A stretch of DNA of 64,000 nt, from the IMG/VR virus record IMGVR_UViG_3300024351_000022. One strand, given 5' to 3'. Numbering within the stretch: position 1 is the stretch's first letter; each line of letters begins with the position of its first letter. The position numbers and the translations under genes are program-made. The notes under the pieces are model-generated. The model was given only the letters and a program-made list of their open reading frames with translations. It made no database searches and was not told the DNA's origin. This document shows, one piece after another, positions 1-64,000 of this stretch. This DNA comes from an uncultured virus (IMG/VR IMGVR_UViG_3300024351_000022). Its lineage: Duplodnaviria; Heunggongvirae; Uroviricota; Caudoviricetes.

Positions 1-505
1 GGACCGACTCCACCCGGCGAGCCACGACGCGAGAGGCAGCGGCCCACCACCGGGCGGGCGAGGACGAGCCCCGAGCCCCCGACAGCAGGCGAGGAGTGAG
101 ACCAGCCCACGCGGCTGCCGTCGCCCCCGCTACAATCGCCGCGATAGCGGCGGACTCATCCGCCTCCAAGGCGGCAGCCTCATCCCTCGCCGCGATAGCG
201 GCGGACTGTTTTTCCGACTCCTCAGCGGAGAGCGCTGGACCGAGGGGGAGCGGAGGGGCGGACCGTGCCGCCCCGTGCCCGCTGTCACGCGTGACGGCAT
301 GCGACCAGGAGACCACCGCGCCAGCGGTGAGCATGGTCCCCCGCCGCGCAGCGGCGCACGATTCGACGAGACAGGGAGCGGCGACGACCCCGCGCCGCAT
401 GCCGCCCGCTACAATCGCCCGAGCCCGCGCCCCGAGGTGGATTGACTCAGTACATTTTACGGCCTCCCATGAGGCCCCGACGGTGTTTTGTTGCAGTGTA
501 TTCAT
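1..505 (-). CDS. Hypothetical protein, truncated by the window edge
   Basis: ATG at 505, frame open to position 1 (MNTLQQNTVGASWEAVK...); operator-like site at 574-592 upstream. Confidence 0.45.
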   Translation of the reverse strand, partial: MNTLQQNTVGASWEAVKCTESIHLGARARAIVAGGMRRGVVAAPCLVESCAAARRGTMLTAGAVVSWSHAVTRDSGHGAARSAPPLPLGPALSAEESEKQSAAIAARDEAAALEADESAAIAAIVAGATAAAWAGLTPRLLSGARGSSSPARWWAAASRVVARRVESV

Positions 506-830
506 CGCTTAGTGCCGGTAGCCTACCGGCAAGAGCGGGTTAGCATCGATCGTGCCGCCTTGCAAGCTCTTTTTGTCCTGCCAAGCCGGACAATCACGCG
601 GCCCTCTATTCCGGGGCGGCCTGCCATGGCGGCGGCGGCGGCGGGGAGAGCCGACCAGGACCGCGCCAGCCTATCCGCTGGCGCGGCCGTGCCGAACGTT
701 CGGGCGGCGGCGGCGGGGGGTTTAGCGGGCTGGCCCGGTTCAAACTACAGGCGGCGGCGGCGGGGAGGGGTTTTTGACCGGCGGCCGGAGATTCGCAATC
801 ACCGGGACAGGAGGCGCAGATACACTCTCG

Positions 831-1325
831 TTACGCGAGTTTGGCAAGCGCCTGGAGGAGCGCCGCGATGGCGGCCTTCTTGGGGATCGTGCTGCCGCTG
901 ATCGCCTCGAATTCGGCGATGCTGGCGCGGAGCGACTCCTTGGCGGCCGTGGCGGCCGATTCCGTGGCATTGAACGCCTTGCGCGATTCGTCGTAGGCTG
1001 CCGCGAGAGAGGCGGGATTGATGCCCAGGGCGCGGGCTATCCGCTGGTTGATCTCCGACGTGTAGGATGATCGCTCCGGGCATCCCTCGGGCGTCCTGAG
1101 CCAGTTGAACAGTCGGGTGTGACCGAGAGGCGCGGAGGCGGTTGATGCAGCCTTGGCCAGGGCACGGATGCTCATCTCCTTCTCCATCATCCTGGAGGTG
1201 ATGAGGAGCTGCCACGGTGAGTGCGGCGGGACGGCGCGAGAGGGCTTTCCGCAGGGGGGCGCGGGTTTGCTACCGAGGGTGGATCTGACCACTGCGGGTG
1301 GTGCTCCGGGCTTGCGTGCTGGCAT
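831..1325 (-). CDS. XRE-like helix-turn-helix regulator
   Basis: MSIRALAKAAS...LGHTRLFNWL...RIARALGI pattern; TTGACG/TAGATA promoter-like sequence just upstream of the ATG. Confidence 0.65.
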   Translation of the reverse strand: MPARKPGAPPAVVRSTLGSKPAPPCGKPSRAVPPHSPWQLLITSRMMEKEMSIRALAKAASTASAPLGHTRLFNWLRTPEGCPERSSYTSEINQRIARALGINPASLAAAYDESRKAFNATESAATAAKESLRASIAEFEAISGSTIPKKAAIAALLQALAKLA

Positions 1326-1399
1326 GTAGCGGTATCTACCAGCAGGATGAGCGGCGTCAAGGATGTTCTGGCGGGCGGGACAAACGCCGGGGCGCGGGT

Positions 1400-1755
1400 T
1401 TGCGATGGTTCTTGCGACGGTCGGCCGGGATCGAGGAAATCATCGCAGGCCATCGAGCCTTACGGGCACGGGGGTTGGCGCGTGAGTCGTGCGATATTTG
1501 CGACGTTTGCGATGTTTTTTGGGCACCACTCTATGGGGAGGCTTGGGCGCAGGTGTCGCCCTCTGTGTTAATGCAGTCGGATTGCGTTTTTAGCCGTCGG
1601 GGAATTGGAGCGTGTAGGGGTATCCCGAAAACGTCGCAAACGTCGCAAACGTCGCAAGCTGTTATCTAAAATTCGTGTAAGTTTCTAAAAATAAATAGTA
1701 TCTGAAAAGCCTCATTCTTGCGACAGTCCTTGCGACGCATATTTTGCTATCGCAA
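1400..1755. other. Candidate replication origin (iterons plus AT-rich tract)
   Basis: Many TGCGA(C/T) repeats in both orientations, (ACGTCGCAA)x3 at 1631-1657, AT-rich 1660-1717; directly downstream of the primase-helicase. Confidence 0.6.
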
Positions 1756-1791
1756 AAATGCCCTCCCGGCAGGGTTGCCGAAAGGGCATTT
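1756..1791. terminator. Hairpin terminator after the primase-helicase gene
   Basis: AAATGCCCT...AGGGCATTT inverted repeat with A/T flanks. Confidence 0.55.
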
Positions 1792-1819
1792 CTTCAATCG
1801 AGTGGGAGGGTGGCGGGTG

Positions 1820-4800
1820 TCAGAAGGGGATCTGCTGGGTGGTCGCATGGATGCCCTCGGCGGTCTCGCCGTCTTGGGCGACGACCATGTCGTGCGGTGC
1901 CAGCTCGGCTTCGTAGATCGGGATGAAGATGGATCGGAGGTCTTCATCCATGCTCTTCCAATCGAGGACCCAGAGGCCGCGATGGCTGCCGTCCTTTGGG
2001 ATGCGGAAGCGGTGCTCGCGCTCTTTCTTTGATGGCTTGATCCAGTAGGTCTGGCTCTTGAGTTCACCCTGGATGTTGGATTGGGCGATGGGTGATCCGG
2101 AGCCTTCGCGGCGGCGGCGGTCCACCTGATAGTCGGAGAACAGCTCGGACGGGCGGATGACGACGACCAGGCGGCCGGTGTTAGTCATGAGGCCATCGGG
2201 GATGGGGGTGATCTTGAATCCGTCTTTGTGGGATCCGTCCATCTGGACGCGGAGGACGCGGATGTATTTCTCGGTGCCGGGGATGGATTTCCGGCTGATC
2301 ATGGTGACGCATTCCGAGAAGAAGCGGTTCCGGAAAACGTCCTTTTCAATCTCTGTGTTCGATTCCTCTCCGTGATTGATGAACCACTCGTTCATGGCGC
2401 GGAATTCGACAAAGTCGGGGTGATCTGTGGCGAGGGAGAGGGGTGAGTGCCCGTGCAGGATTTCGTAGGCGGCAGCAATAGCCCCGACAAACAGGCCGAT
2501 GTTTTCGCGGGCGCGTGAGGTGCTGATGCGGTCGATGACCTTGGGGTTCGACTTGAAGGCTCGCATGAACTCCAAGGCGATCCGGGAGAACTTCTTCCGC
2601 TCGCGAATGATGAGGCGGCCGATGCGGTGGTAGTCATCGGAGTCGCGCATCATGCGGTCGAAGCGCTGGTTCCGTTCGATTTCGCGGGCTTGGTCTCGCG
2701 CCGCCCGCTGGCTTTCCGTCTCGTTCTCCGGGATCTGTTGACCGTAGTGAGGGGCGGCGATGATCCGGATGTAGCGGGAGCGTAGGGCGGAATCGACGGC
2801 GCTGTCCTCGCCGGTGGTGATGGCTGGCGTCATGGGCGTCATGGCCCGGGTGAGCTTGCCGCCTTGTGGTGTGCCTTTGTGCTGGGTGAGTTCGTTGTAG
2901 GCGGAGATGAAAAGGTCGAGCATGCGGCTGTCGATCTTGTCATTTCGCCATTCGTCAATGTGGAGGGGGAGTCCGCAGAATCGAGTGAAGGCTCGTTCGA
3001 TCCCGACCTTAGTGGAGCCGAGGGAGATGGGGTCGTAGGAATGGAAACCAAGCAGGCGCATCCCGAATCCTGTGGTCTTGGTCTTACCGGAGCCCTTCTC
3101 GCCTTGGATCGAGATGGAGGGCTTGCCGAAGGCCGGCTTGGCCTCGGGGTGGGTGAGGTATTGGAGGATGCCTGCCACGAGGGCATAACCAGCGTAGCCG
3201 CCGAAGCTGGCCTTGAAGTCGCTGATGGCTGCCTTCCATATCGGCTGGGCATCCCGCTTTTCCTGTTCCCAATCGATATCGTTGAATGCTGCGCGGGGGT
3301 CTTTGGCTCCGGGGAACAGGGATGGTGGGGTGTGGGAGAAGTTGGCCATCACGTCAGAATTGCGGAATCCGCGGCCTTGATGCCACACGATCCCGTCCTT
3401 TTTCGGGAAGAGGAAGGTGCCGGGTTCCTCGCCTTTGCCGTCGGCGATGGCGCAATCGAGGAACAGGTAGAGCTTGTGGTCCTTGTTCCAGCCGTAGGTG
3501 TCGATCTCCGTGATCTCTCGCTGGTGGTTTTCGATGTCGATGTGGCGGACCCACTTGTCGCATTCATCTTGGTTTCCGGACCAGTGATAGCCGCCCATGG
3601 AAATGAAAAATTTCCGAAGCTCCTGCGAGCTGCTCATCCGGTCGGCTGGCATCTGGTAGGCGCGGGAGCGGCGGCCGTTGGCGTCGATGAAAGTGATAAG
3701 GCGATCCAGGCGCGGTTCGCCCTTGTCGTCGTAAGCGAGGATCTTGTATTTGGAAATCGCGGTGAAGTCGGTGAACGACTTGGGGAGTTTGTAGAGGATG
3801 GTGTAGGCGGCTTGCTTGGCGGCGCGATAGCGGCGGAGTTCGTTCTCATCCGCGTTCGGGTCTCCCTCAAGGGCGGCGATGTTTTCGTTGATGTCATCGA
3901 GGGCGGCGATGGCTCGCTTCTCCATGTCCTCGGATGGTGGCTTGATGATGTAGTAGCCGCCAAAGCATTTGCGGAGTTCTTGAGCGATCTTCTTGACCTT
4001 GAGGCGGTGCGCGTATTTCGCGTGGCACCAGTTTTCGATCTCACTCGCGATGGACAGCTCGGTCTTGCCGCCGACGAAAATGTCAGGCTCGTAGCGGAGA
4101 CGGTGGAGTGCCTGTTGGATGACATCTTCCTTGGGGTCAGGCTGGAATGTGCCCGCCTCAAATTGCAGTTGGCGCGGCGACGGCCGCATGGTGGCGTCCT
4201 TGCCGTGCCGTCTTTCAAGGAACTGGAGGAATTCATCCTTGGCGGCATCGATGCCATCGTTGATGCCGCGTTCGCGGACGTGGTATGCCAGCCGTGAGTC
4301 CCAATCTGCTTTGTTGTTTTCCCTCCAATGGTCGGGGAGGTTTCCCCATAGGGATGTGAAACCGGAGTCCTCCAGGCATTCGGCGGTGAAGCGGGCGAAT
4401 GTTTCGGTCTCGAACCGTTCGTGGAAGGGCTTGTGGCTCTTGTCCTCGTTATCGAAGACTACGAGGGTCATGCGGACATCCGCGTTGCGGAGGCATTCCA
4501 CGGTATCGGTGATGGCTTGGCGATGGCTCCGGTTTTGCAGGAAATAGTGGATGCCTTGGAAGTAGAGTCCGGGGACGCCGCAAATCGCGAGGGCCATGCC
4601 CTTGAACTCGCCCTCGCCGATGACGGCGTGGTGCTTCCATGTCTCCGCCCGTGGCATGCCCAGGAGGTGCTTGCCGTAGGGGATGCGGAGGTTGTTGTGG
4701 AGTTTCTCGTAGTGGTCGGCCACCTCCTCTTGTTCCCGCCAGCGGGAGTTGGAGAGGGATTTCTTGTGAGGGCGCAGCAATTCGATGCGCCCGTCTTCCG

Positions 4801-5509
4801 TGATGTAGGGGATGATGATGGTGGGCTGGGTGACCCAGCGCTTGTCGTCATCGTCAAAGAACCGTCCGCAGAGTGAGTCTGCGATGCGGAGGTCATTGGT
4901 CTTGCGGTCCCGGACTGCGATCCCGGAGCGAAGCAGCACGTTCGGCGGGAATTTATCCAAGATGGGAGTGAGGAGTTCCCGGTTGGCAGGGATGGCGCTC
5001 TTCAGGCCGAATGCCTCTTGCCAAGAGTCGGGCATGCCTCGTTTCTCCCTCGTCTCGGCTCGGTGCTCGTCGGTGAGGGTGAGAAGTGACCATGCTTCCT
5101 CGTAGGGATTTCGGCCGATGTCCGGTAGCTGGATGAATTTCGGCGTGTTGAATTCGTCCTCATGGTCTGCCTGTGTTTCATCGATCTCCGTCCAGAGGTG
5201 GCTCAGTCCGGAGGCGTCAAGCAGCTTGCGAATCGCCTCAGTCTCGGTGAGTTCATCATGGAGTGCGATGAAGGCGACTTCATCCAGCCAGCCAGCGGCC
5301 CGGCATTTGAGGTTCTGGCAGGAGCATCTCCATGCTGCGTCCTCATCTTGGGAGAAGAGCAGTGACTTGGGGGATTCGCAAAATGGGCAGTCCGCTCGCT
5401 GGTCTTCGCCGATGGTGTGCCCCCGCACTTGGAAGAGAGTTGGCAGCACGCCAGCTCGGGTATGGGTGGCCTGGCGGATGGCTTGGCGGAAATACTCGCG
5501 GGCTTTCAT
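1820..5509 (-). CDS. Primase-helicase (Zn finger, TOPRIM-like domain, P-loop ATPase)
   Basis: CPFC...CSC Zn finger; EGEFK and VVFDNED TOPRIM motifs; Walker A GEKGSGKT, Walker B LHIDE; start MKAREYF overlaps the upstream stop (ATGA). Confidence 0.88.
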   Translation of the reverse strand: MKAREYFRQAIRQATHTRAGVLPTLFQVRGHTIGEDQRADCPFCESPKSLLFSQDEDAAWRCSCQNLKCRAAGWLDEVAFIALHDELTETEAIRKLLDASGLSHLWTEIDETQADHEDEFNTPKFIQLPDIGRNPYEEAWSLLTLTDEHRAETREKRGMPDSWQEAFGLKSAIPANRELLTPILDKFPPNVLLRSGIAVRDRKTNDLRIADSLCGRFFDDDDKRWVTQPTIIIPYITEDGRIELLRPHKKSLSNSRWREQEEVADHYEKLHNNLRIPYGKHLLGMPRAETWKHHAVIGEGEFKGMALAICGVPGLYFQGIHYFLQNRSHRQAITDTVECLRNADVRMTLVVFDNEDKSHKPFHERFETETFARFTAECLEDSGFTSLWGNLPDHWRENNKADWDSRLAYHVRERGINDGIDAAKDEFLQFLERRHGKDATMRPSPRQLQFEAGTFQPDPKEDVIQQALHRLRYEPDIFVGGKTELSIASEIENWCHAKYAHRLKVKKIAQELRKCFGGYYIIKPPSEDMEKRAIAALDDINENIAALEGDPNADENELRRYRAAKQAAYTILYKLPKSFTDFTAISKYKILAYDDKGEPRLDRLITFIDANGRRSRAYQMPADRMSSSQELRKFFISMGGYHWSGNQDECDKWVRHIDIENHQREITEIDTYGWNKDHKLYLFLDCAIADGKGEEPGTFLFPKKDGIVWHQGRGFRNSDVMANFSHTPPSLFPGAKDPRAAFNDIDWEQEKRDAQPIWKAAISDFKASFGGYAGYALVAGILQYLTHPEAKPAFGKPSISIQGEKGSGKTKTTGFGMRLLGFHSYDPISLGSTKVGIERAFTRFCGLPLHIDEWRNDKIDSRMLDLFISAYNELTQHKGTPQGGKLTRAMTPMTPAITTGEDSAVDSALRSRYIRIIAAPHYGQQIPENETESQRAARDQAREIERNQRFDRMMRDSDDYHRIGRLIIRERKKFSRIALEFMRAFKSNPKVIDRISTSRARENIGLFVGAIAAAYEILHGHSPLSLATDHPDFVEFRAMNEWFINHGEESNTEIEKDVFRNRFFSECVTMISRKSIPGTEKYIRVLRVQMDGSHKDGFKITPIPDGLMTNTGRLVVVIRPSELFSDYQVDRRRREGSGSPIAQSNIQGELKSQTYWIKPSKKEREHRFRIPKDGSHRGLWVLDWKSMDEDLRSIFIPIYEAELAPHDMVVAQDGETAEGIHATTQQIPF

Positions 5510-5877
5510 GCTCTGCCCTCCCCTCCGTTCTTTTCTCTCATGAAGCGGTCGTAGGGGTGTTCGATGCCTGCGCGGCTCAGTAGGGTGCGGACGGCCTGGC
5601 GGTTGTCGCACCCGTGAAGGATGGAGATGAGGCCGATGGTGTCGCCGCCGGAGTTGGCTGGGCAGGAAGACTTGAAGCAGCGAAACGAGTCCTCGCTGAT
5701 GATCATCTTCTGCCGCCCCCCGCAGCATGGGCAGATCCTCGCATAGCGTTTGCCTGCTCCTGCGCCGGTGATCTCGGTGCCTTGTTCTTGCAAGATGGCG
5801 GGGACGGTGCAGCGGGCGGAGGACTTGGCGAGGGTGATGGCGTCGCGCAGCTCGTCCCGGTAGTCGTTCTGGCTCAT
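5506..5877 (-). CDS. CHC2-type primase zinc-finger protein
   Basis: CPCC...FRCFKSSC...GGDTIGLISILHG...QAVRTL. Confidence 0.8.
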   Translation of the reverse strand: MSQNDYRDELRDAITLAKSSARCTVPAILQEQGTEITGAGAGKRYARICPCCGGRQKMIISEDSFRCFKSSCPANSGGDTIGLISILHGCDNRQAVRTLLSRAGIEHPYDRFMREKNGGEGRA

Positions 5878-6080
5878 GCGTCGCCTCCTTTGTTTGGTGC
5901 CCTCATTGAGGATTCCACCACGGGAATGATGGTGGCGGGAAATGCCTTGCGTGTGCCGTCAATGGTGACGGGTTTGATGCGGCCTTCTTTGGTGAGGCGG
6001 GCAAGGCAGCGCCGCACTCCTGGCCGTGAGCGCTGGAGGCGTCGTGCGATCTCCCCCGCCGAGAGGAGTTCTGTTTTCAT
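5874..6080 (-). CDS. Small HTH DNA-binding protein
   Basis: LLSAGEIARRLQRSRPGVRRCL; ATGA coupling to the next gene. Confidence 0.7.
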   Translation of the reverse strand: MKTELLSAGEIARRLQRSRPGVRRCLARLTKEGRIKPVTIDGTRKAFPATIIPVVESSMRAPNKGGDA

Positions 6081-6232
6081 GGTGATTCGATTGCTTGGGA
6101 GGAGTTAAGTATCCAACGCGGAACTTGCAAGAATGTTCTGCCAAAAAGAACACTTTGACCAGGGGGGTGTCATGGTCTATCAAATCGCCGTGCTGAAACT
6201 CGTCACAAGAGTGGATGGTTGCTCCTTTGTTT

Positions 6233-6248
6233 TGTTCCACGTGGAACA
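6233..6248. promoter_or_regulatory. parS: Canonical chromosomal-type parS palindrome
   Basis: TGTTCCACGTGGAACA perfect 16-bp palindrome (18 bp with flanks). Confidence 0.6.
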
Positions 6249-6255
6249 ACAAGAA

Positions 6256-6801
6256 ATGGAGTGGGGCTATCGGTGGAGGATGGTCGGCGACTTTCCGCCC
6301 GCCTATCTGGCGTGGCGGTCACCAGTGAAAACAAGCGAATGGATTAAGGTGGTTCAGTGCGATGCTGAGGGGTGCCGGGTGGAAGTTGAGTGGCACGATG
6401 GCGATGGCGATTGGAAGATTCCGGAGCATGTGCAGTTTCAAAGGGGGCAAGCGGAATTCAAGGTGGAAGCCAAGGCGAACGTTCGGCACAAGGGTTTCCG
6501 ACATTCCGCTTTTGCGGTGGTCAGGGATTCCGGTGTGGCGAGGTTTGATTTCCGCGCTGTGCTGGACATGGTGGCGGGTGAGGTGCAAATCGTGAAGGGG
6601 GTCGCGGATGCGCCGTGCGTTGCCAACCTGCTGATTGAGCCGGGTGAGTTCCGTTGCGAACAGGAGGGGGTCGTGATCACAAACGTCAGTGCCTGTGTCG
6701 GCGCGTGGAAAGCAGATGCGCGAGCGCCAATGCTGCGGAAGGTAGAAAGCCGTGGCTTTGTCTATGCTAAGGGGAATGCGAAGGAGGTGAACGATGGCTG
6801 A
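6256..6801 (+). CDS. Hypothetical protein (start uncertain)
   Basis: ORF downstream of TTGACC-N17-TATCAA (6155-6183), overlapping the next gene. Confidence 0.55.
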   Translation: MEWGYRWRMVGDFPPAYLAWRSPVKTSEWIKVVQCDAEGCRVEVEWHDGDGDWKIPEHVQFQRGQAEFKVEAKANVRHKGFRHSAFAVVRDSGVARFDFRAVLDMVAGEVQIVKGVADAPCVANLLIEPGEFRCEQEGVVITNVSACVGAWKADARAPMLRKVESRGFVYAKGNAKEVNDG

Positions 6802-9800
6802 TATCGGAGGAGGAGCGATCAAATCGCAAAAAGCCACCAAGGCTTGGGGGGTAAATCCTGCCAGCGCCGAGGTGGAAGTGGTGATCGATGATCCGGGCTC
6901 CTTTGCGCTTGAGGAGGGCGACTACGTCGCGTTGCAATTTGGCGGCGTCTCAACGTTCTTTGGAATCATCTCGCGGATTGAGAGCTACGTCTCCGAGGGG
7001 TCGGGCATCATGGTCAAATTCACCCTTCTGGATAATCGGATACGGTTGCAATGGGGGGAAGTGTTCGGGGCGTGGAACATCGAGGACCAGCGAGGGAATG
7101 CCTCGGCTGGTCGGGCCACCGCCGGGGTGGCAAATATCGGATCGGACTCGGGATCTCCCCCGGTGAGTGAAAACGTGAATTTCGGTGAGACGCCGGGGCT
7201 TGGTGCTTCTTCTAATCCTGGATTGGCGGTGCCTGCGAATCCTCAATTGGGGAGGAGGAAATACCTGCACCAACCGCCGGAGATGACGGCATCCGGGATC
7301 TGGATTGAGACGGATGAGCCGTTGTCGGCGCGGCAAATTCTGAACTCAGCGTTTGCCGGGGCGTGGTCATCGTATTCATTCGCGAGGTCCTATCATTCAT
7401 CCATGGATTCGATTTACCCGCTGGGTATCGACGCCACCGATGGCATGAAGCTCCAGTCTCTGGTTGCGCAAATCAACGAGGCGTGCGGTCTGGAGGTTCG
7501 GCTGGAAGGTTCAAGGACGCTGGTATGGGGACGGAAGGGCGATGGATTGCTGCCGGTGATACCATCCGACCATGCTGGGACGAGGAGAGTGGGCAGGGCT
7601 CTTTCCGCCAATGACACGGCCGTAATGGTCATCGGGGATGCGAACGTGGTGCAGGTGCTCAATCTTGAGTTGGAGCCGGATTGGAATCGTGAGTTCGAGG
7701 CGTTCATCGACGAGGCTGCATGGGTCCGCGAAGTGGCGCGTGCATTTGAGTTGGAGACGGACACAAAAGCCAAGCGTGCTGAGCTGATGGCCAGGGCCAG
7801 GGAAGTGACGGTTCTCCAGTATGCGACTAAAGTGGAGGATGCTGCATTCATGGATTACGGGATGCTCGGGGCGTCAAGCCGCTTGCATGTGCCGGTGTGG
7901 ACTTACGTGCAGGAGTTGGTTTTCAGGTCCTACCGCATCCCTCGTGATTACGCCTTTGGGGGTGTGCCGTTATCATCCCTGCGTGTCGCTCCGAAAATCC
8001 TTTGCGGCACTGAGATATCGGGGACGGGGTTGAGCGCGAACCAGCGATATCGTCGGACATTTGAGGCGTTCTATCCGGATGCGCGGATGGAGGTGGTGGT
8101 GCGCGGTCAACCCTTGGATCTGGTGGATGGGCGATCCATCCAACTGTTTTCGGCGAGAAGGATCACCAATCTGCGTGATCAATGGGTGCCCTATCAGGAT
8201 TTTGAGTTTGACGATGCCACTATGGCCGTTCGCTTTCGCTCGCCGATTTTCCTGGATGGAGATCCGGCGCAGGACAAGGCGCTGTATTCTTTGGTGAATA
8301 AAGGGAAGGGTGGAGGGGTGGATGTGACGGCGGCGGTGCCGGAGAATTCGAGTTATCTGGATGTGGTGGTGCCAAACCCGGCGTATCAAATTGAACCTGC
8401 TGGGGTGAAAGTGTCGCTGGCGTGGGAGTTGGGCAAATACAGGAAGGTTCGAGGTTCCGGCAATCGGAGAGGGAAGCTGAAGGTTCCGGGTTTGAGCATG
8501 CACCTGCTGGATGTTTCGCAGGATTCCGGATATTCATCTTCGGCGGTGGCGACGGTCACGGGGAATCCGGCATTCCTCCCAGCTTCGGGAGGAGTGGAGA
8601 TGAAAGAGATCAAACTGGAGTCCGGGCTTACGGCAGGGGACACGGCGGATGCGGCATCCGATGGGGTGATTCAACTCCAGCCGGTGGAGGACGATGGCAG
8701 CTTCGAGCGGTTCGGCCAGGGAGGCATGGGTCTTTCAAATACGATTGACCGGGTCACGATTGAGATCGGCGATCAAGGATTGAAGGAGACGGTTGAGTTC
8801 ACAAAGGCGCGGCCTTCGGCGTCATTCATGGCGGAGCGCTTGGTGGCTCGCATTCAGAGGGCGGGTGAGTTGTTTCCGGGGCAAGCGGCATTGAAACGGC
8901 AGATTGATTCCTATCGGCTGGAGGCGAAGTTGCAGGCCGGGATGACTTCGACCAGGTCGCCTACGCACAAGAAAATGGGCGATGTTAATTCGGTGCCGAT
9001 TGGAGCGGAGATTCAGAGCACGGTGCAGCATGTCGATGAGCTTTCTGCCGCTCCGGAAGGTGGGTGGAAGGCGGGGCACGTGGTTTGGCTGGATGATCAA
9101 GGCAGGCCGTCCACGGCTGGCACGGTGTTTGGTGGGGTGCTCGTCTCGGAGCCGTCTGAGGCGGGGTCTGGGGAGGAGAAGGTGGTGCTGAATTGCGCCA
9201 CGGCGGGAACGGTGCCCGTGATCTGTGAGGCGGGGACGGTGGATCAGGTTTGGTGCGACAAGGGGAGTAGCTTCGGCAGGCAGGATGGAACCTATTTCCT
9301 TGGCGAGCTGCGGCACGCCGATGCGGTGCCGGATGTGCCGGAGGCGGTGGGGCCGGTTGTCCGGGCAATGGTCGCGCTTGGGTTTGGCGGGGGAGTGGCG
9401 GAGGAGCTGTGTGGTTTCCAGCAAATCCGCACGGGCGCGTCAGCGGGGGAGGGATCGGAGTCCTCTGGCGGTGACTGGCAGATCGTTGGCGGCACGGTCG
9501 TCGCCGGTCCTCGTGCATGGGGTGTGGATCCGCATGAGATCCTCACCACCGTAGATGGAAGGTTCCGCTATTTTCTGCGCGTCAGAGTCACGATCAACTC
9601 GAACGCTGGTGTGGCATGGCCTGGCATCGAGTCTTCCGAGGAACCGGAGTGGGAACGGGTGACGGCGTCTGCGGGCTACCCTGAATCCTTCCTGCCGACC
9701 AACGTGGAAAAAACAGGCGATGTCATCATTCCCTTGATGCTTCTGGAGATCGAGGATGGGGTTCCTCGTATCATCCAGCGGGAGGGAGTGTGTTCGCCCA

Positions 9801-9898
9801 TCGTTCTGGATCACTGCTTGGGCAAACTGATTTTCTTCGGCACGCCTCGCCTGATTGGCTCGTCTGTGATTATCGATGATGAATCCACGTCTGCGTAA
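6794..9898 (+). CDS. Putative tail/baseplate hub-like virion protein
   Basis: 1034 aa; N-terminal GDYVALQFGGVSTFFGIISRI...VKFTLLDNR is typical of tail hub proteins. Confidence 0.6.
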   Translation: MADIGGGAIKSQKATKAWGVNPASAEVEVVIDDPGSFALEEGDYVALQFGGVSTFFGIISRIESYVSEGSGIMVKFTLLDNRIRLQWGEVFGAWNIEDQRGNASAGRATAGVANIGSDSGSPPVSENVNFGETPGLGASSNPGLAVPANPQLGRRKYLHQPPEMTASGIWIETDEPLSARQILNSAFAGAWSSYSFARSYHSSMDSIYPLGIDATDGMKLQSLVAQINEACGLEVRLEGSRTLVWGRKGDGLLPVIPSDHAGTRRVGRALSANDTAVMVIGDANVVQVLNLELEPDWNREFEAFIDEAAWVREVARAFELETDTKAKRAELMARAREVTVLQYATKVEDAAFMDYGMLGASSRLHVPVWTYVQELVFRSYRIPRDYAFGGVPLSSLRVAPKILCGTEISGTGLSANQRYRRTFEAFYPDARMEVVVRGQPLDLVDGRSIQLFSARRITNLRDQWVPYQDFEFDDATMAVRFRSPIFLDGDPAQDKALYSLVNKGKGGGVDVTAAVPENSSYLDVVVPNPAYQIEPAGVKVSLAWELGKYRKVRGSGNRRGKLKVPGLSMHLLDVSQDSGYSSSAVATVTGNPAFLPASGGVEMKEIKLESGLTAGDTADAASDGVIQLQPVEDDGSFERFGQGGMGLSNTIDRVTIEIGDQGLKETVEFTKARPSASFMAERLVARIQRAGELFPGQAALKRQIDSYRLEAKLQAGMTSTRSPTHKKMGDVNSVPIGAEIQSTVQHVDELSAAPEGGWKAGHVVWLDDQGRPSTAGTVFGGVLVSEPSEAGSGEEKVVLNCATAGTVPVICEAGTVDQVWCDKGSSFGRQDGTYFLGELRHADAVPDVPEAVGPVVRAMVALGFGGGVAEELCGFQQIRTGASAGEGSESSGGDWQIVGGTVVAGPRAWGVDPHEILTTVDGRFRYFLRVRVTINSNAGVAWPGIESSEEPEWERVTASAGYPESFLPTNVEKTGDVIIPLMLLEIEDGVPRIIQREGVCSPIVLDHCLGKLIFFGTPRLIGSSVIIDDESTSA

Positions 9899-9904
9899 GA
9901 TGTC

Positions 9905-11461
9905 ATGAGTAAGTCAAAGTTCGGGCCGCCGGTGGAGGATCTTGATGCTTGGTTGCAGGCATTGGAAAACTGCGGGTGTTGTCCGCCGCCGCGTTGCTGT
10001 CCTCCCCGTTTGGAGTGCCGGGGGGTCACGGCATCGGCCGTCGTTGGGGCATGGCATCCGATGGATTGGGAGCCGCCATCGGATTCGGGTGAGATGCCGG
10101 AGTTTCCTGTTCTCTATCTCAGCAGGAAAAAAAGGACCAGGTCGAAGGTGGAGGGGAATTCCACGACGACATACAATTACAAGGTCAGGAACAAGGGGAC
10201 CGGAATGATTGTTCGTGAGACGGAGAGGTCCACGACCATCACGGTGAGCAGGGAGATCGGGGTCTTCGATGAAGTGGATGCCAATGTCTCGTCGGAGAAC
10301 TTCATTCATTTGATCGAGCGGCGTAATGGTCCGTGGGACTGCTGGGAGGAAATTCCGGAATGCACGGTGGAGGGAGTGGTGACTCATCGTTACGAGAGAG
10401 ACGAAATTTTCTCGGAGTCGGAGGAAACATCCGGGGAGATTGATTCGGATACTGACGTGGAAGAAACGGAGAAGCGTTGGTCGCGCACGGTCAGTCATGT
10501 GGAAGGAGTGAATAGCGAAGACTCGGACGGGTGCCTGGAGATCGATACAAGAAACACGGTTCCGGAGAATCTTTCGTGGTTGGAGAGCGTGGCGGTGTTG
10601 TGCCTCGGGGATTCGGATGACTACTCGGAGGAGGAAACCGTGACGGCGACCTACAAGCTGTTTCGCTCAACCCTTATCGAGACGGGTTCTGCTACGGAAG
10701 ACACGGGTTGGATTGATCGGCCCGCTGGCGGTGAGCAACGCACGGTGGATACATGCAGTGGCTATCGATCCAGTATCTTTGAGAACGAGACATTCCTCTC
10801 TGACCCGGTGACAAAGGTTGAGGCGGCCACTGCCGCGAGGGAGAAGCTGGTGGATTGGATGCAGCGGATCGAGCAGCTTTGTGGCAGTGATTCCTTTTCC
10901 GATGTGGAGGAGGAATGCTCCGCGTTGTTGCCTGTTTGCAGTGCGGAATGCGTGGCCAAGATGATGTTGGATTGGCCGACCGAGGGGGATACCACGGGTG
11001 CGGCGGTGTACACGGCGGACATCGCGGCGTTTCAATACAGGTGGAAGCTGGATCAGTGCTGCCGGAATCAGAAGATCCGCATGGAGTGGGATGAGGTCTT
11101 CTATCCCAGGGAGTTCTTGGAGTGGCTGGAGGTTGCCCGCATGGAATCTGAGCCGTCTGATCCTCCGGTGCTGCCCACCATCACCAAGAAGGCGTGGGTA
11201 TGGGAAGGGGAGCCGCCGGGCTGTGATGAATTTGCGAGCGGATTCGATGATGAGGAAAGGTATGCGAATGAGACCATGTGGTCGCCGTGGGGTCTGCCGG
11301 TGCTGGTGCCGCCGGGGCAGCAAGGCATCGTGGCATTGAGGAACCTGCTTGTGGACTGCAATCCGGATAGCCCGTGGGGGTCGAAGCCGGAACTCATGAT
11401 TGGGGTGTTGCCGAGGTATGATGAATCGGATCTTGATGAGAACGAAGACACGGAGATATGA
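9905..11461 (+). CDS. Acidic, Cys-rich hypothetical (virion-associated?) protein
   Basis: 518-aa ORF, CGCCPPPRCCPPRLEC N-terminus, follows the tail gene. Confidence 0.6.
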   Translation: MSKSKFGPPVEDLDAWLQALENCGCCPPPRCCPPRLECRGVTASAVVGAWHPMDWEPPSDSGEMPEFPVLYLSRKKRTRSKVEGNSTTTYNYKVRNKGTGMIVRETERSTTITVSREIGVFDEVDANVSSENFIHLIERRNGPWDCWEEIPECTVEGVVTHRYERDEIFSESEETSGEIDSDTDVEETEKRWSRTVSHVEGVNSEDSDGCLEIDTRNTVPENLSWLESVAVLCLGDSDDYSEEETVTATYKLFRSTLIETGSATEDTGWIDRPAGGEQRTVDTCSGYRSSIFENETFLSDPVTKVEAATAAREKLVDWMQRIEQLCGSDSFSDVEEECSALLPVCSAECVAKMMLDWPTEGDTTGAAVYTADIAAFQYRWKLDQCCRNQKIRMEWDEVFYPREFLEWLEVARMESEPSDPPVLPTITKKAWVWEGEPPGCDEFASGFDDEERYANETMWSPWGLPVLVPPGQQGIVALRNLLVDCNPDSPWGSKPELMIGVLPRYDESDLDENEDTEI

Positions 11462-13074
11462 ATGACCCGTTTGACGTTGAACGATGGGGTGGAGCGAAGT
11501 TTGCCAGGCCGGAGACGATCTGGACGGAGGGTTTTGGATCGCTTTCACTGGAGATGCCTGCGGTGTCCATGTCGATCTCCGCGAGGTTGCTGCCTGCGGA
11601 TAGGGCGGTCGATTATTACATGGGGGTGGAGGTGCCATCGCGTGGATGTGTGGCCTGCGGGTGGGGGGATAGGAAAGTGGGATCGTCGCGCATCCCGGTG
11701 GGTCCATTCATGGCGCAGCAGGCGGTGGGGCCTGTGATCCGGCCCGTGGTCTTCACTATGCGGTGGGGCAGTGAATGGTGGCTGGATGAATGTGCTCCGA
11801 CGCTGGATGCGTGGTGTGAGCGGCACTCATTGGATCTCAGGGTGGTCGGGGAGTGGGATGCGGCGTATCCTTCGCCCAAGTTTGCCTTTGTGGACATGCT
11901 GCGCGAGTTTATCGCCAGCGGGGAAGAGTGGATGATGTATGTGGATGCTGATGTGGTGGTGCATCCGCTGGCTCCATTGCCTCCGGATCTGGGGGTGGGC
12001 TTGCACGCATGCACGGATAAGCTCCAAAGGCGCAAGGGGCGTGGGCTTTGGGCGGAGTGGTGCCAGGAAAGGTTTGGGGAAGCGCCGGGGGATGAATACT
12101 CATACAGAAATGCCGGGATCTGGCTATGTCATCGCGATGCGGCCGCCGCCTTCCTCGGCATCATTCGCGAGCCCTATCACGAGGGCATCATGGAACAGCA
12201 CCATTGGAACTGGTGGCTCAGCCAGGCGCAAGCTGGTGGTGTCTTCCATGTGGGCGAGATGCCGGTGGAGTGGAATCGTGTGCCGGACGCCGTGGGGCCG
12301 GGATGGATGGTGCATATCTACGGCAAGAACAAGGAGCGTGCCATCACCCGGTTCCGTGAGCGGGGATACATCCCGGATGCGGTGAAGAAAGTAGGGAAGA
12401 TGCCAGCGGTCCCGGACTTCGGGGAAAAGGCCATCGTGTGGCCGTGGATTTCCACCAAGGCGGATTGGGATGAGCTATGGTTTTCCCTGCGCTCGGTGCA
12501 GAAGCATTGGCGGGAAGAAGGCTGGAAGCTGGTGCTCTTGGGAGATAGGCGGCCATCGTGGTGGCCGGGCGAGTTTGTAAAATGTGGCGAGTATGAGCAT
12601 GCGCTTTGGGTTGGCTTGCACTGCGCCAGCCGGGTGCTGTGGATGAATGATGACATCTTCATGTTGGCGGATCAGGGGCCGGATGACTTTTCCGTGGTGC
12701 CTGCGGTATCGAGGATGGAGAGCAAGCTCGGCAGGACTCTCGTGGCGGGGAATGTCTGGCGGCGTGGCCTGGGGCAGGTGCTGATGAGGCTGCATCACCA
12801 TGGGCGGCCGGCGGTGAACTATTCCACCCACACCCCCTACCTCTATGAGAGGGAGCGGGTGGATGAGATTTTCCGGCGCTTTGGGATCTTCTGGAAGATT
12901 CCCTTCGAGACGGCCTATCACGGGTGGTATCAGACCCCATGGGAGGAAATGCACAAGCGCAAGGCGAAGTCTCCGCATGACATGGGCCGGAAGCTGTGGA
13001 TCAACCCGGCATTCGCCCAGGTCACGCAGGCGTTTCGGGATGAGATGGCGTCCCGCTTCGGTCAGCCCTTGTAG
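11458..13074 (+). CDS. Glycosyltransferase (GT-A, DxD) fused to a Stealth-like domain
   Basis: YVDADVVV, YRNAGIWL, EQHHWN; then ELWFSLRSVQKH, WMNDDIF, STHTPY. Confidence 0.7.
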   Translation: MNDPFDVERWGGAKFARPETIWTEGFGSLSLEMPAVSMSISARLLPADRAVDYYMGVEVPSRGCVACGWGDRKVGSSRIPVGPFMAQQAVGPVIRPVVFTMRWGSEWWLDECAPTLDAWCERHSLDLRVVGEWDAAYPSPKFAFVDMLREFIASGEEWMMYVDADVVVHPLAPLPPDLGVGLHACTDKLQRRKGRGLWAEWCQERFGEAPGDEYSYRNAGIWLCHRDAAAAFLGIIREPYHEGIMEQHHWNWWLSQAQAGGVFHVGEMPVEWNRVPDAVGPGWMVHIYGKNKERAITRFRERGYIPDAVKKVGKMPAVPDFGEKAIVWPWISTKADWDELWFSLRSVQKHWREEGWKLVLLGDRRPSWWPGEFVKCGEYEHALWVGLHCASRVLWMNDDIFMLADQGPDDFSVVPAVSRMESKLGRTLVAGNVWRRGLGQVLMRLHHHGRPAVNYSTHTPYLYERERVDEIFRRFGIFWKIPFETAYHGWYQTPWEEMHKRKAKSPHDMGRKLWINPAFAQVTQAFRDEMASRFGQPL

Positions 13075-13550
13075 AGCGGTTTCTTGGGGTGCTCTTGCTC
13101 GGAGGGTTTCAGTGCTTCGACCCACGCTTTGGCCATCGTCCGGGCGTGGACGCTGCTCGCGAAGAGCCGGGCAAAGCTGATGAACAGGTCGCGGTCGGGC
13201 GGGCTTAGAGCCTCCATGGACTCAAGCACGGCCGGGAGTGCTGGATTGCCTGCCATGTAGCGGAATTCATCGTCGCGGATCTTGGCGATGTCCTTCGAGA
13301 GTTCCGTCGGTGTTGTCTCCCATGTCACATGGCAGAGCGCCCATAGGGCCAATAGGTGGGCGAGTTCCTTCTCGTCGCGGCAAAGCGGGCCGTAAGATTT
13401 TTCAATCGTTGGCCACTCCACCAGGGACTTGCTCTCCGCTTTGTAGATGGTGCTGCGGGAGACGCCTCTCTCCTCGGCCAGGGCGGAGATGCCGATGTTG
13501 TGCCTTTTTCGGAGCTTGCGGAGGTAGTCGGTGAGTGGGTGGTTCGTCAT
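13062..13550 (-). CDS. XRE-family repressor (CI-like)
   Basis: LRKLRKRHNIGISALAEERGVSRSTIYKAE; divergent from the early operon. Confidence 0.8.
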   Translation of the reverse strand: MTNHPLTDYLRKLRKRHNIGISALAEERGVSRSTIYKAESKSLVEWPTIEKSYGPLCRDEKELAHLLALWALCHVTWETTPTELSKDIAKIRDDEFRYMAGNPALPAVLESMEALSPPDRDLFISFARLFASSVHARTMAKAWVEALKPSEQEHPKKPLYKG

Positions 13551-13689
13551 CGTGAGTCTCTGCTTCCCTGACGGATCGCTGGGCGGAATTATTCACGGAT
13601 CGTGGAAAAAACGCAACGGCTTTCCCTGTATTACACGATACGCGGAAATCCGATGTTGACGATTCGCGGATTCCGCGCAACATGGACGC
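13551..13689. promoter_or_regulatory. Divergent immunity/control region
   Basis: TTGACG at 13656; related palindromes CGCGGAAATCCG (13641-13652) and CGCGGATTCCGCG (13665-13677). Confidence 0.6.
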
Positions 13690-13923
13690 ATGGCAAGCGA
13701 AACGCGCACGAGCCTTTACAGGCTACTGAGGGAAACGGCCCGCGCCTACCTCGACGCAAGGGAGGGAGAGGACAGCAGGGAAGAAACGGTGAAGATTCGT
13801 CATGAGGTGGATTGTCTGCTTGCTCTTGGGCAGGCGGATGAGTTCTGCCCGGTGACGGCGTTCAATGAACATTCTGCCAAGACCAGCAAGTCTGGGCGGA
13901 TCATGGTGGGAGGTGGAGCATGA
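13690..13923 (+). CDS. Small early hypothetical protein
   Basis: First gene of the rightward operon, ATGA-coupled. Confidence 0.6.
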   Translation: MASETRTSLYRLLRETARAYLDAREGEDSREETVKIRHEVDCLLALGQADEFCPVTAFNEHSAKTSKSGRIMVGGGA

Positions 13924-14186
13924 TCCGGGTCTCGAAAAACGTGGCCAAGGACGCGGCAGGCAAAGCAAGAAAGAGGGTGGCAGGGAAGAAGGCCAAGCCT
14001 GCCCCTGCCGATCCGCTTGCCGGGCGGGAGGTGCTCGTGCCTGTGATGGTGCGCGTGCTGGTCCCGGCGGAGATTGTCGATGACATCGATGCCGCCCAGG
14101 CGGCCGTGGAGTGGCTCATGGAATCCGGGATCAAGGTGGATGGTGCGCCCGTCGCGTTTGATCTCATTACCCCCCAGGTGCGATGA
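13920..14186 (+). CDS. Hypothetical protein
   Basis: ATGA overlaps on both sides. Confidence 0.6.
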   Translation: MIRVSKNVAKDAAGKARKRVAGKKAKPAPADPLAGREVLVPVMVRVLVPAEIVDDIDAAQAAVEWLMESGIKVDGAPVAFDLITPQVR

Positions 14187-14956
14187 ATGAGGTATCCTGC
14201 TACGCGGTGCCGCTTACCCTCGGCCATAGGGCGTGCGATATGGTCATGGTCTCCATGGCGGCGACCTTGGGAATCCCTGCCGCATCGGCCATGGGTTTCC
14301 TCCATCGTCTCTGGCATGCTGTCGCCATGGACCCGCAAGGGCATCGGGCGGTCCCTGCCGAACGTTCGGCTTGGCCATCGTCTCGCGATGCGTGGGTGCT
14401 TGAGGCCGGTGCTGGTTGGCTGGGGGATCGCGGGGAGCTATTCACCCTCTGGGTGGACTCCGGGGTTATTGAGCTGCATCCCGATGCTGGGGAGGATGCG
14501 CAAATGCGGGTGGTGTTGGTCGGCTGGGCGGATGCCAACCGTCAAGGGCCGGGTGCCAAGAAGCTCGCTGCGCTTGGGGGTATCGCCAAGGCGCGCAACA
14601 GCGCGAGGAAAGTGGCCGAGGGCGATGCGGCGGAGCTGCTGGAGTGGTATCGCCGGAACCGTGTGGGGCTGCACGCGGAAGCGGGTATCGAGAGAGTCAA
14701 GGAGGCGGTGATCTTCGTGCGTCAGATTGAGCGGCTCATGCGGTGGGTGCCAGCCACCGAGAGGGCGTTCATGGAGGGGGCTGTGGAGAAATCCCTCAAG
14801 GCGTTGGACGCTCTTGGGCAAGACAAGGATATGTTCCTGAGCTGGCTGGTGGCAAATCGGGGCCGGGATATCATCCCTGGCCGCGTGGATCTCCTGCTCG
14901 GCGAGGTAGGGAAACTCCACGCTCACGCAAAATCTTGGATGGAGGCCATGCAATGA
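14183..14956 (+). CDS. Hypothetical protein resembling phage replication-initiator N-termini
   Basis: MGFLHRLWH...AGWLGDRGELFTLWVDSG...VGWADAN pattern; coupled. Confidence 0.55.
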   Translation: MNEVSCYAVPLTLGHRACDMVMVSMAATLGIPAASAMGFLHRLWHAVAMDPQGHRAVPAERSAWPSSRDAWVLEAGAGWLGDRGELFTLWVDSGVIELHPDAGEDAQMRVVLVGWADANRQGPGAKKLAALGGIAKARNSARKVAEGDAAELLEWYRRNRVGLHAEAGIERVKEAVIFVRQIERLMRWVPATERAFMEGAVEKSLKALDALGQDKDMFLSWLVANRGRDIIPGRVDLLLGEVGKLHAHAKSWMEAMQ

Positions 14957-16026
14957 TGAAGGCTCTAACGGTAAAACAGCCATGGGCTTCCCTTATTATC
15001 TATGGGGGGAAGGATATCGAGAATCGGTCATGGGCTACGGAATATCGTGGCCGGGTTTTCATTACGGCCAGCAAGGGGTGGAACAGCGGTGAGCAAGAGG
15101 CGGCCAAGGGGTTGATTGAGGACAGGAAAATTCCTCAGAAACTTTCGGAAACCTACACAAGGATTAACTGCGGCGGGGTGATTGGAACCGTGGAGATCGT
15201 GGATTGTGTCAAGCAGAGTGACAGTCCGTGGTTTGTGGGTCCTTTCGGTTGGGTGCTGAGGAATCCGCGCCCGCTGGTTTTCAGGCCGATGAGTGGTGCC
15301 TTGGGGTTATGGGATATGGAATACCCGGAGTCTGCGGTGGGAACCTCCCGGGTGCTGTTCCTGGACGTGGACGGCGTTTTGAATGGTGGCGTCGGCCGTG
15401 GGTTGGATGAGGTCATGCTTGCTCGACTGGGTTCGATCATCCGTCATGCGGATCCGGCCGTGGTCATCTCCTCCTCGTGGAGGATTGAGGCGGAGCTGCT
15501 GCGGCGGATCACTCTTGCGGTGGAGAGGCTTGGCGGGCGCGTCGTCGGTCATACCCCGTTGCCGGAGGAGGTGGGGCAGGGGAGTTGCAGGATCATCGCT
15601 GGAAGGGAGCGCTGGGTGGAGATTCAGGATTGGCTGGATGCCCATCCTGTGGCGGATGGGGAAACTCGCAGGGTGGTGATATTGGATGACGAGGCCGAGA
15701 TGGGTCCCTTGGGTGAATATCACGTGAGGACGGAATACGAAAGTGGCTTGCAGCGGCAGCATGTGGAGCGGGCTTTGCGCTTGCTGCTTGATCCGCCGAG
15801 GAAAACGGGTCCTACGGTATTGGAGTTGGGCAAGTGGTATGTCCTGCGCTCGGCCAGGGGGATCAGGTGGAAAGTCCGGCTGGTGACGATCAGCCCCTGC
15901 GGCAAATACTGTCGGGTGAGTTACTCTGGCAGCGCTGCGGGAGGTCGCCAATGTCTCGCGTCAGAGCTTGAGGACTGGGAGGAAAAGGCCGAGGCGGGCG
16001 GCCGTCTATGGAAGGAGGAGGCGTGA
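14953..16026 (+). CDS. ASCH domain fused to a Swiss-army-knife-type HAD phosphatase
   Basis: KALTVKQPWASLIIYGGKDIENRSW (ASCH); FLDVDGVLN, VVISSSWR, VILDDE (HAD). Confidence 0.82.
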   Translation: MMKALTVKQPWASLIIYGGKDIENRSWATEYRGRVFITASKGWNSGEQEAAKGLIEDRKIPQKLSETYTRINCGGVIGTVEIVDCVKQSDSPWFVGPFGWVLRNPRPLVFRPMSGALGLWDMEYPESAVGTSRVLFLDVDGVLNGGVGRGLDEVMLARLGSIIRHADPAVVISSSWRIEAELLRRITLAVERLGGRVVGHTPLPEEVGQGSCRIIAGRERWVEIQDWLDAHPVADGETRRVVILDDEAEMGPLGEYHVRTEYESGLQRQHVERALRLLLDPPRKTGPTVLELGKWYVLRSARGIRWKVRLVTISPCGKYCRVSYSGSAAGGRQCLASELEDWEEKAEAGGRLWKEEA

Positions 16027-16493
16027 GTAAGTCAAAGAGCGAAGAAGCCATGGCTAAGCGGGCATCTACCGTAAGGAATTGCGGTAATTGCAGATGGGCA
16101 AGTTGGGAGATGACAGAGAAGGGGAATCCTCGTAAGTCTATCGCGGGCAAATGCACGTATCCAATCCCTGACCTGCCGCCCATGCCATACGCTGTGATTG
16201 TCGAGACACCGCGAAAAAGGTTAGTGTGGGCAAACAAGGGAGCCGATTGTCCAACGTTCAGCGAAAAAGCCAAGTCAAGCCCATCGGATGAGATGGCATG
16301 TTCTGCGTCTTCTCTTTTGAGTGAAGCGAAGGAACGCCTATGCGACGCATCCGTCTGCAACCGAATGGGTAAGCCCGCACATTCCGCGGGATACGTGCGA
16401 TTGGCCATGGAGATACTGGCAAAAGCGGAAAAGTCGCTGCTGGGCCTTCCGGGGAACGCCAAAGCGCAGCCACCGACGAGAAAGGAAATCTAA
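16023..16493 (+). CDS. Hypothetical Cys-containing protein; its C-terminus runs into the first attC-like site
   Basis: GTGA-coupled start; CGNC motif; stop overlaps the Lar start (TAATG). Confidence 0.6.
   Translation: MSKSKSEEAMAKRASTVRNCGNCRWASWEMTEKGNPRKSIAGKCTYPIPDLPPMPYAVIVETPRKRLVWANKGADCPTFSEKAKSSPSDEMACSASSLLSEAKERLCDASVCNRMGKPAHSAGYVRLAMEILAKAEKSLLGLPGNAKAQPPTRKEI
16281..16306 (-). repeat. attC-like half-site remnant (R''-L'' arm only)
   Basis: CCATCGGATGAGAT-GGCAT-GTTCTGC resembles the right arms of the complete sites; partner arm not found. Confidence 0.4.
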
Positions 16494-16620
16494 TGGAACC
16501 CCCCTGCAAAACAGAAGACGACTGCCCCACGCCCACATGGTGCCGTGGTAAAGACCGCTGCCCCAAGCGGTATATCAAAGATAAAGCCAATGGGCGGTTG
16601 GCTGGCGCGGATTGTTCGCT
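16451..16620 (-). repeat. attC-like recombination site 1
   Basis: GGGGAAC-N6-GCGCAGCCACCG ... CGGT(T)GGCTG(G)CGC-N5-GTTCGCT; two unpaired bases. Confidence 0.8.
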
Positions 16621-16792
16621 CTTGCCGTGCCCGTTTTGTGGCTCTGAAGACGTGGGGTATTACGCCTATGCAAATGTCATCCGCTGTCATAACTGTGGGA
16701 CGGAAGGCCCGATTGACTCCGAACGCGATCAGGGCCGCGAGGTTGCCGCCGAAGTTTGGAATCGTAGAGCGAACGACCAAGGTATGCCATGA
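16493..16792 (+). CDS. Lar-family restriction alleviation protein
   Basis: LLPCPFCGS...VIRCHNCG...AAEVWNRRA. Confidence 0.8.
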   Translation: MEPPCKTEDDCPTPTWCRGKDRCPKRYIKDKANGRLAGADCSLLPCPFCGSEDVGYYAYANVIRCHNCGTEGPIDSERDQGREVAAEVWNRRANDQGMP

Positions 16793-16865
16793 ATGCCGCG
16801 CCCTCCAGCCCCGCCTCGCCAATGACTCCCACGCGGCAGTCATTGGCATCACCGCCTAGTTCGCC
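16768..16865 (-). repeat. attC-like recombination site 2
   Basis: AGCGAAC-N6-GGTATGCCATGA ... TCAT(T)GGCAT(C)ACC-N5-GTTCGCC. Confidence 0.85.
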
Positions 16866-17355
16866 CCGTTCGCTGAGTGGGCACCAGTCGGCCTGCATGA
16901 AGTCGGAAGTGTGGCTCACGCCACCGGAGATCCTGCAAGCACTCGGCACGTTCGATCTCGACCCATGCGCCCCCGCCGTGAGGCCGTGGGAGATGGCCCG
17001 TGACCATATCAGCTTACCCACCGATGGACTGGCAGCGGAGTGGCGGGGCCGCGTGTGGCTCAATCCGCCATTCGGCACCAAAGCAGCGGCATGGCTCCGC
17101 AAGATGAAGGCGCACGGGAACGGCATCGCGCTAATCCCGGCACGAACTGAAACAGCGATGTTCTATGAAAGCGTGTGGGGCGGTAGCGATGCTGTGTGCT
17201 TCCTCAAAGGCCGCCCTCATTTCCACCGCGTGGACGGCACGCGGGCACCATTCAACAGCGGGGCACCGATCTGCCTCGTAGCCTACGGACTCGACAACGT
17301 GGAGGCACTGGAACGCGCCTCGCTCGGAGTCGTGGTGCGTTGGGCGAACGCATAA
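16789..17355 (+). CDS. Phage Dam-type DNA N6-adenine methyltransferase
   Basis: WLTPPEIL, FDLDPCA, VWLNPPF, LIPARTET, FLKGR; alternative start at 16897. Confidence 0.85.
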   Translation: MNAAPSSPASPMTPTRQSLASPPSSPRSLSGHQSACMKSEVWLTPPEILQALGTFDLDPCAPAVRPWEMARDHISLPTDGLAAEWRGRVWLNPPFGTKAAAWLRKMKAHGNGIALIPARTETAMFYESVWGGSDAVCFLKGRPHFHRVDGTRAPFNSGAPICLVAYGLDNVEALERASLGVVVRWANA

Positions 17356-17430
17356 GCTGATGGACGCCGCCCTCACAGCCCGAATCCAAGATGGAACGTC
17401 CCCGGCGTTCCATCCAGCGCCTTGTTCGCC
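17343..17430 (-). repeat. attC-like recombination site 3
   Basis: GGCGAAC-N6-GCTGATGGACGCCG ... CGGCGT(T)CCATC(C)AGC-N5-GTTCGCC. Confidence 0.85.
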
Positions 17431-18001
17431 TGCGTTGTTGGACGTGTTTTGCGGCGTCGGAGGATGGACGAAAACGTTCATGGCTCGCGGCTGGAACTGT
17501 GTCGGCGTGGACCTCGCGGACTTCTCCGCCAGCTATCCCGGCCAGTTCGTGCAAGCGGATGCGCTGTCCCTGGATCACCAATGGATCAACCAGTTCGACG
17601 CCGTGCTGATGTCCCCGCCGTGCGAGGAATACGCCCGCGCCTGGCTGCCGTGGCTGCGTGGCGACAAGACCCCGGCCAAGTGGGCAATCGATCTGCTGGA
17701 ATGGTCCGTGGCACTCTGCGACCGACCGGGCCGCATGGTGGAATGCTCGAACTTCTCCGCCCGCCACGTCAAGGGCGCGGCCCGCGTGGGAAGCTACTCT
17801 CTCTGGGGTGACGTGCCCCTGCTCATGCGGCAAGTGCCGCGTGGGAAAATGGCGAAGTCCGGAATGCGCCCCGAACTACGCGCCGAGATCCCTGACGAAC
17901 TGGCCCGCAGCGTGGCGGAGTGGTTCGAGGCCGGTCTCGGATTCCGTCTGGCGAACGCAAACAGTGCTGCCACCGGCAGCGAAAGGAACGATCATGAGTG
18001 A
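17360..18001 (+). CDS. Short DNA cytosine-C5 methyltransferase-like protein
   Basis: LDVFCGVGGW (motif I), MSPPCEEY (motif IV); ATG lies inside the attC arm. Confidence 0.75.
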   Translation: MDAALTARIQDGTSPAFHPAPCSPALLDVFCGVGGWTKTFMARGWNCVGVDLADFSASYPGQFVQADALSLDHQWINQFDAVLMSPPCEEYARAWLPWLRGDKTPAKWAIDLLEWSVALCDRPGRMVECSNFSARHVKGAARVGSYSLWGDVPLLMRQVPRGKMAKSGMRPELRAEIPDELARSVAEWFEAGLGFRLANANSAATGSERNDHE

Positions 18002-18049
18002 GAAACTGGAAATCGAAACGCCGGTTGCCGCAGCCACGCCTTGTTCGGC
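17950..18049 (-). repeat. attC-like recombination site 4 (slightly degenerate)
   Basis: GGCGAAC-N7-GTGCTGCCACCGGC ... GCCGGTTGCCGCAGCCAC-N5-GTTCGGC. Confidence 0.75.
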
Positions 18050-18287
18050 TTGCTCGGGAATTCCAGTGAGCGGGACAACTGAAGCACAAGCCCGACAAAT
18101 CAAGGGCAACTCCTATCGCGTGTATCACGGTGGCGAGGGCAGCTCGTTCACAGATCACAACGATCTGGTGATGGCCCGTGCCTCTGCGTGTGGCCACCCG
18201 AATGCCGTCATCCACAACCTGCGTCCATTCAGTCAGCCGAACGCAATAGGTGAGGCACGGCGAGACAAGACGCCGCCTCAACAATAG
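17994..18287 (+). CDS. Small hypothetical cassette protein
   Basis: Start inside attC site 4 after GAAAGGA; stop inside site 5. Confidence 0.55.
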   Translation: MSEKLEIETPVAAATPCSACSGIPVSGTTEAQARQIKGNSYRVYHGGEGSSFTDHNDLVMARASACGHPNAVIHNLRPFSQPNAIGEARRDKTPPQQ

Positions 18288-18322
18288 ACTTTCCCGCCGT
18301 TGCCTCGACCGTCTTGTTAGCC
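18236..18322 (-). repeat. attC-like recombination site 5
   Basis: Minus strand reads GGCTAAC-AAGAC-GGTCGAGG...CCTCACC-TATTGC-GTTCGGC; textbook attC layout. Confidence 0.88.
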
Positions 18323-18353
18323 GTTCGGGGGACGCGGAAACCACAACAAACAT

Positions 18354-18671
18354 ATGGAAACCACAGAAGAAGCAGTAGGCAGAACCACGGAACTCCCGTT
18401 CGGCAATGCAATCGAAGCCCTCAAAGCAGGGCGCCGCGTGTCCCGCAAGGGATGGAATGGAAAAGGCATGTATCTCTGGCTGCTCCCCGCTGCCATGGTG
18501 AAAGCCGAATGGTGCCGCGAACCTCACTTGAAAGAGGTAGCGGAAGCCAATGGAGGTGAAATCGAAGCCCTTGGATCGATCCGCATGATGACCGCAGACA
18601 AGAAAGTCCTAACGGGCTGGCTCGCCTCGCAGACTGACATGCTGGCCGAAGACTGGGAAATCCTCGACTGA
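18354..18671 (+). CDS. DUF2829 / Thoeris anti-defence Tad2-like protein
   Basis: FGNAIEALKAGRRVSRKGWNGKGMYL...GWLASQTDMLAEDW. Confidence 0.88.
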   Translation: METTEEAVGRTTELPFGNAIEALKAGRRVSRKGWNGKGMYLWLLPAAMVKAEWCREPHLKEVAEANGGEIEALGSIRMMTADKKVLTGWLASQTDMLAEDWEILD

Positions 18672-18708
18672 CCAAACATGCCGGACATGGGGCGAGTGCT
18701 CTGTGTCC

Positions 18709-18807
18709 GGCGAACGCACAAGGTCTGCCATGAATGCCGCGCCCTCCAGCTCCGTCCTCGCCAATGACTCCCACGCGGCACTCATTGGCAGCACCGCCTT
18801 GTTCGGG
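18709..18807 (-). repeat. attC-like recombination site 6 (near copy of site 2)
   Basis: GGCGAAC-N6-GGTCTGCCATGA ... TCAT(T)GGCAG(C)ACC-N5-GTTCGGG. Confidence 0.85.
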
Positions 18808-19563
18808 CTTGCGCCGTTTCACCTTGTCGCGTTGAGCGGTGGCAAAGACTCTACTGCGCTCGCTCTTGAGTTGCGCGAACGCCATCCTGAAATCCCGTTC
18901 CGCTACTACATCACGCCGACAGGATGGGAACTGCCGGAAATGTTCGACTGGTGGCAAGAGCTTGGCGAAAGACTCGGATCGAAGATCATCCCTGTGATGC
19001 ACACAAGCCTTGGAGAGTGCATCAGAAACAACAAGATGCTCCCGAACTTCCGCGCTCGGTTTTGCACGCGGCAAATCAAGATCGAGCCAGCCAGAAAAAT
19101 GATGGCCGCGCTCGCTGCTCAAGGCGAAGTGAATCATTACGTCGGCCTGCGGGCGGACGAAGAAACCCGCCTTGGCGGGATCTTCGATGACATCGGAATT
19201 GTGAATCGTCACCCGTTCCGCGAATGGGGCTGGGGAGTAAATGACGTGTGGCAATGTCTCCAACGTCACGGACTGGCGGAACGCATCCCTGAGCGGACAG
19301 ACTGCGACGTGTGCTATCACCAGCAAATCGGCGAATGGTGGAAGCTCTGGACGAACCACCCTGACCGCTGGATGCGTGGCGAGAATCTGGAAATCGAAGT
19401 GGGCGGCACGTTCCGCACGCCAGGACGGGACACCTGGCCGACATCAATGCGCGAACTGCGCCAAGCCTTTGAGTCCGGCAGGATACCGAAAAGCGAGCGG
19501 CAGCCGGAACTATTCTCTCGCGGAACCATGACGGGGGGCGCGTGTCGCGTGTGCTCGTTATGA
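18730..19563 (+). CDS. PAPS reductase-family (PP-loop) protein
   Basis: LSGGKDSTAL, RFCTRQIKIEP, GLRADEETR, CDVCY. Confidence 0.85.
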   Translation: MNAAPSSSVLANDSHAALIGSTALFGLAPFHLVALSGGKDSTALALELRERHPEIPFRYYITPTGWELPEMFDWWQELGERLGSKIIPVMHTSLGECIRNNKMLPNFRARFCTRQIKIEPARKMMAALAAQGEVNHYVGLRADEETRLGGIFDDIGIVNRHPFREWGWGVNDVWQCLQRHGLAERIPERTDCDVCYHQQIGEWWKLWTNHPDRWMRGENLEIEVGGTFRTPGRDTWPTSMRELRQAFESGRIPKSERQPELFSRGTMTGGACRVCSL

Positions 19564-19567
19564 ATTG

Positions 19568-19592
19568 CCCGAACAGTGTGCTTATGCACGGC
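19568..19592 (-). repeat. Terminal core site / attC half-site closing the array
   Basis: CCCGAAC exactly complements GTTCGGG at 18801; followed by an L-box-like CTTATGCACGGC with no partner arm. Confidence 0.6.
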
Positions 19593-19611
19593 AGCGCAAA
19601 CCAAAATCCAG

Positions 19612-19950
19612 ATGGGACTGAAACGTAAAGGATTACAGGCACGCGCCGTCAAGCGGAAGGCGCTGTCGCGCAACCAGGTTGCGGCCAAAGAGAGGCTTCG
19701 CAAAGAGCGATCAGGGGGCGAGGAAGCGCTTGCTGATCGCCTCATGGCCGAGGCGGAAGATTGGGCGCGGCGGAATCCACTGCCGAAACTTCCGCCTGCG
19801 GCCAAAATCAGGATCGAGATTCCGGGGCTGCCTACCAAAGTCATCCGTGCTCGTAGGTGGCACACGGGAGAAGTGCTTGCGGGGAATCGGATCACGACCG
19901 CCAAGCAACTCGGAAGGCGCATTGGGATGCTTCTGGATCAGTTTCTTTGA
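19612..19950 (+). CDS. Basic hypothetical protein upstream of terminase
   Basis: ORF MGLKRKGLQAR... Confidence 0.5.
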   Translation: MGLKRKGLQARAVKRKALSRNQVAAKERLRKERSGGEEALADRLMAEAEDWARRNPLPKLPPAAKIRIEIPGLPTKVIRARRWHTGEVLAGNRITTAKQLGRRIGMLLDQFL

Positions 19951-19996
19951 GTCAAGCCGCTTGCGCAGTGGGGAGCGTTTCGATAGGTAGAACAAT

Positions 19997-21775
19997 ATGA
20001 GCATCACTTTGCGCCAATCAGAGTTGGAGGAGGCTATTCGTGACCCGGCCTTTGGTTTGTGGATGTTGACCGGCGTGGAACTGGATACGTTCCAGTCCGC
20101 CGCGCTGAAGACGATGTGGTTCACCAAGGAGGTGATCGATTCCAGTGCCATCAACACGGGTAAAACGTTCCGGCTCATTGGGTGGTGTATCCTGCGGGCG
20201 GTCCTGCTGCCGAATCCGCCGTCATTCCGATATCCCGGCCGCCTCATCGGGGCGTTTTACCAGGAGAAGGGATCGGTGGCGGAAATTTTCGTGAAGGAGA
20301 TGGATGCCATGATCTCCTTGCCGGGCGCTGGTTTGCTGCGGCGCGAGCTGAAGCGCCAGGTGCGCGGCCGGCTCGGCTACCACGAGGATGAGAACACGAT
20401 CAATTACCATTTCAGGAATGGCTCCTGCATCAGTGCTCCGGCGCTGAATGTGATGAGGAAATCAAAGACGATGGCGGGCCGCAGATACAGTGATGGCTAC
20501 GTGGAGGAATACACGCAAATCGACTCGGACTCGGATGCGCTGGATGAGCAGGTGCTGGACCGTGTGAACCGCGTGGATTTCAATCCGAAACACCCGGTAT
20601 GGTCGCCGCACATCATCCTTTCGGCCCACGCGGAGTGTCCGGACTCGCACCCGTCCTATGCGCGGATCAAGCAATACAGGGAGCTGATCCGCAATGGATC
20701 GCAAGACCACGCATTGATCACCTCCAGCTCGGAGGACTGGAGCGATAGGAATCCCCTTTTCAAGGTGAAGCGCGAGAAGGCGCTGGCGGACAGGCATCGA
20801 GACTCGCTGAAGCAGGGCAAGGCGAAGGTGGCGCAGAAGCACAAGGGTTTGTGGCTGGCTGGTGGGGCGGATTGGTATGACAACGATTTCCGCGACCACT
20901 GCCTGTGCATGGACATCCTACCCGAAAGCAAGGCCATGCCGGGGGCGCTCTATGCGCTGGGCTGGGACACGGCATCCAGCGGCGGGGAGAAGGCGGACTG
21001 GAATGCCGGTGTCACCTGCCGGGCGATTCCGGTGACGGTCAGGCAGCTCGGGCAGCCGGGGGTGATGCCCTTCGAGAATGGAACCTACTATCATATCTCC
21101 TTCACGCATGCCATCGGTGCGCTGGACAAGCGCTCTGCGGAATGCTCCGGGATCATCCATACGCTGCATCGGTGGTTTGGTTACAGCCGAATCGTCATGG
21201 ACGGCGGTGGCGGCGGGCAGATGGTCAAGAAGGATTTGTGGAGATCCGAGCAGATCATCGAGGGAGTGATGGAGCAGGGCGTGGTTGGCCTGTGCGAGTG
21301 GGGCATGGAGCACGTGTATCCCTCGTGCTTGCCCATCATCCAGGAGTTCAAGCCGACCGCTCCGCGTTTGCTGCACACGTGGGACCCGGGCTTCACGCGG
21401 GGCATGGATGGTTTGGTGGATAACATGCACCGGAAAATGCGGGATGCTTTCGAGACCAGGACCGTGGCCTGGCCAGCCACGGCCGAGATGCGCGGCGCGG
21501 CGGGGATGCGCGGCATGGGGAGAAAGGAGAGGGAGGCGCAGGAGTGGCTGGATCGGGCGTGGGGGCAGTTTGGCTCCGTGCGCATCCGTGCAGAGAAGGA
21601 TGGCCGGGCAAAGCTTACGAGTAATGGGTTCCATTCCTTCGAGGCGAAGGGTAAGCGAAAGAAGGACCTCGCTTACGCGGCGCTCTATGCGTTCATCGGC
21701 ATCATCTCACTGATCACGGACCCTGAGGTGGGGGGGGGTGAGTCGGCGGATGACGAGGATATGTATTCGAGCTGA
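19997..21775 (+). CDS. terL: Terminase large subunit
   Basis: Walker A INTGKT, GYVEE Walker B-like, RNase H-like LGWDTA, IVMDGGGGG, KDLAYA; precedes the portal. Confidence 0.8.
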   Translation: MSITLRQSELEEAIRDPAFGLWMLTGVELDTFQSAALKTMWFTKEVIDSSAINTGKTFRLIGWCILRAVLLPNPPSFRYPGRLIGAFYQEKGSVAEIFVKEMDAMISLPGAGLLRRELKRQVRGRLGYHEDENTINYHFRNGSCISAPALNVMRKSKTMAGRRYSDGYVEEYTQIDSDSDALDEQVLDRVNRVDFNPKHPVWSPHIILSAHAECPDSHPSYARIKQYRELIRNGSQDHALITSSSEDWSDRNPLFKVKREKALADRHRDSLKQGKAKVAQKHKGLWLAGGADWYDNDFRDHCLCMDILPESKAMPGALYALGWDTASSGGEKADWNAGVTCRAIPVTVRQLGQPGVMPFENGTYYHISFTHAIGALDKRSAECSGIIHTLHRWFGYSRIVMDGGGGGQMVKKDLWRSEQIIEGVMEQGVVGLCEWGMEHVYPSCLPIIQEFKPTAPRLLHTWDPGFTRGMDGLVDNMHRKMRDAFETRTVAWPATAEMRGAAGMRGMGRKEREAQEWLDRAWGQFGSVRIRAEKDGRAKLTSNGFHSFEAKGKRKKDLAYAALYAFIGIISLITDPEVGGGESADDEDMYSS

Positions 21776-21860
21776 GCCGAACGTTCGGCTTGGTTTCGGG
21801 TGTTCTGCCCGGCGGAACAAACCTTGACCTTTGGGCGGAGTTCGTGCATGGGGATGGCCG

Positions 21861-23408
21861 ATGACCATTCATGCCGGTGGAGATGGGGAGGATCGCAAGC
21901 GCCAGATCGGCATGGCCGTGATGGCGATGAACGAGGCGCTGGCATCCCGTTACGCTCAGGAGGAGGCGGAGTTTATCGCGGGAGAGGCTGCGATCATGGC
22001 GTCATCCCCCATGGATCTTTCCTGTGGGGACTTGTGTGGCGTGGCGCTCACCGGCGGGACGGGGAGATCCATGATGGAAATCCAGAAGTTCCGCAGGAAT
22101 TTCTATGGGGAGACCCCGCGAAATCTGTTTCGTTTTGCCCGCTTGCAGGCGGAGCGGAACTGGTTTGTGCGGCCGGTGGTGGAGGACACGCTTGCGATTT
22201 TCAATCACGGTTTCGACGTGCAGGGGGCGGAGGCCAAGAAGTGGCTCAGGGACACGCGGACGAATCTGCCGAAGCTGCCGCTGGCGAGGATTGCCCGCGA
22301 GGCGATGTATGAATACCTCGTGAATACCAACGTGGTGGCCATGTGGCGGCGGGCATCGAGGGAGGGAGCGGTGCCCTACGTGATGATTCTGGATACCAGC
22401 ACCGTGGAGTATGAGATGGTCGCCGGGGCGCGAATGATCAAGGTGGACTACTCGACATCCCGGCGGAGGAAACTCCCGGAGAACATGAAGACAGTCCTGG
22501 GGGAAAGGGCATTCAAGGCCATCGTGGGAGGGAAGAGGCTGGAGATTTCGGAAGGGGATCAGGAGTGGGACTTCGAGGTGCTGACCGGCGGGGTGGAGTC
22601 CTCATTTGCGGTTCCTGCGGTGACCGTGATCCAAGACGATCTTGAGTTTGTGGAGGCGGTCAAGGTCGGTGACTGGAACGGGGCTTATCGCCGCCGCATC
22701 ACCTTGCTGCACGCCACCAAGGGCTACGGGGTGCAGAGCGGGACAAACGCGGGCAGCGTGCGGACCCATGCCAAGCGGGGGCAGTTGCAGTCCATCAATG
22801 AGTGGATGAAGAAGCTCAACGGGCACCACAACATGGCGACGAACTTCGACCAGGATTTCAAGAACATCACCTTCCCGGCCGAGTTCTTCAAGGATGACAT
22901 CGTAGCGCCATCGCTTGCTCGCCTGCTGTTGTTCGGCGGCATTCCGGCGGTGGCTCTGCTGAAAAGCGAATCGCAGATCAATGGGGTATCCCCCTATCTC
23001 ATGCTGATTCTGCGTGCCAGGGCGTTCGAGTTCCGCCGCCGCTTCCAGTGGTTCCTTCACAGGATCTTCAATGCGGAGTCATTCATCGGGCGCATGGGCG
23101 ATGCTCCGCCGCTGGTCCCGGAGTGGTCCGACCGTCTTCTTTACACGATCAAGGAGATGCAGGAGCGGACCCAAACCTTGCGAACCTCGGGTGCGAGTCG
23201 CAGGACCTTGCGGGAGGAAGCCGGTCTGAATCACGCGGAGGAATCGCGGCGCAACCGTGATGAGATCCAAGATCCGGATGCCGTGGTCCCCGTCTTCGAG
23301 GACAATCAGGGACTTTCTCAAGCCCGCTACCCGGGCATCTATCCGGTGGCGGCAGGTCAAAGCTCAGGGTCTCAGGGAGATCCAGGCCGACCATCCGCCC
23401 AAGCCTGA
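21861..23408 (+). CDS. Portal protein (putative)
   Basis: About 515 aa directly after the terminase, helical. Confidence 0.65.
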   Translation: MTIHAGGDGEDRKRQIGMAVMAMNEALASRYAQEEAEFIAGEAAIMASSPMDLSCGDLCGVALTGGTGRSMMEIQKFRRNFYGETPRNLFRFARLQAERNWFVRPVVEDTLAIFNHGFDVQGAEAKKWLRDTRTNLPKLPLARIAREAMYEYLVNTNVVAMWRRASREGAVPYVMILDTSTVEYEMVAGARMIKVDYSTSRRRKLPENMKTVLGERAFKAIVGGKRLEISEGDQEWDFEVLTGGVESSFAVPAVTVIQDDLEFVEAVKVGDWNGAYRRRITLLHATKGYGVQSGTNAGSVRTHAKRGQLQSINEWMKKLNGHHNMATNFDQDFKNITFPAEFFKDDIVAPSLARLLLFGGIPAVALLKSESQINGVSPYLMLILRARAFEFRRRFQWFLHRIFNAESFIGRMGDAPPLVPEWSDRLLYTIKEMQERTQTLRTSGASRRTLREEAGLNHAEESRRNRDEIQDPDAVVPVFEDNQGLSQARYPGIYPVAAGQSSGSQGDPGRPSAQA

Positions 23409-23433
23409 AAAAACATCAACGACCACTAACACC

Positions 23434-24396
23434 ATGCCGAACCAGAAATTTCCCGTCCTCGCGGTTGACCTGCGGACCATTGCTGCAAACGACCCTCTTT
23501 GGAAGGGTCTGCAACCGGACAGCAACAAGGCGTATGTGGGCTTCCGCATTTGCAAAAGCCTGCCCTATGTCTCCGGGCCTGAAATGCACGGCCGATATTT
23601 CGGCATGCACCCGCAGGTCTTGGCGGACTCCTACCTTTCCCTGCTCCACCAGCAAACCAATCTCCGCCACCTGCTCAAAGCCTACGGCGCGAATGAAGAC
23701 CGCATCGTGGGCACGGTGGTCGGCGTCGCTTTCCCCGAAAAGCGCGGCAGCAAATGGGAGATCCCTGGCAGCGAGGCGGATGCGCCGATGATCGACGTGG
23801 TGGCCGTGCTGCACAAAAAAGCGGCGGGCGTCGCGAAGTTGCTGGGAGACCACCAATCCAACAGGCTTCCGCAATCGGTTTCCATCGAGGCGGTTTCCAA
23901 GACGGTGCTGATCTACAACCCGGGGGATGGCAGCTTTGTGACCATTCAGGAAGCGGTGGGGAAATACGGCGACAAGGTCGTCTATCGGGATGAAGAGAAA
24001 GGCTGGCAGGCTGGCAAGGATGCGGACGGGCATCAACTGGTGTTTCTCCAAGGAGGCTTGGATGGGAAGGTGGATTTCGAGGGCGTGGGCTACACGCCGA
24101 ACCCGGCCGAGAAGGCGGCGCACATCACCGAGATTCGTGCCGAGCTGGAAGATGGCTGGCGTGTGGCAGCCATGGCATCCATGGAGTGGGAGCCGGGCAT
24201 GGAAGTGCAGTGGCACCCCATCCTTTCCTCGGATGCCGGTGGCGGAGAGATCATCGAAGTCATCACCGAGGGTGAGCATTGGGTCTCCGGGGAGAAGGTG
24301 GCGGCAGATGCCGTCCATCCAGTGCTGCGGGTCAAGGTTCGCGGCAAGAAGCTGGAGGTGCTCAGGACGGCGGCGTTCGTTCAGAAAAAATCCTGA
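23434..24396 (+). CDS. Putative prohead protease / head maturation protein
   Basis: Position; NLRH...RIVGTV...QSVSIE resembles HK97-type protease motifs. Confidence 0.55.
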   Translation: MPNQKFPVLAVDLRTIAANDPLWKGLQPDSNKAYVGFRICKSLPYVSGPEMHGRYFGMHPQVLADSYLSLLHQQTNLRHLLKAYGANEDRIVGTVVGVAFPEKRGSKWEIPGSEADAPMIDVVAVLHKKAAGVAKLLGDHQSNRLPQSVSIEAVSKTVLIYNPGDGSFVTIQEAVGKYGDKVVYRDEEKGWQAGKDADGHQLVFLQGGLDGKVDFEGVGYTPNPAEKAAHITEIRAELEDGWRVAAMASMEWEPGMEVQWHPILSSDAGGGEIIEVITEGEHWVSGEKVAADAVHPVLRVKVRGKKLEVLRTAAFVQKKS

Positions 24397-24500
24397 GATT
24401 GTCTCAAAAATGATTGACGCCTGAAAACAACCTCTTCAATACCCCAAATTGTTCCGCTTGGAAGAACAAACACGAATCCGAAACAAAGCCTCATTTTACC

Positions 24501-25238
24501 ATGAATCCTCTCAAGCTCCTTCTCGAAGAACTGGCCCGCACCCATCAGGAACTCACGACTCGCGCCAACAAGGCGATTGCGGGCCTGGGCGACATCGAAA
24601 AGTATCAGGTCGCCGGGAATGTGACATCCGCTCTCCGTGAGCTTGAGTGGCTGGGCAACCGCCTGGAGGATCTGGGCAATGTCTGGGCCGAGCGGGTCGG
24701 CGAGGTGGAAGGCTACGTCAGTGCTTATGACGGCTCCACCATCGCCGCCGCCATCACCGCCGGGACGGTGATCAAGAAGGAGGACCACGACACTCTCATC
24801 ACCGCCGCCGAGGAGAAGGGCAAGACCGAGGCTGAGACGGCCTTCCGCGCCGAACAGCAGCGAGTGGCTGCCGCCCAAGCCCGCCGCACGGCGCTGGCCG
24901 AGGAGATCGGTGTCACGGCCGCCAATGCCCTCGCGCTCGAAGACCTCACGGCGGCCGATGTCGAAGATCGTGTCACCGCATTCAAGGGCCGGGTGACGGC
25001 GCTCAAAGACGCGAAGATGGACCCGGAGAAATTCTCTGCGGCTTACGTGGATCTTCTCGCCTCCTGCCCTCTGACCGAGGACGGGCAAAAGCAATTCGAC
25101 AAGCGGCTTGACGCCTTCCGCCCCCTCCTGACCGCCACGCCTGCGGCTCCTGCCAAGCCGGGTGACGAGCACCAGGAGAAGCCTCCCGGTGAAGTCCGCG
25201 CCGAGGGCGAAGGCGGCAAGAAGACCATGCGCTTCTGA
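24501..25238 (+). CDS. Putative scaffold protein
   Basis: Ala/Glu-rich coiled coil before the capsid genes. Confidence 0.6.
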   Translation: MNPLKLLLEELARTHQELTTRANKAIAGLGDIEKYQVAGNVTSALRELEWLGNRLEDLGNVWAERVGEVEGYVSAYDGSTIAAAITAGTVIKKEDHDTLITAAEEKGKTEAETAFRAEQQRVAAAQARRTALAEEIGVTAANALALEDLTAADVEDRVTAFKGRVTALKDAKMDPEKFSAAYVDLLASCPLTEDGQKQFDKRLDAFRPLLTATPAAPAKPGDEHQEKPPGEVRAEGEGGKKTMRF

Positions 25239-25280
25239 TAACGAGCAAACAACAAATCACACCCATCCTTCCTACCGATC

Positions 25281-25799
25281 ATGAATACCAAGCGCCTCGC
25301 GGAAATCCGCACTCCTGCCCCCGGTCCGGGGATCAATGGTCTCGTCCAAGCCGCCCTTGCCTACGGCATCATGGTGGCCTACGAGTCGGACTCCACCCCG
25401 GAGAACCAGCGCAAGCTGGTCTTGGCCAACGGTCAACCCGGGTTCTTCCTCGACACCCGCACGCTCTCCCGGGCGGATTGGGATGCCTACATCCTCGGCA
25501 AGGACATGCAGTTCACCAACGAGCTGCGCACGCCCATCCCGGTGGGGGAAAATGCCACCGCTCGCGATTGGGTGGCGGTGGAAGTGGAGGGGACGGACTA
25601 CGTCGATACCACCAACCTCACTGGTTCCACGGACGCCAAGACTCCGCTGAAGCTGGTCAATGGCAAGTGGACGCCATGCACGGCCAATGGCGACATCATC
25701 TCCGGGATCTTGGAGCGGAAGCTCTCGCCCGTGGTGGCGGCGAACACCACCCGGTTCTTCATCCGCAACTTCCAAGGGGTCTTCGCTGAAACCGCCTGA
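25281..25799 (+). CDS. Putative head decoration protein
   Basis: 172-aa beta-rich ORF immediately before the capsid gene. Confidence 0.55.
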   Translation: MNTKRLAEIRTPAPGPGINGLVQAALAYGIMVAYESDSTPENQRKLVLANGQPGFFLDTRTLSRADWDAYILGKDMQFTNELRTPIPVGENATARDWVAVEVEGTDYVDTTNLTGSTDAKTPLKLVNGKWTPCTANGDIISGILERKLSPVVAANTTRFFIRNFQGVFAETA

Positions 25800-25847
25800 T
25801 CACCAGCTCACGCACCACCCTAACTGAATCACCTGCCATCATCTCCC

Positions 25848-27164
25848 ATGAAAAACAACGCCTCTACTCTCCTCATCCCGGACAAGCCGCTCGCCGGAAA
25901 GGCTGCCGCTGCTGCTGCCGACCACGTGAACGCGCTCCGCACTTTGGCGGCGGCGAAGCTGAACCCGCCCAAGGATCGTGGCGTGGAAAAATCCCGCCGC
26001 ATGAAGATCGCGGAAGCGGAGACGCTCTTCACGAATCTGGCGCTGCGGGCCAGCATCATCAACCCGAACGGTCGGGGGCAGGAACTCAAGGAGTATTTCG
26101 AGGGCTGCATCGAGGACTTGCACTCCGAGGATGCGCTTCGCACCCGCGCCGAGGTGCTGGAGGCTGCCCGTGGCGGTGACCAGGAGGCCATCGCCCAGCG
26201 GCAGGAAGCCGTCATGACCAGTGTGCGCCATCTCATGCTGGCGGACATGGGCTGGGGCAACTTCTTCGAGATGGTGGATCTCGGTGAGGCGGATTGGCCG
26301 GTCTATGAGGTCAGTGTCCCGCAGGAGATCAGCGTTGAGGCCATCGGTCAGGACGGGAATCCTCACCAGGTTCAGGCGATCCTCGACAAGAACCAGTATC
26401 CCATCCCGCTGCGGATGATCTTCACCGAGTGGTTTGAGTATGATCTCCGCGACCTGTATCGCGGTTCGGGAGTGCGCGACATTTCGCTCCAGCAGGTGGA
26501 TCTTGCTCGTGACTTCAACTACGCGATTGATGCCTTGCTCGCCAGCTACGTGCTGGTGGGTGGGGCCAACAGCCGCCTGACCGCCACCTTCGACACCACG
26601 AATGCTGACAAGAAGCTGCGCGACTATGTGGCACACAGCCGCGTGAACACCGCCAACTTCCCTGTCGGCAACCTCGTGACGCTGGGCACCAACTCGACCA
26701 CGACCAACTTCCGCAAGGAGGTGCTGGACGCCGCCCTCGAGTACTGCGAGCGCTGGGGTGCTGACGTGGATGGCAGCGGCCCGCTGAACGTGGTGGAGAT
26801 CCGCGTGTGCTCCAAGGACGTGGGTGCCTGGCGCGGTCAGGTCACGCTCACCTCGGAGATGAATTCGCTCACCTCGCAAATCTTCGATACCGGCGTGGTG
26901 ATGAACTACGCTGGCAAACGCTTCATCCTCGTGGGGGACAACACCATCAACCCGAACGATGGCGTTGCCTACTTCCGCTTGAACAAGCCCATCGGGATGC
27001 AGTTCGAGAAGCCATCGTTTGCCGAGGTCATCATTGACGAGTCGGCCGAGCGTCGCCGCGAGCAAGGCAAGGGCCGCATGTGCCAAGGTTCGGCCTTCGG
27101 CTGGGCGCTGCCGCTGCCGCTCCGCAAGAACGTTCTGGGTGTCCGCTATCGCACGCCGAGCTGA
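25848..27164 (+). CDS. Major capsid protein (putative)
   Basis: 438 aa, strongly biased codons, position in the head module. Confidence 0.7.
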   Translation: MKNNASTLLIPDKPLAGKAAAAAADHVNALRTLAAAKLNPPKDRGVEKSRRMKIAEAETLFTNLALRASIINPNGRGQELKEYFEGCIEDLHSEDALRTRAEVLEAARGGDQEAIAQRQEAVMTSVRHLMLADMGWGNFFEMVDLGEADWPVYEVSVPQEISVEAIGQDGNPHQVQAILDKNQYPIPLRMIFTEWFEYDLRDLYRGSGVRDISLQQVDLARDFNYAIDALLASYVLVGGANSRLTATFDTTNADKKLRDYVAHSRVNTANFPVGNLVTLGTNSTTTNFRKEVLDAALEYCERWGADVDGSGPLNVVEIRVCSKDVGAWRGQVTLTSEMNSLTSQIFDTGVVMNYAGKRFILVGDNTINPNDGVAYFRLNKPIGMQFEKPSFAEVIIDESAERRREQGKGRMCQGSAFGWALPLPLRKNVLGVRYRTPS

Positions 27165-27334
27165 TCACCCTTCACCCTTTACCCACACTCCCTACTGATG
27201 CACCGATGACCCGATGATCCGTCCGTCCCTGTTTCTGGGTTTTGCAGGGGCGGGCGGGTCAAAGGTGGGGAGAGAATCGCAAGCGCAAAAAGGAAACCCG
27301 GAATCCCATTTTCCATTTCACCTACCTCACTACC

Positions 27335-28180
27335 ATGAAGCTCAATCTCGGACCATTCACCCAGGCGCAGCAGGCACTCGTCATGAAGCCTGAACTCGGG
27401 CTGGAAACGCAAATCTACTTCGCTCCGGAGGAAGGCGTGCTGCTTGGCAGCTTCCTGGCCAGCGGTGCTACTGCCGGGGGCTACACCAGTGCTGGCGGCC
27501 CGCAGATCCCCACGGGTGGGCGGGATGTCATCGCCGTGATTTCCTCGCCGAATGGAGCGGTGGGCGTGGGTGCCATGAGCCTGACGATGTCCGTGGTTCT
27601 CGCGGATGATGCCGTGGATACGGCCGTGGCGGACTTCACCGTCCCGTCTTACGCTCAATATCAGGGCAATGTCTGGGGCTTCGGTGTCGCCCGGGATCTT
27701 ATCCCTGCCACCCCCGCGAATGCGGCCAAAAAGGTCAAGAGCATCACCGCCTTCAGTGCGTGCGCCAATCTCGCGAGCGGCATCCGCATTGATCTCTACG
27801 CGGTGCCGGATGCGGCATCCTACTTCCCCATCGGGAACACCACATCCAAGGAGCTGCCGAGCGATGCTCCGGTGCAAGTGGCCATCCCGGAAGGTTATGA
27901 TCCTGCGGCCTTCACCAAGGTGGGCCGTGGTGAAATCCCGAACCTCTCGATTGGTTTCCGCTACAAAGGTCTGCACGACCAACTCACGCGCTTCAATGGC
28001 GTCCCCGGCACGCTCCGTGCGGATGTGGTCAAGGAGGGTGTGGTCACCACGGAACGCCACTTGTTCATGGGCTTCCGGCCGATGATCAGCGTGGCTCGCG
28101 GCGACGGCAATGAAGAGGTCACCGCCACGGCGGCCGGGGTCTATCGCACCCAGGCATGCGGCTACGGTCTCGGTGCCTGA
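27335..28180 (+). CDS. Putative major tail/structural protein
   Basis: 281 aa, beta-rich, biased codons, after the capsid gene. Confidence 0.55.
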   Translation: MKLNLGPFTQAQQALVMKPELGLETQIYFAPEEGVLLGSFLASGATAGGYTSAGGPQIPTGGRDVIAVISSPNGAVGVGAMSLTMSVVLADDAVDTAVADFTVPSYAQYQGNVWGFGVARDLIPATPANAAKKVKSITAFSACANLASGIRIDLYAVPDAASYFPIGNTTSKELPSDAPVQVAIPEGYDPAAFTKVGRGEIPNLSIGFRYKGLHDQLTRFNGVPGTLRADVVKEGVVTTERHLFMGFRPMISVARGDGNEEVTATAAGVYRTQACGYGLGA

Positions 28181-28215
28181 TCCGACTTCGTCTTACCCCT
28201 GACATCTGATTTCCC

Positions 28216-28455
28216 ATGAAGAATGAATCTGCTGATGCTCCCGCCGCTCCTGCGGCCAAGGCTGCCAAGGGTGGTGAGTGGTTGCCGGTGACCGACCAGC
28301 AACCCAAGTTTCACCAACCGTGCGAGGTGAAGCGCCCCGGCGAGACCGAGCGGCCTCGCGTGGTTCGCAAGCCCGAGGGCTGGTATGCGGTGGGGGAGGA
28401 TGGCTCGCCCGGCGCGATCATCGCCTTCGAGCCTACCGAGTATCGCGTTTGTTGA
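28216..28455 (+). CDS. Small hypothetical protein
   Basis: ORF before the terminator. Confidence 0.55.
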   Translation: MKNESADAPAAPAAKAAKGGEWLPVTDQQPKFHQPCEVKRPGETERPRVVRKPEGWYAVGEDGSPGAIIAFEPTEYRVC

Positions 28456-28482
28456 TCTCCCTGGTTGTATGGAATCATGGCC

Positions 28483-28516
28483 AAAGGCGCGGGGGTGTTT
28501 GCCTCCGCGCCTTTTT
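28483..28516. terminator. Rho-independent (possibly bidirectional) terminator
   Basis: AAAGGCGCGGGGG...CCTCCGCGCCTTTTT between convergent genes. Confidence 0.75.
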
Positions 28517-28591
28517 CGTGCCCGGGTGGAGCGGCATGAAAAACCCCAAGCCGAACGTTCGGCTTGGGGTGGGTGATGGATCGGGGCGGGA

Positions 28592-31063
28592 TCACACGTC
28601 CATGCTGGAGGGGAAGATCCCATCCATGGCGGAGACGTTCGTGAACGTCCAGCCGTAGCGGCCGGAGAAGGTGCGGGTGGTGATGGTGCTGCCGGAGAAG
28701 GGGAGGTGTTCGATGTCGGCGCTCTCATCCGGCGGTTCCGTTTCGTGGCGGGTGAGGCTGGTGCCGATGGAGGTGGCCAGCGTGCGTTTCCCCTGCACCC
28801 ATGAGCGGGCGGTCGCGGCTTGCCGGGCCTTGCATCGCGCCTGGATGGTGAGTCGGCCGGGAGTCCAGCCGGTATCCACTTGGGCGATGGGGCGGGCAAA
28901 GGGGATGGTGTGGACGATGGGGCGGTTGATCGCGCCGATGCGCTGAATGCTCACGCTGGCCTCGATGATGTCATTGGCGGGTGATCCGGAGATGGCGGTG
29001 ATGATGGTGTAGGAGAAGTCATAGGCCATCCATTGGGTGACCAGGTTTCCGAGCTTCTCCCCGGCGATTTGATAGGGGCTGCCGGTGGTGCGGCGTGAGA
29101 TGGTGCCAGGGGAGAGCGATGCCAGGAGCGCCGCCACGGCGGTCTGGGCGGCACTGAGGTCCGCGCCGCGTGCGGTGCCGGAGATGGTGCGCTCCTCGGT
29201 CATGCTTCCCTCGTCCACGGAAATGCTGTCCCGGTATTCGATGCTCGCCGGGCCGGTGGTCGCAATCTTCCATGCGTAGGAAAACCGCAGGGTGCCGCTG
29301 TCCGTGAACATGGGAGAGAGCGTCAGATCCAGCTCGTCCGGTGTCCAATCTCCCCCGGTGCCGGGAAGGGGATCGAAGCCGACTTCGCTGCTCTGCCACT
29401 CGTGTTGATTGCTGGCCGTGTGGTGAAAGTAGGACCAGTCTCCCGTGCCTTCGAGGTCGCGGAAAAGGTAGTTGCTGCCATCCGTGGTGGGCATGCTGCC
29501 GGAGAACCAGTGGCCATCGTGACTCCAGCGGGAGTTTCCGGCGCTGTCACGCCCGGCGAATTTCAGGGAGGTGTTTGCCGTGGGGATGCTTGCGCCGGTG
29601 ATGCTGAGGGTGAGTGCCTCGGCAGCGCCCCAGGATTCTTTCTCCTCATCCGTGGTCAGGATCACGCCGCCGGGGATGAGGCTGCGGGCGATGTTGCGGA
29701 CGAGTGTGATGTTCGGGCCGGCGAGGACTCCGGAGAGTTGGCGGGTGTGATCGGAGAATGCGCCCCGGCTCGTGGTCCATTCCACGCTGCCATGGATCTG
29801 CGTGGTGGCGAGGACCGGGTAGTCATAGGAGAAAGACAGTGAGACGATCAGGCGGGTGCCGTTTCCGGAGACCTCGGTGAGGTAGTCCGTGGTCTCCTGC
29901 ATGCGGGTGGGGCTGCCGGTGGCGAGGTCGGCTCCGATGCTCCGCGCCTTGGCGATGAGTGAGGCTTCATCCCGCCCGCGAATCTCGCCGGTGACGGAGA
30001 GCTTGCGGCCGTCCTCGCCTTGGCTGGTGGCCAGGCGGGCACGGAAGTAGGTGGGGGTGGAGGAGAGTTCCCGATACTCGAAGGAAAAGTTCAGCGTCCC
30101 TGTCCATTCCTCAGCGGAGGTATCGCCGCCCACGGTGCGATCCATGTCTGACTTCAGCGAGGCAAGCCGCTTGCCTGTGCCGGATTTTGCCAAAATCAGG
30201 GCGGTGAGGCGGGTGAGGGCCACGGCTTCATCGTCCGCCGTGATGGTGCCGGAGTAGCTGTGGGTGATCTCACCGCTGCCTTCGTCCTCGGAGGTGGTGG
30301 ATTTCATGGTCACGATGGCGTCGTTGCCCCCCGGCAAGTCGTGGTGGAAGCACTGCACTTCCACCTCCAGCTTGGTGCGGTGGGGATCGATGACTGGCGT
30401 GAGGTTCTGGATCCTCACCACGCGAGTCACGCCGCCGGTGACGAGAGTGGCGTAGCGGGCGTTCATGGTCTTGATGGCTTCCGCCTGCGTGCGGAGGTAG
30501 GTCCAGCGGGAGGATTCGTTGTCCGTTTGATTGGCGGTGGCATAGAGGCCACGGAAGGAGAGAGTGGTGGTGGTGATGGTGCGGGCGCTGGAAAGCAGGC
30601 TCACGCGGTCGGTGGCCAGGCTTTCCTGGAAGCCATCGAGCGCATGGAGGATGATGGGGCTGCCGCCCACGGGGGTAATGGTGGCGGAGATGAGGCTTTC
30701 CACGGTGGCATCCGGCAGCGGTTCGTGCGCCATGAATTGCAGCGTGAGCGTGTTCGAGGTGCCGGTGAGGGGTGATGCGAGGCCATCGCCTGCGGGCATG
30801 GCCAGCCAGGAGAGGTAGTGGCCGCCGGGGGACTCGGCGCGGAGAATGCCCTCCCGCGTGTTCATGACTCCCTGCAAGAATTCCATGCGGGCGGCGATGG
30901 TGGCTGGATCATGCGATGCCAGCGCCAGACTCACGGTGAGGGTGACCGCCTGCCGCGTGGCCACGCCGGGCGGCGCTGGGTCTGGGCTGCGGGAAATGTT
31001 CAGGGTGGGCGTGCCGTAGAGCGAGAGATCCACCCCGTCGAAAGTAATCGTTCCGTTCTTCAC
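28592..31063 (-). CDS. Large Thr/Ser-rich virion (tail) protein with internal repeated modules; start uncertain (31063 or 31099)
   Basis: Repeated (S/T)GT-x-x-(A/G)...A...A..L and F-S-Y/F motifs. Confidence 0.6.
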   Translation of the reverse strand: MKNGTITFDGVDLSLYGTPTLNISRSPDPAPPGVATRQAVTLTVSLALASHDPATIAARMEFLQGVMNTREGILRAESPGGHYLSWLAMPAGDGLASPLTGTSNTLTLQFMAHEPLPDATVESLISATITPVGGSPIILHALDGFQESLATDRVSLLSSARTITTTTLSFRGLYATANQTDNESSRWTYLRTQAEAIKTMNARYATLVTGGVTRVVRIQNLTPVIDPHRTKLEVEVQCFHHDLPGGNDAIVTMKSTTSEDEGSGEITHSYSGTITADDEAVALTRLTALILAKSGTGKRLASLKSDMDRTVGGDTSAEEWTGTLNFSFEYRELSSTPTYFRARLATSQGEDGRKLSVTGEIRGRDEASLIAKARSIGADLATGSPTRMQETTDYLTEVSGNGTRLIVSLSFSYDYPVLATTQIHGSVEWTTSRGAFSDHTRQLSGVLAGPNITLVRNIARSLIPGGVILTTDEEKESWGAAEALTLSITGASIPTANTSLKFAGRDSAGNSRWSHDGHWFSGSMPTTDGSNYLFRDLEGTGDWSYFHHTASNQHEWQSSEVGFDPLPGTGGDWTPDELDLTLSPMFTDSGTLRFSYAWKIATTGPASIEYRDSISVDEGSMTEERTISGTARGADLSAAQTAVAALLASLSPGTISRRTTGSPYQIAGEKLGNLVTQWMAYDFSYTIITAISGSPANDIIEASVSIQRIGAINRPIVHTIPFARPIAQVDTGWTPGRLTIQARCKARQAATARSWVQGKRTLATSIGTSLTRHETEPPDESADIEHLPFSGSTITTRTFSGRYGWTFTNVSAMDGIFPSSMDV

Positions 31064-31128
31064 GCTCTCGATTGTTCCGCGAAGCAGAACGATTGACAAG
31101 GCGGAACAAATCCTTCAGGGATCTGGTC

Positions 31129-32334
31129 ATGGTTCCCGCTGGAGCAGTCACTTATCCCGGCTACACGCCCACCCCGATCACTGGCGCTCCTGTGGCGCTC
31201 ACGGCGAACCGGGCCTTCGCCGCCACGGACGTGGGCCGGATCATCAGTCTGGCTGGGTATGCACTGAATCTCACGGCCGGATCTGTCACCGCTCAAGGCG
31301 GGTTCTTTGTTCGTGGTCCAGGCAGTATCACCGGGGCCTTGGGAAGTATCACGGTGGCGGCGGATCGCTCATTGCATATCCTGTTCTCTCCTGCGCTGGG
31401 GTTCGATCTGGTCGGTGACGACCGCGTGAAGAACAACTATTCCGCCACCGCTGCGCCCGGGGTGGGGAATGATAACACCCAGGGCTATGGCCCGGGCAGC
31501 GTGTGGATTGATACCGTGGCCAAGGAGGCGTATCACTGCGTCGATGCCGCCACGGGAGCGGCGTTGTGGGTGGTGGGAACTTTGTCGGTGGCTGAGGTGG
31601 CGGCGATGTTGGAGGATAAACTCGATGCGACGACTGCTGCTGTGGCGTTGATGTTGGAAGCAGATCCGGCGCTCATGCGGCAGGCGCTGGGCAATGTGGC
31701 ACTGTTGTCCGATTGTGAATTCTCCGGCGAGGTGATCGTCAGTGATGCCATCACGATACTGGATGGCACCCACATGGGTGCCATCCTTCGGAACCTCAGC
31801 GGGTCGGCAAAGACTTTATTCTTGGGTTCGCCTACAGGGGCAATGGCAGGCAAGACATTTGCTGTGGCCGGGCCGTGGAATTTTTCTGTAAACCAGCCGC
31901 AGGGGCCGGTGGGCACCGTGACATCCGTTCCAGGAGGAACTCATATCATCCGGGCGATTGGCCTTGGTTGGGTGATTCAAACAGCGACTGCCAATCAGTT
32001 CATTCCGGCGTCCCAGAATGGGGATCTCACAGTAGAGGTGGCGTTTACTGAATATGGGGAATACACGCTGACGAATGCCGACAAGGGTAAGATGTTGATC
32101 TTTGACGAGGCCGCCAATCTTTACGCCACGGTCGCTGACCTGTCGGCGGTTTTCAATGTGGGCATCCTGGCGCGTGGCGGAGCGGTGACGCTGGTGGTGA
32201 CGGGGGATCTGAATGGCGTGACCACGGGAACCGGAGTCATTCCGCAGGGGTATGAACCCACCAGTATTTTCAAGGCTGTCAGTGAGTTGGTTGCCACCGG
32301 ATCTATCGGAGCCATCACCGAGTTCACCCCATGA
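31129..32334 (+). CDS. Putative tail fibre protein
   Basis: APGVGNDNTQGYGPGSVWID...YHCVDAATGAALW motif seen in phage fibres. Confidence 0.6.
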   Translation: MVPAGAVTYPGYTPTPITGAPVALTANRAFAATDVGRIISLAGYALNLTAGSVTAQGGFFVRGPGSITGALGSITVAADRSLHILFSPALGFDLVGDDRVKNNYSATAAPGVGNDNTQGYGPGSVWIDTVAKEAYHCVDAATGAALWVVGTLSVAEVAAMLEDKLDATTAAVALMLEADPALMRQALGNVALLSDCEFSGEVIVSDAITILDGTHMGAILRNLSGSAKTLFLGSPTGAMAGKTFAVAGPWNFSVNQPQGPVGTVTSVPGGTHIIRAIGLGWVIQTATANQFIPASQNGDLTVEVAFTEYGEYTLTNADKGKMLIFDEAANLYATVADLSAVFNVGILARGGAVTLVVTGDLNGVTTGTGVIPQGYEPTSIFKAVSELVATGSIGAITEFTP

Positions 32335-32510
32335 AGAGACCGATCATCAATCCGATCATGAATAACATTCTAAGGCCTACTTTGGTGGGAGTGTGGGCTG
32401 GTGGGCCTACGCGGATTCCCTACGTCCTCATCATTAACATCGGGGGCGTGCCACACGCCCTCACCCTGACCATCGGCGGCGTCCAAACCGCTCTAACCAT
32501 CCGACCCTAA
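32331..32510 (+). CDS. Small hypothetical protein (59 aa)
   Basis: MKRPIINPIMNNILRP...; ATGA-coupled, fills the gap. Confidence 0.5.
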   Translation: MKRPIINPIMNNILRPTLVGVWAGGPTRIPYVLIINIGGVPHALTLTIGGVQTALTIRP

Positions 32511-32519
32511 CACGCAGCT

Positions 32520-34526
32520 ATGTCCGAATTCACATCACTCCCCATCCCCGCCGTGCCCGTATCAAGTGTCGCCGCCGCCTTGCGGACTGACATCGAGCTG
32601 CTTAGTCCCGCCGTTGTCGGGCACGAAGAAGCTATTGTGCATTTCTACGACCAGTTGATCGACGCGCAGACCGCCGGCTATCCGGGCGACGGGAAATACA
32701 TCGTCGTCGGTGGTGCAGGCGATTCCATGACATCGGGATCGTCGGCATTTAGCCCGTTTGTCACGCGGGAGTTTCTCCGCCGTTTCGGGCAAGGTGCAGT
32801 GGCTTCTGCATTTTTGGGTGGGTCGGTTACGGTCGGCACCGGGCAATTCTCGATGACGACGACGCTCGCGGGCAGTGCGGTGGCAACGAGCGAGAGTTTC
32901 ATTTACCTTCCGAATGGGGATTATTGGACAATCCCAGCGGGTGGATCTGTAACCGAGACCCCGAACTCGGCAAACATCCACGCAGGGTTTCGGCGGGTTC
33001 GCTGTTGGTATGGCATCCGATCTGGAGGTGGATCGCTCACATTCACGGTGACCCAAAACGGTGCCGGTCTCACACCCAAAGTCGTAAACACCGGAGTCGG
33101 CACGCCGAATACCATCGGGTATGTCGATTTTGATTTTGCGGACGGCCTCGTCGTAAACGGGAAGCCCATTCTACAAGTCGCGGCATCGGGAGGAACGTGC
33201 CACTACCTCGGCAGTTACATGTATCTACAATCCGGCTTTGTTCCCGTGTCTCTTGGGCGAGGCTCCAGTTCCTATGCCCAGGCGCTGACTGGTCCCGCGG
33301 CGAACCTTGCGACGTTCTGCTCGGCCATGGACGTGCGGTTGATTTTCCACGCGGTGAAAGAAGAGGATCTGACCTACAATAACCTGCGTACAATGATGGA
33401 CCGCTGGGCAACTCAGCATCCGCGTTGCTCGCACATTTGGGTCGGCGCAACGCCATCCCCGAGCGCTGGCGGCGTCAACGACGTGAACAGCAATGCGGCG
33501 ATGCAGGCCAAGTGTCTCGAACATAAAATGGCATATGTTGATGGGCAAAGACTACTGCGTTCGGTCGCTTACATGGGCACTATTGGTCCTGCCTCCGATG
33601 GCTGGAATGAGTCACCAACGGCCCCACACTTGTCCCTTCCTGCTCGTCGTTTCATCGCTACCTGGGTCATCGACAAATTGCTCCTGGGTCTGCAAGTGGC
33701 CGGCGGCCGTCAGTCGAACGTGAGCGAGGAGACGCTTCGAATGGACATGCTGCGTGACACTCGGGTTCGAGTTGGCATTTGGGCGCAAACGTCCTCGACC
33801 TACGGTGGGTCAAACTTCACACACGTCACTCCCGACTTCGGTCGGATGACATTCCGCATGACTGCGTCACCAGCTCCGGTGGCGAACTCTGGGCGGGGTG
33901 GCAAAGTGGCCCATCTTGCGCCAAACATGGCGCAACGAATGATGATCGGCTACCGCATAACCGACGGAAACCTGATTGACGGGGTTTTCGCCTCTATCGT
34001 TTTTTCTGGTGGCGGACCACAAGAGGTGGGTGGACTCGTAAACAGTTCGTTTGGGGGGTTCCGGATTATTCACGGCGTTGATACTATCTCGGGTCAGCCG
34101 GTGCCATTTATCCAGTTCGCGGTTAAGGGCTCAGGCACGTCTGAAACGCTGTCTCCGAAAATCTATCACTCGTCTGCGACGGGGGTGGCTCCGTTTGCTG
34201 GTGGTGACTGGAATGCTGGCGAGAACATTTATTGGATCGAGTATTTCGGCGGCGGAACCTCGCCCACCAAACGATTCCGCGCCTGGCACGAACCGTGTGC
34301 CGCAGGATCGTCGTCCACCCGAGTTGCGGCCCGCCGCATGATCGCAGACTGGAGTGGAAACATCACAGTCGGCGGAACAGTAGATCCGTCTGTTTATTTC
34401 GGACTCTACACGTTGGGGTCTCCAGGAACCCCCGGAGGAGTCCGCGATGTGGCTTTGTCGAATCTCTGGGTGGACCACTCGCCACCGTTCGCGGCCGACC
34501 TGACGCAGTCGGATATGCAGTATTGA
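32520..34526 (+). CDS. SGNH/GDSL esterase-domain tail spike / receptor-binding protein
   Basis: GDSMT nucleophile motif and a later PHLS; codon usage differs from neighbours. Confidence 0.65.
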   Translation: MSEFTSLPIPAVPVSSVAAALRTDIELLSPAVVGHEEAIVHFYDQLIDAQTAGYPGDGKYIVVGGAGDSMTSGSSAFSPFVTREFLRRFGQGAVASAFLGGSVTVGTGQFSMTTTLAGSAVATSESFIYLPNGDYWTIPAGGSVTETPNSANIHAGFRRVRCWYGIRSGGGSLTFTVTQNGAGLTPKVVNTGVGTPNTIGYVDFDFADGLVVNGKPILQVAASGGTCHYLGSYMYLQSGFVPVSLGRGSSSYAQALTGPAANLATFCSAMDVRLIFHAVKEEDLTYNNLRTMMDRWATQHPRCSHIWVGATPSPSAGGVNDVNSNAAMQAKCLEHKMAYVDGQRLLRSVAYMGTIGPASDGWNESPTAPHLSLPARRFIATWVIDKLLLGLQVAGGRQSNVSEETLRMDMLRDTRVRVGIWAQTSSTYGGSNFTHVTPDFGRMTFRMTASPAPVANSGRGGKVAHLAPNMAQRMMIGYRITDGNLIDGVFASIVFSGGGPQEVGGLVNSSFGGFRIIHGVDTISGQPVPFIQFAVKGSGTSETLSPKIYHSSATGVAPFAGGDWNAGENIYWIEYFGGGTSPTKRFRAWHEPCAAGSSSTRVAARRMIADWSGNITVGGTVDPSVYFGLYTLGSPGTPGGVRDVALSNLWVDHSPPFAADLTQSDMQY

Positions 34527-34539
34527 AAGTAGAGGGATA

Positions 34540-35226
34540 GTGAAAATGAAACCAATCTGCCTACTTCTCGCCATACTCCTCGCCTCATGCGCCGGGAAGC
34601 TCACGCCTTCTCCCAACCCGGAGCAGGTGATCACCTCCGCGCCTGCCCGTGCTGAGGTAGCGCCTGCTGCGCGGGATGTTCGGGAGTCCGTCACCGCATC
34701 CGGTCAGGCCGCCACCCAGGTGGAGCGCCGGGCGGCCGACCTCCAGCGGCAAGTGGCCGATACGAAGGGAAAGATCGCCAGGGCAGACAGCGAGATCCGC
34801 CGATTGGTAGCCCAGGGCCAGGCGAACCAAGCGGAGTTGGTCGAACTCGGCACCCAGGTGGAGGAATTGCTTGCCGTCAACGATACCCTTGAAGCGGATT
34901 TCTCCGGAATGCAGGGAGAGATGATGAAATGGCGGGCGGCGCACGACATCGCAGTGGTCCGGGCCAATGAACTCTTTGAGTCCACTTTGAGGAAAGACGA
35001 GGAGGTCGCCGATCTGCGCCGGGAGCGCGATGACCTCCGCGCCCAGGTGGCCAGGCTGGAGGCGGCGAACAAGGCAAACGCGCTCGCCGCCCAAAAAGGA
35101 CAGGTGGATGGGGCGGGGGCGAAAGGAGAGGCGAAGAGCTGGAAAACTTTAGGCTACGCCATTCTAACAGGAGTCTTCCTGTTGGCGCTGGTGGTGGTGC
35201 TGATCAAGGTAGGACTGAAACGATAA
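34540..35226 (+). CDS. Lipoprotein with coiled coil and C-terminal TM (unimolecular spanin candidate)
   Basis: LLAILLAS-C lipobox, heptad region, GYAILTGVFLLALVVVLIK. Confidence 0.65.
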   Translation: MKMKPICLLLAILLASCAGKLTPSPNPEQVITSAPARAEVAPAARDVRESVTASGQAATQVERRAADLQRQVADTKGKIARADSEIRRLVAQGQANQAELVELGTQVEELLAVNDTLEADFSGMQGEMMKWRAAHDIAVVRANELFESTLRKDEEVADLRRERDDLRAQVARLEAANKANALAAQKGQVDGAGAKGEAKSWKTLGYAILTGVFLLALVVVLIKVGLKR

Positions 35227-35251
35227 CTGGAACATCAACGAATCAAGATTT

Positions 35252-35575
35252 ATGGATACGATCACGATTGGCAGCGATGGCTCTGGCTCGGTGGCGCTCA
35301 CCGGGCTGGAGGCGGGCAAGGTCTATGGCATCCGCGTGCGGCGCGGCACGGCGAGGATGGGTCACGTCCGCTTCGTGGAGCGCTGGACGGCGCTCTCCGG
35401 GGATGCTGGCACTGCGCTGAATGATGAGGAGGGCCGCACTTACGTGTTCGACCTGGAGCGAACGGAAGCCGGGGGCTTCACTTACTTCATGGTGGAGGAT
35501 GGCACTATCACCGTGACGGTCAGCGGCGGCACCGCCGGGCAAACCATCCACGTCGGCTTCGCCGCCCAAGGCTGA
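35252..35575 (+). CDS. Hypothetical protein
   Basis: 107-aa ORF in the lysis region. Confidence 0.55.
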   Translation: MDTITIGSDGSGSVALTGLEAGKVYGIRVRRGTARMGHVRFVERWTALSGDAGTALNDEEGRTYVFDLERTEAGGFTYFMVEDGTITVTVSGGTAGQTIHVGFAAQG

Positions 35576-35611
35576 ACATTCTCCCCTGAAACATCGAACA
35601 CACCCTGAATT

Positions 35612-36004
35612 ATGCCTCGCGAACCATGGTATGTGAAACTCCGGCTCCCGTTTTTGTGGAGCATCAAGAATGAACTCCTGCTGACCTTTGTGGTGGGGAT
35701 CATCTTTGCCGTGCTGGCGGTGCCAGCGATCCGAGCGGTAGATCCTACGTCCGCCGTGGCGGATCTGGGGATCGTGCATCTGGTCCTGCTTGCCCCGCTG
35801 GTGGTGGTTTCTGGAGTGGTGGTCTTCTGGGTCATCGTGAACCTGGGGCTGACCTTTCTGGATCGTTGGTTCGACTCAAAGGGTGGGCAGGGAATCCGCG
35901 AGGACTTTGTGGCGACGACTCCGGCGGTGCGCTTGTTCTTCTTCCTCGGGGTCTTTGCCGTCATCATGCTCAGCTATTCATTGGCATTGCTGGCATTCAT
36001 CTGA
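35612..36004 (+). CDS. Holin-like membrane protein (3 TM)
   Basis: Three hydrophobic segments, just before the endolysin. Confidence 0.6.
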   Translation: MPREPWYVKLRLPFLWSIKNELLLTFVVGIIFAVLAVPAIRAVDPTSAVADLGIVHLVLLAPLVVVSGVVVFWVIVNLGLTFLDRWFDSKGGQGIREDFVATTPAVRLFFFLGVFAVIMLSYSLALLAFI

Positions 36005-36035
36005 GGGGACGCGGAACCATCCATCTTGAGGAACC

Positions 36036-36614
36036 ATGAAATCGATCATCATTCCCCTCTTGGCCGTGCTGGCGATGGCAGCGCCTCCTGCGGTGCTGAC
36101 GAAGCCCGCCAAGCCTGAGCCTCCGCCGGTGCTTTCTCCCCGCAAGAAGGTCCTGCGGGTGGCGGCGGCCGAGGTGGGGGTGCAGGAGAAGACGGGCCGC
36201 AACGATGGGGAGGTGGACAAGTATCTGGCGGCGGTGGGGCTGGGCGGGAGTCGTGCGCCCTATTGTGCGGCCTTCAATTTCTGGGTGGGCCGTGAGGCGC
36301 TGGGGAAAAGTAATCCGTATCCCAAGAGTGCGTGGTCGCCGGATCATGTGGTCCGTGGGCTCCGCGTGACGGCGGACTCGCTGGTGAAGGGTGGGGAGGC
36401 ATTCGGGATCTGGTTCGCCTCCAAGGGGAGGATCGCCCACACCGGGCTGCTGGAGCGGAGGGATGGGGATTGGCTGATCACAATAGAGGCAAACACTTCA
36501 CCCACGGCGGCCGTGGGGAGTGCTGCGGATAGGGACGGGCAGGGGGTCTATCGGAAACGGAGGCACTGGAGGACGGTGCATTCCACGCGGGACTGGCTGG
36601 CGGGGCTGGAGTAA
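36036..36614 (+). CDS. CHAP-like endolysin with N-terminal signal peptide
   Basis: EVGVQEKTGRNDG, PYCAAF, HTGL, TIEANT. Confidence 0.8.
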   Translation: MKSIIIPLLAVLAMAAPPAVLTKPAKPEPPPVLSPRKKVLRVAAAEVGVQEKTGRNDGEVDKYLAAVGLGGSRAPYCAAFNFWVGREALGKSNPYPKSAWSPDHVVRGLRVTADSLVKGGEAFGIWFASKGRIAHTGLLERRDGDWLITIEANTSPTAAVGSAADRDGQGVYRKRRHWRTVHSTRDWLAGLE

Positions 36615-36762
36615 GAGGAAGAGGGATGGAGACTTTTGCCATGTGGAAAGAGTGCAGGCTTGCGAGCTGGATGCCTGACACGAGGGAACACGTGGCAATA
36701 CCAGGGCCGCCCGGTGGTGGATGACCGGGCGGCCCGCATTTTCACACACAAGCATGGGGGAT

Positions 36763-37416
36763 ATGAGAATGATCACGGAAATCAAAGATGGGATCGAGTG
36801 GTTCGCGGCAGTGGTGGGGGCGGTGATGGTGATCGCCTCCTTCTTCGCGGAGGGCAGGAAGACTCTGCGGGCGGCGGGCCGTGGAGTGTGGTGGTTTCTG
36901 GGGGTGATCACCGTGCCGGTGCGAGCGCCGTGGATGGTGCCCAAGATGCTATCCATGGTGGAAAGCATGCGGGCGGAGCTGGATTTCAACGGGGGCGGAA
37001 GTGTGAAGGACGTGGTGACCATGGATCATGGGGTGAGGATGCACGATTTCCGACTGCAACCGCGACCTGGATTCATCTGCGATGAGAAGGGTGCCTTCAG
37101 TGAGGTGACGGATGCGATGATCCGACTGGTGAAGGAAACGGATAGGTCACGCCTGCTGGGGCAGAACTGGAGGAACTACATCTACAACGAGGATATCGCC
37201 AAGGTGGTGGATGCGCTGCTGGGGCAGGCTGCGTCTGGAGCGGATTTCCGCTGGCGCTGCCGGTGGACGGATGGGGAGGAGGCGCGAGGGATGTGGGAGA
37301 TGATCCTGACGGCCGTGCTGCGCAAGGCGGATGGGCGGGTGCGCTATGTGGGAACCTTGCGGCCGGTGGATGAGATCGCCAAGGGGATAGCCCAGCGGAA
37401 TGGGTGGCATGCGTAA
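36763..37416 (+). CDS. Membrane protein with C-terminal PAS domain
   Basis: N-terminal TM segments; FICDEKG...LLGQNWRNYIYNED...YVGTL PAS pattern. Confidence 0.7.
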   Translation: MRMITEIKDGIEWFAAVVGAVMVIASFFAEGRKTLRAAGRGVWWFLGVITVPVRAPWMVPKMLSMVESMRAELDFNGGGSVKDVVTMDHGVRMHDFRLQPRPGFICDEKGAFSEVTDAMIRLVKETDRSRLLGQNWRNYIYNEDIAKVVDALLGQAASGADFRWRCRWTDGEEARGMWEMILTAVLRKADGRVRYVGTLRPVDEIAKGIAQRNGWHA

Positions 37417-37518
37417 AGTGGCTTGACACGGCCCGGGGCCGAGCGTAAGGGAAGGGCCTGAACTTGCACGCCCGCCGGGTTAGCCGCCGGTTTTCATGGG
37501 TTGCTATTCATTGCTTGG

Positions 37519-37567
37519 CCGCCGCCGCCTGATCGGGTCTGTTGCCCACCCAGGCGGCGGCGGTTTT
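37519..37567 (+). terminator. Strong hairpin terminator
   Basis: CCGCCGCCGCCTG / CAGGCGGCGGCGG 13-bp stem followed by TTTT. Confidence 0.7.
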
Positions 37568-37603
37568 GTTTGGCGGTGATCCGGAGCCGAACGTTCGGCA
37601 AGG

Positions 37604-40600
37604 TCAGAACGAGGCGGAGCCTGCGCCGGTGGTATCCGGGGAGGTGGATGGGGCAAAGACCTTGGCGAGGCGCTTCTCCATGGCGGCCATCTCGCGCTTG
37701 ATGTAGCTGCGGGTGAGGCTTTCCACTTCCTTGGTGACTTCCACGGAGACGGTGATGGCATCGATATTCACGTTCACCTGCGGCTGCATGGTGGCGAGGT
37801 CCGGAGGTGTCTCCAAGGGGGTCTGAGGCAGGGCGAAGGCACCGCCGGGACTGGTGAGTTCGGTGATCTTGTTTGCGAAGTTCTCCAACTCGGCGCGGAA
37901 GGACGGTAGGGACTTGGTGATCTGATCGAGTTCGCCGGTGAGTTCCTCGCGTTTGGTGGCGAGGTCGCGGTTGAGTTCGGCGATGGATTCATTAAGCGAG
38001 TCCGGAGGGGTGGAGTTGAGAGACTCCAGGGTGCGCGAGAGATCGGGCAGGATGCTGCGAAGGCGGTTCAATTCGGCATCGATCTCGCCGGGCCGTGAAT
38101 CTGGCTTGTTGCGGCCGGAGCCTTGGTCTTGCTGGAGGAAGGGGAATTGGCCGGGGAGGTAGTTTGCGGCTGTCTGTCTGGTCTCCGGGGAGAGGTAGAA
38201 GAATTCATCCTGCGAGATGGGTCCGGTATCGCGAAGGGTTCTGGCCAGGGCGGCGGCGCGAAGTTGATCTTCCCGATCTGCCATGAGAAGGCGCTTGGCC
38301 GCCTCGTCGGTCTGGTTTCTCTGCTCCTCGGTGATTTCGCGTTCGAGTCCTGCGCGTTCCTGAAGGAGCGATGCCTCGCGATCCATGAGGGAGTAGGCAA
38401 GCTCCTCGGCTTTCTGGCGGCGCTCGGCGTATTCGGCGATGCGTTCGGTTTCCTGAGCGCGGTCGCCGCTGCTCGGGCTGTTTTCGATCTCCTGCATGCG
38501 GGAGAGATGGCGCTGGAGTTCGCTGAATTGCTGGTCGGTCTGGTTGGCGTTCGGATCGAGGGAGCGGATGCCATCCAGCCTCACGCGCATGCCGGCCATG
38601 CGGCGGGCGCGTTCATCGGAGTCCCCTTGGCGGATGGCTTCGAGGTCCTTGGCGGATTGGAGGGGGAGGTTGGCGAGGTCCGTGTGGAGGGTGTTGCTAC
38701 GGCCTGTCATGCTGGCGATGATAGCCCGCATGCTTTTCTCGTATTCCAAGAGCTGGCCAAGTGCGCCTTGGCTTTCCGTGCCAAGGGGGATGTGAGGGCC
38801 AGTGGTGGCGATGCTGTTCCCTTCTCCGGCGATGCCACGGAAGGTGGCGATGTTCCGATCTGTATCGGTGAGTCCGATGCCGAGGCGGGCGGTGAAGTTC
38901 CGGGCGATTTCCGCGCCTGCGGAGATGGCTTCCTGAATGTGCAGGGTGCGCTCCAGGATGGCGAGTTTCTTCTCGGCCGCGTCCACGGCTTTCTGTTCGG
39001 CGAGGATCTCGGTATCGATGCGGGAGAGGATCTCATCGCGCTTGGCGATTTCGTCATCGAGGTCGGTTGCGCCGGAGTCGCGCTTTTTCTGGAGGTCGGC
39101 GAGGCGGGAGCTTTCATCGAAGCGGAGGGAGTTCAGGGCATCGAGCGTGGAGCGTGCGTTGGTCTGGCCGACCATGATCTGGCGGGAGATGGGAGCGACT
39201 TCGCCGCCGAGGATCTTTTCGCGGAGCTGGTTGAGGGTCTCCATTTCCCCGCGCAGGCTGGCAAACCATTGCTCCAGAGGGGCGAACGATTTGACTGCTT
39301 GGCTGGCAAGTTCATTGGCGTCTTGCTTGGCGGACTGGAGGGAATCGCTGAGGGCCTTGGTTTCCTTCTGGGCGTCTTCGAGCTTGTCGGTGAGTTCATC
39401 CCATTTCGCGGTGCCGGGTTCGGCATCGGAAAAGCTGGCGGCAATCTCGGACTCCAGGGATTGGGCTTCGCCGAGGAGACCTTCGAGGCGCGAGACCTCG
39501 GCGGTGCGTGCGCGCTCAAATGCTTCAAGGATGGATGCCTCGTGCTGCTTGGCATTCGCGGTGAAGGCGTCCAGCCCGGCGAGTGCGGTGGACTTGTCTC
39601 CGGATTGGATGGCGGAGCGGGTGCCGGTGTAGTTCTGGGCGAAGGTCATGCCGCCGCCGGGAAGTGAGCGCTGGGACTTTGCCAAGGCTTCAAAGTCCTT
39701 GCCGATGGCGATGGGGTCGCCGCCGCGTTCGATCTCTGCGCGGACGCGGGCGAGGCTTTCCAGAAGGCGAGGGACGGCCGCTGCCCGTTCGCGGAGGGCG
39801 GAGAGAGTATCGATGGCGTTGGTGGTTTGCTGCTTGTCGATAGCGGCGGCGATGGAGTCGAGGTCGGCAGAGTCGAAGGAGCGGATGCCATCGAAGGTGC
39901 TGCCTCCTCGGAAGTAGTGCCTACCAAGGATTTTTTGGATCATGCCGACGTTCTTGCCGTCAACCATGACATCCTTCCCGGCAAAGCCAGTTTCGCCGGA
40001 GTCGATCATGCGCTTGATCTCCATGGCAATCTTTTGCGCCTGACCGAGTTCGGTGGGGGTGTAATCCCGGCGGGCGGTGCGGAAGAAACCTTCGTGACCG
40101 CCGGTGAGGAAGGCAAGGTCCTCGCGGAGATTTCGATCCTGCACGGGGTTCGCGCCGATGTTCTGGCGGTTCTTGTTGAGTGCCCCGGTGATTTCATCGA
40201 TCTGCCGGGTGAGTTGGCTGAGCTGCTGGGACATGCTATCGATGACGCCGGTATCGCCGATGGCGGACCAGAGGGCGGTCCACTCGGCGGCGAGGGATTG
40301 GAGCTGGCCGGCGAGGGAGTCGGCGATCAGTTGGTTTTCCCGGAAAGCGGAGTTGGTATCCAGGGCGGCTTCGATGGTGAGCGCTTGGGCCTGATTGAAA
40401 TTGCCAAGGATCTCGGCGAATTTCGAGGCTTGGCGTGATCCGGCCGTGATGTCGAGGAGCCGCTTCTGTTCGTAGGAGTTGAGCGTGGGATAGAGGGCGG
40501 CGAGGTCTTGGAGGATCTCAAGGTAGGATTTCATGTCCCCGGTGGGGCGGGTCATGTCGAAGTTGAACGACTCCTTGAGCTGCTTGATCGTCTCGGGACG

Positions 40601-42640
40601 CGCTGTGTTGGTGATGACGTAGCGCAGGGCGGTGCCGATTTCCTGACCGGGGCGGCCGGTAGCGCCGACGGCGGCGGCGATGATGCCCTCCAGGTCGCGT
40701 AGCTCCAGCTTCACGCCCCGGGCGACGGCCGCCACGCGGGAGATACCCTCCAGCATGTCCTTGTTGGTGACGTTGTAGCGGTTGGAGATGGCATTCAGCC
40801 GGTTCAGGACCACGGGGAGGTCATCCACGGTGAGCTTGTAGCTGGCGTAGATGGCAGAGAGTTTCTCGGCGGCGTAGGCGGCATCCACCTCGGCGACGTT
40901 GGCGGCCATGAGGGCGGTCTCGGTGGCCTTGAGGACCTGCACGCGGGTCATGCCAAGACGGCTGAAGCGGATGCTGGCATCCATGGCTTCTTCCGCGCTG
41001 CGGGCGTTGACGGTGGCGAGTTGAAGGGTCTCCTCTTTCAGGAGTTGGGCTTCCTCGGCCGTGCCACGGAAGACGGCGCGGAGGGTGGCGAATTTCCGAT
41101 CCACGTCCACCATGCCTGCCAGCCCGGAATTCAGCGCCCGCAGGGAGCCGAGAACAAGCTGCATGGGGCCATACCACTTGGCAAAGGTGAGGGCGTTCCG
41201 GGCAAGCTGGCTGGAGTGGAAATCGAGAGCATGTCCGCTGGCGCGTGTGGCGGACGTGAAGCGGTTCATCTGGTCCACGCTGGCATTTGCGGCGGAGTTC
41301 GATGCTGCGCGGGCTTTGAGTCCGGTGCGGCCGAATCCTTCGCGATCTGCTGTTGCCTCCAGAGCGGTGAGGCGGGCGGCGCTGCCTTGGTAGAGGGTCT
41401 GGCGACGTTCGGCGGCGGCTCCTGCGATATCGCTCCGCTCGCGTGCGTTCCGCGCTCCTGCCTTGAGCTGCCGCTCTTCCGCCTGGGAGAGCTTCACGGC
41501 CTTCCGTGTGGCTGCCACCTCGTCCTGAATCATCCGCTCAAGCTCAAGCTGGCGGGCAGAGCGTGAGGCGGCGGCGTTCTTCTTTCGCTCCGCCTCGGCG
41601 GCGGCGTCAGCCTTCCGCTGTTGATCGATGCCGAGCTTGGCAGCGTCTTTGTCATGCTGATCCAGAGCGCCGGAAGCTCCGATGGTGCGGCGGAATGCGC
41701 GGTCGGCGAGGTTCTGGTTCCCCTGGCGCTGGGAGTGTTCGTCCAGCTTGCGGAAGAAATCCAAGTTCCTTTCGAGAATAGCGCGACGTTCGCCAAGGAC
41801 GCGGTTCAATTCCGCCTCGCGGGCGGTCTGGTCCTTGATGGCTTTGGCGCGAGTGAGTTCCACGTCGTTCGCGTCCAGCCGGGAATCGATGCCGCGTGAC
41901 CAGCGTTTCTCCCTGCGTTCAAAGGTGCGCCCGCGTTCGTCGCGGCGAGTGCGGTCGGCGAGGGTCTCCTCGCGGCCTTCCAAGCGTGCCATGGTGGCTC
42001 GCAGGCGGTCCAAGCGTGCTTCGGCGCGGTCGAAGATGGGGGAGCCGCTGAGACCGCCCTTGGCGGCTTGGGCAAGGATTCCGTTTTGGCCGCCGATGGC
42101 GTCGATCTGCCGGGCGATGACGGCCCGCTGACCGGCGGTGTCGTTGCGTGCTCCGGCGCGTTGGTATTCCGCGCTGAGTCTGGAGACATCCTTCAGGGCT
42201 TCTTGGAAGCGGCGGACATTCGAGATGTCCCGCTCTGAAACCATGAGTTCCTTGCCGCTGCCGTTTGTGGTGCGGCTGCGGGTGATGCCGGGGGCGATCT
42301 GGTCGGAGGTCGTGGTGAAGGTTCCGGCGGGGGTTCGCTTGATGACGGTGGAGAGATTCCCGGAGCCAGCGGCCGAGGTGAGAAGGGAGCTGCGGGCGGC
42401 GCTGCCGGTGGGGCCGAGAATGATGGGCGTCTGCTTGGAGAGCGCTTTCTGGATCTCACCCTGCAAGACCTTGGCTTGGGCAAGGGCACCTTGCATGTCG
42501 ATCTTCACCGGGATGATGATCGGCTTCCGCTCAAGAATTCTGCGGAAATTGTCAATGCGGCGCTGATCCTTGCGCAATTCAGCGGCGAGGTTCCCGATGT
42601 AGCGGGACCGCATTTCGACATCGATTCTGGCGTCTTCCAT
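37604..42640 (-). CDS. Tail tape measure protein
   Basis: 1678 aa, helical; TP901-like core (DRKFATLRAV, TALMAANVA, GQEIGTALR); downstream of the chaperones. Confidence 0.9.
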   Translation of the reverse strand: MEDARIDVEMRSRYIGNLAAELRKDQRRIDNFRRILERKPIIIPVKIDMQGALAQAKVLQGEIQKALSKQTPIILGPTGSAARSSLLTSAAGSGNLSTVIKRTPAGTFTTTSDQIAPGITRSRTTNGSGKELMVSERDISNVRRFQEALKDVSRLSAEYQRAGARNDTAGQRAVIARQIDAIGGQNGILAQAAKGGLSGSPIFDRAEARLDRLRATMARLEGREETLADRTRRDERGRTFERREKRWSRGIDSRLDANDVELTRAKAIKDQTAREAELNRVLGERRAILERNLDFFRKLDEHSQRQGNQNLADRAFRRTIGASGALDQHDKDAAKLGIDQQRKADAAAEAERKKNAAASRSARQLELERMIQDEVAATRKAVKLSQAEERQLKAGARNARERSDIAGAAAERRQTLYQGSAARLTALEATADREGFGRTGLKARAASNSAANASVDQMNRFTSATRASGHALDFHSSQLARNALTFAKWYGPMQLVLGSLRALNSGLAGMVDVDRKFATLRAVFRGTAEEAQLLKEETLQLATVNARSAEEAMDASIRFSRLGMTRVQVLKATETALMAANVAEVDAAYAAEKLSAIYASYKLTVDDLPVVLNRLNAISNRYNVTNKDMLEGISRVAAVARGVKLELRDLEGIIAAAVGATGRPGQEIGTALRYVITNTARPETIKQLKESFNFDMTRPTGDMKSYLEILQDLAALYPTLNSYEQKRLLDITAGSRQASKFAEILGNFNQAQALTIEAALDTNSAFRENQLIADSLAGQLQSLAAEWTALWSAIGDTGVIDSMSQQLSQLTRQIDEITGALNKNRQNIGANPVQDRNLREDLAFLTGGHEGFFRTARRDYTPTELGQAQKIAMEIKRMIDSGETGFAGKDVMVDGKNVGMIQKILGRHYFRGGSTFDGIRSFDSADLDSIAAAIDKQQTTNAIDTLSALRERAAAVPRLLESLARVRAEIERGGDPIAIGKDFEALAKSQRSLPGGGMTFAQNYTGTRSAIQSGDKSTALAGLDAFTANAKQHEASILEAFERARTAEVSRLEGLLGEAQSLESEIAASFSDAEPGTAKWDELTDKLEDAQKETKALSDSLQSAKQDANELASQAVKSFAPLEQWFASLRGEMETLNQLREKILGGEVAPISRQIMVGQTNARSTLDALNSLRFDESSRLADLQKKRDSGATDLDDEIAKRDEILSRIDTEILAEQKAVDAAEKKLAILERTLHIQEAISAGAEIARNFTARLGIGLTDTDRNIATFRGIAGEGNSIATTGPHIPLGTESQGALGQLLEYEKSMRAIIASMTGRSNTLHTDLANLPLQSAKDLEAIRQGDSDERARRMAGMRVRLDGIRSLDPNANQTDQQFSELQRHLSRMQEIENSPSSGDRAQETERIAEYAERRQKAEELAYSLMDREASLLQERAGLEREITEEQRNQTDEAAKRLLMADREDQLRAAALARTLRDTGPISQDEFFYLSPETRQTAANYLPGQFPFLQQDQGSGRNKPDSRPGEIDAELNRLRSILPDLSRTLESLNSTPPDSLNESIAELNRDLATKREELTGELDQITKSLPSFRAELENFANKITELTSPGGAFALPQTPLETPPDLATMQPQVNVNIDAITVSVEVTKEVESLTRSYIKREMAAMEKRLAKVFAPSTSPDTTGAGSASF

Positions 42641-42697
42641 GGCGCGAATGTTCCACGAGGCGGAACAAAAATGGAAGTCCGGAAAGATGGATCTGGA

Positions 42698-43027
42698 TCA
42701 GGGCATGAAACGGCCGAGGAATCCGCTGCGTTTCTGCTGGTCCTGCCGCTTGTTTTTGCGCTCGGAGACTTTCTTGATGATGTGGTGACCCAGGCTTTCG
42801 CGGATGTTTTTCTCGCGCCAGAAGGTGCGATACTCCGCTTGCTCGCGGTCGGTCATGCGCCGCCAATCCCATGGCAGGATTCCGAACTCAGTGCGAATGC
42901 ACCACTCCTCATACCAGGAATCAATCCCCGGCGATGCGTCACGAATCTCCTGTTCCTCGCCCTCTAGTGGCCGATCACGGTGGGTCTTCAGCTCGGGGAA
43001 GAGCTTGAAGCGGCCTTGGAGAAAAAA
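42698..43027 (-). CDS. gpT-like extension of the tail assembly chaperone via -1 frameshift
   Basis: Slippery T TTT TTC at 43027-43021; -1 frame open (...EFGILPWDWRRMTDREQAEY...) to TGA at 42700-42698. Confidence 0.7.
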   Translation of the reverse strand, partial: FFLQGRFKLFPELKTHRDRPLEGEEQEIRDASPGIDSWYEEWCIRTEFGILPWDWRRMTDREQAEYRTFWREKNIRESLGHHIIKKVSERKNKRQDQQKRSGFLGRFMP

Positions 43028-43536
43028 TCAGCGTGGTCTCCGCCGGTGTAGCCGAGCGACCAGATGCTTTGGGCGATGAAGCTGATGATCTTCGCGTCGA
43101 TGGCTGCGCGAAGGTTTTCGGCCTTGGTGGAGGTGTTCGTGCCCTCGGTGCTCTCCGCGAGCGCTTGGCATCCGAGGATGCAGATGTGGGCGAACTGTTC
43201 CTCGACGGCGAGGCGGCGCTTCTTCTGGTAGGCGGGGTCATCCTCGTCCCAACCGATGGGAGTGCGGGCCTTGATGCGGCCGGATTCATCCATCTCGTCC
43301 TTGAAGATTTGTGGCGCGATCACGGAGTCCATGATGCGATCCACCTGGTCCCGCTCCCTGGCGGTCAACGCTCGTATTTCGATGGAGGTGGTCTCCGCGC
43401 CTTCGCGGATGGCAAAGCGGGGGCGACCATCGGGGCCGGGATGCTCTTGGTTGATGTCATCGGGCTTGGCGATGGCGATGGTCCGGCGATAGCTGGTAAG
43501 ATTGGCGAGGCGGGCAAAGAGGTCGGTGGTGGACAT
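42988..43536 (-). CDS. Tail assembly chaperone (gpG-like)
   Basis: IEIRALTARERD motif; upstream of the tape measure; slippery site near the end. Confidence 0.7.
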   Translation of the reverse strand: MSTTDLFARLANLTSYRRTIAIAKPDDINQEHPGPDGRPRFAIREGAETTSIEIRALTARERDQVDRIMDSVIAPQIFKDEMDESGRIKARTPIGWDEDDPAYQKKRRLAVEEQFAHICILGCQALAESTEGTNTSTKAENLRAAIDAKIISFIAQSIWSLGYTGGDHADFFSKAASSSSPS

Positions 43537-43588
43537 GCGTTTGTTTTGCAAGGTTGAACAATCGAAGGCAAGCCGATAGTCTCGCGGC

Positions 43589-44188
43589 ATGTCGCAGATA
43601 TTGAATCCGATCACCCATGTTCAAGCGCTCGCCGTGGATCCAAACATGGAGCCGGAGAAGCGAGTGAAGGCGCTCTTCCACGTGTGGCTCGCCCGCTACT
43701 TCAAGGGGGTGCCCTTCAATACGCTGGGAGCGGGTGGAGCGGTGGAGCAGAAGACTTTCCCGACATGCGATCTGCGCTGGCAGGAGGCGGACGCCACGGA
43801 TGCGCCTGATCCGGGCGGTGAACGGCGGCCGCAGGTGCGCCCGATCATCCATGGTCTGCTGGTGAGCGACCAGAACAGGGCATACGGGGAAGATGCGCTT
43901 TTCCAAGGGAATGAGGTCCAGCGAACCTTGCAGTTCACGGTGAAGGTGCCAGCCAACGTCACGGGGACGCCAGAGATGGCGGGGAGAGACCCGGTGGAAC
44001 TCGTGGCGAGTGTGGCGGACAATCTGGCATGGCTCCTGAGATCCACGGAAAAGGCGGCGCTGGCGGCCGTGGGAGTCGAGGGAGTGCAACTCCGCTCCGG
44101 GCCTGTGGCGATATCAGCCGGGCGCTGGATGGCGCGTCTGCTCGTGGTGAGCTGCACCACAAGGGTCAGGGTGCCTCGCGGGGCGTGA
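43589..44188 (+). CDS. Putative tail terminator/completion protein
   Basis: 199 aa within the neck/tail cluster. Confidence 0.45.
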   Translation: MSQILNPITHVQALAVDPNMEPEKRVKALFHVWLARYFKGVPFNTLGAGGAVEQKTFPTCDLRWQEADATDAPDPGGERRPQVRPIIHGLLVSDQNRAYGEDALFQGNEVQRTLQFTVKVPANVTGTPEMAGRDPVELVASVADNLAWLLRSTEKAALAAVGVEGVQLRSGPVAISAGRWMARLLVVSCTTRVRVPRGA

Positions 44189-44818
44189 TCAAAAAATCAC
44201 GGAGACCCAGGCGGACATCTCCCGCTCCACGATGGGAACGAAATTCGCCTTCCAAGCGGCGGCGATGGCGAGCATGAATTCGTCTGGTTTCAGGGCGTCT
44301 TCGCGACGGACCCAGCGCTGGATGTGGCAACGGAGGCGACTCCAGGCGTCATTCGGCTCCAGTCCGTAGTAGGCTTTCATGATGATGGTGGCGCGTGCCT
44401 TTCTGCCCTTCTCGGTCTGGAGTGATGCTTCGTCTTCGATTGTGATGGCCTTGCCGCCGGGCTTGCCGTCGATGCCATCCTGAATCCACTGCATGACATC
44501 ATCGAAGGTGATGGCCTGCACCGGGCTTCGCTGGTCTTTCCCTGGCAGGCTGCCGTCATCCCGCTTTGGGCGGATGGAGAAGACCATGCCATCCTGCGAA
44601 CGGAGAAGGGCGGCGGTGACGCTGTCCGCTACTTCATCGACACGCTTCGACCATTGCACGGGATCGGAATCCGGTGGGCGGAGGGTGAGCATGGTTTCCC
44701 TGGCGATGCGGCGGGCGGTGAGGAGGTAGTCGGTGGCCTTGAGGGCAAAAAACTCCTTTGGGCTGCGGAGCCGCTCCTCAAACTTCTGGGTCCGCTGGAT
44801 GAACTGGTCGAGGTTCAT
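44189..44818 (-). CDS. Putative neck/tail completion protein
   Basis: Coupled to the head-closure-like gene. Confidence 0.5.
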   Translation of the reverse strand: MNLDQFIQRTQKFEERLRSPKEFFALKATDYLLTARRIARETMLTLRPPDSDPVQWSKRVDEVADSVTAALLRSQDGMVFSIRPKRDDGSLPGKDQRSPVQAITFDDVMQWIQDGIDGKPGGKAITIEDEASLQTEKGRKARATIIMKAYYGLEPNDAWSRLRCHIQRWVRREDALKPDEFMLAIAAAWKANFVPIVEREMSAWVSVIF

Positions 44819-45264
44819 TGTTGTGGCCGCAAGAGAATGGTGCGGATGATGGCGCTGCCGCCCATGCGCACATCCCAGGAACTGGCGAGGTCTCCCCCTG
44901 CGTCCTTCTGCACATAGGTCACGCCGCCAATGATGAAGCGAGGGTCGCGCATGAGGGAGAGGTCCTCGGCGGCATCGATGTCCAGAATGACATCACCCAC
45001 CGCGACCTCAGTATTTCGCTGTGTGGCTACGGTGGCCGGAGTCACGTAATGGATCAGGGCGCGGATGGTCCGGGTCTTCGTCACGCCGGGGCTGGCGTCG
45101 TCAAGCGCAGCGTCGCCGAGGATGGAGGCAAGTTGAGCGTCTTCCGGCGGGGCGGCGGCGTCGAGTTCGCGCCATTGGATGGTGACATCCCCGGCGTTAA
45201 GGTGCTGCATGCGCAAGAGCCTGCGGAACTCTTGTACGAGTTGGTTTTTCACGTGGGACATCAT
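44815..45264 (-). CDS. Putative head closure protein
   Basis: AVGDVILD...RFIIGGVTY beta-barrel pattern. Confidence 0.55.
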   Translation of the reverse strand: MMSHVKNQLVQEFRRLLRMQHLNAGDVTIQWRELDAAAPPEDAQLASILGDAALDDASPGVTKTRTIRALIHYVTPATVATQRNTEVAVGDVILDIDAAEDLSLMRDPRFIIGGVTYVQKDAGGDLASSWDVRMGGSAIIRTILLRPQQ

Positions 45265-45269
45265 GAGCG

Positions 45270-46559
45270 TCAGGAGGTGACCATGAAATCATCCATGCTT
45301 TCCGAGTCCATGCGCGATGATGGGACGGGGACAAAGGACGGAATGATGGCGGTGGGTGGGGATGGAGGTGCGTCGCCGCGAGGTGCGGGGCCAAGTGCTG
45401 ATGCCGGGGTGTCAGGATCTTGGGTGGCGGCGGTGTCGGTGGTTGTGTCTGCGCCGTCATCATCCTCGTCTCCAAAAATTTCGTCGCCGACTCGTTTCAC
45501 GATCCTGGCCAGCGCCCGACATGCCTTGCGCTGCACGGGAGTCGGCTCGTAGTCCGGTGACCAAAGATTCTCCGGGCGGAGCGCTTCTCTCATCCGCGTG
45601 ACGATGTCCGGGCGGTATTGCGGCGGACGCATTTCCGCTGGTGTGAGAAGCCAAGTGGCTTCATCGGCGGTGAAGATCCCATCGATAAGCGTGCGCTCGC
45701 CGCTGCCGTGCCATTGCTGCATGCCGCGAGCAAAGGCGGCGTAGGTATCGAGCGCGATGGAGCGCTGGGTATCCATCTCGGCTTCGTCGGCTCCGATGTC
45801 GGTGATGAGCTTCTTGTGGCGCTCAGCGAGGACGGATTGCGCGGTCTCCAGTTTGACGAATTCCTCGGGTTTGACCTGGCCTTGCAGCAGCTCTTCATAT
45901 TTCCGGAGGTTCAGCTCGGCCTGGACGATTTGCCTGGCGGTCTCGCGGGTCTTCTTGTCCTCGAACCATCGCTTGAGTTCAGCAATGCGGCGGGCGGCGT
46001 AAAGCCGCTTGTCAGGATCATTGAGCTTGGGCATGCCTGCCTCAGCGAGGATCTGATCGACCTGCTCGGCGGGCACCTCTACCATGGTGCGGAAGGTGAT
46101 GGCTTGCGCCGGAGCCGAACGTTCGGCTTGTGCGGCATCATCGCCGGATGATGGTGGTGAGGATGGTCGGGGGGAGACGAGGCGTTGCTCCACCGGGATC
46201 TCCGCCCGGCGGCGTTTCCAGAATTCTCCCGCGTGCTTGATCTGTTCCTTCACTTCCTTTTCCGCGAGGCCAAGCTCGTTGCCGATCTCGGCCGTGGTCC
46301 ACGGGCGTAGAGTGCGCGGATCGAATCCGGGGCCAAAGAGGGGGCCGATGCAAAAGCGCAAACGCAAAACGACCCAAGCGGTGGTGGGAGCCATCTGCCC
46401 GTGCCACATGGGCAACTCGGTGCGGCGGAGGTCGAAATGCTCCAGGAGTCCGCGATAATCTCCGATCTCCCATTCGGCGGTAGATCCTTCCGGGTAGTAG
46501 TTCACGCTTTGAGGATTGGCGGAATCCGGCGTGAGGGACGGCTGGGTGGTGATGCTCAT
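45270..46559 (-). CDS. Hypothetical protein with sigma-region-4-like HTH
   Basis: VLRLRF...WTTAEIGNELGLAEKEVKEQIKHA. Confidence 0.55.
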   Translation of the reverse strand: MSITTQPSLTPDSANPQSVNYYPEGSTAEWEIGDYRGLLEHFDLRRTELPMWHGQMAPTTAWVVLRLRFCIGPLFGPGFDPRTLRPWTTAEIGNELGLAEKEVKEQIKHAGEFWKRRRAEIPVEQRLVSPRPSSPPSSGDDAAQAERSAPAQAITFRTMVEVPAEQVDQILAEAGMPKLNDPDKRLYAARRIAELKRWFEDKKTRETARQIVQAELNLRKYEELLQGQVKPEEFVKLETAQSVLAERHKKLITDIGADEAEMDTQRSIALDTYAAFARGMQQWHGSGERTLIDGIFTADEATWLLTPAEMRPPQYRPDIVTRMREALRPENLWSPDYEPTPVQRKACRALARIVKRVGDEIFGDEDDDGADTTTDTAATQDPDTPASALGPAPRGDAPPSPPTAIIPSFVPVPSSRMDSESMDDFMVTS

Positions 46560-46706
46560 GCGGGCGGAGGAGAGGGCTTGTTTTTGCGAAGCCTTGGGAG
46601 GTTTCTGGCATCAATCGCGGCATTCAAAGCGCGGCGGATCTCCTCCTGATTGATCGGACGGATCTGCGACTTCTTGCCGGATTTCGTCTGTTGGAGTCGG
46701 CCCATG

Positions 46707-47714
46707 TTACTCGGGGAAAGTGAACGCCCCACGAGGGAGGAGAGAGAGCCGGCCGAGGCGGAAGTCAGGCTCGTGTGTGGCGGGTGGAGGATCGGAAGAA
46801 ACAGAAGGAACGCATACCAGCCCGTGGCCAACGGTGGCGTAGATATTCCGAAGGTAGCGGAAGACGGCGACAGGTTCATCCAGCACCCGGGACTGAGGGC
46901 TCATGGCCAAGGGTTCGGTAGTGCCATTGGTCTGCAAAGAGTGGCCGTCTGACGGGGTGATGGTGCCGCCGCTGACCGTGAAGGCAATGGTGGGAATCCA
47001 CTCGATCCGATTCTGGGGGTTGATGCGTGGAACGGTGAGCGAAAACCAAGGCTGCTGGGCGGAGAGTTCACCCATGCCGATGTAGGGCAGGCCAAAGATC
47101 CCGATGTTGTTTTCCACCTCGGAAGACCATGTTGATGTTTCGGGGTCGTAGGTGAGGCAATGGATACGGTGCGGGCCGCATGTCCACTCGACTTCGCCGA
47201 GAACCGTGGGGGTCATTTCGGGCGGTGGGCCGCTGCCTGTTTGCTCCTGAAACCATCCTGCGGTGAGATTCAGCGTGCGGGAGGAGACGAGGCCATCATC
47301 CCTGGCGCTGGCAGAAGATTCGGAGGAATCGGCCGTGGGCGATGCGTAGAAAAACTGCATCTTCCGCCAGGACGAGCGGGATCGCTCATCGATGTGCAGG
47401 ACGGTGACGATGAGAAATCCACCATGGATCATGCGGGAGCGGAACCGGGAGATGTCATCCTCCGTGACGCCGTCAAGGAAGGTCAGGGAGAGGGAGAAAT
47501 CGCTTTCCGCAGTCGTGCCTGGGGCGGAGGCGAGGTGGCCAGCGGAAGGGGAGGGAGAAAATTCCTGGCCGATGCGGATGCTTGCCAAGCCGGTGATCAT
47601 GGCAGGCTGGTCGTGACGGCCGGAGCCGGGGCCGTGCATGGGCATGCCGTCCTGCCACGCGGCATAGATACCAACGCGGGCTTCGAGAATTGACCAAGGG
47701 TGAAGGTATCTCAT
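46707..47714 (-). CDS. Hypothetical (virion?) protein
   Basis: 335-aa ORF in a minus-strand operon. Confidence 0.55.
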   Translation of the reverse strand: MRYLHPWSILEARVGIYAAWQDGMPMHGPGSGRHDQPAMITGLASIRIGQEFSPSPSAGHLASAPGTTAESDFSLSLTFLDGVTEDDISRFRSRMIHGGFLIVTVLHIDERSRSSWRKMQFFYASPTADSSESSASARDDGLVSSRTLNLTAGWFQEQTGSGPPPEMTPTVLGEVEWTCGPHRIHCLTYDPETSTWSSEVENNIGIFGLPYIGMGELSAQQPWFSLTVPRINPQNRIEWIPTIAFTVSGGTITPSDGHSLQTNGTTEPLAMSPQSRVLDEPVAVFRYLRNIYATVGHGLVCVPSVSSDPPPATHEPDFRLGRLSLLPRGAFTFPE

Positions 47715-47735
47715 GGGGAGGAGGGGTGGAGAGGA

Positions 47736-48239
47736 TCAATCGCAAACCAGGTCGCAATCCGGGGTCGGCAGGCTGGTGATGCACTCCGCAAGGACGGACC
47801 TGACGTAGGTGGTGAAATCTTCGCTCGTGGCGAACAGTCCGGGGGTGGCGTTTGCGGTGGTGGTGGAGCAGACATTTCCGCGAGACTCGATCTCTTCGAG
47901 GAGGTATTCGATAAAGTGCAGGCGGTCGCGGATCGCGGTGGGCTGAGACGAGACGGACATGGCGCGGGTCTTGATTGCCATCGCTTTTGTCCCGCCGACC
48001 ATGATGTGAGCGGCCTTGGTGACCAGGTATGCCTCGGTGTCCTGGTGGATCGGGGCGTCCACGAGTTGGTTCGGGTTTGAGCCATTGATCGTCAGGCAGG
48101 GGACAAACCCCTTAACGGCCGTGCGCAGCAGGGCATTGAGTTTTTCGTCCGGGATATCCCACCCGGCGACAGAAGAGCCTTCATCGCCGAGTATTGTCCG
48201 CAATGACTCGTGAAAATCTGAGAGATTCTTCGCTGGCAT
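47736..48239 (-). CDS. Putative head-tail connector/adaptor
   Basis: LRTILGD...DEKLNALL pattern typical of adaptors. Confidence 0.55.
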   Translation of the reverse strand: MPAKNLSDFHESLRTILGDEGSSVAGWDIPDEKLNALLRTAVKGFVPCLTINGSNPNQLVDAPIHQDTEAYLVTKAAHIMVGGTKAMAIKTRAMSVSSQPTAIRDRLHFIEYLLEEIESRGNVCSTTTANATPGLFATSEDFTTYVRSVLAECITSLPTPDCDLVCD

Positions 48240-48316
48240 GCCCCTTGAAATACCAGCCGCCGCCCGGTTCGGCAAGGCGAGTGTTCTGCCGGGAAGGACA
48301 AACCCGCCGGTGTCTG

Positions 48317-48610
48317 TTGTTACCCGTTTTTGTTACCACGGATCAAAAGGCATTGAGGGAAAAGGCGTTGGCGTGTGTGGACAGAAGATTTGTAATCATC
48401 AGGTCGCCGGTTCGAGTCCGGCAACCGGCTCCAGGGGGAAGGTGGGGTGGTGGGTTGGATGTGGCTTGTTATCAGTGGTTTGTGTGGGTGGTGACTAAGG
48501 GTTTTGCCGGGTCTTCATTTTGTGGAATCTACGGGGCGACAACAAAAGCGGGTAAAATCGGGGTAAAATCGGGGAGATTGCTGGCGGTTTGTTACCCGGT
48601 TTTGTTACCC
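48317..48610. other. attP: attP with integrase arm-type repeats
   Basis: Paired TTGTTACC(C) direct repeats at 48317-48337 and 48589-48610 flank the tRNA-derived core; inverted GGGTAAAATC copies at 48550-48570. Confidence 0.75.
48387..48433 (+). other. att core: 3' half of tRNA-Thr(TGT), not a complete tRNA
   Basis: GATTTGTAATC anticodon loop, GCCGG-TTCGAGT-CCGGC T arm, ends CTCCA; no D arm or acceptor 5' strand. Confidence 0.85.
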
Positions 48611-48617
48611 GTGCGGC

Positions 48618-49766
48618 ATGCCGCGCCGTCCTGAGTTTGGTGTTCCGGGTTTGTTCCGCAAACGAGGGTGGTTCTATTTCCGCCCCACGGGGAAGGCGGC
48701 GGCGGATGAGAAGCGGCCAGAATCAAGAAGCCCGGCCGTCGCATTGAGGACTCAGGATCTGGCAACGGCGGTGATGTTGGCCGAGGATCTTCGCGGCACA
48801 GAGATGGTGCATCGGGCGGCCGTAAAGGGAACGATACGGGAGGCGGTGGAGGATTTCATGCGAACCAAAGCCCGCCTGGAGGTGACGACGCGAAGGCACA
48901 TGCGCGGCGTTCTTGATGGGTTCGCGGATATCGTGGGCAATGTGCAGGTGGAAAGGATATCGCAAGCGGTGATCCGCCGATGGGTGGAGCATCTGTTAGA
49001 AAATGGCGGGCGGCGTGGCGCGAGTCGGCGAGATGGGAAGGGAGGTAAGGGGCTGGCCAAAGGATCGGTGACAAGCTACTTGCTGGCGCTGCGGGTTTTC
49101 ATCCGATGGGCAATGAGGCAAGGGATGTTGAGAGAGGATCCGCTGGTGGAATTCCTCCGGGATATGAGGGTGACGGAAACGAGGGAGGAGAGGTTTCTGA
49201 GCACAGAGGAGAGGGATAGGCTGCTCGCGGTGCCGATGAGTCTGGATCTGCGGTGGATGATGGTCTTGGGTTTCTACCAAGGGTTCCGACAGGCTGAAAT
49301 GCTGGCGATGAAATCAAGCTGGGTGTGGGTGAGTGACGATGGGCAGAGAGGCACGGTGACGGTGCAGGCGACGAGGGTGGTCACCCAGGCGGGCAAGGAG
49401 CTGGCATGGCAACCCAAGAACAAAAAGAAGCGGACGATCCCGCTGCATGCGGAGACTTTGAGGATGATCCGTGAGCATGGGCTGAGGGAGCCGTTCGTGG
49501 TGGCACCGCACAAAGAGCGGTGGCCGGATGAGGGCAAAAAGTCTTACCGATACGATCCCAAGAAAAGCCTGCGGGCGGCGGCGCGTGCGGCCGGAGTGGG
49601 GCATGTCACCTACCACATGATGCGCAGGTCATTTGCGACTCACCTCGCCGCCAAGGGAGTCGGCATGAAGCAGATTGCCGAGTTCATCGGGGATTCTTTG
49701 CGGGTGACGGAGAAGCATTACATCTCCTACGCGCAGAATGAGGGGAATCCGCTTGATGGATTGTAG
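48618..49766 (+). CDS. int: Tyrosine integrase
   Basis: GFRQAE, PKNKKKR, YHMMRRSFATHL, TEKHY; adjacent to attP. Confidence 0.92.
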   Translation: MPRRPEFGVPGLFRKRGWFYFRPTGKAAADEKRPESRSPAVALRTQDLATAVMLAEDLRGTEMVHRAAVKGTIREAVEDFMRTKARLEVTTRRHMRGVLDGFADIVGNVQVERISQAVIRRWVEHLLENGGRRGASRRDGKGGKGLAKGSVTSYLLALRVFIRWAMRQGMLREDPLVEFLRDMRVTETREERFLSTEERDRLLAVPMSLDLRWMMVLGFYQGFRQAEMLAMKSSWVWVSDDGQRGTVTVQATRVVTQAGKELAWQPKNKKKRTIPLHAETLRMIREHGLREPFVVAPHKERWPDEGKKSYRYDPKKSLRAAARAAGVGHVTYHMMRRSFATHLAAKGVGMKQIAEFIGDSLRVTEKHYISYAQNEGNPLDGL

Positions 49767-49904
49767 AAGAATCCCCGCCATCCAGCTCGAAACGAGATCG
49801 AGATTCGCCGCGATGCAAGCGCGGATGGATGGCGGGGAAGTGGGATTAGAATTGGGTCTTGAGGATCGTGGTCGTCGTCCATGAATTGCGGGCGTCGCGA
49901 TCAT

Positions 49905-51071
49905 TCATGGCGAAGACGCGCCATTGATGAGCCAATCGTTCATGCCTTGAAGCTCCACAAAGTCCGGGTGATCAGAGGGCAGTGAGATAAGTGAGTGCCC
50001 GTGCAGGATTTCGTAGGCGGCGGCAATGGAGCCAACAAACAGGCCGATGTTTTCGCGGGCGCGTGAGGTGCTGATGCGGTCGATGACCTTGGGGTTCGAC
50101 TTGAAGGATCGCATGAACTCCAGGGCGATCCGGGAGAACTTCTTCCGCTCGCGAATAATGAGTCGGCCGATGCGGTGGTAATGATGCGATTCTTGCATCA
50201 TGCGTTGGAACCGCTTGTGTCTTTCAACGTCGAGCGCTCTCTCGTGTTCCTCGCCTTGGTTCTCTGGGTGGAATGCGGTGGCCTGCTGGTTGTGGCGTGG
50301 GGAGGCCACAATATGAATGTAACGAGACTTGAGGGCTGAATCAGAGATGTGGCATTCGCCAGTGATGATGGCGGGCGTCATGGGGGTCGTGGCCCGTGTC
50401 AGCATTTCGGCTCCGGGTATGCCCTTGTGTTGTGGGAGTTCGTTGTAGGCGGAGATGAAAAGATCGAGCATGCGGCTGTCGATCTTGTCATTTCGCCATT
50501 CGTCAATGTGGAGGGGGAGTCCGCAGAATCGCGTGAAGGCCCGTTCGATTCCGACCTTGGTGGAGCCGAGGGAGATGGGGTCGTAGGAATGGAATCCAAG
50601 CAGGCGCATGCCGAATCTTGTGGTCATGGTCTTGCCTGAGCCCTTCTCGCCTTGGATCGAGATGGAAGGTTTGCCGAAGGCTGGCGTGGCCTCGGGGTGG
50701 GTGAGGTATTGGAGGATGCCTGCCACCAGGGCGTAACCGGCGTAGCCGCCGAAGCTGGCCTTGAAATCACTGATGGCTGCTTTCCATATCGGCTGGGCAT
50801 CCCGCTTTTCCTGTTCCCAATCGATATCGTTGAACGCTGCGCGTGGGTCTTTGGCTCCGGGGAAGAGGGATGGTGCGCTGTGGGAGAAGTTAGCCATCGC
50901 GTCAGAATTGCGGAATCCGCGTCCTTGATGCCACAAGATCCCGTCCTTTTCCGGGAAGAGAAAGGTGCCGGGTTCCTCGCCCTTGCTGTCGGCGATGGCG
51001 CAATCAAGGAACAGGTAGAGGTCGTGATCCTTGTTCCAGCCGTAGGTATTGATTTCTGTGATTTTGTTCAT
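49905..51071 (-). CDS. Stand-alone copy of the helicase/ATPase domain of the primase-helicase
   Basis: Near-identical to about 2380-3515 in DNA and protein; Walker A/B intact; own start and stop. Confidence 0.85.
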   Translation of the reverse strand: MNKITEINTYGWNKDHDLYLFLDCAIADSKGEEPGTFLFPEKDGILWHQGRGFRNSDAMANFSHSAPSLFPGAKDPRAAFNDIDWEQEKRDAQPIWKAAISDFKASFGGYAGYALVAGILQYLTHPEATPAFGKPSISIQGEKGSGKTMTTRFGMRLLGFHSYDPISLGSTKVGIERAFTRFCGLPLHIDEWRNDKIDSRMLDLFISAYNELPQHKGIPGAEMLTRATTPMTPAIITGECHISDSALKSRYIHIVASPRHNQQATAFHPENQGEEHERALDVERHKRFQRMMQESHHYHRIGRLIIRERKKFSRIALEFMRSFKSNPKVIDRISTSRARENIGLFVGSIAAAYEILHGHSLISLPSDHPDFVELQGMNDWLINGASSP

Positions 51072-51192
51072 GACTGTTCGGGGTAGGAGGGGCCGGATGC
51101 CCGTGTCGCGATCACGGGCTTGCGATTGTGCTCCGGCGGCACCGAGCCACTATGGGCGATTGCTTGCTATGGAGTCAGCCTTGCTGAACCGA

Positions 51193-51411
51193 TTAAAGGT
51201 AGTCGAGGATCTGCTGGATGGTCTCCAGCTTTTCGGCGTCTTCGTCTGGAATCTCAATGGAGTATTCCTCTTCGATGGCCATGATGATTTCGACGCAGTC
51301 AAGGGAGTCGGCACCGAGATCGTTGATGAGGTTTGACTGCGGGGTGATGTCTCCGGGGGAGATGCCGAGGTGTTCGCAAATGATTTCGCGGAGGGTATCG
51401 AGATGGTTCAT
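51193..51411 (-). CDS. acpP: Acyl carrier protein
   Basis: [35 protein letters not shown]. Confidence 0.92.
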
Positions 51412-51680
51412 GATGTTGGTGGAGTGGTTCCTTGTTTGAGGTTGCGTTTGCTTTTTGGATTCAGGGAGAGGGATTCGATGAAGGTTCCTGCCGCTTCTGC
51501 GGCGGCGAGGGCGGCGTCCAGGGTGGCGACGCGCCATGTCTCCCGGCCGTTGGGCGTGCGGGAGAGGGGCCGCATGATCGCCTGATGGTGCTGCCGAAGG
51601 CCAAGGAAGATCCTTTCGCCGCCCACGTAAGGGATGGCTTCAGGTGTGCTGAGGACGGCCTTGGTGGCAAAGGCGGGCAT
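51408..51680 (-). CDS. Hypothetical protein
   Basis: ATGA-coupled to the ACP gene. Confidence 0.55.
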
Positions 51681-51706
51681 GGCGATGGTCTGATGGGTGG
51701 ATGAGG

Positions 51707-52006
51707 CTAAGCGCCCAAGGATTGAGCAATGCCCATGCCTCCGGGGGTGAGGCGGTGAATGAGCTTCCTGGCAGAGCCATCCCGCCCGGCGTGTGACTCA
51801 ATGAATCCACGTGAGCGGAGGATGCGAAGTCTTCGATTGACGGTGTCTTGCGAGAGCTTCCTCCCTTCTTGGGAGCTGGCGTTGACCAGGTCTTGAGCCG
51901 AACGTTCGCCATAGCGCAACAGCCCGAGAATGAGCCCGCATTCGACATCGAGTTTGTTTTTGGCCAGTGTGGATAGGGCGGACATGGATGTATCAGGTTG
52001 ATTCAC
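51707..52006 (-). CDS. Winged-HTH regulator (HxlR/ArsR-like)
   Basis: ILGLLRYGERS...LSQDTVNRRLRILRSRGFI...HRLTPGG. Confidence 0.7.
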   Translation of the reverse strand: MNQPDTSMSALSTLAKNKLDVECGLILGLLRYGERSAQDLVNASSQEGRKLSQDTVNRRLRILRSRGFIESHAGRDGSARKLIHRLTPGGMGIAQSLGA

Positions 52007-52163
52007 GAGGGGATGAAGATGGTTGCCGGGTTCGTGGTTGTTCGGAATCTACCCCGGCGCTTGACGACGTTCTGGTAACAGCTAAACCAGCCGAGAAGGG
52101 CGCTCTGAGAACGCGCCCTACGGACACTCACGACTTGTCCGCGAAGGTCGCAAAAGGTGGAGG

Positions 52164-52484
52164 TTACAGGACGGGCAGAGTGATGAGGACGAGGCAGGCG
52201 GTCTCCGTCTTCTTTTCCGTGGGAGGGATGGGCGCGATGGCGGCGACTCTCCATGCAGGGTTGGTGATCGAGGTGAGGGCGTCCTCCACCTTCGCGGGGG
52301 TGCCGCTGAGGATCTGGAGTTGATCGACCCTGTCATGGCCGGTTTCATCCAGGTGCATCGACACGACGGCCTTGGTTCCGGCGGCGGAGAGGGTGGTGGG
52401 TTTCCAGTTTGGGTTCGAGCGGATAAGCTCGTTGGCGGACTTGGCGACGGCGGCAGGGGTTCCGTGAAGGATCTTGATTTTCAT
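52164..52484 (-). CDS. Hypothetical protein with an internal duplication
   Basis: IKILHGTPAAV / LQILSGTPAKV repeats. Confidence 0.55.
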   Translation of the reverse strand: MKIKILHGTPAAVAKSANELIRSNPNWKPTTLSAAGTKAVVSMHLDETGHDRVDQLQILSGTPAKVEDALTSITNPAWRVAAIAPIPPTEKKTETACLVLITLPVL

Positions 52485-52563
52485 GGTATGTGTCTCGAAT
52501 TGAGGTGCAGGGAGATTGATGCGGAATAGCGTTTGTTCTGCAAGGATGAACTTAGGGGACGAG

Positions 52564-53007
52564 TTAGCTTTGATTGAGATCGGGATTTGCGAGGCGGAGG
52601 AGGACATCGGCGTGGCAGCGGTCGCCCAAGGGGCAGAAGCAAGCGAGGTTCTTTCCTCTGAGCGCCAAGAGTTCATCGGCGAGGGTGAGTCCGTCCGGGC
52701 CGGTGATGGTGTTGTTGGCGAGCAGCTCGCCGAGATACCATTGATACCAATCGACGGCATCGATGTTGTTCCGGATGTAGGTCCAGGGGCGGGTATCGAC
52801 CTTTGGCCGCGAGTCCGTGCCCAGCCAAGAGGTGGGGCCTCCCGGAGTGCGAAGGTAATACCAGCCGATGCGGAATGGGTTCCCCCAGCGGGACGGGCGG
52901 CAGACGCGGACGGTATTCGGGGGAGTCCTCCACCCCTTGATCCGGCGGAGCTGGATGCGCTCAGGTTTGGAACCACTGAGAATAGGAGCTTCTTCCGTGG
53001 TTTTCAT
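52564..53007 (-). CDS. DUF4326 family protein
   Basis: RPSRWGNPF...LRGKNLACFC...CHADVL. Confidence 0.85.
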   Translation of the reverse strand: MKTTEEAPILSGSKPERIQLRRIKGWRTPPNTVRVCRPSRWGNPFRIGWYYLRTPGGPTSWLGTDSRPKVDTRPWTYIRNNIDAVDWYQWYLGELLANNTITGPDGLTLADELLALRGKNLACFCPLGDRCHADVLLRLANPDLNQS

Positions 53008-53560
53008 GGGGTGGGGCTGCGGGGAATTCATATTCGGCGAGGATGGATTCGATGTTTTCATTGAAGCGGAGCGCGGCTTCCGCGTGGGCGATGTGCTGGA
53101 TGTGTTCGGATTCTTTTGCGCGAAGGGACCCGGAGACAGGGCAGTGGGTAGCGCCGTCAAGCCGCTTGATGCGTTGCATGGATTCCCGGATGCGTTCGAG
53201 GCGTGAGCGCAGCTTGGTAAGTGCAGAGCGATGTTCCTGGCTGTTGGCGAAGAGAGTCTTCCGTATGCTGGCGGGGATATCCGGAGCGCCCTTGATGACG
53301 AGAGAGGTGACGATATCGGCAAAGGTTTTGCGGGCATCTTCCATGGAGGAGGATGGGAAATCCGAGGAGCCGGTAGCATCGAAGTAAGCGCGGCGGTCGG
53401 GATCGATGAGGAGTTCGTAGGCGGCCTGGATGGCGATGAAGCGTTCCTGATTGCCGCCATTGGCATCGGGGTGGTGCTTCTTGGCCATTTGGCGGTGCGC
53501 CTTGCGGATTTCCTGCTCGGTGGCGGTGGCGGGGACGCCGAGGGTATGGTAGGGGTTCAT
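52961..53560 (-). CDS. J-domain (DnaJ-like) protein
   Basis: NPYHTLGV...KKHHPD...FIAIQAAYELLIDPDRRAYFD. Confidence 0.9.
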   Translation of the reverse strand: MNPYHTLGVPATATEQEIRKAHRQMAKKHHPDANGGNQERFIAIQAAYELLIDPDRRAYFDATGSSDFPSSSMEDARKTFADIVTSLVIKGAPDIPASIRKTLFANSQEHRSALTKLRSRLERIRESMQRIKRLDGATHCPVSGSLRAKESEHIQHIAHAEAALRFNENIESILAEYEFPAAPPHENHGRSSYSQWFQT

Positions 53561-55253
53561 GCGACGGATGCGGCTGGTGGGTAGATGAGGCGGGAGACGT
53601 TCGATTTCTGAGACAGGGCGGCGAGGGCCAAGGCGCGAGCGGTGCGGCGTGGGACGGCGTTGCCAATCTGTTTGACCTGCTCTGTCTGGGTGCCGGTGAA
53701 TTTGTGGTGGGGGTGGAAACCTTGGGCGGCGGCGAGTTCGTGGGGCTTGAGCATGCGGAAGAGGATGCCCATGAGGGCGATGCCGGCCGAGGTGTGAACG
53801 ATGAGGCAGTGGATGGTGCCGTGCTCAGGGTGATCGACACGGGAGAGCGGGTAAGTGTGCTCGCCGATCTGGATGATGGCATGCACGGTGATGGTGTCCG
53901 ACGTGGTGGTGATGGGTGTGGCGATGCCCAGGCATCCTTGGCGGTGACGGTGGGGGCGGGGTCGTGGATGGAGGCATCATTCGCAGTGCCGTAGAATTTC
54001 ACCATGAAGGGATCGATGAGGCTGATGGCACCGGCGGCGGCGACGGTGGGGGCTGGCCCGCCTGTTTGACGAGGCGTGCTGCCGGACTGCTGGCCGAGCA
54101 TGAAGGGGGTGACGATGGCGATGTCTCCGCCCTTCCCGCAGACGGTGGGTAGTGGGGAGTGGATGAGGCGGACGCGGCCGGAATCGTTTTGAGTCTCGCC
54201 GTGGGCGACGTGGATGAGGAATGGTTCGGCGAGGCCGTGGTGACAGCCTCCGGCGGTGACGGTGCCGAGGGGGTGGTCCGTGGGCTTCGCGGAGTGATCG
54301 AGCTGGCTGGGGGAAGTGCCGCGAAGTTCTACGATGAATGGCGTAGCAAGCGCCATGGCTCCGCCGCGTGCAGTGGTGATGGTGCGGAGAGGGGAGGAGA
54401 TGTCATCGAGCTTGCCCCCGTGTTCCATGGAGATGATGACGGGCGTGGCTCCCTGGCGGTGGATGCCGGTGAAGATCCGGCGCATGGTTTTGGGCTTGAG
54501 GGGTTTCTCCCGGTCAAAGATCGAGGTGCCGGGGATAGACCAATCGATGACGTGGTCCTTGGCGGAGCGCCATTTCATGAGGTTGCTGCCGGGGGAGGGG
54601 TGTTCCGCGTGCGTGGGCGCAGGCCAGACGATGCGGCGGCCGGTATCCATGCGGTGGGCTTGGATGAACAGGCGTTGGCGTGTGGTGGGATCACCGTAAT
54701 CTGCCGCGCAGAGGACGCGATATTCCACGATGTAGCCGATGGCTTCCATCATGCGGATCCACGATTGGAAAATCTCGCCCTTGCGTGCGGGATCTGGGCG
54801 CATAACCCACTGCATTTTCCCGGTCTTGGGGTGGCGTTTCCTGACGCGCTTGAGTGGTCCCCATGTGCGGAACTCGGGGACGTTCTCAATGAGGATGATT
54901 TCCGGGCGCAGGGCTTCCGCCCAGCGGGTGACGCAGAAGGCAGTGGATCTGGACTGGTCATTGATGGGCATGCCGCCCCTGGCGGTGGAGTGGTGGGTGC
55001 ATTCCGGGCTGGCCCAAAGGAGCTTGAGGGTATCGCGATCAAACAGTTCGCGTGGGTTCAGTGCATCCAGCGAGGCGCAACGATGGCGTGCGGTGGGATG
55101 ATTGATGCCGTGAGTGGCGATGGCGGTATCCCAATGGTTGATGGCGGTGAGGTGGAGATTGAGGCCGAGGATTTCGGCGGCATCGCAGAGGCCGGAGGAG
55201 GTTCCTCCCGCTCCGCAAAAGAGATCGGCGGCGTGGATGATCTTGTTCTTCAT
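53557..55253 (-). pseudogene. DNA cytosine-C5 methyltransferase split by a 1-nt frameshift near 53933
   Basis: DLFCGAGG, ASPECTHHS, ENVPEF in one frame; C-terminal FRMLKPHELAAAQGF...KQIGNAV in another frame. Confidence 0.75.
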
Positions 55254-55267
55254 GGGGCTGGATGGTT

Positions 55268-55540
55268 CTAACAGTTCTTTAGAGATTTGAGTCGTGCGTG
55301 CATTCGGTCGTATGCGCGGTCTAGCGAGCTTTCCAACTCGGCCATGTAATCCAATAATTCCTCACCCATCATTTTTCGGGTGGCGGTTCCCATGCACGCA
55401 TGAAAAATCGACCACTGCGCATCGCGGCATTTACCGATCATTTCACGCAATTCGTCTCGCGCCAAAGAAGGAGCGGATGGGCAATCTTCACCCGGTTTCT
55501 TCTTTGTCGGGCGTTTTGATTTCGGGGTAGATTTACTCAT
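55268..55540 (-). CDS. Hypothetical protein
   Basis: 90-aa ORF, lower GC. Confidence 0.5.
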   Translation of the reverse strand: MSKSTPKSKRPTKKKPGEDCPSAPSLARDELREMIGKCRDAQWSIFHACMGTATRKMMGEELLDYMAELESSLDRAYDRMHARLKSLKNC

Positions 55541-55580
55541 GATAGGTGTTGGGTGGTGTTAGTGGTGTGGATGCCATCGC

Positions 55581-55796
55581 TTAGACTTTGAATGCGCGGC
55601 GCAGGCTGGCGAAGTAGCCGGTCCTGCCGATGTGGATGGCGTAGGCGTGGCGGGTGGGGCGGAAGCCGTTGTTTCGTGCGATCTTCAAGGCGTGCGTCCT
55701 ATCGCGGGCAAAGACATTGCAGTAAAATGAGCCGGAGGATTTGGCCGTCTTGCGATTGTAGATGGCGTAGTAATCGTGTGCGGCATCGATGGTCAT
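55581..55796 (-). CDS. Hypothetical protein
   Basis: ATGA-coupled to the recombinase. Confidence 0.5.
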   Translation of the reverse strand: MTIDAAHDYYAIYNRKTAKSSGSFYCNVFARDRTHALKIARNNGFRPTRHAYAIHIGRTGYFASLRRAFKV

Positions 55797-56665
55797 GCGG
55801 CGGCGGAGGTGGGTGATGTGGCGAGGGTGGCAATGGCTTCCTCCAGGGTGGGGAGGGTGAGTGATTCGCATTCCTGCGGGGTGAGCAGGTTCTCGTAAGA
55901 GAGGACGGACTTCACGCTGGCGGCTTGCCATTGGCGGCCGTCCCTTGTGGGCACGCCCCAGGCATTGAGCTGACGGGCGAGGCGGCTCCATGCGCCGTAG
56001 GATGGATCTGCCTCGTAGGTCTCCTTGAGCCAGCGGAGGATGACTTGCTGGGCGAGGTTTGGCTTGAGGGCGATCTGAGGTTTGCCATTGCGGCCGATGG
56101 TCTGGGAGAAGCCGTTGGCGGCCCATCCGTAAGCGATGGCATTCGGGGTGATGGCGAGGCGACGGGCGCGGATGGATTCCATGGCGTCGTCCTGGCGCTG
56201 ATTGCGGATCTGGCCTTCATATTCCGCCATCATGACCATCTGCTGGATCATCATGCGGCCGATGGGGGTGGAGTAGTCGATATCCGGATCGATGAAGCGG
56301 AGGAAGACGCCGAGTTTCTCAAGCTCGACCATGGAGATTTGGAAGTCCCGGGTGGAGCGGAAGACGCGATCCACACGGAGGAGAAGGATGGTGCGGAGGC
56401 CGCGAGCCTTCATGTGCCGGAGCATTTCCTTGGTCTCCCGGCGGGCAAGGAAATCGGTGGCGGTGGCAGAGACGCCATCGCCCTCGAAAGTTTGATCGAT
56501 GATGAGGTTGCGGGCATGGCAGAACGATTCGTGGCGCATGCGCTGGGCTTCCAGGCTGTTTGCCTGTTCCTCGGTGGAGCGACGGAGGTAGGAGACGACT
56601 CGGTTGTCTCCGGTGGCGAGCTGGTGTGCCTTGGCTTTGGTGGAGAAGCGGTGGCGGCGTGACAT
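55793..56665 (-). CDS. Serine recombinase (resolvase catalytic domain plus recombinase domain)
   Basis: YLRRSTEEQANSLEAQ, DGVSA, RVDRVFRS, AYGW, LARQLNAWGVPTRDGRQWQAASVKSVL. Confidence 0.88.
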   Translation of the reverse strand: MSRRHRFSTKAKAHQLATGDNRVVSYLRRSTEEQANSLEAQRMRHESFCHARNLIIDQTFEGDGVSATATDFLARRETKEMLRHMKARGLRTILLLRVDRVFRSTRDFQISMVELEKLGVFLRFIDPDIDYSTPIGRMMIQQMVMMAEYEGQIRNQRQDDAMESIRARRLAITPNAIAYGWAANGFSQTIGRNGKPQIALKPNLAQQVILRWLKETYEADPSYGAWSRLARQLNAWGVPTRDGRQWQAASVKSVLSYENLLTPQECESLTLPTLEEAIATLATSPTSAAA

Positions 56666-56683
56666 GGTGGTAGGTGTTTGGGG

Positions 56684-57343
56684 TTATGGGAAATGGCAGC
56701 GTTTGGCCTTCTTTCCGCTGCCGCAGGGGCATGGTTGGTTGCGGCCGGGATTGGTGAATGTGGGAGGGGAGTTCAGCCCGAGGGGTTGGATGAGGTCGCG
56801 GGAAGCAAGCATGCCTTGGTAGTAGTCCGTGAATCGTGGCTCCTCCTTCGCGAGAAGTGATAGGAGGTATTCCACGGAAGGTCTCACCCACTCACGGTAG
56901 ATGGTGGAGTGTTCCGGGATGTTGGTGGTGTAGCCATCCCGGTGGCGCTTGGATCCGCAGATGGGGCAGGCGGTGACATCCGGGGTGACGCCGTAGTGGT
57001 TCATGCGCTCCGGCATGAGTCCGTGGGCGCGGCATCGGTAGATGACATAGCGGGCCGGGTCCGTGGTGGTGTAAGGGTCTGTGTGGCCGGTGATGGTCGG
57101 GAGATCATCCGAGAAGTGGAGGGGGATGAGCTTTTGGTAGCCTGCGAGTGGATCGGAGGGGAAGTCCGGATCGTTGGCGGCATCTTTAATGCGCTGGAGT
57201 ATGGACAAGTAAGACCGACGGCGGAGGTTCTTCATCTCTGCAATCGCCGACACTGTGCCGAGTGCTGCGGAGCTTCCTGGCATGCTTGTAAGGGCGGCGA
57301 GCATAAGGCTGGCGGCAGCGAGGTGACGTTTGTGATAATTCAT
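56684..57343 (-). CDS. SEC-C motif protein
   Basis: C-terminal PGRNQPCPCGSGKKAKRCH. Confidence 0.8.
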   Translation of the reverse strand: MNYHKRHLAAASLMLAALTSMPGSSAALGTVSAIAEMKNLRRRSYLSILQRIKDAANDPDFPSDPLAGYQKLIPLHFSDDLPTITGHTDPYTTTDPARYVIYRCRAHGLMPERMNHYGVTPDVTACPICGSKRHRDGYTTNIPEHSTIYREWVRPSVEYLLSLLAKEEPRFTDYYQGMLASRDLIQPLGLNSPPTFTNPGRNQPCPCGSGKKAKRCHFP

Positions 57344-57507
57344 GGGAGTGAAAGGATGGCCATCATGATGATGGCAAGGAGGAGGAAAGTGATAAGGATC
57401 AAGCCGAACGTTCGGCCCCGGCGAGCAGGTGGCAGGATGTAGGGCGCGGCATGGCGGTAGGCGCTGGCTACCTGTGAGAGGATGATGTCTTCCGGATCAG
57501 TCTTCAT
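57340..57507 (-). CDS. Small membrane protein
   Basis: MKTDPEDIILSQ...FGLILITFLLLAIIMMAIL. Confidence 0.55.
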   Translation of the reverse strand: MKTDPEDIILSQVASAYRHAAPYILPPARRGRTFGLILITFLLLAIIMMAILSLP

Positions 57508-57514
57508 GATTGGG

Positions 57515-57835
57515 CTAAATGGAATGGAACTTAGTATGCCCGACGTGGAGGCCAACGACGTGGTGGCTGTCATCATAGCGGACCCGGAGTTGTGGGCCGA
57601 GCGCCATCGAGTGGCCGACCACTGTGCCGAATGATTCCCGCCGTTGGTTGGCTGATCTCCAGAATATCAGCCTTGTTCCAATTGGGTATTCGCGGCGCAT
57701 TTCCGCCAAAAGGGCGGATTCCACGTCGCGCAAGTGGCGGACAAGCTTGTCGAGTGAAGCGCGCTGTGTTTTGCGGGCGGTTGATTTCATTCTTGGCGGC
57801 TTGTGAGAGAGGATGTCTTCCGGATCAGTCTTCAT
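57515..57835 (-). CDS. Hypothetical protein
   Basis: Starts MKTDPEDILSH, same N-terminus as the downstream gene. Confidence 0.5.
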   Translation of the reverse strand: MKTDPEDILSHKPPRMKSTARKTQRASLDKLVRHLRDVESALLAEMRREYPIGTRLIFWRSANQRRESFGTVVGHSMALGPQLRVRYDDSHHVVGLHVGHTKFHSI

Positions 57836-58187
57836 GAGTGATGGCTTGGCGGTGGATTGACGCGAGGATGTCAAGCTGCTTGCGGCGGAACTCCGGATTG
57901 TGGCGATAGGCGGAGTATGCGTCCTTGGTGTAGCGGCGGGCGGAGGTGGATGTCATGCCGCGCCCGGCGGCCTGGGCAATAAGGTCGGAGGTGAGGCCGA
58001 GATGGAGATCCAGACTGAGGAAGAAATGCAGGCGAGCGGTGGAGGCGAGTCTGGTGCGGGGAGAAATGACGCAGGAGGGGAGGAGGCGGTAGGTGGTGGC
58101 AATGGTTCGTAGCAGGCCCCGGCAGAAGGCGATGATTTCAGCCTGAGATGGATGCGGTGGTGGTGAGCGGTGAAGGGTGGTCTTCAT
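57825..58187 (-). CDS. DnaA C-terminal (domain IV)-like HTH protein
   Basis: IATTYRL...SPRTRLASTAR...LGLTSDLIAQAAGRG pattern. Confidence 0.45.
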   Translation of the reverse strand: MKTTLHRSPPPHPSQAEIIAFCRGLLRTIATTYRLLPSCVISPRTRLASTARLHFFLSLDLHLGLTSDLIAQAAGRGMTSTSARRYTKDAYSAYRHNPEFRRKQLDILASIHRQAITHED

Positions 58188-58473
58188 GGTGAGGGTGGGA
58201 GAGGAGGATCATGGACTGAATCATTTCGCGGCCCTTGCGAGTAAGGACGAGGTGCTGTTTGCGGCGATCACCGGCGACGCTGACGCGGCGTGCCAGGCGA
58301 TGAGAGACGAGGGTGTCTGCAAGGTTGGTGATGCCTGCGGTGGTGAGCTGGAGTAGTGAGGCGAGTTCGGTGGCGGTGAGGCGGTGAGGTGAATGGTGGA
58401 GGATCTCCACGGCGCGAAGGTGGGTGAGGGAATGCAGGCCATGGTCGAGGGCGATCTGAGTGGCAGTGATCAT
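58138..58473 (-). CDS. MarR-family winged HTH
   Basis: LTATELASLLQLTTAGITNLADTL...GDRRKQHLVLTRKG. Confidence 0.8.
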   Translation of the reverse strand: MITATQIALDHGLHSLTHLRAVEILHHSPHRLTATELASLLQLTTAGITNLADTLVSHRLARRVSVAGDRRKQHLVLTRKGREMIQSMILLSHPHHEDHPSPLTTTASISG

Positions 58474-58935
58474 GAGGAGGCGGGAAGGGGTGAGGCGGAT
58501 GCCATGTGGTGGAGGATCATGCGGACGGCGATGTCTTCCGGCGTGATGACGCTGTGATCCGGAGCCATGAGGAATATGGTGACATGGAGGCTTGCGCCTC
58601 GTGGGGTATCCCGGATGAAGGTGCGATGGGGGATGCCGGATGTGACATCTTCCATGTTTCCGATGTCTTCGCTGAGGGCGAGTTCGGTGATGGCGCGATT
58701 TACCTCCGGGCCGGTGGGGCGGAAGAGGATGGGGTCTTCCAGGGGGCTGGTGACACGCACGCCGCCGACAGTGATGATGGCGGTGTTGCCATCGTCGAGC
58801 GGCATGGCGAAGCACCTTGCCGAGTCGTGGCGACTGGTCTCCATGGAGGCCAGGGATGGGGTGATGTAGGCATCGGGGTTCTTCATGACTGGTCGGGGTG
58901 AGGTTATCATCGGGTGATGGCGGCGGGGGCGTTTG

Positions 58936-59253
58936 TCAGGGAGAGCAGGTGATGAGGAGATTGCGGAGGTGGTGGGGATCGTGCTGGTGAGACTCGCGTT
59001 CCCATGAATGGGCAATGGCTTCCGGGGTGGGGGATGCGGGCGGGTGCTCAAGGTGGCGGCGCATTTGCACCACGGAGATTTCGCGGATGGAGCCATCCGG
59101 GACCTGGATGTAAAACAGGTCGGGATGAGGGGAGTCTGAGCCGATGGTGTTCCGCTGGGCGATGATGGCGCAGGGCCGGGAATCCCACGCGAATTCGACG
59201 CGGGTGCCGATGAGAGCCAAGGGGAGGTGATCAGGAGCGACGAGAGGGAGCAT
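58936..59253 (-). CDS. Hypothetical protein
   Basis: 105-aa ORF in the minus-strand early operon. Confidence 0.45.
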   Translation of the reverse strand: MLPLVAPDHLPLALIGTRVEFAWDSRPCAIIAQRNTIGSDSPHPDLFYIQVPDGSIREISVVQMRRHLEHPPASPTPEAIAHSWERESHQHDPHHLRNLLITCSP

Positions 59254-59291
59254 GGTATGTCAGTGAATGAGGTGGAGGATGCGCACGAGAA

Positions 59292-59888
59292 TCATGCTGA
59301 GTGCGGCGAGGATGAGGATGAACAGGGTTCTGGGCATGGGGTGGATGGGTTGCGGTTCAGATGGGTGAGGCTGGAGGCGAGGTCGCGAAGGCTGGCGATG
59401 CAGTCATCCAAGGCGTGGTGAATGCGTTTCGCGGGTTTGGAGTCTCTGCCGAAGGCGAGTTTCCATGTGTCCCGGCCGCAGCTAGTGGACCAGTAGGGGA
59501 TGGGGAATTTGGAATGTCCTGCCAAGTGGAACAGACTTGACAAAAAGGGGCCGTCGAAGTCCTTCCCCCAGATCCAGAGGTGGGTAATGGGGTGGCGGTG
59601 GAGGAAGGCGGACAGGGTGCCGACTGCGGCGGATGGGCTGTAACCATGAGTCCAGTCCATGGGTAGGGTGCCGTTGCTTTTGCGGTGGGCTACGGTTTCC
59701 GGGCAGATGTAGCGACCGAGGAGGATTTGATCGAGGATGCTGAGATCCATGCGGAAGCGGTCGGCGATGACAAAGCCGGTTTCCGGGTCCGGTTTTGTTT
59801 CATCGAAGACGATGGCTCCGATTTCGGTAATGACGCCGTGATAGTTCGGCGGTGTGGCGAGGGTTTCGATATCGATGTATGCGTGCAT
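59292..59888 (-). CDS. DEDDh 3'-5' exonuclease (Rv2179c-like)
   Basis: YIDIETL, EIGAIVF, GKDFD, HHALDDC. Confidence 0.85.
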   Translation of the reverse strand: MHAYIDIETLATPPNYHGVITEIGAIVFDETKPDPETGFVIADRFRMDLSILDQILLGRYICPETVAHRKSNGTLPMDWTHGYSPSAAVGTLSAFLHRHPITHLWIWGKDFDGPFLSSLFHLAGHSKFPIPYWSTSCGRDTWKLAFGRDSKPAKRIHHALDDCIASLRDLASSLTHLNRNPSTPCPEPCSSSSSPHSA

Positions 59889-60077
59889 GGTGGTATCAGC
59901 GAAAGATGAAGCGACGAAGGGCGAAGGTGAGGGAGGCGATGGTGAGGATGGAGGTGGTGGCTCCGGTGATGGCGGCAGAGGTGGTGGACATGCTGCCAAG
60001 GGGGAGCAGTAAGGGGGTGAGGCTGGAGGCGTAGCAAATCACGGCCAGCACGGCGAAGCGAAGGGCGATGGGCATAA

Positions 60078-61646
60078 TCAGGAGAGGTGTTTGCGGAGGT
60101 CGGTGATGGGGGATTCGTTCCGAATGACGCGGAGAACGAGTTCGGTGGTGGTGATGCGGTCTTCCTGTCCGATGCCTTTGGCGTCGAGGTCATCGAGGAG
60201 TTTTTCGATCTTCTCCAGTTGCTTGTCCGGAGCGGAGAATCCGCCGGAGTTTCCGGGGCCGGAGGTGGTGCCATCGCGATTGGTGGAGGTAGCGGATTTA
60301 ATGCGCTCCATGGCACCGGGATCTGGGGCGGATGGGCGGGTGTCATCGACAACGGTGACAGGCGAGGAGTCGGCTTCTGCTTCATCGTCAGAGTCATCCC
60401 CGTAGCTTTCACCGATGGGGAAGAGTTCGGGTCCGTCATCTTCGGCGGCGGGGGAGGAATCCGAGGTTTCCGGCAAGTCTTCATCATCCTCGGACCAAGG
60501 TGCGGTGTCATCGGTATCCAGCTCGGTATCGGGATATTCGGCATCGAGGGCATCCCGGAATGATGCTCGCAGTGAGCTGATCATTTCCGGGAACTTTTGA
60601 TCAAGTGCGTGCGTGGCGTGGTAAAACACCTTCCACCATGCCTGCTTTTCGTTGGCTGGTGTGGGATCGAGAAGGTTGAGAAGGTGGCAGGGTGAGCCCA
60701 AGCCTTCGCCCTTGGCTTGGATGTTGAAACCCGCGCACCATTGTTTCTCGTAGCGGGCGAGCCGGAGTTCCAAGGAGATGAGGTGCCAGCTCTTTGGAAT
60801 GCCGGAGGCCGAAAAGGTGGAGGGATCGTTGAAGATCCCATACTCAGTGGGTTCTTGTTTTTCGCGGCGATGAAGGGTGAAGGCGATGCCCTTGCGGGCG
60901 GGCTTGTCAGCCTTTGGGAGGTGTTTGGGGGTAGCCTTGTCCTTGCCGAGGGATGCGGCGACGGCGATGGCTTCCTCTGCGGCGGCGACTTGGGCCACGG
61001 GGTTGTACTTGTGGCGGCCGATGATTTCGCCGGCGGTGGTGGGGGAAATTTTTTCTTGTTCTACCAAACGCAACAAGCCGGGCGCACCGAAGCGGATGAG
61101 GGTGAGCGCCTGATTCACCGCTTGGCGGGAGGTCTGGGAGCGGCGTGCGAGGTCTGCCTCGGTGAGGGATGGGTCCTCTTTCATGATGTGGGCATAGACG
61201 CGGCCTTTCTCCAGCAGGGAAAACGAGTGCCCGGAATTCTCGGAGAGTTGGCCGAAAAGCCTGTCCACGGGTTTCGTGTGTGGCGGCTCGCTGCGGCAAA
61301 CGAGGAGGAAGGATCTAGCTTTCTCGGCAATGCTTTGATCCTCGTGACTTACTAGGACGGTGCGGATGTAGATCCCAGCACGCCAGCGGCGCTCGCCATA
61401 GACGACGAGGATCTCGCCGGATTCCCCACGGCGGACGGTGATGGGGTGTTGCTGGCCATTGAGAAGGAGGTCGATGGCGAGGTCCTCAATGCCGTGGAAG
61501 GCGCTGCGCTCGTTCCCCCCATCGGGGCGCATGAGGACGGGATCGAGGCGGAAGTTTTCATGACGGCCGGAGCTGAGATGAGCCAGCTTCTGGCCGGTGA
61601 ACCTGGGAGCTGGTGGCAGGTCTTGGATGATGGCGGCGATGGACAT
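60078..61646 (-). CDS. ParB/Spo0J-family protein
   Basis: GQQHPITVR, VVYGERRWRA, QLSEN, HTH LTEADLARRSQTSRQAVNQAL. Confidence 0.85.
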   Translation of the reverse strand: MSIAAIIQDLPPAPRFTGQKLAHLSSGRHENFRLDPVLMRPDGGNERSAFHGIEDLAIDLLLNGQQHPITVRRGESGEILVVYGERRWRAGIYIRTVLVSHEDQSIAEKARSFLLVCRSEPPHTKPVDRLFGQLSENSGHSFSLLEKGRVYAHIMKEDPSLTEADLARRSQTSRQAVNQALTLIRFGAPGLLRLVEQEKISPTTAGEIIGRHKYNPVAQVAAAEEAIAVAASLGKDKATPKHLPKADKPARKGIAFTLHRREKQEPTEYGIFNDPSTFSASGIPKSWHLISLELRLARYEKQWCAGFNIQAKGEGLGSPCHLLNLLDPTPANEKQAWWKVFYHATHALDQKFPEMISSLRASFRDALDAEYPDTELDTDDTAPWSEDDEDLPETSDSSPAAEDDGPELFPIGESYGDDSDDEAEADSSPVTVVDDTRPSAPDPGAMERIKSATSTNRDGTTSGPGNSGGFSAPDKQLEKIEKLLDDLDAKGIGQEDRITTTELVLRVIRNESPITDLRKHLS

Positions 61647-61977
61647 AATTCAGGGGTGTTTGAGACGAGATGGAGAGACGAGGGTGGTGCGGCCGTTTGG
61701 AAGACGGACGGTGATGAACCGGGTGCCAATGGCGGCGACGTGACCGCTGCGGCGGGTGGAGGGACTGCCCCAGGTGGGGGAAATGGGAGCGTTCCAAGTG
61801 ACGGGAGATCCAACAGTCAATCTAGCTAAATCGGTTATGAGCAAGGTTGCATCGGGTGTTGCGCCAAGCAGAACAAACCTGAGAACGTGGCGCAAGTGCA
61901 AAATAAAAGCACAATCGCCAAGAGCGGCGACTGTGCTTGGGGCGGGGCGGCGAGCCGAACGTTCGGCTCGGGCGGAA

Positions 61978-62400
61978 TCAGCGATGCGGAGCAGTGAGGA
62001 AGATGGAAGGGCGGCCGGAATCATCCCGTGCGACGCTGCCGTGAAACGCTGGAGTGGTGCCGTGCGCGGCAGAACGAAGGTGATCCCTGGCGGACTGGCT
62101 GAGATAGACGGGGACGCCATTCTGGGTGCCGACCCAGCCGGTGCCGTGGCGGGTGAGTGCGCCGGGGGAGGCGGTGATGATGCCGGAGCGGCCGAGGTAG
62201 GCGGCAGGGGAGCGGGCGATGATGTCCCCGCGCAGGGCGGGCACGACACGGACGACGGCCGGGCGCTGCCGGGATGGGGTGATGCGGCCGGGGCCGAAAG
62301 GTTTCTTTTCGCCCAAGCCGCCGGGATCATGCAGGGGCATGTCCTCGAAAGGTGAGGCGAGAAGGGGTAGGGTGAGGAGGGTGATGATGAGGAGTTTCAT
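61978..62400 (-). CDS. Secreted hypothetical protein
   Basis: Signal peptide MKLLIITLLTLPLLA. Confidence 0.5.
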   Translation of the reverse strand: MKLLIITLLTLPLLASPFEDMPLHDPGGLGEKKPFGPGRITPSRQRPAVVRVVPALRGDIIARSPAAYLGRSGIITASPGALTRHGTGWVGTQNGVPVYLSQSARDHLRSAAHGTTPAFHGSVARDDSGRPSIFLTAPHR

Positions 62401-62420
62401 GGGGTGGTGGGTGGGGGTCT

Positions 62421-62729
62421 TTACTTGGCGTTAGAGTAGGTCTTTGTGATGACGGACACGGCAGCTTCGATGTCTTTCAAAAGCACGTCCGGAATTTTCG
62501 TGCCAAGCTCGTGATCGCCGTCTTCAAACTGCCATCCGCTCCCGTGGTCAACAAACGCCACCTGGCGTCCCGTTGTTCTTTCCACGATCCAGAGCTTCCA
62601 GTGGTCGCTGCCCGAGGTGGAAAGATCCTCAGTGCCTTCAGGGGCGAAAATCTCACAGGAATACTCGCCGCACTCAGCGCGAAGAGTGGGAGTGTTGGAA
62701 GTTGCAATGGCTTTGAATTGGATCGACAT
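62421..62729 (-). CDS. Hypothetical protein
   Basis: MSIQFKAIATS... ORF. Confidence 0.5.
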   Translation of the reverse strand: MSIQFKAIATSNTPTLRAECGEYSCEIFAPEGTEDLSTSGSDHWKLWIVERTTGRQVAFVDHGSGWQFEDGDHELGTKIPDVLLKDIEAAVSVITKTYSNAK

Positions 62730-63013
62730 GGTCGTGGAGTTATTGGTTATGGTTGAAGTTGAATTCAGATGCCGAGGCATGAGTTGTATTCGCGGGTGTT
62801 AGACTCCCCATTTTTCACGGTCATCGATGTTGATGACGAGCACATGGCCTTCCGCGCCGTTTTTGTGCATGGCGTCAACCAGCTTGCAGGCCGCTTCGTG
62901 AGTCTTCTTCTTGGACCAGATGGAGTATTTTCCGGGGGTGCGGCCGTCACGAATGACAAGCCATTCAAGGGCCGGGCGAGCGTTGCTGTTGCTGATTTTG
63001 TGGGTAGTGGTCT

Positions 63014-63283
63014 TCATGATGATGGGAAGTCTGCCCAAGGGGCGGGGTTGATGACGAGCTTGCGGCCCGTCCATTCGTAGCGTTTGAGGCTGAGATTGTA
63101 GGTGAGAGACTTGGGATTGAGTTTGAGGTAGGCAGTGAAATCCGAGGATGCTTGGGCGTGAGAGATGCCGAAGCAATCGATGAGGTCAGTGCGGCCGATG
63201 GTTCCATTGATCCTTGCCGTGCGCTCCAGCCACGCCAAGCGGGTTCGTGCATACCAGTTCTTGGGGTTGGTGGAGTTTGACAT
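63014..63283 (-). CDS. Stand-alone CapW/WYL-regulator-like winged HTH
   Basis: RLAWLE...GTIGRTDLIDCFGISHAQASSDFTAYLKLNPKSLTYNLSLKRY; TAATG-coupled start. Confidence 0.7.
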   Translation of the reverse strand: MSNSTNPKNWYARTRLAWLERTARINGTIGRTDLIDCFGISHAQASSDFTAYLKLNPKSLTYNLSLKRYEWTGRKLVINPAPWADFPSS

Positions 63284-63669
63284 TAGGAGAGGGCTTTGAG
63301 TCTTTCGCACTCAGCAATGATCGACCTGTTGCACCGGCCGCTCTTGGCGGAAACGATGGTGAATACAGGGCGGGAGTGCTGGCCGTGAGAGCACTCGTAT
63401 CTTCCGCCAACGGAGAACCTGCCCTCGCCGTCATGCTCGCAAAACATTGCGTCAGGGTCGCTTGGCTCTGAATTGGTCAGGTGGGAATAAGCTGCGGATA
63501 CGCTAGAGAATTCTAAGGGGCGGGAGGATGTTTTTCCGGTGCGGTGATCGTATTCTGGATGGTCCATAAGATAGCCATCTTTTGGGGCATGGTGAGTGCC
63601 TGGATAATAGCCAAACTCGGCTTTGATGCGGACGGCGGTGGATGTGGAGGGAGTGGTGATGGTGCTCAT
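63283..63669 (-). CDS. Hypothetical protein
   Basis: 128-aa ORF, first of the minus-strand operon. Confidence 0.55.
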   Translation of the reverse strand: MSTITTPSTSTAVRIKAEFGYYPGTHHAPKDGYLMDHPEYDHRTGKTSSRPLEFSSVSAAYSHLTNSEPSDPDAMFCEHDGEGRFSVGGRYECSHGQHSRPVFTIVSAKSGRCNRSIIAECERLKALS

Positions 63670-64000
63670 GATGATGAGGTGGATGAGGTGGAGCTATCGT
63701 TGTTGTTCCTGAATGATGAGGCGTTGCATGATGGAGTGAGCCGAACGTTCGGCTTGGGCCATCCAGTGGAGGAGGTCATCGCCGGAGACGGGCGGGTGAT
63801 GAATCATGGCTTGACACCACGGAAGTCACAGACTCCACAAAGCCCGTTCGATTCGGTCGCAAGCCTGTGGTGACAGTGCGAGCACCGTCTAGGTGGCGAG
63901 GATCTTTCAATGGTTTCTTGCAGCGCAGGGATGCGTTGGACGATCTGGAGTCCGGCTATGATGGCACCGGGCATTTCATCGCGGCTGATTCCGATTTCCA

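Follow-up and report, generated by a model that had tools for sequence, protein, structure and literature searches.

Clusters of attC sites without an integron-integrase, termed CALINs, were described by Cury et al. (2016, PMC4889954). In the account of attC given by Nivina et al. (2016, PMC5027507), the bottom strand carries AAC in the R' box, a spacer of 5–6 nt, an extrahelical base at position 16, a 6-bp stem and a conserved T at position 23, and the AAC triplet alone is conserved in all attC sites. Integrons are also known from phages: Qi et al. (2023, PMC9892861) reported 3 complete integrons, all of them captured bacterial ones, and 17 CALINs among 10,705 isolate genomes, together with positive attC x attI1 assays, and suggested that methyltransferase cassettes aid phages against restriction. 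On the bacterial side, sedentary chromosomal integrons serve as stores of cassettes for defence against phages (Darracq et al. 2024 preprint, 10.1101/2024.07.02.601686).

The locus analysed here lies in a 64-kb stretch of DNA (64,000 nucleotides, hereafter the window) from a phage whose hosts are presumed to be Verrucomicrobia-type bacteria. The cassette array spans 16451–19574 and consists of six structured repeats on the + strand, all within 3.1 kb and in the same sense, with one gene per site; their coordinates match those of a first-pass annotation exactly. The six elements are very probably attC sites and the array that of a phage-borne integron that lost its integrase, which makes the region a six-cassette CALIN ending in an attI-type junction. 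Since Qi et al. (2023, PMC9892861) already described phage integrons and CALINs, the element is not of an undescribed kind, although the first-pass annotation did not recognise it as a described phage system. The placement in an early operon was not borne out either: the array sits between replication/regulatory genes on one side and the terminase on the other. The terminase-like large ORF (19997–21775, + strand), which has homologues P0001–P0006, was used as the context anchor for finding relatives (L040, L041 and L042). It has no Pfam or PHROG match of its own, and its position beside a portal-like ORF suggests that it is a terminase.

The attC sites were searched for with a covariance model, R1, which was trained solely on 7 sites from other contigs, beside IntI genes, and run with filters off; it served as a surrogate for the attC model search proposed by the first-pass annotation. 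R1 matched five of the six sites, on the + strand only, with E values from 1.4e-19 to 1.5e-5. The next-best match in the 64 kb (E 0.039) was the antisense of site 6, which gave 16.1 bits on that strand, compared to 78.6 on the + strand. The scores were 76.1 bits (E 6.9e-19) for attC 2 (16768–16865), 56.8 bits (E 1.7e-13) for attC 3 (17343–17430), 55.0 bits (E 5.5e-13) for attC 5 (18236–18322; R'' GTTAGCC), and 78.6 bits (E 1.4e-19) for attC 6 (18709–18807), whereas the degenerate attC 4 (17950–18049) reached 28.4 bits (E 1.5e-5) with insertions in the alignment. R1 is homologous in sequence to sites 2 and 6, so that their high scores partly reflect homology. These two sites are 92% identical to each other, and site 2 is 85% identical to an element in L013 (6792–6890) that adjoins an IntI. 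For attC 1 (16451–16620; R' GGGGAAC, R'' GTTCGCT), no R1 match was obtained with filters off, because its loop is ~110 nt long. Thus, five elements were recovered to the base by R1, and site 1 was recovered by geometry.

Sites 1, 2, 3, 5, and 6 each form 12/12 pairs in a fixed canonical geometry, in which AAC is followed by a 6-nt spacer, 3 bp, extrahelical base 16, 6 bp, T23, a 5-nt spacer, and GTT. All six sites have AAC in the 5' box and GTT in the 3' box. Both extra bases lie on the 3' arm, as had been noted for the right arm from the letters, and correspond to extrahelical positions 16 and 23 in the five sites. The distal base is T in 5/6 sites, and the proximal one (position 16) is C in 4/6 (among them sites 2, 3, and 6) and G in 2/6 (sites 1 and 5); in attC sites, base 16 is usually G. 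For site 4, spacers of 7 nt and 5 nt, an additional 2-nt bulge, and 2/12 pairs in the fixed geometry were observed, and both the geometry fit and the R1 alignment agree with its earlier description as more degenerate, with a 7-nt spacer. In related loci, AAC is present in 60/63 and GTT in 62/63 distinct sites, and of the 37 sites that fit the geometry, 33 have T as the final extrahelical base and 32 have C as the first. The boxes in the window are GSCGAAC/GTTCGSC and thus fit two of the four degenerate positions of the extended consensus RYYYAAC/GTTRRRY. Five sites are 87–100 nt long, and site 1, at 170 nt, exceeds the published range of 57–141 nt.

A rule-based scan yielded 7 matches in the window, compared to a mean of 0.4 in 30 dinucleotide shuffles. 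The five mismatch-free matches are sites 1, 2, 3, 5, and 6, and the two extra matches, at 6477 and 9601, are weak. Single-strand DNA folding gave z values of -3.96, -2.98, -2.85, and -1.80 for sites 2, 3, 5, and 6, respectively, whereas sites 1 and 4 folded no better than shuffles; this check, also proposed earlier, was therefore significant for some of the sites and at shuffle level for those two.

With a cassette boundary inside the R box, the outer letters of a box should match those of the adjacent site and not those of their own. Of 45 adjacent pairs, 36 have an R'' that complements R' of the next site at 4/4 variable positions, a score reached by 5 of 61 own-site comparisons and 235 of 3614 non-adjacent pairs (6.5%). 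Within the window, the next-site scores are 4, 4, 4, 4, and 3 of 4, the first being that of attC 1 R'' with R' of site 2, and the own-site scores are 2, 3, 4, 3, 2, and 2. This complementarity between neighbours is the cassette-boundary signature of integrons.

At its right end, the array terminates in an R' half-site, CCCGAAC (19568–19574, + strand), followed by AGTG. This half-site comes immediately 3' of the stop codon of the PAPS reductase gene and complements site 6 R'' exactly. The same arrangement is found in IntI contigs, where AAC is followed by AGTGATTATCC... or AAGAATTATCC..., 33–63 nt before intI. The half-site is accordingly read as a cassette/attI junction. A contig from a different sample (X17) matches 18529–19574 at 100% and diverges after 19574, a natural breakpoint exactly at the junction. 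Half-sites had been reported at both ends of the array; the right one stands, as an attI-type rather than a generic half-site, and the left one, near 16281–16305, was not confirmed, its box being mismatched to site 1. The integron model needs no half-site at the left end of an array.

No IntI was detected within the 64-kb window by tblastn with two IntIs, although the phage may have one beyond the ends of the window. The sole integrase in the window (48618–49766) is a generic one, with 25.6 bits on TIGR02249 (cut-off 265). The array is therefore classed as a CALIN, with six sites in 3.1 kb and no IntI in 64 kb; of the intI and attI that a complete integron has beside its array, the attI-like junction at 19568–19574 alone is present. 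The place that intI has in the relative L042 is occupied in the window by orf124 (19576–19950, + strand), which has no family match in Pfam, NCBIfam, or PHROG. L042, whose terminase is 69% identical to that of the window phage, shows the order orf257 homologue, four attC sites, attI-like site, IntI (330 bits on TIGR02249), and terminase, with intI between the array and the terminase.

The linkage of these sites to IntI extends to other viral contigs. The IntI of L009/L012, which adjoins such sites, gives 331.8 bits on TIGR02249 (cut-off 265), and relatives of the L009 IntI are encoded by at least 28 viral contigs, in which sites of this type precede a bona fide integron integrase. Of the 81 R1 matches in 29 IntI loci, 73 are upstream of intI and share its strand; four others lie upstream on the opposite strand, four downstream, and none downstream on the opposite strand. 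No IntI among 50,697 phage records is more than 43% identical to those of this lineage.

In the mechanism proposed here, the + (bottom) strand of each site, when single-stranded, would fold into an imperfect hairpin bound by the integron integrase, with an AAC/GTT R box, an unpaired 6/5-nt spacer, extrahelical base 16, and extrahelical T23 as its parts, and the array would have been assembled through the integrase acting on these hairpins. Further shuffling in the window phage would require IntI in trans, plausibly supplied by related phages or by the host's own integron. In the presumed host family, an IntI above cut-off was found in 27 of 61 genomes, and both MAGs with terminase relatives also carry one. 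The array may still be shuffled in the window phage.

Alternatively, the elements may be attC sites by descent in which recombination has ended, their hairpins persisting as spacers or leaders of a fixed operon. The window without IntI, the degenerate site 4, and the over-long site 1 are consistent with such a relic, as are the ~20 riverine runs that carry the same array almost word for word and the finding of no joints (cassette losses or circles) among contigs of four runs. In contrast, five sites keep 12/12 pairs, a geometry that decays fast without selection, and the boundary complementarity is intact at 23/24 positions. In addition, the breakpoint of one natural variant coincides with the junction, and many genomes of the presumed host family, as well as related phages, carry IntI. 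We therefore regard a frozen array as a tentative alternative, and a rather unlikely one.

Five of the six cassette genes, all on the + strand, have family matches. Cassette 1 (16493–16792) encodes a Lar-family restriction alleviation protein (PF14354, E 3.9e-10; TIGR03655 in NCBIfam, 43.7 bits, cut-off 39.6; phrog_599), in which the Lar domain comprises residues 43–93 and whose first ~42 codons fall within attC 1. Cassette 2 (16789–17355) encodes a Dam-like N6-adenine DNA methyltransferase (PF05869, E 6.4e-7; phrog_111, E 3.7e-35); its domain begins at residue 39, and the true start of the gene is probably the ATG at 16898. Cassette 3 (17360–18001) encodes a second DNA methyltransferase (phrog_363, E 9.6e-12; phrog_757), for which Pfam methyltransferase families were found only below their cut-offs. 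Cassette 5 (18354–18671) encodes a Tad2-like (Thoeris anti-defence 2-like) protein (PF11195, E 1.1e-22, 80.8 bits, cut-off 25), and cassette 6 (18703–19563) a PAPS-reductase-family protein (PF01507, E 5.1e-7; phrog_424, E 6.5e-34), whose domain begins at residue ~40 and whose N-terminal part overlaps attC 6. For the 97-aa protein of cassette 4 (17994–18287), which belongs to no known family, no Pfam, NCBIfam, or PHROG match and no usable protein-atlas match was obtained. Judged from the family names, the cargo resembles a store of genes for counter-defence.

All six genes lie on the + strand, which is the attC sites' bottom strand, and each attC therefore precedes its gene. Family matches were obtained for 5/6 of these genes but for 0/8 minus-strand ORFs in the window. 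In the phage IntI arrays, PHROG matches were found for 13/50 bottom-strand ORFs and 1/50 top-strand ORFs; the cassette ORFs of L042 had no family match by which to read their strand. Conversely, in control arrays from bacteria of the host family, to which the same model was applied, 9/29 top-strand and 0/28 bottom-strand ORFs had Pfam matches, and the longest ORF was on the top strand in 27/29 intervals. These results indicate that the phage genes are reversed relative to the bacterial integrons of the host family, and the canonical cassette, with a top-strand ORF, attC at its 3' end, and expression from Pc, is not what the window contains. Three claims of the first-pass annotation, namely that the elements are attC sites, that the + strand is their recombinogenic bottom strand, and that this strand carries the genes, were thus each supported when tested. 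The genes point the same way as the phage operon and, in relatives, as intI. As a result, they would probably be expressed from phage promoters located upstream, by read-through; Pc cannot drive the phage cassettes, because the genes face the integrase.

That the hairpins share the genes' sense strand could also suggest elements acting at the RNA level, as mRNA processing sites, attenuators, or translational gates rather than recombination sites. RNase III sites separate the early genes of T7, and in the window Shine-Dalgarno sequences and start codons lie in the hairpin loops (that of the Lar-like ORF in attC 1 and that of the next ORF in attC 4) or in a stem (sites 2, 3, and 6). Such a role would leave unexplained the polar linkage to intI, the complementarity of boxes across sites, and the attI junction, and bacterial integrons have the same site type antisense to their genes. 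Moreover, no relevant Rfam family matched the elements, and a terminator scan was at chance level. An exclusively RNA-level function is therefore very improbable, although an additional RNA role alongside recombination is possible. Least probable of all, to the point of being negligible, are REP- or MITE-like hairpins inserted between genes by an HUH-type single-strand transposase independently of integrons, since the near-identity of sites 2 and 6 and the use of hairpins with a bulged T by IS200/IS605-type transposases are outweighed by the finding of no such transposase among 38 window ORFs scanned, by the occurrence of all copies on one strand of one array, once per gene, and by the neighbour-box complementarity and IntI linkage, which fit an integron in particular.

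Returning to the integron reading, the chances are about even that, taken together, a phage-native integron lineage runs "backwards", with canonical attC/attI/intI polarity, genes on the bottom strand, and counter-defence stockpiles that are traded. If this is the case, transcription by the phage, running in the direction of intI and the terminase, would express all cassettes of an array together, and the cassette pool would be traded among phages, separately from the pool of host integrons. The exchangeable stockpile would comprise methyltransferases, Lar, Tad2-like and Acb2/Tad1-like proteins, RNA ligase, and PAPS reductase, and the many uncharacterised small cassettes would be new counter-defence genes. 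Such a lineage would form a phage-side mirror of bacterial defence integrons. We did not find a reversed, anti-defence-loaded phage lineage in print, and the supplementary tables of Qi et al. (2023) might list further cases.

As compared with attC sites and CALINs as presented by Cury et al. (PMC4889954), the window shares the AAC/GTT boxes, the unpaired central spacer, extrahelical bases 16 and 23, the variable loop, the same-sense array with one gene per unit, and the absence of a nearby intI. It differs from those known there in its GSCGAAC rather than RYYYAAC boxes, in a first extrahelical base that is mostly C, in genes on the bottom strand, and in its location in a phage genome beside the terminase.

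The phages reported by Qi et al. (PMC9892861) likewise carry attC clusters, some with DNA methyltransferase cassettes. Their cassettes, however, are described as mainly same-direction, "typical of bacterial arrays", whereas the genes here are reversed. Unlike those phages as far as they are described, the present lineage, with at least 28 viral contigs, has its own IntI, keeps a conserved position between replication genes and the terminase, and carries Tad2-like, Acb2/Tad1-like, Lar, and RNA ligase cargo.

The chromosomal integrons of Verrucomicrobiota/Akkermansiaceae have attC sites of the type seen in the window, which the phage-trained model picked up, and IntIs that are 55–71% identical to that of L042, whereas their genes are on the canonical top strand. 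In some of these arrays (L054, L051, and L052), the integrase is inverted. Finally, like the sedentary integrons outlined by Darracq et al. (10.1101/2024.07.02.601686), the array would be a shuffleable gene store for phage–bacterium conflict; in contrast to them, the store sits in the phage, and its cargo resembles counter-defence.

In the window, which has a G+C content of 60.7%, a gene boundary falls at each of six plus-strand attC-like elements, at 16451–16620, 16768–16865, 17343–17430, 17950–18049, 18236–18322, and 18709–18807 (sites 1–6). The six cassette genes encode Lar, a Dam-like methyltransferase, a second methyltransferase, a 97-aa protein, a Tad2-like protein, and a PAPS reductase. 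The phage genes of the window include a terminase-like ORF (19997–21775), a portal-like ORF (21831–23408), a tape measure protein, and a tyrosine integrase. When the region was compared by blastn with 50,697 phage records, the methyltransferase gene alone was matched (65–74% identity), and a protein atlas search with the 97-aa protein yielded no usable match. A promoter and terminator scan of 13000–20500 gave counts no higher than those in shuffled sequences, and an Rfam scan of 14000–22000 (E up to 5) returned three chance-level matches, none relevant, and no family for the sites. Just 5' of the array, a 427-aa ORF (14743–16026) carries an ASCH domain and a HAD "Swiss Army Knife RNA repair" domain (PF18143, E 2.3e-20), and may be a further counter-defence or RNA-repair gene outside the cassette array. 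Elsewhere, a 1.1-kb direct repeat (2375–3514 and 49923–51062, 86% identical) lies within two DUF927-domain genes (1820–5728 and 49905–51071, both minus strand), and may mark two related replication modules or two mobile elements.

The 64 kb were scanned on both strands with a rule-based pattern consisting of AAC, 6 nt, 3–4 bp, a one-base bulge in the 3' arm, 4–6 bp, a second bulge, at least 3 bp, a loop, 5 nt, and GTT. Seven matches were obtained, five of which, sites 1, 2, 3, 5, and 6, were free of mismatches; the other two were weak and lay elsewhere in the window. The mean for 30 dinucleotide shuffles was 0.4 matches. Sites 2 and 6 are 92% identical, whereas the downstream genes and the reading frames through the sites differ, indicating that conservation acts at the DNA level and not at the protein level. 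Folding of each element was a check proposed in the first-pass annotation; the folding energies were supportive for sites 2, 3, 5, and 6 (z = −3.96, −2.98, −2.85, and −1.80, respectively), and folding energy alone lent no support to sites 1 and 4.

According to the available text of Nivina et al. (2016, PMC5027507), the bottom, recombinogenic strand of attC is ordered 5'-R' (RYYYAAC), spacer, L', variable loop, L'', spacer, R'' (GTTRRRY)-3', with spacers of 5–6 nt. Extrahelical bases near L'' occur at position 16 (usually G), at 23 or 24 (a conserved T), and sometimes at 20, and a 6-bp stem separates the first of them from the last. Counted from the 3' end, sites 1, 2, 3, 5, and 6 begin with a 7-nt box and a 5-nt spacer; a 3-bp stem, an unpaired base at 16 (C in three sites and G in two), 6 bp, an unpaired T at 23, and further stem follow, and all 12 of the tested pairs form. 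This match to the published bottom-strand anatomy, with the unpaired bases on the 3' arm, indicates that the plus strand is the bottom strand, as had been proposed. Site 4, already described as more degenerate, indeed required a 7-nt spacer and an extra 2-nt bulge. The window sites differ from the textbook attC in their boxes (GSCGAAC/GTTCGSC), in the prevalence of C at position 16, and in the 170-nt length of site 1. A good Shine-Dalgarno sequence with an ATG lies within the variable loops of site 1 (16476–16496), site 4 (17983–17996), and sites of the viral contig L009 (4430–4400, minus strand); in these cases, therefore, the coding sequence begins within the recombination site and runs through its 3' arm.

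A covariance model, R1, was built from seven sites of other contigs with the window sites excluded; the MAFFT alignments A1, A3, and A4, in which the left arms were misaligned for sites of unequal length, were left out of it. In the window, R1 recovered sites 6, 2, 3, 5, and 4 with E values of 1.4e-19, 6.9e-19, 1.7e-13, 5.5e-13, and 1.5e-5, respectively, followed by a next match at E = 0.039, and the end points that it assigned to sites 2–6 coincide with those of the first-pass annotation, which had called them attC-type sites. In 39 other loci (446,651 bases), R1 found 89 sites. In the 29 loci that encode an integron-integrase (IntI), 73 of 81 sites lie 5' of intI and share its strand, another 4 are upstream but on the opposite strand (one locus present twice), 4 lie downstream (one locus present twice), and no site is both downstream and on the opposite strand, counts that include the training sites and several near-duplicate loci. 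This placement is the canonical integron topology. Among 63 distinct sites in related loci, 37 fit a simple geometry, 24 with the two-base form (3 bp, base, 6 bp, base) and 7 with the three-base form (3-3-3), both of which match published forms; T is the last unpaired base in 33 of the 37.

The nearest attC relatives of the window sites are found in the arrays of IntI phages of the L009 type. Sites 2 and 6 are 84–85% identical to a site of L013 (6792–6890), and site 3 is 76% identical to one of L027 (3372–3461), a likeness in sequence that suggests a cassette pool common to phages. A DNA pattern drawn from the window sites matched nine viral contigs, where by our estimate about three matches were expected by chance. 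The matches in L004/L006, L005, and L007 showed no hairpin by eye and were treated as chance or uncertain; L004 later gave a weak R1 match (33.1 bits).

Other arrangements were seen among these loci. L028/L029 hold a second small cluster of two attC sites (11901–12383), 3–4 kb 3' of intI and on the same strand, and L024/L025 hold two attC sites (363–768, minus strand), one of only 59 nt, opposite to the intI strand and 7 kb upstream. A SegE-like GIY-YIG homing endonuclease gene lies directly 5' of two attC sites in L001 (3860–4360), one of which has the three-extrahelical-base form. In L002, a 72-kb viral contig with terminal repeats, a SNF2-type helicase gene (6019–10095) is split by an intein with Hint and homing-endonuclease domains, about 0.9 kb 3' of an attC site and an MT-A70 methyltransferase.

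Cutting and joining inside the AAC box would assign the four outermost letters of a left box to the adjacent cassette, and these letters are then predicted to complement the right box of the preceding site. Complementarity at all four positions was observed in 36 of 45 adjacent pairs from 15 loci, and elsewhere in 5 of 61 own-site and 235 of 3614 non-adjacent pairs; the five adjacent pairs of the window scored 4, 4, 4, 4, and 3. At 19568–19574, five bases past the stop codon of the last gene, CCCGAAC matches the right box of site 6 (GTTCGGG), which confirms the half-site proposed for the right end of the array. The contigs encoding IntI have a like junction 33–63 nt 5' of intI, followed by a conserved sequence beginning AGTGATTATCC or AAGAATTATCC, and in 12 loci the junction box and the right box of the last site are exactly complementary. 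We read this junction before intI as attI. The window retains the junction (AAC, then AGTG) without the remainder of the attI-like sequence. The boundary rule alone is uninformative on polarity, which is deduced from three features: which bases are unpaired, where the sites lie relative to intI, and the attI-proximal gene with its hairpin upstream.

The array region occurs nearly verbatim in about 20 riverine metagenome runs and two sediment runs. For the sediment run X17, contigs span 15800–18473 unchanged, and a 1230-nt contig equals 18529–19574 at 100% and then continues with 184 nt of unlike sequence; 19622–20200 lacks coverage in that run. The break falls immediately past the final base (C) of the terminal AAC box, the spot at which an integron would attach either another cassette or attI. 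Apart from this one, no joints on the array were seen in these runs, all of which consist of contigs, in which rare forms are hidden. The uncovered stretches in X19, X22, and X23 reflect gaps in the assembly of short contigs and are uninformative, and pieces from X17 (record 4) and X22 (record 17) were disregarded as 18–23-nt matches only.

The cassette genes had been placed on the plus strand, the reverse of usual cassettes. Family support was obtained for five of the six plus-strand genes, all except the 97-aa protein, versus Pfam matches for none of the eight minus-strand ORFs, which upholds this orientation. For 17 IntI loci of phages, the longest ORF per strand was taken from each cassette. 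PHROGs matches were obtained for 13 of 50 bottom-strand ORFs, eight of them DNA methyltransferases and two RNA ligases (one cassette that occurs in two contigs); the other three are a PAPS reductase, a regulator, and a primase-like protein. Of the top-strand ORFs, 1 of 50 was matched, and it is the shadow of a methyltransferase; Pfam added an Acb2/Tad1-like protein. In L018, L021, and L027, 15 of 18 intervals use the strand opposite to the canonical one. As a control, we analyzed eight IntI regions from genomes of an Akkermansiaceae-type family, in which IntI occurs in 27 of 61 genomes. The phage-trained R1 found 37 sites there, the top strand carries the longest ORF in 27 of 29 intervals, and Pfam matched 9 of 29 top-strand and 0 of 28 bottom-strand ORFs. 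One and the same method places the genes on the canonical strand in the bacterial arrays and on the opposite strand in these phage arrays, so that the rule on cassette strand does not hold universally.

Among the bacterial regions, six from the presumed host family (L055–L059 and L061) are canonical chromosomal integrons. One cassette of L061 (7416–8594, minus strand) encodes, in a host-family bacterial genome, a 392-aa protein with a nitric oxide synthase oxygenase domain (PF02898, E 4.4e-125). In L054 (G018:C5), L051, and L052 (G007), the array lies 3' of intI with its bottom strand opposite to intI, an inverted-integrase topology.

Terminase relatives of this phage are few, and none was found in viral contigs, either by single protein or by alignment. 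The closest, in a Verrucomicrobiia MAG (L040), is 75% identical, on a contig that ends 437 nt 5' of the terminase. In an Akkermansiaceae MAG (L041; 40% identical), only about 400 nt, without an attC site, separate the orf257 homologue from the terminase. A metagenome contig, L042 (69% identical), has at the same place the orf257 homologue, four plus-strand attC sites, an attI-like junction, IntI (330 bits), and the terminase. None of the cassette genes of the window is present in L042, indicating that the locus is conserved and its content is not. The longest ORFs of L042, which may or may not be the cassette genes, are on the top strand and resemble small membrane proteins; they have no family matches, and the codon-usage test gave a negative score in all frames. 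In the window, orf124 occupies the place of the L042 intI, and tblastn with both IntIs detected no intI remnant in the window. The array, having attC sites and no IntI, is therefore a CALIN (an attC cluster without an integron-integrase) in the sense given in the available text of Cury et al. (2016, PMC4889954).

Sites of this type also lie next to IntI in viral contigs. In L009 (35.8 kb, rated complete), one of the nine contigs matched by the DNA pattern, two sites lie directly 5' of the IntI gene on its strand, and the protein reaches 331.8 bits against the integron-integrase model TIGR02249 (cut-off 265). Relatives of this IntI are encoded in 28 viral contigs, most 73–100% and two 42–49% identical, whereas the closest IntI among the 50,697 deposited phage records is only 43% identical. 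The phage genes on these contigs include one for a major head protein, a terminase-like ORF that directly follows intI, and, 5' of the array, a gene for a DnaB-like helicase.

The sites have the anatomy and boundary signature of IntI substrates, and belong to a site family whose linkage to IntI is seen in phages as well as in the presumed host family. IntI supplied in trans could still excise and insert units of attC plus gene; its source would be a co-infecting or resident relative encoding it, or a host integron, and both MAGs holding terminase relatives encode IntI. Transcription through the array toward the terminase would read the genes, and such read-through would express each cassette whatever its distance from attI. 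The cargo would counter restriction, Thoeris, and perhaps other defences.

These observations describe a group of environmental phages whose own integron occupies a constant position ahead of the terminase, with cargo that looks like counter-defence and with genes oriented so that the phage operon would control their expression. Confirmation of this would provide a mechanism for fast exchange of anti-defence genes between phages, and the attC type with a reversed ORF would be a searchable signature for new anti-defence genes, with the 97-aa protein and dozens of unknown cassettes in related contigs as candidates. Natural attC sites overlapping the starts of coding sequences would likewise be a test case for the making of reversed-gene cassettes.

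The first-pass annotation did not recognise the array as a described phage system. From 10,705 phage genomes, the available text of Qi et al. (2023, PMC9892861) reports 17 CALINs and 3 complete integrons, the latter captured from bacteria, together with five methyltransferase cassettes and IntI1-dependent recombination for five of the six phage attC sites that were assayed; an element of this kind is therefore already known. Full-text searches, with most subscription journals outside their coverage, found in print no phage-specific IntI lineage, no reversed cassettes in phages, and no Tad2/Acb2-type cargo in integrons. Integrons are bacterial gene-capture platforms, recently recognised as stores of anti-phage defences. 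Unlike such bacterial defence integrons, the array described here stands on the opposite side, as a phage-borne integron with putative counter-defence genes.

Follow-up and report, generated by a model that had tools for sequence, protein, structure and literature searches.

Integrons are gene-capture platforms of bacteria. Recent preprints describe their cassettes as stores of anti-phage defences. At the locus analysed here, integron machinery in a prophage-like element bears genes for counter-defence and DNA modification (Lar, two methyltransferases and Tad2). The closest described systems are integron attC arrays and the phage CALINs reported by Qi et al. (2023, PMC9892861). As far as that account describes them, they share with this locus the imperfect hairpins that run from AAC to GTT, the extra-helical bases, the placing of all sites on one strand, carriage by a phage, and cassettes that encode DNA methyltransferases; IntI and attI are found here in relatives. 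In contrast to the classical arrays of the same account, the genes here lie on the bottom strand and read toward attI and intI, the attC stands at the 5' end of the gene and is translated, the R boxes are GGCGAAC/GTTCGCC, and the ORFs span the crossover.

Translation across such sites has been considered before. A review (PMC8876359) presents ORF-11 of attI1 and short attC ORFs that relieve hairpin blocks (Hanau-Bercot 2002; Jacquier 2009), together with a proposal that termination-reinitiation carries ribosomes through the attC structure. In those cases, likewise, an ORF runs across the point of recombination and ends at a stop that the adjacent cassette provides. As the review presents them, however, they are a single short leader at attI or ORFs within attC, whereas here the cassette genes themselves do this, at every junction and in one codon phase throughout the family. 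In class 1 arrays, upstream translation governs the expression of the downstream cassette (Carvalho et al. 2024, PMC11511950), and the stop codon likewise overlaps attC in most resistance cassettes. Those arrays differ in being of classical orientation and expressed from Pc, and what that report sets out includes no start in attC and no frame rule. Synthetic embedded sites, in the description of Nivina et al. (2020, PMC7439510), show likewise that the attC structure tolerates other sequence content; these were engineered, whereas the sites here are natural and encode protein tails and leaders. Reverse integrons of the Treponema type (Cury et al. 2016, PMC4889954) also have intI and cassette genes on the same strand. 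By that description it is intI that is inverted relative to the attCs, whereas here the genes are inverted and the intI/attI/attC geometry is classical. Such a cassette design was not found in the integron literature searched; the supplement tables on phage CALINs of Qi et al. (2023) may contain reversed arrays.

The cassette array

We consider it likely that the six repeats listed in Table 1 are integron attC sites, and that they form a six-cassette array ending in an attI remnant, a CALIN with its genes on the attC bottom strand. In the 64-kb stretch of DNA analysed (the window), the six sites fall within 2.4 kb, all on the + strand, where at least two sites on the same strand within 4 kb suffice for an array.

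Table 1. Sites, cassettes and reading frames of the array (positions in the window)
Feature	Position	Strand	AAC	GTT	Length (nt)	Content
attC S1	16451..16621	+	16455-57	16614-16		long variable loop with TAA 16491 (stop of ORF 16008-16493), GAAAGGA and Lar ATG 16493; identified by eye
Cassette 1	16457..16773	+			317	Lar-like restriction alleviation ORF 16493-16792
attC S2	16768..16865	+	16772-74	16859-61		ATG 16789 overlapping TGA 16790
Cassette 2	16774..17348	+			575	Dam-type DNA methyltransferase ORF 16789-17355
attC S3	17343..17430	+	17347-49	17424-26		TAA 17353, ATG 17360
Cassette 3	17349..17955	+			607	methyltransferase ORF 17360-18001
attC S4	17950..18048	+	17954-56	18043-45		loop with GAAAGGA and ATG 17994; TGA 17999
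Cassette 4	17956..18241	+			286	97-aa ORF 17994-18287
attC S5	18236..18329	+	18240-42	18323-25		TAG 18285; without internal start codon
Cassette 5	18242..18714	+			473	Tad2-like anti-Thoeris ORF 18354-18671, own start and stop
attC S6	18709..18806	+	18713-15	18801-03		ATG 18730 overlapping TGA 18731
Cassette 6	18715..19573	+			859	PAPS-reductase-like ORF 18730-19563; polymorphic in source population
attI-like remnant	19567..19590	+				GCCCGAAC followed by AGTGTGCTTATG; array end; no intI after
ORFs with in-frame AAC	16008-16493, 16493-16792, 16789-17355, 17360-18001, 17994-18287		16455, 16772, 17347, 17954, 18240			

The Lar-like ORF matches Pfam PF14354 (E 3.9e-10) from residue 43, just past the attC, and also PHROG 599. 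The Dam-type ORF matches PF05869 and PHROG 111 (E 3.7e-35, from residue 30). The methyltransferase of cassette 3 matches PHROG 363 and 757 and, from 17418, shares 74% nucleotide identity with a cassette gene of L015/L009. The Tad2-like and PAPS-reductase-like ORFs match PF11195 (E 1.1e-22) and PF01507, respectively. The 97-aa ORF of cassette 4 has no match in Pfam, PHROG or NCBIfam.

A covariance model trained on 11 sites (R1) finds five sites in the 64 kb, all at 16.7-18.8 kb and with no others, and these include S4 and S5, which were absent from training. S2, S3 and S6 score 107.6, 69.5 and 112.9 bits, with DNA fold z values of -3.96, -3.07 and -2.05. S5 scores 48.8 bits (z -2.29), and S4 scores 29.3 bits (E 2.3e-5) with a fold that is non-significant when taken alone (z +0.33). 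S1 was missed by R1 and is left unclosed by the free-energy fold. Its arms read GCGC.AGCCA.CC and GG-T-TGGCT-G-GCGC, with two bases in excess on the 3' side. Between its right flank, CGCTCT, and the left flank of S2, 6 of 6 positions are complementary.

R1 also detects arrays in other viral contigs; the contig L043 has no R1 match. In the 5.7 Mb MAG G009, R1 scoring covered 150 of 4071 candidates, and we draw nothing from it. The pattern GGCGAACGC..CGCCTTGTTCG led to 16 loci. Judged by eye, hairpins like those of the window stand in L009, L015 (the same sequence as L009), L017, L021 and L023, and the remaining loci looked like chance matches. Exact GGCGAACGC has three copies in 64 kb, every one inside the array. 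A generic finder of AAC...GTT hairpins returned S2, S3 and S5 along with coding-region noise elsewhere, and the covariance model superseded it.

Codon phase and stop-start junctions

The sequence-only reading had claimed that five consecutive ORFs read the core AAC as an in-frame Asn (GN, AN, AN, AN, PN), that the sites supply the stops, and that the next start usually lies in the same site. Each of these points was borne out when the coordinates were verified against the sequence. The TGA of site 6 also lies in the AAC frame, and the junctions in sites 1 to 4 and 6 read TAATG, ATGA, TAAgctgATG, ATGagTGA and ATGA. The exception is the Tad2 ORF, which starts 23 nt beyond site 5 and stops ahead of site 6. 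That five of five ORFs share one frame is more than chance would give (p ~0.004).

The same reading had named frame bias across homologous arrays as a check. We took a census of 30 distinct sites, comprising 29 R1 hits from the window and nine other contigs together with S1. Relative to the upstream ORF, the AAC falls in frame 0, and is thus a codon, at 22 sites; one site is contrary (L025), three are ambiguous and four have no ORF that reaches them. In 22 of the 23 clear cases the upstream ORF reads AAC as Asn; these counts are not fully independent, since the sites are mutually related. Two more frame-0 cases occur in L044, outside the census. The GTT end is spread over the three frames (13:10:7). 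The proposal that the frame is standardised, such that any cassette order stays translated, fits these data well, and frame standardisation across arrays is supported. The ideas of translational bypass and of a conserved peptide were dropped, as the ends are inverted and not direct repeats, and indels alter the leader peptide.

The junctions themselves are close. The stop overlaps the next start or lies at most 10 nt from it in 18 of 22 junctions, with an ATGA overlap in 8. The ATG of S2-type sites keeps the frame of the gene that follows in 7 of 7 contexts, despite frame-changing indels, and in the consensus fold the ATG is base-paired. Judged from this arrangement of the sequence, the junctions are probably translationally coupled. 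In the sequence-only reading, ribosomes might in addition melt hairpins that could otherwise stop transcription. Alternatively, the reversed cassettes could be real while the AAC frame merely gives a nearby stop or reflects the origin of the cassettes, each gene being initiated independently and without functional coupling. The loops of S1 and S4, with the Shine-Dalgarno-like GAAAGGA ahead of an ATG, would permit independent initiation, but the largest class of sites has a stem-paired ATG without a clear Shine-Dalgarno. The Tad2 cassette, with its own stop and a start outside the site, would suit this alternative too. In S2-type sites, frame 2 would fuse the ORFs and frame 1 reaches a stop only at +49, so that frame 0 could simply be the safe one. 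The close spacing of stop and start is found, however, across subtypes that are distinct in sequence (ATGA, TAAGCTGATG, ATGNNTGA), and we regard uncoupled initiation as unlikely.

Strand of the genes and position of the crossover

The coding strand of the array is the attC bottom strand, and the genes are reversed relative to those of classical integrons. Three observations point to this assignment: the extra-helical bases, the place where intI and attI lie, and the 859-nt variant described below. In the account of Nivina et al. (2016, PMC5027507), the extra-helical bases stand opposite AAC on the bottom strand, which is cut between A and C. Here the 3' arm is the longer one at all 29 sites, with an excess of two bases at 24 of them, and it has a conserved T; arm lengths were taken from the alignment fitted to the model. 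The attC of aadA1 in R100, used as a control, is by eye asymmetric in the same way on the strand that codes for intI1, and it is followed there, also by eye, by ...TTTAA/C and the constant part of attI1 (the slash marks the crossover). Other strand markers, as described for attCs of mobile integrons, are in no clear agreement. The coding-strand fold is not the more stable one (mean +0.35 kcal/mol; the stabler fold at 12 of 30 sites). The coding strand is rich in C at 26 of 30 sites, yet rich in A at 23 of 30.

With the genes on the bottom strand, the crossover AA/C lies within the last codons of the ORF upstream, and a start codon is part of the same cassette as its gene. This position of the crossover explains a fixed frame at AAC and a free one at the GTT end. 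The sites could also be real attCs in the classical orientation, the coding strand being the top strand, the crossover lying at G/TT at the right end, and start and leader being part of the preceding cassette. Each ORF would then be followed by AAC and GTT as in textbook cassettes, and its C-rich strand would be as reported, in the descriptions at hand, for top strands. It is the arm opposite AAC, however, that has the extra bases, as in the R100 control; attI and intI stand downstream on the same strand, and the PAPS cassette terminates at AAC without a hairpin. Moreover, shuffling at GTT would break two thirds of the fusions, given its spread over the frames. We therefore find the classical orientation quite improbable.

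On the bottom-strand assignment, the mechanism is probably as follows. The bottom strand, which also carries intI in related elements, would fold, and cleavage would take place in AAC between A and C. Followed in the sense of translation, a cassette would consist of C, the attC body, GTT..., the gene body and ...AA. The codon cut by the crossover would lie close to the 3' end of the ORF upstream, and the next attC would give that ORF its last residues and stop. A few bases on, the same attC would give its own gene a start and a leader of 25-40 residues. With AAC kept as a codon in all cassettes, any order would yield terminated ORFs with overlapping stops and starts, and probably coupled ones. 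The array would be transcribed as one operon, and its current mobility would depend on IntI acting in trans. RNA-library contigs over the array region were set aside, as they cannot show transcription, and a promoter and terminator scan of 13-22 kb gave nothing beyond shuffled expectation.

Our judgement is evenly divided on the fuller picture. It would be that of a phage-held, mirror-image cassette pool, mostly for DNA modification and anti-defence, in which attC donates start region, leader and stop, and a single codon phase lets the integrase build seamless coupled operons. The pool would be active in nature, with three alleles (present, absent and replaced) coexisting at the attI-proximal slot in river samples. 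The coding sequence of such arrays takes in the recombination site, and the crossover lies in a fixed codon, which provides the seamless assembly of operons with a natural standard. The boundaries of cassettes and the starts of genes then need a different annotation. The arrays also offer testable material on attC structure alongside translation and on the origin of cassettes with a 5' attC.

Structure, integrase and cassette exchange

The sites had been called attC-like. This description is right, and it can be strengthened to integron attC on the evidence of IntI adjoining related arrays, of complementary flanks, and of a variant with a cassette-sized deletion at the core. Over 29 distinct sites, 94.6% of cells are paired, against 27-43% with a slid partner, with compensatory change at 20 of 23 pairs. 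Pairing is nearly pure Watson-Crick (5 G.T and 4 A.C among 610 cells), a sign that the constraint may act on DNA. The AAC and GTT ends are invariant in the 29 sites, bar one GAC. The commonest R boxes are GGCGAAC and GTTCGCC/GTTCGGC. They depart from RYYYAAC and GTTRRRY, with mostly G and C, not Y and R, adjoining the triplets. Over 27 cassettes, complementarity between the flank that follows GTT of one site and the flank ahead of AAC in the next site or attI averages 4.67 of 6 positions, in comparison with 2.59 of 6 within one site and 2.62 of 6 over all pairs (permutation 0 of 20000). Flanks complementary across a gene are a cassette hallmark, as the two ends rebuild one R box.

The window has no intI; the best TIGR02249 score is 25.6 bits (a tyrosine recombinase at 48618-49766), far from the cut-off of 265. 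Lacking intI and having only an attI remnant, the window counts as a CALIN. Four related contigs exceed the cut-off (G005, 331.8; G006, 346; G008, 268.2; G010:C39, 269.9) and have a full integron integrase adjoining the array. In each of them the closest attC precedes the intI start by 240-1030 nt, on the strand that carries the ORFs. In G005 and G006 the attI, next to intI, consists of a variable ...GAA and then the constant CAGTGATTA. Just ahead of the intI start in both stands the conserved GCCGAAC followed by AGTGATTA(T/A)CC, with which the remnant at 19572 in the window has CCGAACAGTG in common. The left flank of the remnant is complementary to the right flank of S6 at 5 of 6 positions.

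Cassette 6 varies in nature. L008 matches the block 18721-19575 at 88.5% identity and has different flanks. In the source population, a joint from 18710 to 19570 skips 859 nt (18715-19573) with five shared letters (CGAAC microhomology). The contigs behind this joint extend 25 letters on their shorter side, and the joint is marked 'between: not known'. Both the homology block with L008 and the skip correspond to C18715 to A19573. Depth over the 859-nt stretch is about one third of that of the flanks. A replacement path is also present, and in run X18 the depths, as contig-level evidence, sum to the flanking depth. At the same contig level, a cassette is gained or lost at the AA/C core. A second joint, with 23 letters on one side, runs from 17351 to 19633.

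That the repeats are not recombination sites at all, but regulatory or processing RNA hairpins or selfish repeats moved by phage homologous recombination, is scarcely credible: copies of S2, 88-95% identical, do occur between unrelated flanks in 8 viral and 3 genome contigs, but the IntI association, the complementarity across genes, the variant at CGAAC and the near absence of G.U pairs all argue against it, and lack of an Rfam match, which speaks for it, is all that Rfam offers (nothing at the gathering threshold over the window, and only two chance-level hits in 16300-19000). The idea of MITEs with target-site duplications was likewise rejected, as a 7-nt direct repeat occurs at S3 and at no other site.

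Setting of the array

The array is located in the accessory region of a prophage-like element. There are no tRNA genes in the window. A search through the 592-aa ORF 19997-21775 gave no relatives in viral_contigs or metagenome_contigs. Downstream of the array, from 19997 onward, lies a run of large ORFs without family matches, and a tape-measure gene and an endolysin-like ORF lie another 16-18 kb downstream.

Codon phase of the attC sites

The six attC sites of the array (S1-S6, each with AAC at its left end and GTT at its right) had been proposed, in the sequence-only reading, to double as translational coupling modules with a standardised AAC frame. The stops, starts and Asn codons that it listed are all present in the sequence exactly where it placed them, and the frame bias holds in a wider set. 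In 22 of 30 sites the upstream ORF uses the core AAC as a codon; the remainder are one contrary site, three ambiguous sites and four without an ORF reaching the site. Two more frame-0 cases occur in L044, another locus. A crossover between AA and C on the coding strand severs the upstream ORF shortly before its stop and assigns the attC to the gene that follows. Four further features fit this arrangement. The GTT end is spread over three codon positions (13:10:7). The ATG of S2-type sites is in frame with the downstream gene in 7/7 contexts (six different genes), and this frame is kept in all seven while the leader peptide is altered by one- and two-base indels. Domain matches start right after the attC site, and the stop-to-start distance is at most 10 nt at 18 of 22 junctions. 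The frame rule and the provision of stops by the next cassette are both evident in the sequences themselves.

The array would be expressed as one transcript, in which ribosomes terminating in the 5' arm would open the hairpin and then reinitiate. A scan of 13-22 kb for promoter-like or terminator-like sites found none above chance.

Structure and distribution of the sites

CGAAC/GTTCG closes the long, imperfect hairpins into which S2, S3, S5 and S6 fold (z from -2.05 to -3.96); S4 is not outstanding in the same folding test. A 21-mer from S2/S6 was found again in eight IMG/VR contigs, where conservation extends precisely from AAC to GTT between unrelated flanks, and it is also present in two Acidobacteriota MAGs and one bin labelled Pseudomonadota. 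Exact GGCGAACGC has three copies in 64 kb, every one inside the array region (16.4-19.6 kb). A covariance model trained on 11 sites retrieved S4 and S5 although both had been left out of training. It gave no further site elsewhere in the window, and it detected arrays of two to six sites each in other viral contigs. In the alignment of 29 distinct sites, which was itself fitted to the model, 94.6% of cells are paired, as opposed to 27-43% with a slid partner, with compensatory changes at 20 of 23 pairs; an independent MAFFT/RNAalifold run found them at 13 of 23. G.T (5) and A.C (4) are similarly scarce among 610 cells.

Cassette units and the recombining strand

The six bases after GTT and the six before the next AAC (or attI) are complementary at a mean of 4.67/6 positions over 27 cassettes, against 2.59/6 within single sites (32 sites) and 2.62 for all pairs (permutation, 0/20000). 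The two R-box halves on either side of a gene therefore form a pair, the pattern expected of circularising units. Classical attC sites recombine on the bottom strand between A and C of AAC, with extra-helical bases opposite the AAC triplet on that strand, according to Nivina et al. (2016, PMC5027507). On the coding strand here, all 29 sites have their longer arm opposite AAC, the difference being two bases in 24 of them, and a T is conserved there. The aadA1 attC of plasmid R100, read by eye on the intI1 coding strand as a control, has the same asymmetry; after it come ...TTTAA cut before C, the attI1 constant part and finally intI1. The attC/attI/intI geometry is thus classical, and the genes alone are reversed. 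Base skew and fold energy as strand markers gave a mixed outcome for the coding strand.

A full-length integron integrase was found in four site-bearing related contigs, G005 (331.8 bits), G006 (346), G008 (268.2) and G010:C39 (269.9), at an NCBIfam cut-off of 265 bits. In all four the array lies directly upstream of the intI start, and ORFs, intI and array share one strand. Between the last ORF and intI, G005 and G006 have GCCGAAC followed by AGTGATTA(T/A)CC in common, and G008 has GGCTAAC followed by AATGATTAACC; we read these as attI. On the window array, IntI would act in trans.

A second attI-like copy, GCTGAAC followed by AGTGATTATCCAGAAC..., lies on the minus strand of L049 at ~3022 (G005 near 32.7 kb) with no adjoining intI; a lone attC (G005 33099-33194) lies ~350 nt upstream of it. 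Within the array of contig G002 (L046 11974-12189, minus strand), a 71-aa ORF carries YAGWICRFAAHVK, like the N-terminus of the G005 IntI, and adjoins ORF tails ending DYPEHLSR, the attI-encoded tail. It has no TIGR02249 match and is probably a decayed intI.

Phage-borne integrons and CALINs have been published, methyltransferase cassettes among them (PMC9892861), as in the window array. Other papers describe an ORF-11 that borrows its stop from a cassette (PMC8876359) and attC-translation interplay (PMC8876359; PMC11511950). Neither a reversed, translated attC design nor a codon-phase rule was found in these three texts or in the other integron literature searched.

Population variants of the PAPS cassette

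Immediately 3' of the PAPS-reductase stop the window has GCCCGAAC up to the boundary and AGTGTGCTTATG beyond it (19567-19590). L008, another contig with the same PAPS gene, has GCCCGAAC there and continues with AAGTGAATCAC. Over 18721-19575 the two share 88.5% identity, with no relatedness beyond that block, which predicts a cassette from C18715 to A19573, 859 nt long. Variants were read from contigs of river metagenome runs, at contig rather than read level. One contig joint, its intervening sequence flagged as unestablished, passes from 18710 to 19570 and omits 859 nt; five letters (CGAAC) are shared at the joint. A 771-nt contig departs from the window sequence at 18717 and returns at 19571, and is read as a replacement cassette. 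Depth in run X18 is 3.6-7.6 over the PAPS stretch versus 21-23 on the flanks, and the three paths (7.6 + 5.4 + 7.06) together roughly match the depth of the flanks. Contig ends concentrate at 17351, 18715/18717 and 19571/19574.

In the sediment metagenome run X17, a PAPS-cassette contig goes on after AAC (window 19574 onward) with GCAGAGCTATCCGACCGATG..., which resembles the opening of a further attC and not the attI remnant. In runs X16 and X19 the Dam cassette (window 16890-17220) is present as two haplotypes that differ by ~10% over 16860-17250. Another joint, 17351 to 19633 in runs X18 and X16, skips 2281 nt, with 23 letters on one side and its right end off any core site.

Genomic surroundings

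All ORFs in the array region are co-directional, and riverine metagenomes contain window DNA. The surroundings look like a prophage, given a DUF927 primase-like gene, an endolysin-like ORF and the tape-measure and tyrosine recombinase genes.

Coordinates of genes and palindrome copies in the window
Feature	Position	Orientation	Remark
Unknown ORF	16008-16493	co-directional with array	
Lar-like ORF	16493-16792	co-directional with array	
Dam-type methyltransferase ORF	16789-17355	co-directional with array	
Second methyltransferase ORF	17360-18001	co-directional with array	
Unknown ORF	17994-18287	co-directional with array	
Tad2-like ORF	18354-18671	co-directional with array	
PAPS-reductase-like ORF	18730-19563	co-directional with array	
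Tape-measure gene	37604-42640		
Tyrosine recombinase	48618-49766		not an integron integrase
GCCGAACGTTCGGC copies	691, 6474, 14357, 21776, 28550, 37586, 46114, 51897, 57403, 61954, 63740		

Directly upstream of the array, one ORF (14743-16026) combines ASCH and HAD 'Swiss Army Knife' RNA-repair-type domains (PF04266, PF18143). The stretches 2375-3107 and 49923-50655, 47.5 kb apart and both within DUF927 primase-like ORFs, are 86-90% identical, which points to the presence of two related mobile elements.

The 14-bp perfect palindrome GCCGAACGTTCGGC has 11 copies at no more than one mismatch, versus 0.04 expected, and equals two attC R-box halves abutted with nothing between. Candidate roles are an operator, a terminator-like hairpin and a secondary recombination site. 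One copy (21776) lies one base past the stop of ORF 19997-21775, and another (37586) is 4 nt away from the tape-measure ORF's 3' end.

Follow-up and report, generated by a model that had tools for sequence, protein, structure and literature searches.

The question raised by this locus is whether a run of small phage genes forms a set of exchangeable cassettes and whether their cargo serves counter-defence. The initial annotation had called these genes cassettes and read them as a phage counter-defence bank. In the window (the whole 64-kb stretch of viral DNA analysed), positions 16451-19574 (+) hold six cassettes, each made up of a single attC site and then a single ORF, with lengths from J0 to the array end of 317, 575, 607, 286, 473 and 859 bp. 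We consider this interval, with a probability of about 0.6, to be a phage integron-type array without integrase (CALIN) that carries exchangeable modification/counter-defence cargo, the function being predicted from sequence. The features are given below, with scores from covariance model R1.

16451-16620, +: attC J0, 170 nt, the array's left end; Lar RBS and ATG inside a long terminal loop (34.8 bits, E 3e-7)
16493-16792, +: cassette 1, Lar-family zinc-ribbon protein, 99 aa, Lar domain at residues 43-93
16768-16865, +: attC J1 (69.8 bits), carrying AAGG...ATG (16789)
16789-17355, +: cassette 2, Dam-family N6-adenine DNA MTase, with profile matches and an NPPF motif
17343-17430, +: attC J2 (82.9 bits)
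17360-18001, +: cassette 3, short SAM MTase, C5-cytosine-MTase-like, with motif I FCGVGG and motif IV SPPCEE
17950-18049, +: attC J3, variant geometry (33.2 bits, E 9e-7)
17994-18287, +: cassette 4, 97-aa protein with no family assignment; rare family with a core of ~55 aa
18236-18322, +: attC J4 (68.1 bits), a scanner match with the same geometry as J1
18354-18671, +: cassette 5, Tad2-like protein (DUF2829), 105 aa, ORF wholly outside attC sites
18709-18807, +: attC J5 (77 bits), carrying AAGG...ATG 18730, in frame with the PAPS-like ORF
18730-19563, +: cassette 6, PAPS-reductase/PP-loop ATP-pyrophosphatase, SspD-like; start in the ORF list GTG 18703, ATG 18730 likelier
19567-19578, +: array right end, R-box half-site GCCCGAA|CAGTG, like the attI junction of IntI-bearing phages
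19576-21775, +: downstream context, a basic 124-aa ORF and a 592-aa distant large-terminase homologue

attC sites and setting of the array

The word cassette is borne out by the attC sites that bound all six units, the families of which recur beside integron integrases in viral contigs. Searched with model R1, the 64 kb yield exactly six sites, each on the + strand, and the next-best match there reaches 13 bits (E 0.35). J0 and J3 were recovered though both lay outside the training set; the J0 stems and the two extra bases on its 3' arm were read by hand from the sequence. The conserved attC features are AAC/GTT R boxes, an unpaired spacer, an L stem of 3+5+(at least 5) bp, two extrahelical bases and a variable loop. 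An independent geometric scanner matches four of the six sites with one identical geometry (for J1, u5=6, u3=5, s1=3, s2=5), and shuffled windows give 0-5 matches each. As a control, the blaGES-1 attC of the class 3 integron KJ631731 is picked up on its intI3 strand by this scanner at the same geometry, and R1 detects this bona fide class 3 attC as well. R1 has no matches in seven chance-looking pattern loci or in 79 Tad2-bearing metagenome loci that total about 370 kb. In an alignment of 64 distinct sites fitted to the model, the L stem is 98.6% paired, both sides have changed in 10 of 11 stem pairs, and the covariation score is 0.612 versus 0.178 when shuffled (0 of 500 shuffles reach 0.612) and at most 0.087 when slid. 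J1 and J5 are paralogues found as a repeat pair, with 91-94% identity and a 1-nt indel.

The R boxes follow NNNGAAC/GTTCGNN, one position off the textbook RYYYAAC/GTTRRRY. At nine other positions in the window, the R-box sequence GCCGAAC/GTTCGGC recurs as a palindrome of 12 nt. These further copies mean that the R-box sequence may have a phage- or host-specific meaning, and the repeats could then be phage-specific intergenic elements that resemble attC, such as terminators, regulator sites or linkers for homologous recombination. We regard this as very improbable, given the detection of the class 3 attC by the same model and geometry, the absence of the palindrome from IntI loci, and the consistent placement of related sites relative to intI described below.

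The array lies just upstream of the terminase genes, with accessory/early genes on its other side. At the junction, CGAACAGTG is present in five of the eight aligned IntI loci (alignment A5). The 124-aa ORF is small-terminase-like from its position only, and the 592-aa ORF has 23% identity to TerL of Bacillus phage Stahl (tblastn, E 2e-4); neither has a Pfam or PHROG match. The host of the carrier phage is probably a member of Verrucomicrobiia.

Integron integrases, reading frame and possible turnover

Integron integrases are encoded by at least 28 uncultured viral contigs related to the window. ORFs beside homologous attC sites in two of them, L012 and L018, score 268.4 and 331.8 bits with TIGR02249, above its integron-integrase cutoff of 265 bits. 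At least one R1 match occurs in 23 of the 28 IntI loci; among the 79 matches, 75 share the strand of intI and 71 lie upstream of it, and this attC orientation relative to intI is that of canonical integrons. J1 is 87% identical to the attC at L021:6796-6890 in an IntI contig and J5 89% identical to L021:6796-6888, a likeness limited to the attC, and J2 is 72-79% identical to attCs of L010 (three copies), L031 and L035. In L029, the one contig with a capsid match, intI lies between the cassettes and large late ORFs. A search of the 64-kb window found no integron integrase and no remnant of one, so the array is a CALIN, and its recombination needs a helper, of which none was seen. The window's tyrosine integrase reaches 25.6 bits against the TIGR02249 cutoff of 265.

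Cargo ORFs lie on the attC bottom strand, opposite to the class 3 control, in which orientation was calibrated on one attC, the second attC of KJ631731 being missed. They cross the recombination point GAA|C in the frame that makes AAC a codon, and their stop lies a few triplets inside the next attC. Of 76 sites, 62 have AAC as a codon of the longest ORF upstream; where that ORF is clear (57 sites), the R-box frame is fixed in 52. Several attC sites provide an RBS-like AAGG and ATG for their own cargo: the J3 loop holds an RBS and ATG 17994, and J2 contains the end of the upstream ORF (AAC GCA TAA) and then ATG 17360 of the next.

Since RBS and ATG lie within attC sites, through which the ORFs are linked translationally, selection at the RNA level could maintain the hairpins. 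The array might thus be real but inert, a remnant of a past integron insertion whose genes are now fixed accessory genes and whose hairpins act at most as translation or terminator elements in RNA. The lack of IntI in the window would fit such a history, as would L067, the only other DNA copy fetched, which keeps the same six attC sites. We judge this history unlikely, though it deserves more weight than the other alternatives. Despite unrelated sequences, the extrahelical bases and stem geometry remain at integron specification, which an RNA hairpin would not need, and there are cassette-precise differences among related contigs. In a metagenome contig from DNA run X18, position 18710 is joined to 19570 with five ambiguous letters, which skips 859 nt, exactly the length predicted in advance for the PAPS cassette; this joint comes from assembled contigs, in which such joints can be artefacts, its shorter side is 25 letters at 90% likeness, and the letters between its two sides are not known. 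Contigs of X17 and X19 diverge at 19574 and 19571, at the array's right end. Together, the 859-nt skip and R-box-exact divergence in three runs of three studies suggest ongoing turnover. The 97-aa ORF and its 77% homologue P0002 diverge directly past ...SQPNA, which is R-box-encoded, and the only cassettes common to the window and other loci are Dam and MT2.

Cargo of the window and of sister arrays

All six cargo ORFs were confirmed on the + strand at the coordinates first annotated, and HMM searches upheld the five proposed family assignments, the C5-MTase as a resemblance only. The Lar-like protein exceeds the cutoffs of PF14354 (40.3 bits; cutoff 28.6) and TIGR03655 (43.7; 39.6) and matches phrog_599 (5.7e-11). 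The N6-adenine MTase is marginal in PF05869 (29.6 bits versus a cutoff of 28.1) and matches phrog_111 (3.7e-35) and PADLOC oMTase (2.5e-10); its residues 1-36 are attC-encoded, the Pfam domain begins at residue 39, and ATG 16897 is an alternative start. For the cassette 3 MTase no Pfam family reaches its cutoff; it matches phrog_363 'DNA methyltransferase' (9.6e-12) and PADLOC mad2 (1.6e-8), has a conserved core from about residue 25, and is 66% identical to a cassette ORF of the IntI contig L012. Seven of its 116 homologues have a precomputed PF00145, and its family profile matches DNMT2 (4.7e-7), M.HaeIII and M.HhaI in the PDB over motifs I-IV only.

The 97-aa protein was annotated as unknown, and it indeed has no match in Pfam, PHROGs, NCBIfam or PADLOC. 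Its true homologues are only P0002, P0003, P0007 and P0009, and AF2 models have pLDDT of 38.7 and 51.3; only by association does it qualify as a candidate for counter-defence. The DUF2829 assignment holds (PF11195, 80.8 bits), with phmmer matches in the PDB to SptTad2 (8wjd, 1.2e-17), an AcrIIA7-type protein (5.9e-17) and SPO1 Tad2 (4.4e-14). The PAPS-like protein has an SGGKDS PP-loop motif and matches PF01507 (30.3 bits; cutoff 22.5), phrog_424 (6.5e-34) and the PADLOC SspD DNA-phosphorothioation model (6.4e-42, 142 bits), the last far better than CysD or DndC. PHROGs files the PAPS-reductase family as 'moron, auxiliary metabolic gene'.

Most of the cargo belongs to DNA-modifying or immunity-blunting families, so the phage appears to hold a swappable counter-defence set. 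The array would be transcribed as part of a phage operon heading to the terminase. Both MTases, and perhaps also the SspD-like PP-loop enzyme, would modify phage DNA, Lar would alleviate type I restriction, and the Tad2-like protein would sequester signal nucleotides of Thoeris and possibly CBASS. An integron integrase acting in trans could gain, lose and swap cassettes; related phages have intI in an equivalent slot.

The cargo might instead serve the phage's own needs, with methylation for packaging or gene timing and the PAPS-like enzyme in sulphur or nucleotide metabolism. Next to a terminase, Dam could act in packaging or in gene regulation and not in evading defence (cf. P1). The adjoining terminase and the PHROGs category favour such roles, and searches of the PDB and literature found no link between phage PAPS reductases and anti-defence. 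We nevertheless find them improbable: Lar and Tad2-like proteins have no known housekeeping role, the latter matches experimentally characterised sponges at 1e-17, the PAPS-like protein fits the SspD model far better than CysD or DndC, and a sister array encodes an Acb2/Tad1-hairpin protein.

The 68 ORFs of sister arrays include eight DNA MTases at or above Pfam cutoffs, one Acb2/Tad1 hairpin, one PAPS reductase, two RNA ligases, one exonuclease and one primase zinc ribbon; with PHROGs, a further MTase (1.3e-72) and a weak Mom-like match (3.4e-6) are recognised. This MTase richness is judged on the annotated minority, without a background set, as 50 of the 68 have no match in the libraries used. 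The sister cargo fits a counter-defence/DNA-modification repertoire. The proposed counter-defence bank is partly supported: the family assignments, the attC-bounded units and the like cargo of sister arrays favour it, whereas the PAPS/SspD-like enzyme is not known to act in anti-defence and most sister ORFs have no match.

Comparison with known systems

The initial annotation saw the array as the mirror image of bacterial integrons, an idea that is not wholly new: Qi, Rajabal, Ghaly, Tetu and Gillings (2023, Front Microbiol, PMC9892861) described 17 phage CALINs, reported five MTase cassettes in them and proposed at that time that such cassettes aid phages in overcoming host defence. Integrase-less attC clusters in phage genomes, with DNA MTases among the cargo, are common to both. 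The array here has six cassettes, which add Lar, a Tad2-like sponge and an SspD-like enzyme to the MTases; it is terminase-adjacent, its ORFs are on the attC bottom strand and frame-locked via the R box, and it has intI-bearing viral relatives, including L029. Section 3.4 of PMC9892861 does not mention these features.

Bacterial integrons, both sedentary chromosomal and mobile, have been described as reservoirs of cassettes for anti-phage defence (bioRxiv 10.1101/2024.07.02.601686). As described there, they likewise stockpile small, shufflable immunity-related cassettes on an integron platform; they are bacterial with anti-phage cargo, whereas the present array is phage-borne, its annotated cargo falls under counter-defence or DNA modification, and the window has no integrase. 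A further bioRxiv preprint (10.1101/2024.07.02.601719) is reportedly also on integrons as anti-phage defence cassette banks.

The predicted Tad2-like protein resembles Tad2/AcrIIA7 sponges (PDB 8wjd, 8kbi, 8sme; bioRxiv 10.1101/2023.11.15.567273) in its PF11195 domain; SptTad2 and the 8kbi protein can be aligned with it over the GWNGKGM and GWLASQTDMLAEDW blocks, which are separated by an insertion intermediate in length. Of the 80 relatives fetched, 79, including the closest, are not cassette-borne as this copy is, so the gene families themselves are ordinary phage accessory genes.

PeSL (promoter-stem-loop) cassettes of T4-type phages serve as promoter and terminator units, and homologous recombination is their presumed mode of action. 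In them too, short, conserved, structured repeats surround small accessory genes, within a part of the phage genome that is plastic; the sites here differ in having integron attC geometry and in occurring beside integron integrases.

Class 1/3 integron cassettes (KJ631731, intI3-blaGES-1-aac(6')-Ib; review PMC8876359) have identical attC geometry, the class 3 control sharing 7-nt R boxes with AAC/GTT, a 6/5-nt unpaired spacer, the same stem and two extrahelical bases on the bottom-strand 3' arm. Canonical R boxes are YAAC, whereas those here are GAAC; canonical ORFs point away from intI, whereas those here are antisense, towards intI or the terminase, with start codons often inside an attC and stops in the next.

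attC architecture and cassette boundaries

The initial annotation placed a six-ORF cassette array in the window, and the array was recovered at that position: six open reading frames (ORFs) run head to tail on the + strand at 16493-19563. Their division into six attC-bounded units is strongly supported by a covariance model, by scanner geometry and by a class 3 integron control. Each unit consists of an attC site and a following ORF:

16451-16620 (+), attC J0, then a Lar-like ORF
16768-16865 (+), attC J1, then a Dam-type methyltransferase (MTase) ORF
17343-17430 (+), attC J2, then a C5-like MTase ORF (the second MTase)
17950-18049 (+), attC J3, then a 97-aa protein without assigned family (17994-18287)
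18236-18322 (+), attC J4, then a Tad2-like ORF
18709-18807 (+), attC J5, then a PAPS-reductase/SspD-like ORF

GCGAAC...hairpin...GTTCG is present at every junction. Folding revealed a common architecture: the outer stem is conserved, a short internal loop precedes a long inner stem that is wholly different in sequence from site to site, and the terminal loop is large. Read by hand, the 3' arm always has two extra bases, with 5-6 bp between them. When ten sites were aligned with MAFFT, RNAalifold gave the outer stem only, and the inner stems are those of single-sequence folding and of a scanner purpose-built for exactly this stem and extra-base geometry. With identical parameters, the scanner detected four attC sites in the window, all on the + strand, plus one stray match, compared with 0-5 matches in each of ten shuffled windows; the strict geometry missed J0 and J3. 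In the control integron KJ631731, in which intI3 and blaGES-1/aac(6')-Ib lie on opposite strands, the same parameters detected the blaGES-1 attC on the bottom strand, the one carrying intI3, and missed the second attC. A covariance model (R1) built from 20 scanner sites scored 68-83 bits on the four window sites used in its training and also detected 16451-16620 (E 3e-7) and 17950-18049 (E 9e-7), which had been seen previously by eye only; the next best match within 64 kb has E 0.35.

Core-box pairing (RYYYAAC ... GTTRRRY) is present, with AAC/GTT paired in 63-64 of 64 distinct sites and the outer four pairs in 40-73%; the window boxes read NNNGAAC/GTT(C/A)GNN, with G for the last Y and C or A for the first R. 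Over the same 64 sites, in an alignment that was fitted to the model and so favours structure, the L stem is 98.6% paired, both sides change in 10 of 11 pairs, and the covariation score is 0.612 vs 0.178 when shuffled (0 of 500 shuffles reach 0.612) and at most 0.087 with slid partners. L stem, extrahelical bases, spacer and loop have a geometry identical to that of the blaGES-1 attC, with site lengths of 87-170 nt. A cluster of attC sites lacking an integron integrase (CALIN) is defined by at least two attC in one orientation at single-ORF spacing; here there are six + strand sites at start-to-start distances of 286-607 bp.

By analogy with bottom-strand recombination, the recombination point on the + strand would fall at GAA|C in the 5' R box. 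Boundaries drawn there, at 16456/7, 16773/4, 17348/9, 17955/6, 18241/2, 18714/5 and 19573/4, give cassettes of 317, 575, 607, 286, 473 and 859 bp, lengths that were recorded before the population data were seen. The layout, attC and then a same-strand ORF, runs opposite to that of the class 3 control, and it also holds in loci that carry an integron integrase (IntI), where Pfam-positive ORFs run towards intI. AAC is read as a codon by the longest upstream frame at 62 of 76 unique sites, and at sites with a clear upstream ORF it is in frame in 52 of 57 cases (chance is one third). Frame-0 ORFs stop 2-33 codons past AAC, inside attC, with the stop two codons after AAC in 14 cases; J2 reads AAC GCA TAA. 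A 97-nt repeat lies 5' of both the Dam and PAPS genes in copies that are 91-94% identical and, because these differ by a 1-nt indel, it is conserved as DNA rather than as peptide. At J1 and J5, AAGG is followed by ATG, and the 1-nt indel sets each ATG in frame with its own cargo. The N-terminal ~25 residues of the second MTase are attC-encoded and unconserved in its family alignment, and the 97-aa protein and a 77%-identical homologue diverge exactly after ...SQPNA, which is encoded by the R box.

Integron integrases in related phages and possible cassette mobility

An exact-pattern scan of IMG/VR viral contigs yielded 19 loci, about the number estimated by chance, among which only L005/L012, L010, L016, L017 and L018 are real; seven of the other twelve were rescanned (L001, L002, L004, L007, L008, L014 and L015) and have no R1 match. 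Proteins beside attC in L012 and L018 pass the IntI model TIGR02249 at 268.4 and 331.8 bits (cutoff 265), and the L018 integrase is 45% identical to IntI3 and has 28 relatives among viral contigs. R1 gave 100 matches over the 41 loci searched. The 28 IntI loci hold 79 of these; 75 share the strand of intI (71 upstream of intI and 4 downstream) and 4 are on the opposite strand. At least one match occurs in 23 of the 28 loci, and two of the five without begin at intI itself; the longest arrays have 13 (L010) and 11 sites (L026). An attC in the IntI contig L021 has 87-89% identity to J1 and J5, with the similarity running from the R-box cleavage point to the other R box.

At least L029, which encodes an SU10 major capsid protein, is a real phage, and its intI separates MTase cassettes from large late ORFs; gene order in L037 is DnaB, SSB, MTase cassette and then intI. 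PHROGs gave no match on the large ORFs downstream of intI in L026, L029 and L037, so placement of a terminase next to intI rests on position and the L029 capsid match. In L036/L037, two R1-positive attC at 11901-12383 lie outside the main array, on the intI strand and ~3 kb downstream of that gene. In L020-L047, the last 45-80 nt 5' of intI are conserved and attI-like, reading GCCGAAC|AGTGATTATCC(A/C)GA(A/C)CAACTTTCCAGATAGCC, about 25-30 nt, and then ATG; the last attC is usually separated from this attI-like junction by a small ORF (76-89 aa).

Neither IntI nor a remnant was found in the 64-kb window by tblastn or TIGR02249, and the window's own integrase, with 25.6 bits on TIGR02249, is not an IntI; the window array is therefore a CALIN, and the intI with attI beside the array that marks a complete integron is absent from the window. 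The right end of the array reads GCCCGAA|CAGTG and has the CGAACAGTG junction, which resembles that of the relatives' attI and occurs upstream of intI in five of eight aligned IntI loci.

The Dam and second-MTase cassettes are the only ones that the window has in common with other loci. Logan contigs were compared for four sequencing runs from four studies. In X18, a DNA run not flagged as source, a contig with 5 ambiguous letters joins 18710 to 19570, and the 859 nt skipped are the predicted PAPS cassette. With a shorter side of 25 letters, likeness set at 90% and intervening letters 'not known', the joint is suggestive, not proof, of cassette-precise loss. A contig from a sediment run (X17) follows the PAPS cassette to 19574 and then enters unlike sequence, and in X19, an RNA-library run, a contig matches rightward from 19571 and is unlike the window to the left of that position. 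Most of the array is represented in contigs of RNA libraries (e.g., 18303-18671 in X20), which is no proof of transcription. A joint from 17351 to 19633 (shorter side 23 letters) and a small X17 piece at 17308/17430 were set aside as unreliable, and no evidence was drawn from gaps in RNA contigs or from the reduced word-depth of contigs across the body of the PAPS cassette. IntI-mediated recombination at the window attC sites is putative, with indirect support from homologous attC beside TIGR02249-positive integrases and from the exact one-cassette skip.

Cargo of the window and related arrays

The family assignments of the initial annotation were largely borne out. The Lar ORF belongs to its family (PF14354, 40.3 bits vs 28.6; TIGR03655, 43.7 vs 39.6) and has a CPFCG...CHNCG zinc ribbon, with restriction alleviation a putative function. 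The proposed N6-adenine MTase is upheld by phrog_111 (3.7e-35), an NPPF motif and a marginal PF05869 score (29.6 vs 28.1); it falls below the TIGR01712 equivalog (24.3 vs 97), and PADLOC assigns it to 'orphan methyltransferase'. For the third cassette, resemblance to C5-MTases stands (motifs I and IV) and membership of PF00145 does not, with no Pfam family reached at cutoff. Its family comprises 116 short proteins with a conserved core of ~170 aa, precomputed PF00145 occurs in 7 of the 116, and matches of the family profile to DNMT2, M.HaeIII and M.HhaI are confined to motifs I-IV (positions 2-71); as a single sequence the protein had no match in a PDB sequence search.

The DUF2829 assignment is secure (PF11195, 80.8 vs 25 bits), with matches to seven Tad2/AcrIIA7 sequences of solved structure (1.2e-17 to 4.7e-14). 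According to the available text of 10.1101/2023.11.15.567273, about 99% of Tad2 homologues retain the gcADPR site; signal-nucleotide binding by the window protein is putative. Among 80 metagenome loci with Tad2 relatives (35-100% identity), attC sites occur at only one, the identical DNA copy of the window array (L067), so Tad2 genes are not usually cassette-borne. The PAPS-reductase-like protein was also correctly named (PF01507, 30.3 vs 22.5; phrog_424, 6.5e-34; SGGKDS PP-loop); PADLOC places it on the SspD model (6.4e-42, 142 bits), no SspA, SspB or SspC partners occur among the ORFs scanned, and a PDB sequence search gave no match. This SspD-like cassette encodes an enzyme of DNA-modification type with, to our knowledge, no role in phages. 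Four of the six cassettes (Lar, Dam-type orphan MTase, C5-like MTase and Tad2) belong to families with published counter-defence members.

A search of 1.8 billion representatives yielded four true homologues of the 97-aa protein (P0002, P0003, P0007 and P0009), with a conserved core of ~55 aa and a front CxxC motif that is not invariant. HMMER matches to the long repeat proteins P0004, P0005, P0006 and P0008 proved to be repeat-summed artefacts in a Pfam check. AF2 models are unreliable, with pLDDT of 38.7 (single sequence) and 51.3 (five sequences). By position, the gene is a candidate anti-defence gene.

ORFs following each R1 site in related loci form a sister set of 68 non-redundant ORFs, with 14 reaching Pfam cutoff: eight DNA MTases (2 Dam, 4 N6_N4 and 2 C5, one C5 exactly at cutoff), two RNA ligases with equal scores that are possibly one cassette seen twice, one Acb2/Tad1-hairpin protein (30.7 bits vs 27), one PAPS reductase, one Rv2179c-type exonuclease and one primase zinc ribbon. 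Two further ORFs are MTase-like below cutoff, PHROGs, run on seven of the 68, returned one MTase (1.3e-72) and one weak Mom-like match (3.4e-6), and 50 of the 68 have no match. DNA modification dominates the annotated minority, among which there is also a second kind of signal sponge; this is a pattern, not a statistic, because no background set was scored. Counter-defence is the best explanation of the window array, with cassette functions predicted from family membership.

Phage setting and comparison with known integrons

A basic 124-aa ORF lies 3' of the array, followed by a 592-aa protein that is 23% identical to TerL of Bacillus phage Stahl (E 2e-4) and is, by sequence, a distant large-terminase homologue. 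The window also encodes a tape-measure protein, a tyrosine integrase and a serine recombinase, so it is phage or prophage DNA. No TerL relatives were found in viral_contigs or metagenome_contigs; the sole relative in species genomes (genome_contigs) is on a Verrucomicrobiia MAG contig (L049, 75% identity), which ends 437 nt upstream of TerL, so that the array region is not comparable.

Several other features of the locus were recorded. An ASCH + HAD_SAK_2 ('Swiss Army Knife RNA repair') fusion protein at 14953-16026 lies immediately upstream of the array; L029, an IntI phage, also has a HAD_SAK_2 protein upstream of its cassettes, and the cassettes of L021 and L026 include RNA ligases, which may represent an RNA-repair counter-defence theme. 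Two 300-nt stretches in 2375-3107 and 49923-50655, 47,548 nt apart, have 86-90% identity and lie within DUF927 (P4-type primase-helicase-like) genes at 1820-5728 and 49905-51071; either a partial duplication or the presence of two related elements in the window could account for them. Minus-strand ORFs at 51193-51537 and 52961-53560, an acyl-carrier-protein-like PP-binding ORF and a DnaJ-domain ORF, are unusual phage cargo. The palindrome CCGAACGTTCGG has nine exact copies (692, 14358, 21777, 28551, 37587, 46115, 57404, 61955 and 63741), mostly in the form AGCCGAACGTTCGGCT(TG), compared to 0.01 predicted by shuffles; the copies are mostly intergenic on the ORF list, with one directly 3' of the TerL stop. 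Its half-sites are the R-box consensus of the window phage attC (GCCGAAC / GTTCGGC) abutted without a loop, and none of the IntI-bearing loci has it. Its role could be that of a regulator or terminator site; alternatively, an integron-type recombinase could use it as a secondary target in double-stranded form.

Taken together, the observations may describe an uncultured phage lineage that runs its own integron and trades counter-defence genes among unrelated phages in inside-out cassettes, a reading to which we give slightly less than even odds (about 0.45). Such an integron would comprise intI, attI and up to 11-13 attC cassettes between replication/accessory and packaging genes. Its build would be inside out, with ORFs on the attC bottom strand and each junction inside an Asn codon (AA|C) in fixed frame, and the attC itself would supply stop codons and often a ribosome-binding site and ATG, so that any inserted cassette could be expressed at once within the phage operon. 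The genes traded would include methyltransferases, Lar, Tad2, Acb2/Tad1-like sponges, Mom-like proteins and PAPS/SspD-like enzymes, and the window array would be a member that has no integrase and is serviced in trans. If so, the roughly three quarters of cassettes without a family match, including 17994-18287, could be a concentrated source of new anti-defence proteins, attC boundaries could serve as a simple sequence flag for new anti-defence genes among family-less small ORFs, and unrelated phages would have a recombination route for swapping counter-defence genes cassette by cassette.

The available text of Qi et al. 2023 (PMC9892861) reports integrons or CALINs in 21 phages, five phage attC sites recombined by IntI1, and five MTase cassettes with a proposed benefit against host defence. 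A limited literature search found nothing joining attC with Tad2, nor phage integrons as anti-defence banks, nor reverse-orientation cassettes with start codons inside attC. New here are a phage CALIN tied to an intI-carrying phage family with inverted, frame-locked cassettes, and a cargo that extends past methyltransferases to Lar and Tad2 in the window and to an Acb2/Tad1-like protein in a sister array. Bacterial integrons bank anti-phage cassettes, as described in the available text of 10.1101/2024.07.02.601686, and our results suggest that the window phage and its relatives use the same machinery for the opposite purpose, with inverted, frame-locked cassettes that differ from the Pc-driven model of integron expression.
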